Source of the DNA: Candidatus Nitrospira inopinata
GTDB lineage: Bacteria > Nitrospirota > Nitrospiria > Nitrospirales > Nitrospiraceae
Direction: 5' to 3'
Assembly: GCF_001458695.1 (NCBI RefSeq)
Contig: NZ_LN885086.1
Location: forward strand, 330,001-362,000
Length of the DNA stretch: 32,000 nucleotides
How positions within the stretch are numbered: the first letter of the stretch is position 1; every line of letters begins with the position of its first letter. The position numbers were made by a program, and so were the translations under genes. Under the pieces are notes generated by a model that saw only the letters and a list, made by a program, of their open reading frames with translations, made no database searches and was not told where the DNA came from. This document shows, in pieces, positions 1-32,000 of the stretch.

Positions 1-184
1 TGTGCACGATGGCCGATTGCCCGACGCGCACGCACCACGCGCCCGCTTCCCTCATCGCCTTTGCGGCGGCGGGAGTGGTGCCCAGCGCGACGACATTGTG
101 CCGTTCTCCCAAGGTGCTCCGCAGGCCGGAGACCAGCAGCCGACCCAGCCCGCCGCCCTGTCCGTCGATCACGCAGACTCGCAT
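1..184 (-). CDS. DUF3842-like protein, N-terminal part (gene runs off the left edge)
   Basis: Not in the ORF track because it is open-ended. Reverse-strand ATG at 184-182, just downstream of the nikR stop. Translation is MRVCVIDGQGGGLGRLLVSGLRSTLGERHNVVALGTTPAAAKAMREAG. The M-x-x-x-VIDGQGGG-x-G opening is what I recall for the DUF3842 family. Confidence 0.45.
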   Translation of the reverse strand, partial: MRVCVIDGQGGGLGRLLVSGLRSTLGERHNVVALGTTPAAAKAMREAGAWCVRVGQSAIVH

Positions 185-187
185 GGC

Positions 188-604
188 TCAGACGACTCCT
201 TTTCCCGTAGTCGTCATCGTGAGCTTGCCGTGCTTGACGCCCTTGACGCTGATTACGGCGTCGGCCAGCTTCTTGATATCGGTTCCGCGTCCCCGCACGA
301 CGATAACCTCAAGACAATGGGCATGGTCGAGATGCACGTGCATCCCGGAGAGGATCAGTCCCTGATGCTCGTGTTGGATGTCGGTCAATTTTCTCGTCAA
401 GTCCCGCACGTGGTGGTCGTATACGAAAGTGACGGTCCCGACCGTTTCCCGATCGTGATCCCATTCCTGTCCGACGAGGTCGTCGCGGATCAGATCCCGC
501 AGCGCCTCGGACCGATTGGTATAGCCGCGGGCCCTGATGCGGCGGTCGAAGGCGTCCAGCAGCCGGCCGTCGAGCGAGACGCCGAACCGCACCAATTTCT
601 TCAT
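188..604 (-). CDS. nikR: Nickel-responsive transcriptional regulator NikR
   Basis: The ORF 188..691 was trimmed to the internal ATG at 604 (MKKLVRFGVSLD), which is preceded by AAGGGA. It has an N-terminal ribbon-helix-helix (RGYTNRSEALRDLIRD). The C-terminal part keeps the NikR nickel ligands (QHEHQ, HVHLDH, HCLE) collinear with E. coli NikR. Confidence 0.9.
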   Translation of the reverse strand: MKKLVRFGVSLDGRLLDAFDRRIRARGYTNRSEALRDLIRDDLVGQEWDHDRETVGTVTFVYDHHVRDLTRKLTDIQHEHQGLILSGMHVHLDHAHCLEVIVVRGRGTDIKKLADAVISVKGVKHGKLTMTTTGKGVV

Positions 605-752
605 GGCGTTCCCTTGATTGTTAGTAGCACGATTTTTATTTTCATAGCACTCTTGGCGCCGAATCGCAACCGGCAGATCCCCCTTCACCATGTCTTACGG
701 AATTTTGGGAGAAATGGATGTGCGCCGAAACGGCGATTCGGCGCCGGCCGAC

Positions 753-1652
753 TTACGACGCCGTTTCGTTCTGGGGAGAGGAAATCGCGAGAAGCAGGCA
801 GCCGTCGTCCGTCGATGTATCATGATGGACGGTTCCGGCTTCGGCGCGGTGATAGTCCCCGACCGCCATCGGGCGTCCGGCGATCCGGCAGCCGCCTTCC
901 AGCACGTAGAGCTCTTCCACGGCGGTGTGCCGATGCGGAGCATACCTCGTGCCGGGCGCGAAACGGAGGAGCGTGGTAATCCGCCGGGAGGCCGGATCGA
1001 ACGAGAGCAACTTGGCCGTGACTCCCGGGGCGATTTCTCGCCACGTTCCCTCCGAGGCCTTGATAAAGGTCAAGCCTTTGATCGGTTGTCTGCCGGCGAT
1101 CTTGGCCTTCCAGTACCCGATCCGCTCGGACGTGACCAAACGGATCAGACAAGTCCGCAAGAGGTGTTTCATGGCGGTCCAACGCGATCGCGGCCGGTCG
1201 TCCGGAAGACCGGCGTCTTGAGGGAGAACGGCGCTACGTTCATCGATCGGACCGCTGCTCCGCAGGTCGAACGTCGCGTCGGCATTCCGAACGGCTTGAT
1301 GACTTCCGATACGGGAGAGGAGTCGTTCTCTGAGTGAATCGCTCGGTTTGACGGAACCTGCGCTGAAAGCCACGGTATCGGCGGTCAATTCGAATTGCTC
1401 GGCTTCGCGGGCCGCTTCCAGCGCAATCCGGTCGACGAGCCGGTCGCGAAGAGTCGGCGGTGGCGGCGCCGGTTTCACCGCATAGGCAAGAAGCCCGGCA
1501 AGTTCTTCATAAACCCGGACGGTTTGCCGAAAGGATGGCGATTCATCTTCGATTCTCGCCGTCAAGACCTGCCGATCCTCGATCTCCAAAATCCCCAGAG
1601 CCTGGAGAATCGCCATCTCTTCCCGGTCATGAGGCAATTCGATCCCCGTCAC
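753..1652 (-). CDS. Anti-sigma factor, ChrR-like C-terminal cupin, no zinc (ZAS) motif and no TM segment
   Basis: GTG start overlaps the sigma-factor stop (GTGA at 1649-1652). The N-terminus (ILQALGILEIEDRQVL) resembles anti-sigma N-terminal helices. The C-terminus (RYAPHRHTAVEELYVLEGG...HRAEAGTVHH) is a cupin of the ChrR type. Confidence 0.7.
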   Translation of the reverse strand: MTGIELPHDREEMAILQALGILEIEDRQVLTARIEDESPSFRQTVRVYEELAGLLAYAVKPAPPPPTLRDRLVDRIALEAAREAEQFELTADTVAFSAGSVKPSDSLRERLLSRIGSHQAVRNADATFDLRSSGPIDERSAVLPQDAGLPDDRPRSRWTAMKHLLRTCLIRLVTSERIGYWKAKIAGRQPIKGLTFIKASEGTWREIAPGVTAKLLSFDPASRRITTLLRFAPGTRYAPHRHTAVEELYVLEGGCRIAGRPMAVGDYHRAEAGTVHHDTSTDDGCLLLAISSPQNETAS

Positions 1653-2251
1653 GGCGTCAATCCTTCCTCGTAGGGGGCCAGGGCTTCTCGTAATTTAATC
1701 ATGTCCAATCTGATTCTCGTCTTCACGGTGCCGAGAGGCAACCGCAGGTGCTCCGCAATCTCACTCTGACTCAACCCATAAAAATAGGCCAGCGCGATGG
1801 CGCCGCGCTGCTCGTCGGTCAATGTCGCCAAGGCCTGGCGCACGAACCGTCGGCGCTCCTGCCCCGCCATGTCCTGTTCCGGTGTGTCCCCATCACTGGC
1901 GAACAACTCGGCGGCGTCCAGCGGTTCCAACCGTCCATACTCGGCCGCGCCCGCGCGGAATCGATCGATGGCCCTCGTTCTCGCCAACATCATCAACCAG
2001 GCGCCGGGCGCGCCTCTGGTTTGATCATAGGTATGGGCCTGACGCCATACTTGAGTATACACGTCCAACGTGACTTCCTCGGCGGCCTCGCGATTCTTGA
2101 GAATTTTGAGGGCTAGCCCGAACACCTGGGGGCTTGTCCGATCGTACAACGCGGCGAGCGCGGCCTGATCGCCCTGAGCGGTGAGCGCAATGAGATTGGC
2201 CCACTCTTCGTCTTGCGCCGGCTTGGTCGGTTCCATGGTCATGATCGGCAT
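1649..2251 (-). CDS. ECF (sigma-70 family) RNA polymerase sigma factor
   Basis: The ORF 1649..2419 was trimmed to the ATG at 2251, which follows GGAGGA plus 4 nt. Region 2 (EEVTLDVYTQVWRQAHTYD, AWLMMLARTRAIDRFR) and region 4 (LTDEQRGAIALAYFYGLSQSEIAEHLRLPLGTVKTRIR) are both present. Confidence 0.85.
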   Translation of the reverse strand: MPIMTMEPTKPAQDEEWANLIALTAQGDQAALAALYDRTSPQVFGLALKILKNREAAEEVTLDVYTQVWRQAHTYDQTRGAPGAWLMMLARTRAIDRFRAGAAEYGRLEPLDAAELFASDGDTPEQDMAGQERRRFVRQALATLTDEQRGAIALAYFYGLSQSEIAEHLRLPLGTVKTRIRLDMIKLREALAPYEEGLTP

Positions 2252-3203
2252 ACGGTCCTCCATCGCTCTACGAGTACGGGCCTGGGAGGAAGATCGGATT
2301 GCCGGTTGCTGGACGTTGATCGCTCGGTCGCGCGGGGCACTATAACACCGCATACATGGGTCGGCAAGAAAACCCGCCTCCATGAATACACCAAAAAATA
2401 GATCCGACCGGACGATCACCTCGTAGTGAGGAACGGACCGCCGGCATGAACGACATCACGCGACAGATGAGCAGCCCCAGTGATACCGAGACAAACTCTC
2501 CGCCACCCTCTTCCAGCAGCGCCGGTTCTAACAGACCAGGGCCAGCCACGCTTCCGGTCATGTTCGCTCATCCCGCCGGAAATGCCCGGGTGGGACAGAA
2601 GGTGTTCCGCTTTGAGACATTCGGAAATTAAAAATCGGGAATTAAAAAATCCGGACCGGCGCAGTCAGGTTGCCGCAGGGTATCGCCGCCGCGGGCATCA
2701 CGCCGCAAGCGACATCATCAGAACGACAGATCCAAATCGAACATCGTCTCGTAATGATGAACAAAGGGCCGTCTTCGGAGGCATCGACGTATTCAAGCTC
2801 AATGACCAAGGGGAACATTCAAACCATGTGGGGGTACCGGGGTCCGGAAGTCATGACGGCGCGGCTCCGGAACTAATTCTTTTATCGGTCTCGGTCGCCG
2901 ATGAAACCTCCGCGCAATCAGGAGTGAGCCGATGAATGCCTATCGTAAACTGGATATCAATCTGTCTCCTCGCCGGAACCCCCTCAAGGAAGACCTTCGT
3001 CAATTCGCCCGGATGGTCTTGCACCCGGCCGCCGCAGCCCTCGATCGCCTCAGCGACCCCACAATACGTGATCGATCCAGGCTCTCGAATCGCATGATGA
3101 ACTGGCCATCTCGTGCCTATCACAAGCCATTCGCTCCGTCGAAGATTTCGCAATCCGGGTGGAGAAAACGGCATCGGGCAACCATCAATAAAAGGAGGAA
3201 CCA

Positions 3204-3433
3204 TGAGATCGTCTGTGTATTCGTCCCTCGGTGTCGTGCTCGCGCTCGGACTCTTGTCCGGCTGCAGCGGCAGCGGCAGCGACACCGTACCCGTCGTCTC
3301 GCCGACCGGCCCCGTCGCCGCGATAGAGGACCAACGTGATTTGCCCGAACCGGAGGCGCTGACGTCGGAGGAAGCCACGCTGGTCGGCCAAGCCGAATCC
3401 GAACCCGATCCGGCCTCATTGCCGGATTTGTAA
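3204..3433 (+). CDS. Small lipoprotein, acidic and Pro-rich tail
   Basis: AGGAGG lies 5 nt before the ATG at 3204. The signal peptide carries a lipobox (LALGLLSGC). The gene sits immediately upstream of the DUF4331 gene on the same strand. Confidence 0.55.
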
Positions 3434-3477
3434 TCCACCCCGCTCGTGGAGCGGATCAACTCAGAAGGGAGGACCCC

Positions 3478-4965
3478 ATGTTCGCTCGAATTCGACCGCT
3501 CATCCTGACCGTGCTGGCGCTGTTTGTCGCGACGCCGGTCTTGGCCGCCAGCCACCGCGAGGCCCCGTTGATCGCCAATGATCCGACGGCGGACATCACG
3601 GACTTCTATTTCTTCCGGAGCTGGCAGGACCCAGACAAAGCCGTCCTGATCATGAACGTGATCCCCGGCCAGGAGCCGGGATCAGGCCCCAACTATTTCA
3701 ACTTCGCGGACGACGTGTTGTACGAAATTCATATCGACAACAATAAAAACAATATCGCCGCCGACATCGTGTATCAGATCCGTTTCAAGACCGAGATCCG
3801 CCCGCCGGGCAATGTCTTTCCGCTGTCCTATGTCGCGCTTCCACCGATCACGGCCCTCACGGGAAGCGGGTCGGAAGGACTGCTCCTCCGTCAAAGTTAC
3901 ACGGTGACGGAAGTCCGCTACGGCCGGCGACCGAGAGATCTCGGTACCGGCGTGATGTATGCCGTCCCCTCCAACGTGGGTCCCCGCACGATGCCGAACT
4001 GCGAGAGTCTCGCCGAGAAGGGCATCTATCCGCTGAGGAACGGCGGGCGAGTGTTTGCGGGTCAGCGTGATGAGACCTTCTACATCGACCTCGGTGGGAC
4101 GTTCGACGCGCTGAATCTGCACATCTCGCCGATTCTGTCCGACGCCGACGATGCCGACGACTCGATCATCGTCGGAGCGCCGGCATCCGGGAACGCCGAT
4201 ACGTTCAGCGGGTTCAACGTCAACACGATCGCGTTGGAAATCCCCATCAGTGAACTCGTCGGACCGAGGGGGAACAAGGTCCTCGGCGCCTATGCCACCG
4301 CGAGCCGGCCGAAAGTCAGCGTCATCAAGAAGAACGGCGACCGTCAGAACAGCCGCCGGTTTGTCCAGGTGGCGCGGATGGGCAATCCGTTGGTCAACGA
4401 GCTGATCATCCCGACGACCATGAAGGATAAGTGGAACGCGACCGATGCGGAAGACGAGAACGAGTTTGTCTCGTTCTACTGCAACTCCGCGCTGGCCACG
4501 GCGCTCGATACCGTGTTCGGCACCGGCTTCCCGACGGCAGGGCGTGAGGATCTCGTGAACGCGTTGCTTCGGTACGCACCCGGGCCATCGGTGTGCGGAT
4601 CGGGGAGAATCAATGAAAGGCTGGCCGACCTTCTGCGCGTCGATCTGGATATTCCTCCCACTCCGGCCGCCGCCCAGAAGCGACTGGGGCCGCTCGCCCA
4701 TGACGCAAGCGGCAATGCGACGCCGGATAGGGCCGGCTGGCCGAACGGCCGCCGGCCGAACGATGACGTCACCGACGTGGCCTTGCGCGTGGTGGCCGGA
4801 ATTTTGACGAACCCCGTGCCGAATCTCGGAGACGGCGTGAACTTCAATGTCGGGTCCGTCGGCGGCAATAAGACCGACAACGGTATCGCATTGGGGTTTC
4901 CCTTCCTTCCGACACCGCATGACGGACGGGACCGTCGGCATATCGATCCCCAGGAGAACTATTAA
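3478..4965 (+). CDS. DUF4331 domain protein, secreted
   Basis: GGGAGGA Shine-Dalgarno. The signal peptide ends ...TPVLA and is followed by the family hallmark ASHREAPLIANDPTADITDFYFF. This is the clean long ORF; the antisense 469-aa ORF is a shadow. Confidence 0.85.
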   Translation: MFARIRPLILTVLALFVATPVLAASHREAPLIANDPTADITDFYFFRSWQDPDKAVLIMNVIPGQEPGSGPNYFNFADDVLYEIHIDNNKNNIAADIVYQIRFKTEIRPPGNVFPLSYVALPPITALTGSGSEGLLLRQSYTVTEVRYGRRPRDLGTGVMYAVPSNVGPRTMPNCESLAEKGIYPLRNGGRVFAGQRDETFYIDLGGTFDALNLHISPILSDADDADDSIIVGAPASGNADTFSGFNVNTIALEIPISELVGPRGNKVLGAYATASRPKVSVIKKNGDRQNSRRFVQVARMGNPLVNELIIPTTMKDKWNATDAEDENEFVSFYCNSALATALDTVFGTGFPTAGREDLVNALLRYAPGPSVCGSGRINERLADLLRVDLDIPPTPAAAQKRLGPLAHDASGNATPDRAGWPNGRRPNDDVTDVALRVVAGILTNPVPNLGDGVNFNVGSVGGNKTDNGIALGFPFLPTPHDGRDRRHIDPQENY

Positions 4966-5062
4966 CCGTCCTGGTGGGAGGCGCCGCGCCGAGGTGCGAC
5001 GCCTCCCACCGTTCCCGAACATGGCATGACCCGGCGGCCGCACCGATATTCGAGAATAGACC

Positions 5063-6250
5063 ATGAATCGACTCCTTACCGTGGTCGGCATGATCGGCTG
5101 GTTCGTGTTGAGTGAAGTCGGCGCCTCGTACTCCGAGCCCTACCGGCCGACGGATGATGCGCGGGTCCTTGAGCGACTGAGTTTGAGAGCGTCCGATCCC
5201 TTCGCGCGCGAGATCGAACCCCTGCGAGCCGATCTGCGGCGGAATCCTCGCAATCTCGAGACTGCGGTCATACTGGCCGCTCGCTACATTGAACAAGGGC
5301 GATCGGAAGGCGACCCCCGTTTTCTTGGGCAAGCGCAGGCGGCCCTCAGTCCTTGGTGGAGCCGACCGACCCCTCCGCCCGCCGTGCTCCTCTTGCGAGC
5401 GACGATCAGGCAGAACGCCCATGAATTCGATCTCGCCCTGGCCGACCTCGATCAAGCGCCGGCGGTTCAACCGACCAACGCCCAAGCCTGGCTGACCAAA
5501 GCCTCCATCCTCCAGGTACAGGCTCGTTACGACGATGCGCGCCGAGCCTGCCGGAGGCTCGCACGGCTGGCTGCCTCTCATGTGCTTCTCGGATGCCTGG
5601 GAGACATCGCTGGAGTGACGGGCCAGTCGGCAAAGAGCCGAGCGTCACTCCGAGGGGTGCTGTCCGACCCAGGTCTTTCAGGTCGGGAGCGGATCTGGAT
5701 TGCGACGATCCTGGCCGAAACAGCCGCCCGCGCCGGGGCCATTCGTGATGCCGAGCAAGCCTTCGCCGACGCCTTCAAGGTCGGCATCAAGGATCAATAT
5801 TTGCTCGGTGCCTATGCGGATTTCCTGCTGGACCAGGGCCGGCATCGGGACGTCGTCTCTTTACTCCGACCTGAAACACGAGCCGATGGACTGCTCTTGC
5901 GATTGGCTCTCGCGGAGCAGGCGTTGAACCTGCCCGCGCTCCAGAACCATACGGCCGAATTGGCGGCTCGCTTCGCCGCGGCTCGCGAGCGCGGGACGAC
6001 CGTCCATGCCAGGGAGGAAGCGCGGTTTACGCTGGCGTTGTTGGGGGATTCGAAACGAGCGCTGGCGTTGGCTCGTGAGAATTGGAACGTCCAGCGGGAA
6101 CCGGCGGATGCCAGGATTCTCCTCGAATGTGCGCTGATAGCTGGAAACCGTGCGGCAGCTCAGCCGGCGCTCGATTGGATGAAACTTAACCGCGTGGAAG
6201 ACTTTCATCTGCAACGGCTCGCGCGGCAATTCCAGGAGGCCGCATTGTAA
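5063..6250 (+). CDS. TPR-repeat protein with N-terminal signal/anchor
   Basis: Ala/Leu/Arg-rich helical repeats run throughout (AVILAARYIEQGR, AQAWLTKASILQVQARYDDARRACRRL). The stop overlaps the start of the next gene (TAATG at 6248-6252). Confidence 0.7.
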   Translation: MNRLLTVVGMIGWFVLSEVGASYSEPYRPTDDARVLERLSLRASDPFAREIEPLRADLRRNPRNLETAVILAARYIEQGRSEGDPRFLGQAQAALSPWWSRPTPPPAVLLLRATIRQNAHEFDLALADLDQAPAVQPTNAQAWLTKASILQVQARYDDARRACRRLARLAASHVLLGCLGDIAGVTGQSAKSRASLRGVLSDPGLSGRERIWIATILAETAARAGAIRDAEQAFADAFKVGIKDQYLLGAYADFLLDQGRHRDVVSLLRPETRADGLLLRLALAEQALNLPALQNHTAELAARFAAARERGTTVHAREEARFTLALLGDSKRALALARENWNVQREPADARILLECALIAGNRAAAQPALDWMKLNRVEDFHLQRLARQFQEAAL

Positions 6251-7374
6251 TGCGTACCCTGCTTGTCATCGCCTGGCTTCTCGTCAGTCTCCCTGCTTGG
6301 GCCCACAAGCCCAGCGACGGCTATCTTTCCCTGTCGATTCAGCACGATCACATTGAAGGGCAGTGGGACATCGCGTTACGCGATCTCGACAATGCGATCG
6401 GATTAGACAGTGATGGAAACGGCGAACTCACCTGGGGAGAAGTCCGGAACAAGCATGATGCGATCCAGGCCTATGCCCTGTCTCGTCTGACACTATCCGC
6501 CGATCTACAGGCCTGTGCGACGCAGGTGCTGGAACAACTCATCGATCATCACACGGACGGAGCCTACTCGGTCCTGCGTTTCCGTTCAGATTGCGGCCGG
6601 ACAATCCAACGGCTCCATGTGGACTACCGACTGCTCTTCGACATCGACGCGCAACACAAGGGACTTCTTCGCTTGACCCAGGGCGGACACACCGGCACCG
6701 CCATTTTCAGTCAGGAGTCTCCGGCTCAAACATTCTCCATGGCGACCCGATCGCGCTGGATCGAAAGCGCCCAATTCATTCACGAGGGCATCTGGCACAT
6801 CTGGCTGGGGTTCGACCATGTCTTGTTTCTGCTTGTCCTCCTCCTTCCCGCCGTCTTAGTCCGAGTCGACGGCCGTTGGCAGGCCGTCACGGATTTCTCG
6901 ACGGTCTGGTGGAACGTCGTCAATATCGTCACGGCCTTTACCATCGCTCATTCGCTGACCTTGAGTCTGGCCGCCCTCGATATCGTCCACTTACCGTCCC
7001 GCTTAGTGGAATCGACCATCGCCGCCTCGGTTGTGCTCGCGGGGCTTGGTAATCTGTACCCCGCGATGGTGGCTCGTCGTTGGACGATCGCCTTTGGATT
7101 TGGGCTTATCCATGGATTCGGGTTTGCCGCGGCACTCACGGACCTAGGATTGCCTCAGAACTCAATAATGCTGAGCTTGGTCAGCTTCAACATCGGGGTG
7201 GAACTCGGCCAGATCGCCATCGTCGCCACGTTCTTGCCGCTTGCTTACCTGACCCGCCGCTCCTGGTCCTACCCAAGATTCGTCCTGGCCGGCGGATCGC
7301 TGGCGGTGACCGCCGTCGCGCTGATCTGGTTCACTGAACGGGCCTTCGACCTTCAATTGTTCGCCCACCAATAA
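6250..7374 (+). CDS. HupE/UreJ-family membrane protein with about 190-aa periplasmic N-terminal domain
   Basis: The signal peptide ends AWA-HKPSDG. The C-terminal half has multiple TM helices with HupE/UreJ-like motifs (HIWLGFDHVLFLL, AFTIAHSLTLS, GLIHGFGFA, NIGVELGQ). Confidence 0.75.
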   Translation: MRTLLVIAWLLVSLPAWAHKPSDGYLSLSIQHDHIEGQWDIALRDLDNAIGLDSDGNGELTWGEVRNKHDAIQAYALSRLTLSADLQACATQVLEQLIDHHTDGAYSVLRFRSDCGRTIQRLHVDYRLLFDIDAQHKGLLRLTQGGHTGTAIFSQESPAQTFSMATRSRWIESAQFIHEGIWHIWLGFDHVLFLLVLLLPAVLVRVDGRWQAVTDFSTVWWNVVNIVTAFTIAHSLTLSLAALDIVHLPSRLVESTIAASVVLAGLGNLYPAMVARRWTIAFGFGLIHGFGFAAALTDLGLPQNSIMLSLVSFNIGVELGQIAIVATFLPLAYLTRRSWSYPRFVLAGGSLAVTAVALIWFTERAFDLQLFAHQ

Positions 7375-7537
7375 AACGCTCCTGCTTCCCGCTCCCAAGA
7401 TTCGGAAAAGCCGTCGCCCCATCGTTTTTCCAAGGAGAGGAACTGCTTCTTGGATCGCCTCGCTGCATTGCGGCGACCCAGCGGTTTTAATATCCGGCGG
7501 TCGTTCGACAGGATGTGAGCAGAAACGGCCCCGCCCT

Positions 7538-8932
7538 CTACTCTCCCTGAATCGGCACGTACAGGACGTTCCCCTGCCGATTGACGAGCAGGAGGGCAAG
7601 ATCGGTCGGTTTGAGAGGATCGGCCAGCCGCTGCAAGGTGGAAAAACTCAAGACGGGCTGTCGGTTGAGTTCAAGAATGACGTCGCCCGGCTGAAGACCG
7701 GACACCTCGGCCGGCGCCCCCTCCTCGATATCGGTCACGACGACACCGCTCGTGACGGGCAAGTCCATCTGCCTCGCGAGCGAGACGGTGATGTCATCGA
7801 ACACCACGCCGGAGAGCGGATGCACGGCGGAGGCGACCGACGACGAGAGTTGGGCCTTCTTGGCTCGCTCGCGCGGAGCCTCTTGGATCACCAGTTCGGC
7901 CTGGTGCGGTCTGCCGTCTCGGATGAGATCGATCTGATGTTTGCTGCCGATCGGGGCTTGCGCGATGAGATTGCGCAGATGACCGCTGTCCATGACGTCG
8001 CGGCCGCCGAAACGCACGACCACGTCTCCCCGCTTGAGGCCGGCCCGTTCGGCCGACCCCTTGGGCTGCACGTCCGTCACGATCGCGCCCTTGATATCCG
8101 GCAGGCGGAAAATCTTGGCCAGCATCGGGCTCACGTCCTGCGTCGAGGCTCCGAGAAATCCTCGGACGACCCGACCGGTTTTGAGCAAACTTTGCATCGC
8201 GGCGCGAGCCATGTTGCTGGGAATCGCAAAGCCGACCCCCACGTTCCCGCCGGTGGGGCTCGCGATCGCCGTGTTGATGCCCACCAACTCGCCGTGGATG
8301 TTGACGAGGGCTCCTCCCGAATTCCCCGGATTGATTGGCGCATCGGTTTGGATGAAGTCCTCGAAGTCCGCCACACCGACATCCGCCCGTCCGACGGCGC
8401 TCACGATGCCGAAGGTCACGGTACGACTCAGTCCGAGCGGGCTGCCGATCGCCAACACAAAGTCCCCCACCGCGAGCTTGCTCGAGTCGCCCCAGGTCGC
8501 CGCCGCCAGATTCGTCGCTTGAATTTTCACCACCGCCACGTCGGTTTTCGGATCGCTCGCTACCACCTTCCCCTTGAACTGACGGCGATCAGACAAAATG
8601 ACTTCGACGTCGACCGCGTCGGCCACCACGTGGTTGTTCGTGACGATCAATCCGTCCGGCGAAACGATCACCCCGGACCCTTGGCCATATTGCCGGCGGG
8701 CCGGAGGCTCCTTGAACAGCCCGAACGGTAACGCCTCATCGCTGAACGCCTGGTCGCGCACCACCACGGTGGAGGCGATGCTCACCACCGCCGGAATGAC
8801 CTTGCCGGCGGCGGCCTTCACTTGACTCTGCAAATCCTGTCCACCGGCCGCGCGGACATCCGGCACATCCATCATCAAGCAGGCGAACACAGCCCAACCC
8901 GCTCTCATGCTCCAGACGGCCCATCCATTCAT
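7538..8932 (-). CDS. HtrA/DegP-family periplasmic serine endoprotease with two PDZ domains
   Basis: Catalytic motifs are present: TNNHVV (His), DVAVVK (Asp) and GNSGGALV (Ser). Two PDZ-like segments follow. The start is uncertain: ATG at 8932 or 8908, while the ORF is open to 9094. Confidence 0.9.
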   Translation of the reverse strand: MNGWAVWSMRAGWAVFACLMMDVPDVRAAGGQDLQSQVKAAAGKVIPAVVSIASTVVVRDQAFSDEALPFGLFKEPPARRQYGQGSGVIVSPDGLIVTNNHVVADAVDVEVILSDRRQFKGKVVASDPKTDVAVVKIQATNLAAATWGDSSKLAVGDFVLAIGSPLGLSRTVTFGIVSAVGRADVGVADFEDFIQTDAPINPGNSGGALVNIHGELVGINTAIASPTGGNVGVGFAIPSNMARAAMQSLLKTGRVVRGFLGASTQDVSPMLAKIFRLPDIKGAIVTDVQPKGSAERAGLKRGDVVVRFGGRDVMDSGHLRNLIAQAPIGSKHQIDLIRDGRPHQAELVIQEAPRERAKKAQLSSSVASAVHPLSGVVFDDITVSLARQMDLPVTSGVVVTDIEEGAPAEVSGLQPGDVILELNRQPVLSFSTLQRLADPLKPTDLALLLVNRQGNVLYVPIQGE

Positions 8933-9084
8933 CAACCGGCGCGTGTTCACTGGCCACACTCCCTTTTGATCATCTGGCCCCAGATCCAAATGGCAATGCT
9001 GCGCGAACCTACCATAGGAAACCGACTTCTGCATCATATTCGAGAGAGGCGTTCCTCTGGACAGAGGAGGGAGAACGGGCCCTC

Positions 9085-9918
9085 TTAAAACCACAGCCGC
9101 ACGCCGGCCACAAAACGAAGCTGACTGGGATTGCCGCCCTCGTCTCTCACCAACGTCGCGGTTTCGCCGAAACTTCGATCGATCGAGAATCCGACATAGG
9201 GGGCGAATTCCCGTCGGATCTCATAGCGGAGCCGCAGCCCGAACTCCAGATTGTTGAGGCCGGAGCCGGTTGTAAACCGCTCGACCCGTTGCGCCGCCAC
9301 GTTCGTTTCGAACCGCCCTTGCAGGATCAATCGCTGCGTCAGCAAGAAATCCTTCGTCAACGACAGCCGCCCCGAAACATGACCGCCTTGATCAATGAAG
9401 AGCGCGGCCTCCAGTTCATAATTGTACGGCACGAGGCCCTGGATGCCGATCACACCCAGTCCGCGCGTCACATTCCGTCCGCGGAACTGTTGCGTTTCAA
9501 TGCGCGAGCCGATCTGTACATCGTAGTATTTCGCGATGAACCGGCCGTACAACAGTTGGAAGTCCACGTCGTAGTCGGCCTTGAACGCCGTATCCTGCTG
9601 TCCCTCGCTTTTGAACCACAGCCGGTGATGGTCGCCGCCGTACCATCCGTCGATGTCCCATCGATAATCGTCCCGGCCGGGGCGGGCACCGCCGGCCGGA
9701 CGATATTCCAGCACGTCAATCAGCGTAAACAGATAGGGCCGCTGGTCGTGCACGGGGCTCGGCCAATTCGCCAACGGAGGGGGCAGCGGTATTGGTGGCG
9801 ACAGGGGAGATTCGGTCGATGGTTGTGCGCCGGCATCGGAGGCCAGACCGATCCCCACGAAGCAGGCCACGAAGCAAGCCAGGACAGCCGCCCACGGCCA
9901 TGGCCTCCCAGTCCTCAT
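9085..9918 (-). CDS. copB: Copper resistance protein B (CopB/PcoB outer-membrane protein)
   Basis: The ATG at 9918 overlaps the copA stop (ATGA). There is a signal peptide, and the DYRWDIDGWYGGDHHRLWFKSEG block is typical of CopB. The protein ends in an aromatic residue (RLWF), as beta-barrel proteins do. Confidence 0.85.
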   Translation of the reverse strand: MRTGRPWPWAAVLACFVACFVGIGLASDAGAQPSTESPLSPPIPLPPPLANWPSPVHDQRPYLFTLIDVLEYRPAGGARPGRDDYRWDIDGWYGGDHHRLWFKSEGQQDTAFKADYDVDFQLLYGRFIAKYYDVQIGSRIETQQFRGRNVTRGLGVIGIQGLVPYNYELEAALFIDQGGHVSGRLSLTKDFLLTQRLILQGRFETNVAAQRVERFTTGSGLNNLEFGLRLRYEIRREFAPYVGFSIDRSFGETATLVRDEGGNPSQLRFVAGVRLWF

Positions 9919-11807
9919 GACGGGCTGTTCCGCTCGCCGCCGGCAACCTCGACGACTCTGAACATCCCGGCCTCCATGTGCAACAAGAGATGACAGTGGA
10001 GCGCCCACCGCCCGGGGGCGTCAACCGTCACGGCGACGGAGAGCCGCTCCGCCGGTTTGACGATCACCGTATGCTTACGCGGCAGAAACTCGCCGGCGCC
10101 ATTTTCCAGCTCCATCCACATCCCGTGCAGATGAATCGGGTGCTCCATCATCGTATCGTTCACGAAGACCAGCCGCAGCCGCTCGCCGTCGCGAAGGGGG
10201 ATCGGGGCGGGGGCCTCCGAATACTTCCTGCCGTCGAACGACCAGAGATACCGCACCATGTGGCCGGTGAGATGCAGTTCGATCGACCGTTCCGGCTCCC
10301 GTCGGTCATCCATGGGAGCGAGCCGTTTCAAGTCGGTATAGACCAACACCCGCCGTTCCATTTGATCAAGCCCCGTTCCCGGTTCCATCAGCCGGCTCCT
10401 GGCATATTCGGCTACCATCTGATTACCGGTTCCATGGTCGTCAGGACCATGCCGAACCCACTCCATGCCGACACCGCCAGAGAGTGCCCGACCCGCGACC
10501 ATTCCATGGCCATGCCCCGCGTGACCTTCGTCGGGCGAATGTCCAGGCGATCCGTGCCGAGCCTGTGCCATCCCATGTGACCGGTGCTCGTCACGCCCCG
10601 CATCCATCCCGGCCATGATCATTCCTTCCATCTCCATCTTCATACCCATCCCCATGTCATCCATCGTGCGGAGCGGACGTGGGCGGCGCGGGGGAAGATC
10701 GCCGCTCATACCAGGTCGCGGGGCAAGCGTGCCTCGTGCGTAGCCGCTTCGATCCATCGCCTCGGCGAAAATGGTATAGGCTCGGTCTTCCTCCGGCCGA
10801 ACGATCACGTCGTAGGTCTCAGCCGGCCCCATACGCAGTTCCTCCACCGTGACCGGTTGAACATTCTGCCCGTCGGCCTGCACGACCCTCATGGCGAGCC
10901 CCGGCACCCGCACATCGAAAAATGTCGTGGCCGCCGCATTGATCAATCGCAACCGCACCGACTCGCCGGGCTGAAACAGCCCCGTCCAGTTTCCAGACGG
11001 CGAAAGACCGTTCAGCAGATAGATCAAGGCGGAGCCGGTCACGTCGGCAAAATCCGTCGGGTCCATCCTCATCCAGTCCCACAGCAAATAATCCTGAAGC
11101 GCCGGCCAAAATCCCATCCGTCTCACATCCGACACGAATTCCACCGCCGTTCGTTTTTGAAAGTTGTAGTATCCACTGGTCTTCTTGAGATTGGCCAGAA
11201 TCGTCTCCGGTTCCTCGACACTCCAGTCCGACAACAGCACGACATAGTCACGGTCAGAGCGAACAGGCTCTGGTTCCCGTGGCTCGATGATCAACGGCCC
11301 GTACATCCCCTTCAATTCCTGGCCGCCTGAATGGCTGTGGTACCAATAGGTACCGTTCTGTTGCACCGGAAAACGATAGGTAAAGCTCTCGCCCGGTTCG
11401 ATGCCCGCGAAACTGACGCCGGGAACCCCATCCATCTCGAACGGCAGCAGAATCCCGTGCCAATGAATCGAGGTCGGCTCCCGCAAATGGTTCGTCACGC
11501 GGATCGTAACCTCTTGCCCTTCCTGTAGTCGAAGGAGAGGGCCGGGAACCGTGCCGTTGATCGTCACGGCGGTGCCGGCCCGTCCATCGACCGTGAAGGA
11601 TCGCTCGCCGATCACGAGATCGATCAGCTCGCCGCTCAGGACCGACGGTTGCGTGCCGGCAGAGGGACCACGATGGCTCGCCCGGCCTGCGCACGCCGCA
11701 AGAAGCGACGGGATCGCCGCCAGCAACCCCAGCGCCCCGGCCCGTTTCAGCAGCAGACGTCTCGAAATCCCACCGCTCTCCTCTTCTGCTTCCTCGCGAT
11801 GCCGCAT
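9915..11807 (-). CDS. copA: Copper resistance multicopper oxidase CopA/PcoA (Tat-exported)
   Basis: Trimmed to the ATG at 11807. Twin-arginine signal (SRRLLLKRAGALG). Copper-ligand motifs are HWHG, WYHSH, HPIHLHG and HCHLLLHME. There is an internal Met/His-rich insert (MDDMGMGMKMEMEGMIMAGM...HGHGM). Confidence 0.9.
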   Translation of the reverse strand: MRHREEAEEESGGISRRLLLKRAGALGLLAAIPSLLAACAGRASHRGPSAGTQPSVLSGELIDLVIGERSFTVDGRAGTAVTINGTVPGPLLRLQEGQEVTIRVTNHLREPTSIHWHGILLPFEMDGVPGVSFAGIEPGESFTYRFPVQQNGTYWYHSHSGGQELKGMYGPLIIEPREPEPVRSDRDYVVLLSDWSVEEPETILANLKKTSGYYNFQKRTAVEFVSDVRRMGFWPALQDYLLWDWMRMDPTDFADVTGSALIYLLNGLSPSGNWTGLFQPGESVRLRLINAAATTFFDVRVPGLAMRVVQADGQNVQPVTVEELRMGPAETYDVIVRPEEDRAYTIFAEAMDRSGYARGTLAPRPGMSGDLPPRRPRPLRTMDDMGMGMKMEMEGMIMAGMDAGRDEHRSHGMAQARHGSPGHSPDEGHAGHGHGMVAGRALSGGVGMEWVRHGPDDHGTGNQMVAEYARSRLMEPGTGLDQMERRVLVYTDLKRLAPMDDRREPERSIELHLTGHMVRYLWSFDGRKYSEAPAPIPLRDGERLRLVFVNDTMMEHPIHLHGMWMELENGAGEFLPRKHTVIVKPAERLSVAVTVDAPGRWALHCHLLLHMEAGMFRVVEVAGGERNSPS

Positions 11808-12236
11808 GGCGCTTGACCCTCTGTTCCTTCCTGACAGGTGACCATGTTGACGCCGCATTCTACTCTTTCGGGGCCGGCAGAGATCCGCCCCGCCACAAGG
11901 CATAGAGCACCGGAATCACCAGCAATGTCAGCACGGTCGAGCTTATCATGCCGCCGATCATCGGCGCGGCGATGCGTTTCATCATGTCAGCGCCGGGGCC
12001 GGTGGTCCCCATGAGAGGGAGCAAGCCACCCATGATGGCGACGACGGTCATCATCTTGGGTCGCACGCGTTGCACCGCCCCCTCCATGATGGCCTCGCGC
12101 AGATCCTGCGCCGTGGCCAGGCGCCCTTCGCCCATACGCCGCTCAGCGGCTTCATCGAGATAGACCAGCATCACCACGCCCGTCTCCGCCGCCACGCCGG
12201 CCAGCGCAATGATTCCCACCCACACCGCCACGCTGA
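11553..12236. repeat. Direct repeat copy 1 (684 bp): copA 5' end + intergenic + cusA 3' end
   Basis: Base-for-base identical, by eye, to 19930-20613 at a constant offset of 8377 bp. The ORF-track peptides 11948..12163 and 20325..20540 are identical. Confidence 0.95.
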
Positions 12237-15018
12237 GATTGTAGCCCAGGAAATGGAGATACCAGATGGCTCCGATCGCAGCGAAGGGGACAGAAAGTAT
12301 TACGATCAGCGATTTCGCGAGCGAACGGAAATTGAGGTAGAGGAGCAACAGGATCACAGCCAGGGTCGCAGGAACCACCATTTTCAGCCGCTCTTCCGCC
12401 CGCATCAGATGTTCGTATTGCCCGGTCCAAATCAAGCGGTAGCCGGGCGGAAGCGTGACCAGCTCACGAACCACTCGTTGGGCCTCTTGCACATAGCCGC
12501 GCAAATCGCGGCCACTGACCGACACCGACACGAGCCCCACCAATGTGCCTGCCTCATCCGCGATCGACGGCGGCCCCTGGGTGATGACGAGATCTGCAAT
12601 GTGGCCAAGGGGAATTTGCGCACCGGTCGGTGTGGGAATGCGCACCCGCTTGAGCCGCTCCGGATCATCACGCAGCTCGCGCTTGTAGCGGATGATGACC
12701 GGGTACCGCTCCCGCCCCTCGACCGTCGTGGTCACGGTTTCTCCCCCGATAGCCGACGTGATGACCGCTTGCACATCTCCCACCGTCAAGCCGTAGCGAG
12801 CCGCCTCGCGCCGATTGATGATGAGATCCACGTAATAGCCTTCGTTCAGCCGCTCGGCGAAGGCGCTCGTCGTGCCGGGCACGGTCGCCAAGGCCCGCTC
12901 GATCTCGATACCGATTCGCTCGATCGTCTTTAAGTCAGGCCCCAGCACCTTGATCCCGACCGGACTCCGGACACCGGTCGTGATCATCTCCGTCCTGGTC
13001 TGGATCGGCATCCACCAGATGTTTGGAAATCCCGGAATGCGGAGCTTGGCATCCATCTCATCCAGTAAGCGATCCCAAGTCATGTCGGGTCGCCACTGGG
13101 TCTCTGGCTTCAATGTCGCGGTGATCTCGGCCATTCCGACGAAGGCCGGGTCGGTGGCCGTCGGCGCTTTTCCCATTTTGCCGAACACCCGTTCCACTTC
13201 CGGGAAGGTCATGAGCAACTGATCCTGGACCTGCAACACCTTGGCCGCTTCCGGGATGGAGAGGCCAGGGACGGTGGTCGGCATATAGAGGATGGTCCCC
13301 TCGTTCAGCGGCGGCATGAATTCGGCGCCGAGGCGCATGAACACCGGCACCGTGGCGGCCACGGACACGACCGCCACCCCCACCGTCAGCCACCGGATCC
13401 GCAATGCGCCCGCAAGAATGGGCCGATACAGGGCGATGAGCCACCGGTTCAGCGGGTTCTCGCGTTCCGCTCGGATACGTCCGCGAAGCAGAACCACCAT
13501 GAGTACCGGTGCCAATGTCACCGAGAGCGCGGCGGCAAAGAGCATCGAAAAGGTCTTGGTAGAAGCCAACGGTGCGAACAGTCGCCCTTCCTGCGCTTCC
13601 AAGGCGAAGATCGGCAGGAACGACACGGCGATCACCAGCAGCGAAAAGAACAGGGGCCGCCCGACCTCTTTTCCCGCCGCGACGATGATTTCCGTTCGGT
13701 TGCTTTCACGCCCGCCCGCCCCAGGCGCGCCGGGACGCGCCTCTTTCCACAAGGGAGATTGCTCCAACCGTTTATGGGCATTCTCGACCATCACGATCGC
13801 GGCATCGACCATCGCGCCGATGGCGATAGCGATGCCACCGAGTGACATGATGTTGGAGGTGATCTTCAAATAGGCCATCGGGATAAATGCGAGCAACACG
13901 GCCACCGGCAGGATCAGGATGGCCACTAACGCACTTCGAAAGTGACCTAGGAAGACCACCGCGACCAGGCCGACGATCACACTTTCTTCGAGCAGTTTCT
14001 CGCGGAGGACGGCGATCGCGCGACGAATGAGATCGGACCGATCGTAGGTAGGGACTATGCGTACGCCTTGGGGTAAGGCCGGGGCGATGTCTTCCAGCCT
14101 TGCTTTGATCCGCTCGACCACGGCAAGCGCGTTTTCTCCGGCCCGCATGATCACGATCCCGCCGACCGTCTGGCCCTTGCCGTCCAGTTCGGCAATGCCA
14201 CGACGCTGGTCCGGCCCAAGTTGGACATGAGCAATATCGCGAATGAAGATAGGCGTGCCTCGTCCATCCGTCCCGACCGGAATCAGTTCAATCTCATCAA
14301 CCGAGCGTAGGTAGCCACGTCCGCGGATGACATACTCGGTGCCGGCCATCTCCAACACTCGGCCGCTCACCTCCGCATTGCTCTTGCGGATCGCCTCGAT
14401 CACGGCTTGAATCGGGAGTCGATACGCCGCCAACGTGTTCGGATCCACTTCGATTTGGTACTGTTTGACAAATCCGCCGATCGATGAGACCTCCGCCACG
14501 CCGGGCACACTCTCCAATTGGTAACGCAGATACCAATCCTGAAGGCTGCGGAGCTGCGCCAAATCGTAGGTCCCGGATTCATCCACCAAGGCATACTGAT
14601 AGACCCACCCGACCCCGGTTGCATCCGGCCCCAAGGTCGGCGTGACACCGATTGGCAACTTGCCGGTGAGCCTCTGGAGATATTCGAGGACACGACTTCT
14701 CGCCCAGTACAAGTCTGTTCCATCTTCGAAGATCACGTAGACATAGGAAACTCCGTATTCCGAGACACCGCGGACCCGTTTGACCCTCGGACCAGCGAGC
14801 AGAGATGTCACGAGCGGGTAGGTAATTTGGTCTTCCATGAGAGTGGGGCTGCGCCCTGGCCACTCGGTGTAGATGATCACTTGGACATCGGACAGATCAG
14901 GAATCGCATCGAACGGAACCTGGAACAATGCCCAGACTCCCCAGGCTGCGAGCAGCGACACACAGAGGATAACTAGAACCGGATTGCGGGCGCTTCCTTC
15001 AATGAGTCGCGCGATCAT
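11860..15018 (-). CDS. cusA: CusA-type heavy-metal (Cu/Ag) RND efflux pump
   Basis: 1052 aa with full RND topology. The TM4 signature MSLGGIAIAIGAMVDAAIVMVENAHKRLE is almost identical to E. coli CusA. Confidence 0.95.
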   Translation of the reverse strand: MIARLIEGSARNPVLVILCVSLLAAWGVWALFQVPFDAIPDLSDVQVIIYTEWPGRSPTLMEDQITYPLVTSLLAGPRVKRVRGVSEYGVSYVYVIFEDGTDLYWARSRVLEYLQRLTGKLPIGVTPTLGPDATGVGWVYQYALVDESGTYDLAQLRSLQDWYLRYQLESVPGVAEVSSIGGFVKQYQIEVDPNTLAAYRLPIQAVIEAIRKSNAEVSGRVLEMAGTEYVIRGRGYLRSVDEIELIPVGTDGRGTPIFIRDIAHVQLGPDQRRGIAELDGKGQTVGGIVIMRAGENALAVVERIKARLEDIAPALPQGVRIVPTYDRSDLIRRAIAVLREKLLEESVIVGLVAVVFLGHFRSALVAILILPVAVLLAFIPMAYLKITSNIMSLGGIAIAIGAMVDAAIVMVENAHKRLEQSPLWKEARPGAPGAGGRESNRTEIIVAAGKEVGRPLFFSLLVIAVSFLPIFALEAQEGRLFAPLASTKTFSMLFAAALSVTLAPVLMVVLLRGRIRAERENPLNRWLIALYRPILAGALRIRWLTVGVAVVSVAATVPVFMRLGAEFMPPLNEGTILYMPTTVPGLSIPEAAKVLQVQDQLLMTFPEVERVFGKMGKAPTATDPAFVGMAEITATLKPETQWRPDMTWDRLLDEMDAKLRIPGFPNIWWMPIQTRTEMITTGVRSPVGIKVLGPDLKTIERIGIEIERALATVPGTTSAFAERLNEGYYVDLIINRREAARYGLTVGDVQAVITSAIGGETVTTTVEGRERYPVIIRYKRELRDDPERLKRVRIPTPTGAQIPLGHIADLVITQGPPSIADEAGTLVGLVSVSVSGRDLRGYVQEAQRVVRELVTLPPGYRLIWTGQYEHLMRAEERLKMVVPATLAVILLLLYLNFRSLAKSLIVILSVPFAAIGAIWYLHFLGYNLSVAVWVGIIALAGVAAETGVVMLVYLDEAAERRMGEGRLATAQDLREAIMEGAVQRVRPKMMTVVAIMGGLLPLMGTTGPGADMMKRIAAPMIGGMISSTVLTLLVIPVLYALWRGGSLPAPKE

Positions 15019-15084
15019 TCCTTCTCACCCCTCCTCGACCTGCCAAGACAGGCTGTTTTCCCGTTAGATGCCCGCTTTTCCCGG

Positions 15085-16866
15085 CTACAGGCCTCCCACG
15101 GCGACCGAGAACCGAAACCGCTCGACGATAGGCGGTTGGCCCGGCACCGTCACGTTGACCGTCACCACCCACGTGCCGGCCATACCGAACAGCACCGTGC
15201 CTTCGTAGAGCCCGTCATTGATGTGGTGCGCCGGCGCCTTGGAATCGATCATGCCCGGCATCGGCATGGTGTAGACGAAGAGGACTTGCGCATTCGTCAC
15301 CGGCTTGCCGGTCCGATCGGTCAATTTGAGTTTGAGCAGGGCTTCACCGGCCTTGGGCGTTTCGGGAAGAGTCCTGAAGTTCAGGATGTATCCGTCCGCC
15401 ACGCGAGTTTCAGAGACGGCTTTCCCTGAACCCGAGTCCATACCCGACATACCGCTCATGTCCTTCATCCCTGGCATTTCTTCCATGCCCTTCATACTCT
15501 CCATACCTTTCATCCCTTGCATGCCGGACATGCCTTCCATCCCTTCCATCTTGGCTTCATAGGCACCGCGCATTTGCCAGTCGCCCATGCCGATTCGACC
15601 CATCATGGCTTGCATGCTAGACGCCGAGGTCAATTTGCTCTCTGCGTCCAACAAGAAATTGGCCGAGGTGACGACCCGATCGCCCTCTTTAAGCCCTTCG
15701 AGAATTTCCACACGATCCCGCCCTTGTCGGCCAAGTTTGACGGCCATAGGTTCATACCGGCCTTCGCCCCGATCTATAAACACAAGCTGGCGAAGCCCGG
15801 TGTCCAACACAGCCTCCTTTGGCATCACCAAGGTCTTGCCCATATCGGTCCGTACGACCACGTTTCCGTACATGCCCGGCTTCAATGTCAGCTTGGGATT
15901 CGGCAATTCCAGCCGCACCCGTACGGTGCGGGCTCCTGTATTGAGCGTCGGGGACACATAAGCCACCTTGCCGTGGAATGATTTGCCTGGGTAGGCGGCA
16001 AAGGTGACCGTGACCGGCAGGCCGACTTTCACGGCCGCCATTTCTGATTCATAAATCTCGGCATGGATCCAGACCGTGGAGAGATCCGCGATCTCATACA
16101 GGATCGTGCCAGGCTCCACATATTTGCCCGGCAACGCCTCCCGCCTCATCACAATTCCAGACGACGGCGCATAGACCGTCAGAACCGGGCTGCCCTGACC
16201 TCGACGCTCCAGGGTCGCGATCTGCTCATCGGTCACATCCCAGAGGCGAAGTCGTTCTCGCGCGCTCGCCACGAGCGCAGCAGCGTGCTCCTTCGCGTCG
16301 GGTAGCGGGCTGGCAGCCAATTGAGCCTGCGCCCTGACCGCCAAAAGGTATTCTTCCTGGGTGGCAAGGAGATCCGGCGAGTAGAAGGTCAAGAGCGGTT
16401 CGCCTTTTCGAACCGGTTGACCGGTCGAATTGACGAAGACCTCTCTCACCCACCCCGATGTTTTCAGCGTGACTTGCGTAAATCCACGTTCATCGTAGCC
16501 GACCGTTCCAACCGCGCGGATCTCTTGCTCCAACATCGCGTAACCTACCGGAGCACTGCGGACGCCGATCGACTGCCTTACCACAGCCGGAACGGTCACC
16601 GCCACGGAGGGAACATCGGATGTGTCCCCTCCAGGGCCCATGCCCTTCATGGCCGTCGTTCTCTCCACCGACACCCCCTGCCTGTCTCCCCTGCTCGTCG
16701 CTCCCTCTATTTCTTCCATGGACATGCCGTCCATCCCATGGCCCCTCATCCCGGACATACCGTCCATTCCCCTATAGGCGGCGAAGAATCCGGCTATGGC
16801 CCCGACGAGCAAACCGGCCGCTGTACTCCAGACAGCAAGCCCTGCTCCGCGTCTATTGCGACTCAT
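15085..16866 (-). CDS. cusB: CusB-like RND periplasmic adaptor with Met-rich segments and a C-terminal YtkA/FixH-like domain
   Basis: Start set at the ATG at 16866 (GGAGGA plus 6 nt). Membrane-fusion-protein core (YAPSSGIVMRR...VWIHAEIYE...RVRLELPN). Met-rich tracts lie near the N-terminus and after the core. The last roughly 110 aa resemble the YtkA-like fold. Confidence 0.85.
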   Translation of the reverse strand: MSRNRRGAGLAVWSTAAGLLVGAIAGFFAAYRGMDGMSGMRGHGMDGMSMEEIEGATSRGDRQGVSVERTTAMKGMGPGGDTSDVPSVAVTVPAVVRQSIGVRSAPVGYAMLEQEIRAVGTVGYDERGFTQVTLKTSGWVREVFVNSTGQPVRKGEPLLTFYSPDLLATQEEYLLAVRAQAQLAASPLPDAKEHAAALVASARERLRLWDVTDEQIATLERRGQGSPVLTVYAPSSGIVMRREALPGKYVEPGTILYEIADLSTVWIHAEIYESEMAAVKVGLPVTVTFAAYPGKSFHGKVAYVSPTLNTGARTVRVRLELPNPKLTLKPGMYGNVVVRTDMGKTLVMPKEAVLDTGLRQLVFIDRGEGRYEPMAVKLGRQGRDRVEILEGLKEGDRVVTSANFLLDAESKLTSASSMQAMMGRIGMGDWQMRGAYEAKMEGMEGMSGMQGMKGMESMKGMEEMPGMKDMSGMSGMDSGSGKAVSETRVADGYILNFRTLPETPKAGEALLKLKLTDRTGKPVTNAQVLFVYTMPMPGMIDSKAPAHHINDGLYEGTVLFGMAGTWVVTVNVTVPGQPPIVERFRFSVAVGGL

Positions 16867-18172
16867 GACCATTCCTCCCTTCTTCACTGCGCCCGCTCAG
16901 ATCGACTCCGATCACTTGTTCGAGTTCCGCGAGACGATGTTCCCGCTCAACCAGCACTCGGTAGTACTCCTCGTGAAATCTCTGCCAGGTCCGTTGAGCA
17001 TCGATCAGATTCAGAATCCCTCCTTTCCCCGCTCGATACCCCACGCGTGCCGCTTCAAGGTTCTGCGCGGCCTGTGGCAGGATCGTCGTGTGATACAACC
17101 GGGCCACCTGTTCGTTCGCGCGGATCCTGGCGAGAAGGTCTTTGACCTGAAAACGAGTCAAGTTTTCTAACGTGCGCCGTTGTGCCCGCGCGGCCTCGAC
17201 CGACGCCGCGGCTTCCTGAACGTTCGCCTCATACTTCGACTTGGTCCAAAACGCGAAGGGGATGGTCATGGCCACGTAGGCGCCAAAGCCGTCATTGGCC
17301 TGAACGTTCTGGAAGCGCTGCACTTGCACGTTGAAGTCGGGATAATACTGACGCTGGGCTAGGGCGTAAGAATGCTCGTGCTGTTGGACAGCCAGCTCGG
17401 CGGCTTTCAACTCCGGTCTGGCGTTCAGCGCAAGGCTGGACAAATCGTCGATGGTTACGCCAAGCGTCATCAGAGGCGGCTCTTGAGGCACGCCCAACGG
17501 TGACAGGGGATCACGGGCCATGATCGTATTCAGCAGCGCCGCGGCGGTTTCGCGACGCTGTTCCAGCACAGGACGCTGCTGGTGGAGCAGGGAGAGTTCA
17601 ACATGGGCCTTGAGCACGTCGGCCTGCGATCCCGTTCCCGCACGGAACTTTGCATTGGCGACCTCGACGAACTGCCTGAGCAATTGAACCTGTTCATGAT
17701 GAATCTGGATTGCCTTGCGTGCGAGAAACAGATCGTAGTACGCCTGCTTGAGTCGGACGATCAACTCCCGTTCCTTCGCGCGCAGCGCCTGCTCAGCGAT
17801 CTCGGCCGATCGACGGGCCACTTGCTCTCTCAGGACGAGTTTTCCGGGAAAGGGAAATGCCTGGGACAATCCGATGATGGTGTTCTCCGCGCGACCGAGA
17901 TTAAAAGACTGGGGGACATTCCACCAATGAACCGACAGGATCGGATCCTCCAACGAAAGCGCCGCCGTCACTCGTTTCGTGACGGCTTCCCATTGTTTGC
18001 GCGCCGCCACAAGTTCGGGATTTCTCGCCAAAGCTTCATGAATCAAATCCGGTAACACCAAAGGCGGCCGGTCGGTTTGATCGGCGGCAGAAGCGACATG
18101 GCGCGCACCCGTCCAACAACTCAAGCTCACAACCGTGATGGCAAGTAACGGAAATCGAATCGTACGAGCCAT
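16853..18172 (-). CDS. cusC: TolC-family outer-membrane factor (CusC-like)
   Basis: Trimmed to the ATG at 18172 (GGAGGA plus 7 nt). It has a signal peptide and two OEP-type coiled repeats. It sits upstream of cusBA, and its 3' end overlaps the cusB start. Confidence 0.85.
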   Translation of the reverse strand: MARTIRFPLLAITVVSLSCWTGARHVASAADQTDRPPLVLPDLIHEALARNPELVAARKQWEAVTKRVTAALSLEDPILSVHWWNVPQSFNLGRAENTIIGLSQAFPFPGKLVLREQVARRSAEIAEQALRAKERELIVRLKQAYYDLFLARKAIQIHHEQVQLLRQFVEVANAKFRAGTGSQADVLKAHVELSLLHQQRPVLEQRRETAAALLNTIMARDPLSPLGVPQEPPLMTLGVTIDDLSSLALNARPELKAAELAVQQHEHSYALAQRQYYPDFNVQVQRFQNVQANDGFGAYVAMTIPFAFWTKSKYEANVQEAAASVEAARAQRRTLENLTRFQVKDLLARIRANEQVARLYHTTILPQAAQNLEAARVGYRAGKGGILNLIDAQRTWQRFHEEYYRVLVEREHRLAELEQVIGVDLSGRSEEGRNGHESQ

Positions 18173-18319
18173 AGGATGGTCCTCCACAAGAGCTATTCCG
18201 CCCGCGTCTATCGCGAACCTCAACTCCCGTCCGCTACGGAAGTGACGATGGAATAAGCTCGGACTGAGTGCGGGGCAGATGAAACGATGGCGAAACGGTG
18301 TAAGGGAAAACCGGCGAGA

Positions 18320-18694
18320 TCAGATCCGCAGCACGGTGCTTGCCAGAGAATGATGAGGAGGGGAACTCGATTCGAGAGAATGGGGGGAGTGGAGGATACG
18401 TTCGAGTTGATGGCTCACTGTTGGAAGTACCGGCACAATGTGATCCGCCGACCAATGATGATCTTTGTGCCAGAAAGCCGACTGAGATAAGGACTCCACC
18501 CCCAGTGTTTTGAAGGCATCGCACACCTGCCGAACCGGCTGCTCCACGGGAGTGGAACAACCGTTGGCCATCGAAGCATCGGTGAGGCCTGGCAACGGCA
18601 GGAGACAGGCGTAGGCGTTGAAACTAAACGTCAACAGAAACACCGCAATCGTTGCGGCAAGGAACGACCGTGAGTGACAGAAACGCTTTCTCAT
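18320..18694 (-). CDS. Small secreted Cys/His-rich hypothetical protein heading the cus cluster
   Basis: Signal peptide MRKRFCHSRSFLAATIAVFLLTFSFNAYA. His-rich tail (HKDHHWSADH, HSPHSLESSSPPHH). It occupies the position that small accessory proteins such as CzcI hold in other RND operons. Confidence 0.5.
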   Translation of the reverse strand: MRKRFCHSRSFLAATIAVFLLTFSFNAYACLLPLPGLTDASMANGCSTPVEQPVRQVCDAFKTLGVESLSQSAFWHKDHHWSADHIVPVLPTVSHQLERILHSPHSLESSSPPHHSLASTVLRI

Positions 18695-18700
18695 GCGATC

Positions 18701-18730
18701 AGCTTATCCCTCGTCCGTCTCGCGTGTCAA
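18701..18730 (-). promoter_or_regulatory. Candidate sigma-70 promoter (TTGACA-N18-TAAGCT) for the 18694 ORF, implying a near-leaderless transcript
   Basis: On the reverse strand, TTGACA is at 18730-18725 and TAAGCT at 18706-18701. The -10 element ends 6 nt before the ATG at 18694. Confidence 0.3.
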
Positions 18731-18738
18731 CGGCACGG

Positions 18739-19200
18739 TCACGTCACGGCAAGACCGTGCATGATCACAGCCCCATTCGCCTCGTCCATCTTAAGAAACT
18801 CTGCCTCGACCATGAATGACCCACGAGCCTCTTGACTGACGACGAGGAAAGGGATGCGGAAACGCCCCCAGACGGGCCTTCTGAGCGTGCGAGCGTGGAG
18901 CAGAAAAGGGGTCGGGAATCTTTTCTCTGAGCCTTGCGTATGCATCACGGCGATCCACCTGAGCACCTCGCTGAGCACCTCGGAGAACTTCCCCTCGCGG
19001 CGGGGTCACAGTAGCAGATGCCAGTGTTAGACACAAGGGAATAAACCGCGATCCGGATACGGATCGCAGCAACGGCTTCGGCTACGATCTTCTCAAAGGC
19101 TATGTCGTCTGCCGGCTTCTCAAACAACAGCAAGCACGCGATGCGGCGATTGAGCACATGACGCGCAAGAGTTCCGGCGGCAAGACGCGGGCGGCGGCGT
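18739..19200 (-). pseudogene. Degraded REP-associated tyrosine transposase (RAYT / IS200-like Y1) gene
   Basis: The reverse-strand frame reads RRRPRLAAGTLARHVLNRR...FEKIVAEAVAAIRIRIAVYSLVSNTGICYCDP. This is collinear with the RAYT consensus (RRPRL..HV..RGN..., Y.....L......G..IHAYCLMSNHVHLL..P), but the HUH motif is lost (SNTGICY). The continuation (LSEVLRWIAVMHTQ..., GRFRIPFLV) lies in another frame. A perfect 12-bp tandem duplication is at 18959-18982. Confidence 0.5.
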
Positions 19201-19260
19201 AGTCGGGGCTCTACCTGACCCAGTCTCGCTCTTCCAGAAATGATCCCGGCCCCTTTTGTT

Positions 19261-19440
19261 TCAGGGATTGCTCATTATCTTGAGGATGCGCTTCGCAAGA
19301 TGTTCATTGATCTCAGTATGGCGAGGAACCGGCTGGGAAACCCTGGTGACAGGATTGTGATACCAATCATGCTTTCCGCCATGACGAATGAGCACGCAAC
19401 CGCTGGCTTCGAGCTGTCGAATAAGGTCTTTCCTCTTCAC
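19261..19440 (-). CDS. hicA: HicA-family mRNA interferase toxin
   Basis: 59 aa, below the ORF-track cutoff. The GTG at 19440 overlaps the hicB stop (GTGA). Translation is VKRKDLIRQLEASGCVLIRHGGKHDWYHNPVTRVSQPVPRHTEINEHLAKRILKIMSNP, which is typical of HicA/YcfA. Confidence 0.8.
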   Translation of the reverse strand: MKRKDLIRQLEASGCVLIRHGGKHDWYHNPVTRVSQPVPRHTEINEHLAKRILKIMSNP

Positions 19441-19628
19441 TGGAAAGTCAGCTCGGCAAGCTTCCGAACTCCAGGGATTTCACCGCTGGTGAGATCAAGA
19501 TACAGATCGCGAAGGTGGGTTTGTAGGTCTTCGAGAGACTCCCCTTGAGTCCAGTAATCAGGGTAGTCCTGCAGATAGCCGAGCCACTTGTCCTGCTCTT
19601 GCCAATAGATATATTTGATTGATTCCAT
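19437..19628 (-). CDS. hicB: HicB-like antitoxin (short form)
   Basis: MESIKYIYWQEQDKWLGYLQDYPDYWTQGESLEDLQTHLRDLY matches the HicB N-terminal fold pattern (...W.G...D.P...TQGE(S/T)LEE). It lies immediately upstream of hicA and is translationally coupled to it. Confidence 0.7.
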   Translation of the reverse strand: MESIKYIYWQEQDKWLGYLQDYPDYWTQGESLEDLQTHLRDLYLDLTSGEIPGVRKLAELTFQ

Positions 19629-19929
19629 GGTGGCTATTATAGCTAGGTTCCGAACGCCCGAAAAGCCAAGAAAGTGGTCATGAATGGGATGGGAGACCTA
19701 AACATACGTGAAAGCTAAAAGGGAGGGGCTGGAGTATTTCTGTGTCCGGAGGAACGACGGTGACAGCGCCGCTCGTGCAGATCGAGATGCTGAAAAAACT
19801 CCCGGCCTTTCCTATCTATCCTGTTTTATGACAGCCGCATCCGGTGGAGCTGGGAGCCGCGGAGGTTTCAAGGTTTCTGACCCCGCGGGCCGTGGACCGC
19901 CGGCAAGAGAGCCACAACCTATCGGCCAC

Positions 19930-20184
19930 GCCGTTGATCGTCACGGCGGTGCCGGCCCGTCCATCGACCGTGAAGGATCGCTCGCCGATCACGAGATCGA
20001 TCAGCTCGCCGCTCAGGACCGACGGTTGCGTGCCGGCAGAGGGACCACGATGGCTCGCCCGGCCTGCGCACGCCGCAAGAAGCGACGGGATCGCCGCCAG
20101 CAACCCCAGCGCCCCGGCCCGTTTCAGCAGCAGACGTCTCGAAATCCCACCGCTCTCCTCTTCTGCTTCCTCGCGATGCCGCAT
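19930..20184 (-). pseudogene. copA 5' fragment (first ~85 codons), part of repeat copy 2
   Basis: The peptide MRHREEAEEESGGISRRLLL...GTAVTING is identical to the CopA N-terminus. It then runs into unrelated sequence (VADRLWLS...). Confidence 0.9.
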
Positions 20185-20236
20185 GGCGCTTGACCCTCTG
20201 TTCCTTCCTGACAGGTGACCATGTTGACGCCGCATT

Positions 20237-20613
20237 CTACTCTTTCGGGGCCGGCAGAGATCCGCCCCGCCACAAGGCATAGAGCACCGGAATCACCAGC
20301 AATGTCAGCACGGTCGAGCTTATCATGCCGCCGATCATCGGCGCGGCGATGCGTTTCATCATGTCAGCGCCGGGGCCGGTGGTCCCCATGAGAGGGAGCA
20401 AGCCACCCATGATGGCGACGACGGTCATCATCTTGGGTCGCACGCGTTGCACCGCCCCCTCCATGATGGCCTCGCGCAGATCCTGCGCCGTGGCCAGGCG
20501 CCCTTCGCCCATACGCCGCTCAGCGGCTTCATCGAGATAGACCAGCATCACCACGCCCGTCTCCGCCGCCACGCCGGCCAGCGCAATGATTCCCACCCAC
20601 ACCGCCACGCTGA
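20237..20613 (-). pseudogene. cusA 3' fragment (last ~125 codons), part of repeat copy 2
   Basis: The C-terminal peptide VAVWVGIIALAGV...LPAPKE is identical to CusA. Upstream of it, the 229-aa ORF is unrelated sequence. Confidence 0.9.
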
Positions 20614-20937
20614 AGGGAGCTTCACCGCTGACTGACTGATTGCTACACCTCCTCAACATAGCTACGCAGATCGCCCACGGCGGCACCGACATGCTCGACC
20701 CCCATGGCAGCCATGGTCTTGGGCCGCCATGGCCTTGGCCATCGAGAACGCACTCGTTCGTCATGAACGAGAGTGAGCGCCTCATCAGACCGATCGGATC
20801 ACCTCTCCTGTTCTGACATTCAGTTTGCCTTGCCCTGGCGTAGGCGGAGCCACGCAAGAACCTGGGGCACACGCGCAGTTCCAGGCCCAGGATCGCACCC
20901 GACGTGAGCAAGGCACAACAAGGCACAAGGAGCGAAA

Positions 20938-21408
20938 GTGCGAACGGACCCGATTCAGATCAAGCCAGGCGAGGCGGGACGGCTCATCTATGATCTGGAG
21001 CGGAGATTAGGCAGCGTCGTCCTGCCGAATGCATTGGATCGGAAGTATCCCCAGGCGAGCCGAGAGGGGGGCTGGCAGTGGGTCTTCCCAGCCTCGAAGT
21101 ATTACACCCATCCGGTGACGCGTGAGCCGTACAGACATCCCCTGCATGAATCCGTCCTGCAGAAGGCCGTCAAAGAAGCCGCCCGCAAGGCTGGGCTCGC
21201 CAAGCCGGCCAGTTGCCACACGTTTCGCCATTCCTTGGCAACTCACCTCCTGAAGGATGGCTACGACATCCGCACAGTCCAAGAGCTCCTTGGGCATAAG
21301 GATGTGCATGCCGTCATGATCGACACGCATGTCCTGAATCGAGGTGGACGTGGGGTCTGCAGCCCCGCAGACCGGCTGGGACAAGGATTAAGCCCTTCGC
21401 AGCCATAA
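20938..21408 (+). pseudogene. intI: Integron integrase (IntI) C-terminal fragment, catalytic Tyr replaced by Asp
   Basis: [25 protein letters not shown] is the IntI-specific insertion. [12 protein letters not shown] and LLGH boxes are present. The last box reads [18 protein letters not shown] where IntI and Xer recombinases have M-I-Y-T-H-V. About 170 N-terminal residues, including box I, are absent. Confidence 0.75.
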
Positions 21409-21459
21409 ATGGAACTACGCCGGTCCGTATAGCACGCCATCGTCGTGCCGTGGAGAAGG

Positions 21460-21488
21460 TTGACAAGTGATGGAACATGCGAAAGAAT
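21460..21488 (+). promoter_or_regulatory. Candidate sigma-70 promoter TTGACA-N17-AAGAAT reading into the cassette array
   Basis: TTGACA at 21460-21465 and AAGAAT at 21483-21488, between the intI stop and the first cassette. Confidence 0.3.
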
Positions 21489-21569
21489 CACCCGCCGGTG
21501 TGTAATCCATCTATGCGTACTATGCCGGTCAGTATGCTCAATAGTTATGTGTCACAGGGAATGAGAACA

Positions 21570-21917
21570 ATGAATATCAAGACCATACTTATTCTTCTTT
21601 TAGCCCTTAGCGTCGTTGGCTGCGGCACACGCCGCCCCGATCCTGCGACGCGCGCTCAAACGGAGCTTGTTGGCATGTCGAAGAAGGAATTACTTTCTTG
21701 TGCCGGCGTACCAATTCGACAGACTCAACTCGAAGACATGGAGTTCTTGGTATTCAAGACCGAAAGCTTATTTGATGGCAAACATACCTACTGCTAAGCA
21801 ACCGTAGCGTTAAAGAACGGGCGTGTTGAAAAGATCAGTTATGAGTACCGCTATGCGATACTTACCAAACGACTGCGCGAATGTGGCTTGATCGTACAGC
21901 GTTGTTTGACTCCATGA
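21570..21917 (+). pseudogene. Cassette-borne small lipoprotein interrupted by an in-frame TAA (21795-21797)
   Basis: MNIKTILILLLALSVVGCG is a lipobox signal. After the TAA the same frame continues for 39 codons (ATVALKNGRVEKISYEYRYAILTKRLRECGLIVQRCLTP) to a TGA at 21915-21917, 7 nt before attC-1. Confidence 0.6.
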
Positions 21918-21924
21918 CTTTCAC

Positions 21925-21987
21925 ACATAACACGTCACTCAAGCGGACGCGCCAAACAAGGGCGCGCCGCCTAGCTTTGCGTTTATT
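21925..21987 (+). other. attC site 1
   Basis: ACATAAC-ACGTCACTCAAGCGGACGCGCC-AAACAAG-GGCGCGCCGCCTAGCTTTGC-GTTTATT. The central GGACGCGCC/GGCGCGCC stem and the imperfect outer arms give an R''...R' layout. Confidence 0.6.
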
Positions 21988-21989
21988 AC

Positions 21990-22357
21990 TTGTCCGTTTT
22001 GTGGGTCGGCGGTTGGCGCGGCCGGATGGTGAAGAAGGCGGGTTGTTTTTTCTACGGCCGGTTGGCCAGCCCCTGGGCGGCGCATTCCTGACGCGCGGTC
22101 CGCGCGCTTGATTTCTTCACCTCCAGCGCGCACCGTGACGCGGCTCAGGCCAGTACTCTCAGGACCAATTGCACGCCGCCGCGCCCCAGCTGGAGCGCCA
22201 ACAGGCCCGCAAACCGGCGTCGGGCTTTCTCGTCCAAACTCGTTATGCCCCGATTGATGGCCTGATGCGCACACGCCACTTGGCCATACGGATGCTCAGC
22301 ACAGGCAGCACGCGCACAAGGATAGAGACGACAACGCGATCTATTCTTCTTGCTCAT
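21990..22357 (-). pseudogene. Frameshifted HTH / transposase N-terminal remnant (ISAzo13-like)
   Basis: LDEKARRRFAGLLALQLGRGGVQLVLRVLA, then in another frame GLSRVTVRAGGEEIKR...MRRPGAGQPAVEKT...DPQNGQ. This parallels what I recall of ISAzo13-family N-termini (L.E+.RRL.AA.EA.ALGRGG...V...TG.SR.TI..G..EL....RR.GGGRK......DP). It ends at the attC-1 boundary. Confidence 0.35.
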
Positions 22358-22365
22358 GGCTCAAG

Positions 22366-22480
22366 ACCCAACGCTCGCCGGTCCCCCGGCGCACGGTCAG
22401 ACCGTGAGCTTACTCCAAAAGGGACAAGTTATTCCTTGACAAATCCTTATGGACAGAAAATTCGTGGTGAGTGGTTAGAC
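22366..22480 (+). other. Possible long, poorly paired attC or cassette boundary in front of the R-M genes
   Basis: ACCCAAC (a perfect RYYYAAC) is at 22366-22372. GTTAGAC is at 22474-22480 and is identical to the R' core of attC-3. Only the outer roughly 9 nt of the arms pair (GCTCGCCGG versus the reverse complement ACTCACCAC). An inner perfect hairpin CACGGTC-A-GACCGTG is off-centre. Confidence 0.25.
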
Positions 22481-22539
22481 GCATAACCGATAGCCCTGTA
22501 TACTTGTCGTAATTACCCTGTCCTTGGGAGCGTGGAGCA

Positions 22540-23969
<1,430 letters not shown>

Positions 23970-23970
<1 letters not shown>

Positions 23971-24926
23971 TGCCCGCGCCCCCTTACCGCGAGCATCTTC
24001 AATCCAGCAGTGATCTTGTAACGACCTATGAAGCCACCCGCGCCGGTTTCGTGACACTTGCACTTGAAAAGAACCGACGGGCTACTCCTCACGTCGCAGA
24101 AGCCAGAGCATTACAAGAGGCCGCATCTAAGGCCAGAACGCCCGCCGACCTGCTGGCTATCAAGGGCATCGAGTCGGGCCTGCTAACTGCGGCAGGGCTA
24201 TCTGATAAATCTCTCATCCATTTACTGCCAGATGACAAAGCGGAAGCCATCAATGGCCTCATCAAGAATTTTCTCGAGCCAGCAGGGACAAAATTTGTTG
24301 AAGAACTGGTGTTTAGGTTTTTGTTGACTCGTGGTGACGCGCTCGGCGGCTCAATGCGTAACATCGGCGGTGCATTGGCGCAGAGAAAACTTACCCGTGC
24401 CATCATTTCAACGCTGACGATTGCTGGTATTAGGTATAAGTGGCAACACTCAAAGACCAAGAAATGGGCTGACATGACCGACGATGATTCGGAAATAGAG
24501 TTATCTTTGCGCGGGTTGAGTTGGGAAAGCGGAGGCAAGAGCCGCACCTTGATTTACAACCTGACCGTGCCTCTGGTTAAGAATAACGTGGATATGTGCT
24601 TGTTCAATCTCAACCCGGAGGAACTGGAAGCTACTGCGTACAAATCCGCCAAGTCATATATTGCTCTTGGCGAACTGAAGGGAGGAATAGACCCCGCAGG
24701 CGCAGACGAGCATTGGAAAACTGCACGAGCCGCCCTCGACCGTATCCGCGAAGCCTTTTCCAAGGCGAGACATTCGCCGCGCACTTTCTTTGTTGGCGCG
24801 GCGGTCGAGAAGAAGATGGCAGACGAAATTTGGGGTCAATTGAAGAAGGGTCTTCTCACCAATGCCGCCAATTTGAACGAGCCGAATCAGATAGCATCAA
24901 TTTCCCGTTGGTTATGTACGCTGTAA
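23970..24926 (+). CDS. Putative type II restriction endonuclease (PD-(D/E)xK-like)
   Basis: The ATG overlaps the methyltransferase stop (TAATG), with GGAGA 8 nt upstream. The candidate catalytic pattern is VD(24591-24593)MCLF ... 26 aa ... GELK(24672-24680)GG. I do not recognise any other domain. Confidence 0.5.
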
Positions 24927-24939
24927 ATCCAGCATGGCC

Positions 24940-25004
24940 ATCCAACCTGCGCGTGCAGCCGACCGCTTCGCGCCGCGCGCCGCTGCTGAACCGATCCGTT
25001 AGAA
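24940..25004 (+). other. attC site 2
   Basis: ATCCAAC-CTGCGCGTGCAGCCGACCGC-TTCGCG-CCGCGCGCCGCTGCTGAACCGATCC-GTTAGAA. It starts 14 nt after the endonuclease stop and ends 21 nt before the next ATG. The core resembles classical aadA-type attC (…AGCCGAC.CCGCTTCGCGG…). Confidence 0.65.
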
Positions 25005-25025
25005 CGCACGCACGAGGGAGGCATC

Positions 25026-25760
25026 ATGCATTTACAAAATGTTTTTACCGCAACATTGGTTCTGTGTCTCAGCTTGGTTTTAGGCTGCGCCACCATGCAG
25101 CCCGCGCGGTTTGTTGTACATATTGATTCGCTTGCGCAGACTGACGCAACCGCGAAAAAACGTTACGTGCTCCTGCCTGGCGGAAAAGGAGTGGAAGCTG
25201 GCGACCTTCAGTTTCAAGAATTCGCCACATACATAGAAAAGGTTCTTGCTGAAAAAGGGTTCGTGAAGGCCAGTGCATTCCAAGACGCCGATGTGGCAAT
25301 TTTTCTCTCTTACGCAATAGGCGATCCACAAACCTATCAGTATTCCTATTCGCTACCGATTTGGGGACAAACAGGCGTCTCCTCGGCGCACACCTACGGA
25401 ACAGTGTCCTCATACGGAGGCATGGCGACTTACTCTGGAACAACTACATATACACCCGAATACGGCATAACAGGTTACACAACCCACATCGCCACAAATA
25501 CTGTCTTCACGAGATTTCTGTTTCTTGATGCCTATGACGTCGCAACCTATCTCAAAGAAAAGAAGATGAACCAAGTATGGAAAACAAATGTTGTGAGCAC
25601 CGGCTCCAGTGGAGACCTCCGGTTGGTTGTTCCTTATATGGTTGCTGCAATGAAGCCGTATTTGGGCACAAACACAGGTCGCAAAATTGAAGTGGAGATG
25701 CCTGCAGATGATCCGTTTGTTCAGTTTCTGCGTGGTAGCCAACCTCCGGCAATTAAATAA
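25026..25760 (+). CDS. Cassette-borne lipoprotein (DUF4136-like)
   Basis: GAGGGAGG Shine-Dalgarno. Lipobox LSLVLGC. The sequence is rich in Tyr/Thr/Gly. It is bracketed by attC-2 and attC-3. Confidence 0.75.
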   Translation: MHLQNVFTATLVLCLSLVLGCATMQPARFVVHIDSLAQTDATAKKRYVLLPGGKGVEAGDLQFQEFATYIEKVLAEKGFVKASAFQDADVAIFLSYAIGDPQTYQYSYSLPIWGQTGVSSAHTYGTVSSYGGMATYSGTTTYTPEYGITGYTTHIATNTVFTRFLFLDAYDVATYLKEKKMNQVWKTNVVSTGSSGDLRLVVPYMVAAMKPYLGTNTGRKIEVEMPADDPFVQFLRGSQPPAIK

Positions 25761-25764
25761 TGTG

Positions 25765-25835
25765 TTCTAACACTGCGCTCCAGCGGACTGTCAAAAGCTG
25801 CGCTTTTTGCCATCCGCTGAGCTTGAACGTTAGAC
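25765..25835 (+). other. attC site 3
   Basis: TTCTAAC-ACTGCGCTCCAGCGGACTGTCAAAAGC...GCTTTTTGCCATCCGCTGAGCTTGAAC-GTTAGAC. The arms pair almost perfectly with a few bulged bases, and GTTAGAC is a perfect GTTRRRY core. Confidence 0.75.
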
Positions 25836-25847
25836 GGAAGAAAATGA

Positions 25848-26153
25848 TGCGGGGCGCGGAACGAAAGCACCGGGTACCATCATCGAACCAGAAGGCAAAG
25901 CACGTTGAAACAGGCCCGCACCACGCTCGTGCAGGAGCGACGCTGCGGCCTCAAGGACTGGCTCCCGAATAAGCCACGGGTGTTGGAGGACCCACAGACC
26001 GCGATCCCGGCCATTGCCAAGGACGCGCGTTTGATGAGTCTCATCGACAATGCGGTCCGTTCGATTCCGACTCCTCATCGCCTGCTCCTTCGAGAGGCGC
26101 GCTCTTTGGACGAGCCGAGCCCGAACTCGGTCCATCTCGTCTTGACGGCGCCT
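25848..26153 (+). pseudogene. 5' fragment of a DNA methyltransferase gene, cut within the catalytic motif
   Basis: SIPTPHRLLLREARSLDEPSPNSVHLVLTAP matches the (IPT.HRL..GD.R.L....D.SV.LV.TSPPY) N-terminus of N4/N6 methylases. It stops being methylase-like after TAP, about 10 bp before the RND gene stop. The SD+ATG at 25844 is in a different frame. Confidence 0.45.
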
Positions 26154-26162
26154 CGTCGGACA

Positions 26163-29100
26163 TCACGGTCCCTTCGCCTCGGCATGCCGTTCAAGCCACC
26201 GATACAGCACCGGCAGTACAATTAACGTTAACAGGGTGGACGAGATGAGCCCCCCGATCACCACCGTCGCGAGCGGCCGTTGGATTTCCGAACCGGGGCC
26301 GCTCGCAAGCAATAATGGCGTGAGTCCCATCGCGGCCACACAGGCGGTCATCAGGACCGGACGCAGGCGCAGCACCATGCCGGTCACGACCGCTTCATCC
26401 AGCGGCATGCCCTGTTGCCGCAACTGATTGATGAACGAGATCTTCACCGTGCCGTTCAGGACGGCGACACCGAACAGGGCGATGAATCCCACGGACGCCG
26501 GAACCGACAGATACAGTCCCCTCAGTTTCAAGGCCGCAAGTCCCCCGACCATCGCAAACGGAATCGCCAAGAGGATCAGCGCAGCCTGCCTGAATGAGCC
26601 GAACGTCAGATAGAGCAGCAACGCAATCAGCCCAATGACCAGGGGCACGACCAGGGCCAGACGGGCCATCGCCCGTCGCTGATTCTCAAACTGCCCGCCC
26701 CACGTGACGTAACAGCCCGGCGGAAGTGCCACCTGGTTGGCGACGACCCTTTGCGCTTCTTGCACGGCACCAACCAGATCGCGCCCGATCACGTTGGCCT
26801 CGATGACCAGCCGGCGGCTGGCCTGCTCCCGGCTGATTTGGGCGGGCCCTTCCACAATCCTGATGTCGGCCAACTCCCGCAAGGGAATGCGCGATCCGTC
26901 CGGCGCCGTCACCCATAGAGCGGCGATCGCTTCGACATCATTCCGCCGGTCATCCGGGAACTTGACGACGATCGGGAATCGCCACTGTCCTTCGAAGACC
27001 TCTCCCGATCCGATGCCAGGCCCGGCAGCCTTGATCACTTCGGTGATGTCCGCCACATTGATCCCGTACCGCGCGACCTTGGCTCGGTCGATGTCGAGCA
27101 TCAGATAATACAAACCCCAAACCTGCTCGACGCGCAGGTCGGAGAGCCCCCGCACGTCCCGCAAGGCACGGGCGATGTCGTCGCCCTTGGCTCGCAACGT
27201 CTCAAGGTCATTCCCGAACAGTTTGACCGCCACCTGAGACCGCACGCCTGACACCAGTTCGTCCACCCGCATCGCGATCGGCTGGGACAGCCCGAAGGCG
27301 ATACCGGGCACCTGCGCCACCAGTTGCCGCACCTGCTCTTCGATCTCGCCCTTATTTTGTGCCTGCCGTTCGGATTCGGGCTTGAGCAACACATAGAGGT
27401 CGCTCAGCTCCATCCCCATCGGATCGGTCCCCAGTTCGTTCGCGCCGGTCCTGGAGACGACCGAACGCACGTCGGGGATGGTCAAGAGCAGCCGTTCAAT
27501 CTCGCCGGTGATCGTAAGCGACTCGGTCAAGCTGATGCTCGGGAGCCGCATCACGTTCACCACGATCGATCCTTCGTCCATGATCGGCACAAACTCGCGC
27601 CCGATGAACGGCACCAGAGCCGCCCCCGCCGTCAAGATACCGACCGCGCCGATCACGACGACCGATGTCCTCCGCAAAGCCGCTTCCAAAAGGGCCCGGT
27701 ACAGCCGTCTCCCTTCCATCGAGAAGTACCGATCCTTTCGCGGCGAACGGGGTTTCAGGAGTCCGGCGGAGAGCGCGGGAATCACGGTCACCGACAGAGC
27801 CAGCGAGCTCAACAGCGCGATCACCACCGTCTGGGCCAGGGGGTGAAACATCTTCCCCTCGATCCCTTCCAGGGTCATGAGCGGCACAAAGGTCAACGCG
27901 ATAATCAATTCGCCGAACAGGCTCGGTCTCCTGACTTCCAAGACGGCGCGCAGCGCCACCGAGAGCTTCTCGGCAGGACCAAGCGGCGCGGATCGACCGA
28001 CGGATGATTCGCTCAAGTGACGTTCGACGTTTTCCACCTGCACGATCGCCGCATCGACGATCATGCCCAGCGAGACGGCCAGGCCGCCGAGCGACATCAG
28101 ATTGGCCGAGAGGCCGATCTGCCGCATGATCAGAAACGTGGCGAGCGTCGCGAGCGGCAACATCAGGGACACGACAAAGGCACCGCGCAGGTTCCTTAAG
28201 AATCCATAGAGGACGAGGACCACGACCACCGCCCCCTCCACCAACGCCCGCTCCACGGTCTCAAGGGCCCGCGCCACCAGTTCGAGCCGATCATAGAAGG
28301 GAACGATCGCGACCCCCTCCGGCAACAGTCGATTGATCAGAGCCACCTGCTCCTTGACGGCGGAGACCACTTCTCTTGAGTTTCCGCCCCGCAACATGAC
28401 GGCGATGCCTTCCATGGCCTCTCCCTTGCCGTCACGGGTCACCCCGCCCAATCGGACCGCATGACCCTGGCGGACCGTCGCCACATCCTTGAGATAGATC
28501 GGCGTGCCTCCACGAGCCGCCACGACGATCCGTTCCAAATCTTCCACGGAACGGGCCAGTCCCTGGCCATAGACCACCAGCTTGTCGCCGCCCCGTTCGA
28601 TGTAGCCCCCGTCCGCGTTCCGGTTGTTCTCCGTCACCGCCGTTTGAACCTGGCGAAGGGTGAGCCCCAGGCTGGTCAAACGGCCCGGGTCCACGAGCAC
28701 CTCATACTGTTTGGCGAGCCCCCCCAAGGTATCGACATCAGCCAGCCCCGGCACACTGCGCAACAACGGTCGAATGACCCAGTCGTGAAGCGTCCGCAGT
28801 TCTTGAAGGCTTCGACCAGGTCCTTCCACCAGATACATGAACACTTCGCTTAAGCCCGTGCTGATCGGCCCCAACATGGGCTCGATGCCTTGGGGCAGCC
28901 GGGACCGCGCCTGTATCAACCGCTCCAGCACGAGTTGCCGCGCGAAATACACATCGACCGCGTCATCGAACACGACCGTAACGACCGACAGCCCATAGCG
29001 GGATACCGAGCGCAGATCGGTTTTCCCGGGCAGATTGGTCAACTCAATTTCCAGCGGAAAGGTGACGAGCCTCTCGATTTCCGTCGGCGCCAACGAGGGG

Positions 29101-29258
29101 GCCCGCGTGATGACCTGCACCTGCACCGGCGTGATTTCCGGAAACGCATCGATCGGCAGCCGAGCAAACGAGATGAGACCTCCCACGCTCAGGGCCAGGG
29201 CGCCGAGCAGGACCAGCCACCGTTGCTCCATGGACCAGCGGATGACTCGCTCGATCAT
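26163..29258 (-). CDS. Heavy-metal efflux RND pump (CzcA/CusA superfamily)
   Basis: 1031 aa with full RND architecture. The TM4 signature is MSLGGLAVSLGMIVDAAIVQVEN. GGAGG lies 6 nt before the ATG, and the start overlaps the adaptor stop (ATGA). Confidence 0.95.
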   Translation of the reverse strand: MIERVIRWSMEQRWLVLLGALALSVGGLISFARLPIDAFPEITPVQVQVITRAPSLAPTEIERLVTFPLEIELTNLPGKTDLRSVSRYGLSVVTVVFDDAVDVYFARQLVLERLIQARSRLPQGIEPMLGPISTGLSEVFMYLVEGPGRSLQELRTLHDWVIRPLLRSVPGLADVDTLGGLAKQYEVLVDPGRLTSLGLTLRQVQTAVTENNRNADGGYIERGGDKLVVYGQGLARSVEDLERIVVAARGGTPIYLKDVATVRQGHAVRLGGVTRDGKGEAMEGIAVMLRGGNSREVVSAVKEQVALINRLLPEGVAIVPFYDRLELVARALETVERALVEGAVVVVLVLYGFLRNLRGAFVVSLMLPLATLATFLIMRQIGLSANLMSLGGLAVSLGMIVDAAIVQVENVERHLSESSVGRSAPLGPAEKLSVALRAVLEVRRPSLFGELIIALTFVPLMTLEGIEGKMFHPLAQTVVIALLSSLALSVTVIPALSAGLLKPRSPRKDRYFSMEGRRLYRALLEAALRRTSVVVIGAVGILTAGAALVPFIGREFVPIMDEGSIVVNVMRLPSISLTESLTITGEIERLLLTIPDVRSVVSRTGANELGTDPMGMELSDLYVLLKPESERQAQNKGEIEEQVRQLVAQVPGIAFGLSQPIAMRVDELVSGVRSQVAVKLFGNDLETLRAKGDDIARALRDVRGLSDLRVEQVWGLYYLMLDIDRAKVARYGINVADITEVIKAAGPGIGSGEVFEGQWRFPIVVKFPDDRRNDVEAIAALWVTAPDGSRIPLRELADIRIVEGPAQISREQASRRLVIEANVIGRDLVGAVQEAQRVVANQVALPPGCYVTWGGQFENQRRAMARLALVVPLVIGLIALLLYLTFGSFRQAALILLAIPFAMVGGLAALKLRGLYLSVPASVGFIALFGVAVLNGTVKISFINQLRQQGMPLDEAVVTGMVLRLRPVLMTACVAAMGLTPLLLASGPGSEIQRPLATVVIGGLISSTLLTLIVLPVLYRWLERHAEAKGP

Positions 29259-30478
29259 AGGGGGCCTCCGGTCGGCATCTGGTCGCGGAGGATTTCGGAT
29301 TTCAACATATAACTCCCTTCGGTCACGACCTTGTCGCCGGCCGCCAATCCTGCCTTCACTTCCACATACGGCTCGGAGATCGCGCCGAGCCGAACGTCTC
29401 GCACCTCAAATTGGCTCGGTCCACGAGGAAGAAAGACCACCGTTCGCTCGCCGACCTGCTGCACAGCCTTGCGCGGAATTGTCAGTGCCGGCTGCTCCGG
29501 CACCAGCAACGTGGCATCGACGAACATGTGGGGACGCAATCGCCGATCGGAGTTGGGAAGCTCCGCCCGCACCATGATGGTTCGGGTGGCGGGATCGATC
29601 ACGGCGCCGACATAGGTCACGGCGCCGCGAAACACTATGTCAGGGTAGGCGGAGACACGAACCTCGGCTTCCAATCCCGTTCGCAACAGGCCGGCCTGTT
29701 GCTCGGGAAAGTCCGCTCGCACCCACACAGTTGAAAGATCGGCCACGGTGAAGAGCGTTTGATTGACGTCCACGACTTCCCCGACCGTGGCATTGCGTTC
29801 GATGATGTCGCCGGCGAAGGGGGCCCGTAAAAACACCTGCGCGACCTCCGCGTGGGGCAACTCCTTGGCGGTCAACCGCTCGATCTCGCGCTCCGTCATG
29901 CCCAACAAATGAAGCTTTTCCTCGGCCTCGTCCAGATCGGCCTTGGCATTATCGAGCTCCGCCTCGCGCCGCTGATATTCGGCGGCCCCGATCGCCCCCT
30001 CGGTAAACAAGAGGCGAGCCCGTTCCAGGGCCTTTTCAGCCACGAGGGCGGCTGTTCTTCTTTTTCGATATTCCAACAACGCTTCGCCGACGGCGGGGCT
30101 GTCCAGCTTGAGGAGTGGATCGTCCGCCTTGACGCGATCGCCAAGATTGGCATACACCGCTAAAATCCGCCCCGGCACGCGCACACCCAAATGCGCCAAA
30201 CGATTTTCGTTCGGCAAAATCTTCCCCCCTTGCGCCTTCAGGGCAAGGCGGAGCGGACGGACCGCCGCCTGATCTGTTTGAATCTGAGCCAGCGCCTGGC
30301 TCTTCTCGGACAATTCAAGGAGGCCGGGCTGACTGCTTTCGGCTTCCACGCGGGGGCTTTTCTTCGGCTCGGCCTCCTCTTGCTTGGGCTGACAAGCGGG
30401 AGAGACCACCGCCAGCGCCGCGACGATCACCGTCATGAATCCTCTGCCTGAACGGAACATGTTCGAACCACACCGCAT
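29255..30478 (-). CDS. RND periplasmic adaptor (membrane fusion protein)
   Basis: AAGGGAGG lies 7 nt before the ATG at 30478. It has a coiled-coil hairpin (EYQRREAELDNAKADLDEAEEKLHLLG) plus barrel motifs (LRAPFAGDI, VWVRADFPE, VRAELPN). Confidence 0.85.
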   Translation of the reverse strand: MRCGSNMFRSGRGFMTVIVAALAVVSPACQPKQEEAEPKKSPRVEAESSQPGLLELSEKSQALAQIQTDQAAVRPLRLALKAQGGKILPNENRLAHLGVRVPGRILAVYANLGDRVKADDPLLKLDSPAVGEALLEYRKRRTAALVAEKALERARLLFTEGAIGAAEYQRREAELDNAKADLDEAEEKLHLLGMTEREIERLTAKELPHAEVAQVFLRAPFAGDIIERNATVGEVVDVNQTLFTVADLSTVWVRADFPEQQAGLLRTGLEAEVRVSAYPDIVFRGAVTYVGAVIDPATRTIMVRAELPNSDRRLRPHMFVDATLLVPEQPALTIPRKAVQQVGERTVVFLPRGPSQFEVRDVRLGAISEPYVEVKAGLAAGDKVVTEGSYMLKSEILRDQMPTGGPL

Positions 30479-30684
30479 GAAGACGCCTCCCTTCTATCCA
30501 AACGCCGCCTGCGAGCTGTCCGATGGACTAAGCCCGTGCGCTCTGACGACCGTTTCCTCAGTCCACCGGTGGAGCGACCAATATGGAATGCAAGCAGCCC
30601 CCCCGCTTCTTTCCATCAGGCGGGAAAGGGAGGGCGCGCCATCTTGCATCGGATCACGACCGCAATGGACTACGCAATGACAGG

Positions 30685-31218
30685 TTAGGCCAGAACGGGA
30701 GGAGGAGCACGGGAGAGGCGATCAGAAAGAAGGGAAACAAAGCGCGGCTTATCCTCCGTAGGTCTTCCGAAACGGACTTCGCAATCAGGAGCCGGTGATC
30801 CCGGCTGTGCAACGGCCATCGCATGGACAAGTGGAGAGGCAACCAGCCGCCGATCCGACGAGTCGCCGAGCATCGTGAGGGCGAACTCGGCATGCCGGCC
30901 TCCTCTGTGAAAGAGATGGTCCAGATCTTCAACAGCGCCGTCGGGCTCGTCCTGAGTCTGGTCACTGTCCCCGTCACGATCACCTTCACACTCAAGGTCC
31001 GGAGACCAGATGGTATGGACGAGGCTACCGTGGGCATGCCCTTCTTTCCCGTGCTGGTGATCCGCTTCGGGATGCACGTGAACGAAGGGAACCGCCAGCA
31101 CCCAGAGTCCGACCCACGCGAGCACCATCAAGCGAAAGAGCCGATTGTTCCGGAACCGAGATCGCATGATGAGGACACCATACCACCGCCGAGCATTCGC
31201 GACAATCGTGTCCCTCAC
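30685..31218 (-). CDS. Hypothetical membrane-anchored His/Asp-rich protein
   Basis: The GTG at 31218 overlaps the ATPase stop (GTGA); an alternative ATG is at 31167. There is one TM helix ([20 protein letters not shown]), then [22 protein letters not shown] and an acidic tract. Confidence 0.5.
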
Positions 31219-32000
31219 AGCTCCACCCTTCGCAACCGCAGCGCGTTCGTGATGACAGAGACCGAGCTGAACGTCATGGCGGCGCTCGCGAACATGGGAC
31301 TGAGCAGCAACCCCACGAACGGATAGAGGACGCCCGCCGCCACCGGCACCCCCACCATGTTGTAGGCGAAGGCGAAGAAGAGATTCTGCCTGATGTTCCG
31401 CATCGTCGCCTTGCTCAAGCGCATGGCCCGCACGAGGGCGCGGAGATCGCCTTTGATCAAGGTCATTCCGGCGCTTTCAATAGCGATTCCCGCCCCGGTC
31501 CCCATCGCGATGCCCACGTCGGCCAGGGCCAGCGCCGGCGCATCGTTGACGCCGTCGCCGGCCATCGCCACGACGCGTCCCTCCGCCTTGAGCTTGGCCA
31601 CCACCGCTCCTTTTTGATCGGGCAGCACGCCGGCGATGACTTGGTCCAAGCCAAGTTTCCTGCCGACCGACTCGGCGGTCTGCCGATGGTCACCCGTCAA
31701 CATGATCAGCTTGAGCCCCTCCGCCTTCAGCATGGCGACCGCCTCCGCCGTCGAAGGCTTGATCGGATCTGACACACCGAGCAATCCCGCCGGTTTGCCA
31801 TCGACGGCCACAAAGACGACCGTGTGCCCGTCCTGCCTCAGCTTCTCCGCCTCGGCGTCAAGTCGCTCCAGCTCGTTCGACTCCTCTTCGACCACTTCGC
31901 GAAGGAACGACAACGTTCCGACCGCCACCCTTTTACCCTCGACGATGCCGGACACCCCCTTGCCGGTCAGCGACCGGAACTGCGTGCCCGTCGTCAATCG
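31215..32000 (-). CDS. Heavy-metal translocating P-type ATPase, C-terminal part (gene runs off the right edge)
   Basis: MLTGD, the [11 protein letters not shown] hinge motif and the last two TM helices are present, and the protein ends ...ALRLRRVEL. Confidence 0.9.

Follow-up and report, generated by a model that had tools for sequence, protein, structure and literature searches.

A DUF4331–TPR–HupE-like operon of Candidatus Nitrospira inopinata as a candidate system for extracytoplasmic metal capture and import

Candidatus Nitrospira inopinata carries, close to nikR and to an ECF sigma/anti-sigma pair, an operon of exported and membrane proteins, which raises the question of whether these proteins handle a metal outside the cytoplasm and, if so, which metal and in which direction.

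The operon and its divergent regulatory genes

The window (the whole 32,000-nucleotide stretch of DNA that was analysed) contains at 3203–7374 four co-directional genes, for a small lipoprotein, a DUF4331 protein, a TPR protein and a HupE_UreJ_2 permease. Open reading frames, export signals and Pfam matches bore out this operon as it had been proposed by a sequence-only reading; its first open reading frame also stood, with the ATG at 3203 instead of 3204. The features of the locus are as follows.

188–691, minus strand: nikR (Pfam NikR_C and RHH_1; NCBIfam NF003381, 200.6 bits against a cut-off of 105)
696–719, minus strand: promoter-like ATCC-N16-CGTA upstream of nikR, with equivalents 5′ of nikR in the related loci L001 and L007
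753–1652, minus strand: ChrR-cupin anti-sigma factor (Pfam Cupin_7, E = 1.5e-19)
1649–2419, minus strand: SigK-like ECF sigma factor (Sigma70_r2 and r4_2 domains)
2275–2299, minus strand: promoter-like ATCC-N17-CGTA facing the sigma gene, conserved in L001 and L007
2402–2425, plus strand: promoter-like ATCC-N16-CGTA facing the lipoprotein–DUF4331 operon, conserved in L001, L007 and L004
2730–2753, plus strand: second promoter-like motif, within a spacer of about 700 bp specific to this window
3203–3433, plus strand: small acidic lipoprotein, 76 aa (AAGGAGG ribosome-binding site; lipobox L-S-G-C)
3478–4965, plus strand: DUF4331 protein, 495 aa (GGGAGG ribosome-binding site; PF14224)
3478–3546, plus strand: Sec signal peptide of the DUF4331 protein, from sequence
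3547–3555, plus strand: predicted mature N-terminus of the DUF4331 protein, A24-S25-H26
5063–6250, plus strand: exported TPR-like partner, 395 aa (weak TPR matches)
6250–7374, plus strand: Ang-like HupE_UreJ_2 permease, 374 aa (PF13795)
6250–6303, plus strand: signal peptide of the permease (AWA/HKPSDG)
6304–6306, plus strand: His1 of the permease (A18/H19 invariant)
to about 6774, plus strand: beta-sandwich N-domain of the permease (AlphaFold2, Foldseek)
about 6775 to 7371, plus strand: transmembrane domain of the permease (PF13795)
7538–18223, minus strand: DegP, CopB, CopA and CusABC

The DUF4331 protein matched PF14224 with E = 1.6e-103 and the permease matched PF13795 with E = 1e-48, over residues 176–337 only; the stop of the TPR gene and the start of the permease gene overlap as ATGA. 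The TPR protein, in which H120 and F122 are invariant, gave only sub-threshold TPR matches in Pfam, and no experimental study of this partner was found in the searchable literature. The lipoprotein at 3203–3433 matched no Pfam family and its sequence homologues are confined to Nitrospira. Small lipoproteins likewise flank DUF4331 in Marinobacter and Paracoccus.

On the opposite strand, the ECF sigma factor matched the SigK models of NCBIfam best, at 176 bits and under the cut-off of 226, and its true start is probably near 2240–2265, its homologues being called at 200 aa. The resemblance to SigK–RskA (ECF19) extends to relatives of the locus, where the partner is an RskA_C anti-sigma factor, whereas in the window it is a ChrR-type cupin protein, and the known SigK regulon (mpt70/mpt83) is unrelated to the operon studied here. 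The anti-sigma factor is without a transmembrane segment (top 19-residue hydropathy mean 0.81), and all 11 homologues retain the ligand motif of its cupin domain, PHxHx3EE...GDYH...GxxH. The start of the sigma gene lies about 0.8–0.95 kb from the operon, in line with the "about 1 kb" given earlier for both the pair and nikR; nikR itself is about 2.5 kb away. Its identity was confirmed, with a likely true start at 604 (MKKLVRFG...). Within Nitrospira it immediately follows the anti-sigma gene, a position kept in L001, L003 and L007, but the linkage is confined to this genus. The Cu/Ag resistance cluster, which had been cited as context of the module, proved incidental, since other Nitrospira and Nitrospirota lack it at this locus.

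Predicted mature N-termini of the DUF4331 protein and the permease

The tripeptide A24-S25-H26 of the DUF4331 protein was found at the coordinates given by the sequence-only reading, which had seen in it a possible ATCUN-type Cu(II)/Ni(II) site (NH2-X-X-His, as in DAH of serum albumin and MDH of human Ctr1); the likeness lies in the predicted A-S-H or S-S-H terminus, the extracytoplasmic location and the metal-handling context. A cut after the canonical A-x-A gives [A/S]-S-H in about 350 of 357 homologues, and SSH, ASH, SNH or ANH directly follows an x-x-A signal-peptide end in 355. The His two residues past the canonical site (H26) is invariant family-wide, together with other residues; the conserved mature N-terminus reads [A/S]-S-H-x-E-A-P, with residue 2 never Pro. 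Leaderless variants begin with ATG-S-S-H (M-S-S-H), with a Shine-Dalgarno sequence and an in-frame stop upstream. These N-termini favour the X-X-H register, and the mature protein most likely carries His3, judging from these sequences. However, a cut directly before the His (A-[AS]-S/H) also complies with the −3/−1 rule (352/357), and the ATCUN reading therefore depends on the register, since this cut would yield His1 and not X-X-H. A more elaborate site than a plain ATCUN is likely because of the invariant x-E-A-P after the His and the Ser at position 2, which ATCUN does not require.

In the AlphaFold2 model (pLDDT 84.9, pTM 0.87, with a confidence of only about 57 at residues 21–30) the DUF4331 protein adopts a large two-lobed fold of 470 residues, for which no relatives were found in the PDB by sequence or fold; neither a mention of the family nor an experiment on it was found in the searchable literature. 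Residues R300, E308, K316, R356, D358, R387, N423-R425, D429/D430 and D452 are invariant. The Arg, Asp and Asn among them exceed the needs of an ATCUN tail and could form an enzyme active site or a metal-chelate site.

The mature N-terminal His predicted for the permease was borne out at the sequence level, A18 and H19 being invariant in 121 homologues. Signal-peptide cleavage exposes such a His also in the classical HupE/UreJ Ni/Co permeases (PF04955), with which the window permease has the LysE-superfamily permease fold in common; it differs from them in matching PF13795 only and in an additional domain of about 155 residues at its N-terminus. The permease domain keeps the motifs HIWxGxDH, AHS, HGFGFA and NxGVExGQ, and the subfamily has conserved features of its own (H101, D103, D133, H136, a Cys pair and an EF-hand-like loop).

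In Foldseek, the N-domain of the permease model (AlphaFold2, pLDDT 87.2) matched 9GCE (Ang-1, Cu-bound) with E = 5e-6 and a target-normalised TM of 0.59, and also ZrgA of V. cholerae and PA4063 of P. aeruginosa. The Ang-1/Ang-2 "anglerase"–HupE/UreJ-2 permeases (Franco Cairo et al., Nat Commun 2025, PMC12537917; PDB 9GCE) have the same architecture, with a signal peptide, an invariant His1, an extracytoplasmic beta-sandwich and a PF13795 transmembrane domain, although no sequence similarity is detectable between 9GCE and the window permease. In the protein of 9GCE, His1 binds Cu2+ with a Kd of 74 nM and Ni2+ with a Kd of 220 nM, and the Ang domain is interpreted as supplying metal to the permease (PMC12537917). 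The permease of the window is of a known kind, with a His1-capped N-domain that, by its model, shares the fold of the Cu/Ni-binding Ang-1 domain; the earlier statement that none of the four genes has an established function is outdated for the HupE_UreJ_2 class, the N-terminal domain of a relative having been characterised in 2025. The periplasmic Zn-binding proteins ZrgA and PA4063 share the beta-sandwich at TM 0.55–0.64 and are periplasmic metal handlers feeding an inner-membrane importer, as would be the case for the proposed module; they differ in being free-standing, in being partnered with ABC transporters and controlled by Zur, and in binding Zn via His-rich loops, with an identity of 10–12%.

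Conservation of the trio and of a promoter motif

A survey of the 75 DUF4331 loci whose flanks were long enough, which span at least eight phyla, showed that the DUF4331, TPR and permease genes, which the sequence-only reading had grouped, are a conserved unit across phyla: the TPR gene lies directly 3′ of DUF4331 in 60 loci, a permease gene is near in 48 (19 of HupE_UreJ_2 type and 29 of NicO type) and an ECF sigma gene is present in 31. One DUF4331–TPR locus has a short HupE_UreJ/HupE_UreJ_2 permease. The partner permeases come from three metal-cation transporter families, with their His/Asp/Glu transmembrane motifs retained. HupE and NicO are Ni/Co transporter families. The 29 NicO-type partners (PF03824), a third gene absent from the window, all begin with H-P-[LM]-G-N-F after the signal peptide and resemble RcnA in their transmembrane domain through HAxxPGHGK, GGxxPCP and a His-rich loop on the cytoplasmic side. 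Unlike RcnA, they have about 230 additional N-terminal residues that form a His1-capped domain; an hhalign comparison gave no support for its homology with the N-domain of HupE_UreJ_2 type (probability 1%). The trio occurs also in Marinobacter, in Pseudoalteromonas and in a lineage that secretes DUF4331 via the type IX system; no substrate-related genes recur in the DUF4331 neighbourhoods.

Several neighbours point to nickel, namely nikR and a TonB-dependent receptor gene in Nitrospira (in relatives nikR is followed by a DUF3842 gene and the receptor gene), urease genes directly upstream at two Chloroflexia loci, a link shared with classical HupE/UreJ, and DUF4198. The nikR and urease links are each a single-lineage observation, as each comes from one, different, lineage. 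DUF4198 is paired with the TPR and permease genes of the closest HupE_UreJ_2 homologues, taking in Betaproteobacteria the equivalent position beside them; it is exported, has an N-terminal His and, as at the Nitrospira locus, has NikR and TonB-dependent receptor neighbours. It is a Ni-binding protein with a Kd of 18 nM (PDB 9GCB). It differs from DUF4331 in its unrelated fold and family, in His1 against most likely His3 and in length (about 260 aa against about 470), and the two are rarely in the same locus (2/87). Uptake or a surface location is indicated by TonB-dependent receptor genes, which hold the third position in some Acidobacteria, and by the type IX secretion tails of some DUF4331 proteins.

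The motif ATCC-N16/17-CGTA had four matches in the 32-kb window against 1.19 expected, all in the cluster and correctly oriented. Of 81 loci, 26 carry it upstream of DUF4331, with 0.39 expected by chance, and intragenic control windows gave no match. This shared and widely conserved promoter motif substantiated the proposed link of the sigma/anti-sigma pair to the operon, and the copy facing the sigma gene would imply autoregulation; no palindrome of the NikR type was detected in the sequence preceding the operon. The report on the Ang proteins (PMC12537917) is silent on DUF4331, on TPR partners, on NicO-type equivalents and on control by a sigma factor. No description of the DUF4331–TPR–permease system was found in the searchable literature, and the trio recurs in many bacterial phyla, apparently under one dedicated sigma factor.

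Proposed metal import and the competing readings

The explanation that we favour, with a probability of roughly 55%, is extracytoplasmic capture and import of a divalent transition metal, Ni and Cu being the leading candidates and not separable. The DUF4331 protein would be exported, exposing [A/S]-S-H-x-E-A-P upon cleavage, and would bind metal, either in the periplasm or on the cell surface, through an ATCUN-type X-X-H site for Cu(II)/Ni(II) or through a larger site of which this is part; the exported TPR protein may serve as adaptor and the permease would import the metal. The soluble anti-sigma factor would hold the SigK-like sigma factor, its cupin domain possibly sensing cytoplasmic metal status, and the sigma factor would drive expression via the ATCC-N16/17-CGTA promoters; in Nitrospira it appears to drive nikR too. 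Of the Ni/Cu module proposed earlier, the conserved unit, the N-terminal His motifs and the sigma link were retained; the Cu/Ag cluster was not retained as context, the nikR link holds for Nitrospira only and the ATCUN site depends on the register. The invariant polar residues of DUF4331 and its ambiguous cleavage register weigh against metal import. So do the resemblance of the NicO partners to RcnA, which in E. coli is an exporter, the single-lineage nature of the nikR and urease links, the missing NikR-type palindrome, the low model confidence around H26 and the proposed ECF sigma control, a mode seen more in stress responses than in metal-starvation regulons.

Part of this evidence would suit a module that guards the envelope against metal excess, in which DUF4331 buffers Cu or Ni in the periplasm like CopC, PcoE, CusF or RcnB, the permease moves metal out of the cytoplasm or redistributes it and the sigma factor is switched on under metal or redox stress. 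The operon adjoins degP, copB, copA and cusCBA, the NicO-type partners share HAxxPGHGK, GGxxPCP and the His-rich loop with RcnA, ECF pairs of the CnrH and CorE kind commonly govern metal resistance, and ChrR-type anti-sigma factors, by the name of the NCBIfam model, answer oxidative or cadmium stress. We consider this unlikely: even close relatives do not keep the cop/cus neighbourhood, TonB-dependent receptor, urease, nikR and DUF4198 neighbours all indicate acquisition, type IX-secreted variants are ill suited to periplasmic buffering, characterised HupE/UreJ members import and the Ang domain is read as feeding its permease (PMC12537917). Doubtful to a similar degree is an extracytoplasmic metalloenzyme (a His-brace-type oxidase, or a hydrolase/phosphatase), in which the N-terminal His of DUF4331 would bind the catalytic metal, and the TPR protein and the permease would only supply or recycle it. 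Such an enzyme would fit the two-lobed fold and the many polar residues that are invariant at a distance from the N-terminus, and the cut directly before the His would give His1 as in lytic polysaccharide monooxygenases; in addition, the Marinobacter cluster lies beside PhoD and metallophosphoesterase genes, and neighbours of the Ang-2 class include metallophosphatases (PMC12537917). Against it, no enzyme is similar by fold or sequence (best Foldseek match E = 0.033, TM ≤0.12), related His1 proteins displayed no meaningful catalytic activity (PMC12537917) and the neighbourhoods lack recurrent substrate genes, while the tight coupling to a permease and the replacement by the binding protein DUF4198 suit a carrier better.

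An envelope-stress or housekeeping unit unrelated to metals, in which the N-terminal conservation reflects signal-peptidase recognition and folding, is very improbable. It is true that A-[AS]-S before the His can be read as a cleavage motif, that the signal sensed by SigK/RskA-type systems is not known in the literature and that the TPR protein is without metal motifs except one invariant His. Nevertheless, the His is invariant even in leaderless proteins, where a cleavage motif is needless, the partner permeases all belong to metal-cation transporter families, and, in a protein structurally related to the permease N-domain, His1 binds Cu and Ni.

Gene order in the window and across phyla

Between positions 3203 and 7374 the window carries four closely spaced genes on the plus strand; the four-gene operon described in the sequence-only reading was confirmed, with Pfam support for the DUF4331 and HupE_UreJ_2 products, and the start of the lipoprotein gene, placed there at 3204, was one base off and lies at 3203. 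The genes of the operon and its flanks are the following.

188-691, minus strand: nikR
753-1652, minus strand: ChrR-cupin anti-sigma gene
1649-2419, minus strand: ECF sigma gene
3203-3433, plus strand: lipoprotein gene (76 aa, acidic, AAGGAGG ribosome-binding site, lipobox L-S-G-C)
3478-4965, plus strand: DUF4331 gene (495 aa; PF14224, E = 1.6e-103)
5063-6250, plus strand: gene for a TPR-like exported protein (395 aa; sub-threshold TPR Pfam matches only)
6250-7374, plus strand: HupE_UreJ_2 permease gene (374 aa; its start overlaps the TPR stop codon)
7538-18223: degP, copB, copA and cusCBA, downstream of the operon

The match of the DUF4331 protein to PF14224 reached 347.6 bits against a cut-off of 27 and covers residues 25-480 (profile positions 2-421), and the match of the permease to PF13795 (E = 9.7e-49) is limited to residues 176-337; the Pfam search returned nothing for the lipoprotein. 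The nearest DUF4331 homologues, 68-90% identical, come from Nitrospira metagenome-assembled genomes.

A locus scan with a 15-sequence alignment, run on one genome per species, confirmed at least 592 stretches encoding a DUF4331 relative, of which 80 loci were kept for the neighbourhood survey, and profiles built from the window proteins were run against all ORFs of the kept loci. These come from Nitrospirota, Gamma- and Betaproteobacteria, Acidobacteriota, Actinomycetota, Chloroflexota, Binatia, Spirochaetales and candidate phyla, with Nitrosomonas, Methylomonas, Competibacter, Accumulibacter and Thiobacillus among the proteobacterial carriers. Where at least 3.2 kb were available downstream of DUF4331 (75 loci), a TPR gene lies directly 3′ of DUF4331 in 60 and a permease gene is nearby in 48, bearing out the grouping of DUF4331 with TPR and HupE-like genes; 19 of these permeases are of the HupE_UreJ_2 type and 29 of the NicO type, the latter assignment being upheld by Pfam in 10 of 10 NicO examples tested. 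Counting up to 7 kb of flanking DNA on either side, 31/75 loci include an ECF sigma gene.

The arrangement of the window is the same in the complete Nitrospira genome CP060499.1, with sigma, anti-sigma, nikR, DUF3842 and TonB-dependent receptor genes on one strand and lipoprotein, DUF4331, TPR and HupE_UreJ_2 genes on the other. In a more distant Nitrospirota genome, where nikR is missing from the cluster, the genes run TPR, HupE_UreJ_2, small gene, DUF4331 and adjoin a sigma gene and an RskA-type anti-sigma gene; in some Acidobacteria a TonB-dependent receptor gene takes the third place, and in one lineage a TPR gene and a short HupE gene come after a DUF4331 gene whose product bears a type IX secretion tail. 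The trio of DUF4331, TPR and permease genes was also found in annotated records of Marinobacter adhaerens HP15 and Pseudoalteromonas; in Pseudoalteromonas it is immediately preceded by sigma and anti-sigma genes. From the locus survey and these variants, and as judged from sequence, the conserved core is DUF4331, a TPR protein and a metal permease of the LysE superfamily. Sequence comparison recovers the lipoprotein from Nitrospira alone, and unrelated small lipoproteins adjoin DUF4331 in Marinobacter and Paracoccus. The nikR neighbourhood, on which the sequence-only reading had relied, holds, among the surveyed loci, for those of Nitrospira only.

The Cu/Ag resistance genes fared differently as context. 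No cop/cus genes were found near the CP060499.1 locus or beside the orthologous operon in L001, L002 and L004, and no such cluster recurs in the 85-locus survey; since the linkage is not conserved, the cluster carries no weight here and is regarded as an incidental neighbour. Its CusB-like membrane-fusion protein (15085-16887, minus strand) has an additional C-terminal YtkA-like domain at residues 507-577. Further along, an ORF of 229 aa (20237-20926) is likely a gene remnant, because its similarity is confined to the C-terminal end of an RND pump (ACR_tran positions 911-1019). It adjoins a low-GC island (21000-26000; 0.49-0.54 against about 0.61) that was probably acquired horizontally and holds DNA methylase and BsoBI-type restriction endonuclease genes at 22540-24926.

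Exported N-termini and predicted folds

DUF4331 is a family of 4,796 representatives at 50% identity, in which the His corresponding to H26 of the window protein shows no exception in alignments of 97 and 145 diverse sequences, and little or no variation is seen at S25, E28, A29, P30, D39 and D42. In a survey of N-termini, the motif was located within the first 110 residues in 368 of 390 sequences, with a leader before it in 357 of the 368. The tripeptide ending in the conserved His reads SSH in 203 of the leadered sequences, ASH in 149 and ANH, SNH or TSH in 5, its second position being Ser in 353, Asn in 4 and Pro in none, and the three residues before it nearly always end in Ala (VFA, AFA, VLA, SLA, AGA). 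As the leader end is nearly always Ala, a canonical A-x-A cut would leave a mature X-X-His terminus.

The earlier suggestion of an amino-terminal Cu(II)/Ni(II) site of the ATCUN type depends on the cleavage register: cleavage after x-x-A yields X-X-H in 346 of the 357 sequences, but cleavage after A-[AS]-S, which would place the His at position 1, also satisfies the -3/-1 rule in 352. Two observations favour the X-X-His register. According to von Heijne's statistics, the -1 position of signal-peptidase sites is reportedly far more often Ala than Ser, and a leaderless subfamily starts exactly with M-S-S-H-R-E-A-P, from genes with an ATG start, a Shine-Dalgarno sequence and an in-frame stop upstream, so that removal of the initiator Met would give S-S-H. 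The ATCUN site of DUF4331 is thus a prediction supported, not proven, by conservation, and the invariance of Ser2 and of x-E-A-P suggests a site more elaborate than a free tripeptide.

The leaderless subfamily (M-S-S-H-[RK]-E-A-P) was seen in Actinomycetes and Chloroflexi, accompanied by neither a TPR nor a permease gene, at L070 6998-8781, L073 6998-8697, L074 588-2392, L077 8431-10448, L084 7037-8727 and L085 7139-8509. In most of these loci the next gene encodes a conserved protein of about 105 aa that belongs to no Pfam family and carries the motif VLDIGG..GAL...EIE.SP.

A confident AlphaFold2 model of DUF4331 built with 145 sequences (pLDDT 84.9, pTM 0.87) predicts a beta-sandwich followed by a helical lobe. 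Compared with the PDB by Foldseek, it matched nothing at E ≤ 0.001 and the best TM-score was 0.12; the leukocidin, Fab and phytase matches, all with TM ≤ 0.12, were discarded as noise. A sequence search of the PDB with DUF4331 gave no match either.

For the permease, the proposed mature N-terminal His was upheld. Cleavage is expected at AWA|H, where neither A18 nor H19 varies among 13 diverse homologues and 121 others, which implies that the mature protein starts with His. Its AlphaFold2 model (pLDDT 87.2) consists of a beta-sandwich N-domain and a helical membrane domain, and the N-domain matched 9GCE, the structure of the Cu-bound Ang-1 ("anglerase") domain, by Foldseek (E = 5e-6, probability 1.00, TM 0.59 target-normalised, 14% identity); the other matches were the Zn-binding proteins ZrgA and PA4063. 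Neither phmmer with the N-domain nor a 13-sequence profile found 9GCE at E ≤ 10, a PDB sequence search gave nothing for the full permease, its profile or the N-domain alone, and the window permease matches PF13795 only and not the classical HupE/UreJ family PF04955. Like the Ang-HupE/UreJ-2 proteins (PMC12537917), then, it has His1, a PF13795 domain and the Ang-1 beta-sandwich fold. Unlike Ang-1, it shows no detectable sequence similarity to 9GCE and has conserved His, Asp and Cys residues of its own together with an EF-hand-like loop. On these grounds the window permease is best called Ang-like rather than an Ang-1 member, and is possibly a third Ang class.

In the Ang proteins described in 2025, the 100% conserved His1 makes a mono-histidine brace, with a Kd of 74 nM for Cu2+ and 220 nM for Ni2+, and the domain was proposed to "fish" metal ions and feed the permease; His1 binding of Cu2+ and Ni2+ was measured for RbAng-1a and MmAng-2a only (PMC12537917). 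The earlier statement that none of the four proteins has an established function accordingly no longer applies to the HupE-like part, which is of a known kind since that work, and holds for DUF4331 (PF14224), of which the literature searched contained no mention.

The NicO-type partners start SP|H-P-[LM]-G-N-F and carry a His-rich loop in the membrane domain. Homology between the HupE_UreJ_2-type and NicO-type N-domains was not supported (hhalign probability 1%). An EF-hand-like loop is present in both, LDSDGNGELTWGE at residues 52-64 of the window permease (6403-6441) and DRDGDGQVSxAE in the NicO-type N-domains (e.g., L006 and L062), pointing to structural Ca2+ binding or to a second site for metal.

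A shared promoter-like motif and the linked sigma factors

The motif ATCC-N16/17-CGTA emerged when three Nitrospira loci were compared across their divergent intergenic regions. The window contains four copies against 1.19 expected by chance, all within the cluster and correctly oriented.

696-719, minus strand: promoter-like motif upstream of nikR
2275-2299, minus strand: promoter-like motif upstream of the sigma gene
2402-2425, plus strand: promoter-like motif upstream of the operon
2730-2753, plus strand: promoter-like motif upstream of the operon, second copy

Because the motif was derived from window and Nitrospira sequences, the independent test was made in other phyla. In the 400 bp ahead of DUF4331, the coding strand carries [AG]ATCC-N16/17-CGTA in 26 of 81 loci, compared to a mean of 0.39 and a maximum of 3 in shuffled sequences, and it was absent from the intragenic control windows of the same test. 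The sigma/anti-sigma neighbourhood pointed out in the sequence-only reading thereby gained weight: the pair is divergent from the operon, and the sigma factor is closest to SigK models, yet below the NCBIfam cut-off. The adjacent sigma/anti-sigma pair and the motif before both the sigma gene and the operon fit a SigK-like (ECF18/19-type) regulon.

The anti-sigma partners in the surveyed loci are of the RskA type in 14 and of the ChrR type in 11. Those of the ChrR type lack a membrane segment and retain their cupin metal ligands, which would allow the cupin to sense cytoplasmic metal. SigK-like ECF sigma factors might recognise the ATCC-N16/17-CGTA promoters of the module across many phyla; if so, this sigma/anti-sigma group would respond to transition-metal availability, with the cupin or the RskA domain as the sensor. 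What SigK/RskA-type ECF systems sense is an open question in the literature, on which the conserved motif offers a handle.

No suitable NikR-type palindrome was found upstream of the operon (2230-3210), but the NikR operator of Nitrospira may be of a different form. Just upstream of the nikR start codon lies a direct repeat, GTGCTA-N14-GTGCTA (625-650, minus strand; 0.02 matches expected per window), and a near-identical GTGCTA...GTGCCA element occupies the same place in L001, a Nitrospira-type locus with nikR; from its sequence and position the repeat may be an operator. The spacer between the motif at 2402-2425 and the lipoprotein gene (2430-3200, about 700 bp) corresponds to a gap of about 150 bp in orthologous Nitrospira loci and showed neither similarity to the compared loci nor a convincing ORF. 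The motif at 2730-2753 lies inside it, flanked by an inverted repeat (2715-2726 / 2749-2760). Riboswitches were found neither in the window at E ≤ 1 nor upstream of DUF4331 in nine distant loci.

Metal, direction of transport and competing readings

The evidence on the metal points to both nickel and copper and cannot separate them. Nickel is indicated by the adjacent nikR and TonB-dependent receptor genes in Nitrospira and by two Chloroflexia loci in which the DUF4331-TPR-NicO cluster directly follows ureAB, ureC, ureF and ureD. It is also indicated by the closest HupE_UreJ_2 homologues, from Betaproteobacteria, which keep the TPR-permease pair with DUF4198, not DUF4331, nearby. In favour of copper are the preference of ATCUN sites and His braces for Cu(II) and the high copper demand of many carriers. 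Moreover, RbAng-1a binds Cu more tightly than Ni (PMC12537917). In the Chloroflexia loci, L059 (18-12653) and L067 of the same layout, urease genes and cluster share one strand with the promoter motif between them. The Betaproteobacterial pairs lie at L092 5862-8917, L093 5826-8970, L090 7796-10125 and L091 5820-8128; DUF4331 was not found within 7-9 kb of these four pairs, and a DUF4198 gene is immediately adjacent in two of them. DUF4198 is a Ni-binding protein (Kd 18 nM) with a mature N-terminal His, usually found next to NikR and TonB-dependent receptor genes.

Taken together, Ni or Cu acquisition or sensing, which the sequence-only reading had proposed, is with the above corrections the best-supported reading, and we put the probability that the module serves metal acquisition at about 0.55. 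Import through the permease is favoured in our analysis by the HupE precedent and by the context of TonB-dependent receptors, type IX tag, urease and DUF4198. The opposite direction is conceivable, as the membrane domain of the NicO-type partners resembles RcnA. A role in metal detoxification is judged unlikely, and the Cu/Ag neighbours add nothing to it. We also give little credence to DUF4331 being an enzyme. A cluster without any link to metals is very improbable.

Under the acquisition reading, DUF4331, with a fold of its own, would capture metal outside the cytoplasm through its X-X-His N-terminus and, working with a dedicated TPR adaptor, would pass Ni(II) or Cu(II) to a His1-capped permease of the LysE superfamily (HupE_UreJ_2, HupE or NicO). 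The full proposal, in which a new class of exported X-X-His (ATCUN-type) DUF4331 proteins, the TPR adaptor and His1-capped permeases form the core of a multi-phylum SigK-like regulon, is put forward tentatively and is at present doubtful as a whole. Both the DUF4331-TPR-permease relay, conserved in many phyla, and its ECF-type promoter appear undescribed in the literature searched.

Nickel is required by urease and hydrogenase, and copper by nitrite reductase, ammonia monooxygenase and particulate methane monooxygenase. Nitrifiers and methanotrophs are limited by how much of these metals they can obtain, and the module is carried by such organisms as Nitrospira, Nitrosomonas and Methylomonas. 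DUF4331 itself, for which we found no solved structure, spans at least eight phyla, and its tie to a TPR adaptor and to three Ni/Co-type permease families provides a concrete, testable hypothesis for its function. The relay would turn the "anglerase" idea of 2025, in which one fused domain does the work, into a scheme of several proteins; that study makes no mention of DUF4331, TPR partners, NicO-type equivalents or sigma factors (PMC12537917).

On plasmid pHP-187 of Marinobacter adhaerens HP15 (L087 509-7557) the order is DUF4331-lipoprotein-TPR-HupE, and the genes before the cluster encode a PhoD-family alkaline phosphatase, a metallophosphoesterase, a DUF3299 protein and a PKD-domain protein, a context that could tie the module to the metal supply of exported phosphatases.

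Follow-up and report, generated by a model that had tools for sequence, protein, structure and literature searches.

The RecA-dependent duplication-amplification units of Salmonella and E. coli and the amplifiable units of Streptomyces share an R-X-R architecture, in which a segment (X) is bracketed by direct repeats (R) of several hundred base pairs, and a deletion that leaves a single R is predicted from it. The same architecture is found at a copper-resistance locus of Candidatus Nitrospira inopinata. Here the cargo is likewise a stress-resistance operon, for metal efflux, and the predicted single-R deletion is observed as a natural allele in a related strain. The locus differs from these units in that its amplification is putative, and in that its repeats consist of part of the downstream boundary of the cargo itself and are not copies of an IS element or of rRNA genes.

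The locus also resembles the concerted evolution described for tufA/tufB and for rRNA operons, where paralogues are identical within a genome while the orthologues of sister strains have diverged, and where both copies carry the lineage's own alleles. However, one of the partners is here a non-functional fragment, so that conversion “refreshes” a pseudogene. Campbell-type integration would give the same R-X-R topology, and its reversal would yield R plus a circle, but X carries neither a replicon nor an integrase or att site, the homologous stretch is an internal piece of gene sequence, and the circle would already need an illegitimate joint at one edge of the upstream repeat (J1, see below). 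Finally, chromosomal integron arrays are comparable in that here, too, a gene for an integron integrase has small accessory modules as neighbours, namely a toxin-antitoxin pair and a restriction-modification system, in an island that varies between strains. Unlike in these arrays, the integrase is truncated, no attI or attC site was found and what was duplicated is part of a gene rather than a cassette.

In a literature search, we found no paper describing the repeat reported here. Our reading, to which we give a probability of about 0.7, is that the locus is an old segmental duplication whose R copies have been recombining and were recently homogenised in N. inopinata. The rearrangement is ordinary and well documented in kind, and nothing about it is mechanistically new.

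Organisation of the locus

We compared the window, that is the whole 32-kb stretch of N. inopinata DNA under analysis, with itself. Positions 11553-12236 and 19930-20613 match at 684 of 684 bases, on the same strand and at an offset of 8377. The match is not extendable by a single base, the flanks differing at once at all four edges, and it is the sole long repeat in the window. R comprises codons 1-85 of copA, the 52-bp intergenic region (11808-11859) and the 3′ end of cusA, of which it holds the last 124 full codons plus 2 nt, starting at ...SVAVWV. The repeat and its offset, its gene content (with about 125 codons of cusA) and the R-X-R architecture had been noted in a preliminary description of this DNA, and all of them were borne out.

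The layout of the locus is R2-X-R1. Copy 1 (R1, 11553-12236) stands in the native cusA-copA context. Copy 2 (R2, 19930-20613) is an ectopic piece located 7.7 kb upstream of the native copy and adjoining a decayed integron integrase; it is bounded by the junctions J1 (19929/19930) and J2 (20613/20614). As had been proposed, it is a dead fragment with both edges inside coding sequence, which results in two chimeric ORFs on the minus strand. The ORF over J1 (19816-20184, 122 aa) consists of CopA residues 1-85 followed by 37 unrelated codons and corresponds to CUQ65354.1, a hypothetical protein. The ORF over J2 (20237-20692, 151 aa) has 26 unrelated codons before the CusA C-terminus, which covers positions 911-1019 of the ACR_tran profile, and corresponds to CUQ65355.1. 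Between the copies, X (12237-19929, 7693 bp, minus strand) holds the 5′ 927 codons of cusA, cusB, cusC, a small gene that we call ORF124, a Y1-transposase remnant, hicA, hicB and 300 bp of upstream sequence.

The copper genes all lie on the minus strand. CopB (9085-9918), with a gene call of 277 aa, is an outer-membrane copper resistance protein B (PF05275, 2.3e-70), and CopA (9915-11807; 630 aa as called publicly) is a Pseudomonas-type multicopper oxidase with three Cu-oxidase domains (TIGR01480, 808.7 bits). The RND permease CusA (11860-15018, stop at 11860-11862) has 1052 aa, matches ACR_tran at 1e-234 and is CUQ65347.1, which the sources name CusA/SilA. The membrane-fusion protein CusB (15085-16866; HlyD_D23, 1.3e-79) carries a C-terminal YtkA domain (3.4e-14), and the outer-membrane factor CusC (16853-18172; OEP, 2.2e-43) has orthologues in 80 Nitrospira loci. 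ORF124 (18320-18694) encodes a small protein with a hydrophobic N-terminus that has no Pfam or NCBIfam match; it is found directly upstream of cusC in nearly all of the 80 loci, with 45-78% identity. The native operon is ORF124-cusCBA-copAB: the ORF124-cusCBA part is kept in the 80 loci, copAB follows cusA in L058, L074 and L098, and the cusA-copA adjacency is also seen in L105.

Upstream of these genes, the preliminary description had placed a hicBA pair. The HicA toxin (19261-19440, minus strand, 59 aa) is well supported by PF07927 (4.6e-11). The partner gene (19437-19628, minus strand, 63 aa), which overlaps hicA by 4 nt, reaches only a sub-threshold UPF0150-like match (E 0.017) and is a putative hicB-like antitoxin assigned mainly by its position.

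Remnants of mobile elements

On the other side of copy 2, at 324 bp from J2, we identified a truncated integron integrase gene (IntI′, 20938-21408, plus strand), a flank within a hypervariable island that the preliminary description did not include. Only the C-terminal ~40% of the protein is left (TIGR02249 and PF00589): the match covers positions 187-315 of the 315 in the TIGR02249 profile, and its 179 bits fall short of the cutoff of 265. An intact integrase, with its specific domain and its catalytic core, is therefore lacking, since positions 1-186 are missing. No frame in 20614-20937 matches the N-terminal half of IntI, which shows that the truncation is not at J2, and this 324-bp stretch has no homologue in 80 other Nitrospira loci. 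No inverted repeats were seen at J1 or J2 and no attC/attI core-site motif was recognised there by eye. Searches for repeats and hairpins at the junctions, of Rfam, and for promoters and terminators gave nothing above background.

The stretch at 18948-19200 (minus strand) had been described as a RAYT pseudogene. It has no direct match in Pfam, NCBIfam or the PDB, but an exhaustive HMMER search recovered 155 homologues, aligned at their residues ~2-60, and ten of ten full-length homologues belong to PF01797 (Y1_Tnp). By this transitive homology, the stretch is best regarded as the N-terminal remnant of an IS200-like/RAYT-type Y1 transposase. The pseudogene and its Y1 nature hold; its membership of the RAYT subclass is putative. 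What is homologous is an N-terminal stump of ~60-80 residues, with no direct PF01797 match, and not a Y1_Tnp domain with HUH motif and catalytic tyrosine, so that we classify it as a remnant of the Y1_Tnp family and not as a functional member. An IS-bounded unit of the composite-transposon type was not found either, as R contains only the copA 5′ end, the intergenic region and the cusA 3′ end.

Support from independent assemblies

The window is matched at 100% identity by more than 15 independent assemblies, which either cross R or stop exactly k-1 bases inside it, and 18 contigs from NCBI, JGI and Logan runs reach the same identity. The entire R-X-R is carried by one 681-kb contig (L001/L011), and CUQ65354.1, CUQ65355.1 and CUQ65347.1 all sit on the 3,295,117-bp Ca. 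N. inopinata genome. Short-read contigs end exactly 30, 63 or 127 bases into R at every edge, which is the signature of a true two-context repeat. Moreover, the structure is stable over about ten years of culture sequencing runs. R-X-R is a genuine chromosomal segmental duplication in Ca. N. inopinata. The identity of the copies was judged from assemblies, and the popping of bubbles in short-read assembly could mask one or two SNPs between them; their near-identity is robust and their strict identity slightly less so.

Alleles in close relatives

A comparison with related genomes, which had been suggested as a check, revealed single-R, non-identical-copy and internally deleted states. In the Nitrospira MAG GCA_024331025.1 (L020), the order is degP-copB-copA(full)-R-J2-IntI′ with nothing between: its contig aligns to positions 7547-12236 of the window and then, via a single R, to 19930-21382, X being absent. 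It had been predicted that recombination between the copies could excise cus and hicBA while leaving copAB intact, and this is such an allele. The structure of L020 is exactly what recombination between two R copies would leave, and we infer that X was lost secondarily. J1 is found in the window strain and on contigs L004 and L021, which run straight through it, and J2 in the window strain, L020 and L022. The strains of L004 and L021 share J1 and have non-identical R copies. In L021, X carries a deletion of 4266 bp inside cusCBA (13733-17998), at a GGCGCGC microhomology. Thus R-X-R, R-only and X-deleted alleles all exist.

The empty site, in which 19929 would be joined to 20614 as expected for a simple 684-bp insertion, has no exact match in the genome_contigs or metagenome_contigs collections, and the parental unduplicated arrangement was not found in the contig pattern searches. 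The J1 pattern gave no match in metagenome_contigs, a collection that does not cover the J1-bearing JGI samples.

Age of the ectopic copy and its probable homogenisation in N. inopinata

Elsewhere than in the window, the dead copies carry the substitutions Y351S, I362M, I421L, K427Q, D436N, L472V, V513G, D552A, R586G and I658L (numbered by nucleotide position in R), and the residues concerned are invariant or nearly so in 54 outgroup Nitrospira CusA proteins. L472V is common to L020, L004-R2, L021 and L022, and I362M to L020, L004-R2 and L022. In the window, neither copy departs from the consensus at any of these sites. The window allele at R position 472 was at first read as derived, as were those at 119 and 662, but the outgroups show that its leucine is conserved and that the valine of the other strains is derived.

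Since both junctions recur in strains that are 0.8-1.3% diverged and the decay affects invariant CusA residues, the ectopic copy is probably old. From these comparisons, we consider that the N. inopinata-like strains sampled diverged after the ectopic copy and both junctions had arisen. On X only, the window diverges by ~0.8% from the two J1-bearing strains (52/6430 and 28/3428); over 684 bp, this predicts at least 5.5 differences, against none observed (Poisson P about 0.004). Between strains, 9 to 18 sites of R differ, while the copies within N. inopinata differ at 0/684; by comparison, R2 (L022) and R1 (L021) of the MAG NNA23, GCA_024331045.1, differ at 8/383. These two contigs were binned together but possibly derive from separate strains; over 182 overlapping positions of R, they disagree at 5. 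Within the genome, the paralogues thus resemble each other more closely than do the orthologues of strains with the same duplication, as in concerted evolution. The allele patterns among strains are reticulate, and some of the shared variants could come from inter-strain recombination and not from common ancestry. An ectopic copy that is old and yet free of decayed sites in the window indicates that its zero divergence would be secondary and due to gene conversion or to some equivalent process of homogenisation. The identity of the copies is most likely explained by recent gene conversion and not by a young duplication.

Alternative explanations

The preliminary description had taken the zero divergence as the sign either of a very recent event or of an assembly artefact. 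A chimeric join, or a single repeat consensus pasted twice, might be suspected because R is longer than short reads, because three draft assemblies (L005, L006 and L012) break at R and because another (L003) follows a different path, cusA-R-hicB. Nonetheless, the independent assemblies L001, L002 and L009 cross both junctions, and strains whose copies differ, and which lack any repeat ambiguity, are also crossed at J1 (L004, L021) and J2 (L020, L022). No assembly differs at any base of R, whereas a random picking of bubble alleles would give disagreement. As far as assemblies can show, an artefact is excluded, and we hold it to be very improbable. It is scarcely more probable that the chromosome is R-only, with R+X present as a free circle or a variable tandem array and the linear R-X-R being one reading of the assembly graph. 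The edges U′→R, X→R, R→X and R→D do fit both readings, contig L021 has ends that share exactly 127 bp of R, which makes it a cycle at k=127, and L003 reads through from cusA to hicB, but contigs link IntI′-J2-R2-J1-hicB (L001, L002, L009) as well as cusA-R1-copA (L104, at 100% identity, and L001), the closed genome has the genes in line, and the handling of loops by assemblers accounts for L003 and L021 without a circle. Even less credible is a site-specific movement of the unit, whether as a cassette, through the integron integrase next to it, or through the Y1 transposase. While the IntI remnant near J2 has a cassette-side orientation that matches hicBA, and a Y1_Tnp remnant lies inside X, the former lacks more than half of its profile and scores below the family cutoff, the latter is a stump, and the junctions fall in coding sequence, with no GTTRRRY-like core site recognised by eye and no hairpin or Rfam match.

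A very recent duplication, in which the copies would be identical because R-X-R arose shortly ago in the lineage, agrees with the absence of any difference in 684 bp and with the clonality of the N. inopinata culture lineage across many runs. It is improbable in view of the same J1 in L004 and L021 and of the same J2 in L020 and L022, which differ by 1-3% from the window; moreover, the ectopic copy of those strains has shared pseudogene-type substitutions, and unique junctions would have to spread by recombination into strains that already hold an old remnant there. The claim of a very recent event is not retained. As to how the old duplication was founded, our tentative preference, at slightly less than even odds, is for a tandem duplication of (X+R) that would have created J1, followed by a deletion that would have created J2. 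Two deletions in an older duplicate cluster are an unlikely route. A somewhat better, though still rather unlikely, candidate is a re-acquisition, in which the U′-R-copAB state of L020 would be ancestral after an older deletion and X+R would have been inserted later from a related donor, creating J1 either in an illegitimate recombination facilitated by homology or through a circle that integrated in the Campbell manner. The L020 state does exist, R2 is demonstrably an old pseudogene and the region is an exchange hot spot, with different cassettes beside IntI′ and mosaic cusA/copAB alleles in L004 and L105. Against this, re-acquisition requires an illegitimate joint within the homologous copA segment or a pre-formed circle with J1, there is no divergence step at the edges of R between the window and L020, and gene conversion would still be needed later to account for identity. 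Furthermore, NNA23 has the ParE-type flank of L020 and yet carries J1, which makes loss in L020 at least as parsimonious as gain.

Proposed behaviour of the locus

Under our preferred reading of an old, recombining and recently homogenised duplication, the two direct repeats would be substrates for RecA-type homologous recombination. An unequal or intramolecular crossover would delete X and leave an R-only allele, and could reciprocally amplify X. By non-reciprocal exchange, the functional R1 would recently have overwritten the decaying R2 in N. inopinata, which would make the copies base-for-base identical; the direction and the mechanism of this homogenisation are those that we infer. Conversion in the reverse sense could bring pseudogene mutations into the working cusA and copA genes. 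The NNA23 MAG may be a case in point: there, the R beside cusA carries pseudogene-type residues.

It can also be asked whether R+X cycles actively as a copper-efflux module, so that recombination between the repeats would keep producing R-only, single-copy and tandem or circular (R+X)n forms in populations of the N. inopinata type. This proposal, which we regard as doubtful, is consistent with the cycle-like contig L021, the path of L003 and the R-only MAG. L003 and L021 were discarded as proof of amplification or of circles, as path-extension assemblers give such walks at any R-X-R loop. The ammonia monooxygenase of comammox organisms depends on copper. If cycling were true, it would give such an organism a plasticity in CusCBA copy number, and conversion with the dead copy would both homogenise the repeats and let pseudogene mutations enter the working cusA and copA.

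Significance of the locus

Our results underline that a perfect repeat need not be young: in the reading that we favour, an old duplicate has here been kept identical by conversion, and the locus would offer a small example from nature in which a working gene and its dead fragment undergo conversion. Close strains differ in their CusCBA copper/silver efflux pump, which is intact, internally deleted or absent, while CopAB is retained in the strains where the copAB region was recovered. This variation bears on the copper tolerance of comammox strains in physiology studies and in engineered systems. At the level of annotation, CUQ65354.1 and CUQ65355.1, entered as “hypothetical” or “membrane” proteins, are junction artefacts of the duplication.

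Structure of the repeat and its support in independent assemblies

Direct comparison of 11553-12236 (R1) with 19930-20613 (R2) showed that the two copies are equal at 684/684 positions, on the same strand and at an offset of 8377 bp, and that the flanking bases differ at once on both sides. No second long repeat was found in the 32-kb window. The repeat (R) comprises CopA codons 1-85, a 52-bp spacer and the last ~125 cusA codons. R1 runs on into the remainder of copA and cusA; R2 is truncated at both ends, at J1 (19929/19930) and J2 (20613/20614). R2 gives rise to two chimeric ORFs (122 aa and 151 aa), and the two that are annotated across its junctions in the reference genome (CUQ65354.1 and CUQ65355.1; cusA is CUQ65347.1; all Candidatus Nitrospira inopinata) are junction by-products.

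Exact-protein look-ups returned 19 contigs (NCBI, JGI and Logan), 18 of them identical to the window at 100%. The entire R-X-R arrangement, where X is the 7693 bp between the copies (12237-19929), lies within one 681-kb contig of GCA_041694755.1. JGI contigs L002 and L009 cross from the truncated integron integrase beyond J2 (IntI') through J2, R2 and J1 to hicB, and contig L104 crosses cusA-R1-copA. Furthermore, short-read contigs stop at a fixed distance into R from every edge, exactly 30 bases in Logan contigs (k=31), 63 bases in two NCBI drafts and 127 bases in JGI contigs. Such fixed ends are the pattern of two left and two right contexts and make a chimeric assembly very unlikely. Thus, the repeat is real as first described, with junctions reproduced across independent assemblies, and the assembly artefact that the preliminary description had envisaged can largely be set aside. 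These assemblies would be compatible with one or two hidden SNPs that distinguish the copies, or with differently arranged forms in a minor part of the population. JGI contig L003 follows the path cusA-R-hicB...cusA-R-copA; we rejected it as evidence of a tandem triplication, because a path-extension assembler can emit such a path at any R-X-R loop.

Gene content

All genes concerned, from the degP-like protease to the putative hicB, lie on the minus strand. In order of coordinates, the degP-like gene (7538-9094) is followed by copB (9085-9918; PF05275), copA (9915-11807; multicopper oxidase, TIGR01480, 808.7 bits), cusA (11860-15018; ACR_tran, 1e-234), cusB (15085-16866; HlyD_D23) and cusC (16853-18172; OEP). 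CusB also carries a C-terminal YtkA-like domain (PF13115, 3.4e-14) beyond the usual membrane-fusion domains. ORF124 (18320-18694) encodes 124 aa, hydrophobic at the N-terminus, and has no Pfam or NCBIfam family match. In nearly every one of 80 Nitrospira loci it immediately precedes cusC, at 45-78% identity, and it may represent a fourth, uncharacterised part of the cus operon in Nitrospira. CusF-like chaperones often occupy this position.

The transposase remnant (~18948-19200), initially called a RAYT pseudogene, gave no direct HMM match. An exhaustive HMMER search recovered 155 homologues, and the ten full-length homologues tested all carry Y1_Tnp (PF01797); the remnant is therefore the stump of an IS200-like/RAYT-type gene, an assignment that holds through its homologues and not through a profile match of its own. 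A 14-nt inverted pair, AAAAGGGGTCGGGA (18904-18917) and TCCCGGCCCCTTTT (19244-19257), 93% complementary, lies on either side of the stump, and a perfect 12-bp tandem duplication (CTGAGCACCTCG twice, 18959-18982) just downstream of its homologous part; both may be leftovers of the ends of the Y1 element. Finally, hicA (19261-19440; PF07927, 4.6e-11) adjoins a putative hicB (19437-19628) that has a sub-threshold UPF0150-like match only.

Alleles in related strains

The integrase fragment has its closest homologue in L020, a 305-kb contig of Nitrospira MAG GCA_024331025.1. This contig aligns to 7547-12236 and then, via one single R, to 19930-21382, giving the order degP-copB-copA(full length)-R-J2-IntI'; cusCBA, hicAB and J1 are all absent. 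Its R differs from that of the window at 9/684 positions, which is comparable to the adjoining DNA. This natural R-only allele matches the recombination product that had been predicted, in which cus and hicBA are lost and copAB is left intact.

Logan contig L004 (ERR14790953) spans R2, J1 and the complete X, and enters R1. It differs from the window at 52/6430 positions in the X backbone and at 18/635 in R2, and a foreign allele, ~17% divergent, forms the last kilobase of its full-length cusA and the start of R1. The k=31 assembly passed straight through R because the two copies there clearly differ. In the NNA23 MAG (GCA_024331045.1), the 4231-bp contig L021 reads R-J1-hicB-...-ORF124-cusC' joined to cusA-R, with a deletion of 4266 bp (window 13733-17998) at a GGCGCGC microhomology. 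This deletion joins cusC codon ~58 to mid-cusA and inactivates the CusCBA pump in that strain. The ends of L021 overlap by exactly 127 bp within R, in a cycle-like manner. A second NNA23 contig (L022, 10.3 kb) carries IntI'-J2-R, and the R beside J2 differs from the R beside cusA at 8/383 positions. Contig L105 carries a native cusA-R-copA-copB and is window-identical down to ~13500, then 5-25% divergent.

Altogether, four allele classes were observed: R-X-R with identical copies, R-X-R with diverged copies, R-X'-R (X with an internal deletion) with cusCBA destroyed, and R-only. CusCBA is thus a variable trait among N. inopinata-like strains, and CopAB is kept in every strain where the copAB region was recovered. 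The 3' third of cusA (12169-13300) holds different foreign alleles in L004 (~17% divergent) and L105 (5-25%), those of L105 extending to copAB. Both contigs leave near-identity at ~13300, which suggests a shared recombination breakpoint or hot spot within cusA.

Identity of the two copies

The X sequences of the two further strains with J1 diverge from that of the window by ~0.8%. Had the copies evolved independently since before the strain split, at least ~5.5 differences would be expected over 684 bp; none is observed (Poisson P ~0.004). We translated the cusA part of every R copy and compared variable sites with 54 CusA orthologues of other Nitrospira. The dead copies (the single R of L020, R2 of L022 and L004, and both R pieces of L021, where cusA is already disrupted) carry Y351S, I362M, I421L, K427Q, D436N, L472V, V513G, D552A, R586G and I658L (numbered by nucleotide position in R), at residues invariant or nearly so among the 54 outgroup sequences. 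L472V is common to four dead-copy sequences and I362M to three. Only synonymous differences, at six sites, separate the live foreign cusA end of L004 from the window. This decay at conserved sites indicates that the J2 fragment is an old, decaying pseudogene. R2 of N. inopinata has none of these changes and is identical to the working gene.

The simplest account is that R1 overwrote R2 in a recent non-reciprocal exchange covering at least positions 119-662. R1 would have been copied onto the decaying R2 by gene conversion; one round of unequal crossover and collapse would be an alternative route to identity. Zero divergence had first been taken as the sign of a very recent event or of an artefact. 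A very young duplication would indeed explain the identity, and the region is visibly mosaic, such that inter-strain recombination may have moved the junctions. Unless they were moved in this way, a young duplication is not compatible with junctions common to diverged strains, in which the ectopic copy has decayed. Conversion of an old duplicate is thus preferred, and a live gene and its own dead fragment appear to exchange sequence in the N. inopinata lineage.

In such a segment bounded by direct repeats, host homologous recombination could delete, amplify or homogenise X. Among known phenomena, RecA-dependent duplication-amplification units and the concerted evolution of bacterial paralogues come closest, and R-X-R is a new case of a type of feature already known. 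We also considered an integron cassette, a composite transposon and an integrative element, and rejected each because the defining features that we tested for were lacking. The relevance is local, to comammox genomics and copper physiology.

Origin of the arrangement

ORF124-cusC-cusB-cusA is a conserved four-gene unit in other Nitrospira, directly followed by copAB in some loci (L058, L074 and L098), which designates R1 as the native copy. Those loci lack any counterpart of the accessory portion of X, namely the Y1 stump, hicAB and the J1 flank. Our CusC search of genome contigs gave 80 Nitrospira loci, all at ≤77% identity and N. inopinata not among them; its representative genome was either missed by the search patterns or masked or absent in that contig collection. 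In Nitrospira MAG GCA_019636815.1 (contig L103, 8001-8207), a 68-aa ORF stranded beside a copper P-type ATPase shows homology to the N-terminus of CopA, and copA fragments therefore recur in Nitrospira metal-resistance regions.

J1 and J2 lie at constant nucleotides wherever present, and each therefore arose once. We tentatively rank first a tandem duplication of X+R that created J1, followed by a deletion that reached from the island into the upstream cusA copy and created J2. The data also fit an old deletion that produced J2 and the L020 state, X+R being regained later by homology-facilitated illegitimate recombination or integration of a circle. Against this re-acquisition, NNA23 has the ParE-type flank of L020 yet carries J1, and a secondary loss of X from L020 is therefore no less parsimonious than a gain. 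Two separate deletions within an older duplicated cluster fit the data as well. Neither a strain with J1 but without J2 nor an empty site (19929 joined to 20614) was found in the contig searches. We consider site-specific movement of the unit unlikely, as only stumps remain of the integrase and of the Y1 gene, and both junctions fall inside codons, with no recognisable sites there.

The island beyond J2 and other variable blocks

The integron integrase remnant (20938-21408, plus strand) is separated from J2 by 324 bp of unassigned sequence and retains the C-terminal 40% of the protein (TIGR02249 profile positions 187-315; 179 bits against a cutoff of 265). Beyond it, the window holds a restriction-modification pair of BsoBI type, at lower G+C, and a second RND system; R2 therefore sits at the edge of an accessory island. 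The segment 21383-25815 (G+C ~0.50) holds a small lipoprotein-like ORF, the BsoBI-type methylase/endonuclease pair and part of a DUF4136 gene. L020 and L022 have instead a ParE/Phd toxin-antitoxin pair and an IS3-type HTH_Tnp_1 fragment, and this segment is a cassette-like slot, variable between strains. L020 also lacks the 6.9-kb block 595-7546, which encodes an ECF sigma factor, a ChrR-type cupin anti-sigma factor, a DUF4331 protein, a TPR protein and a HupE/UreJ protein; in that contig, the equivalent of window 1-594 (99.7% identity) is joined almost directly to 7547 onward. This block is a second presence/absence polymorphism adjoining the cop genes.
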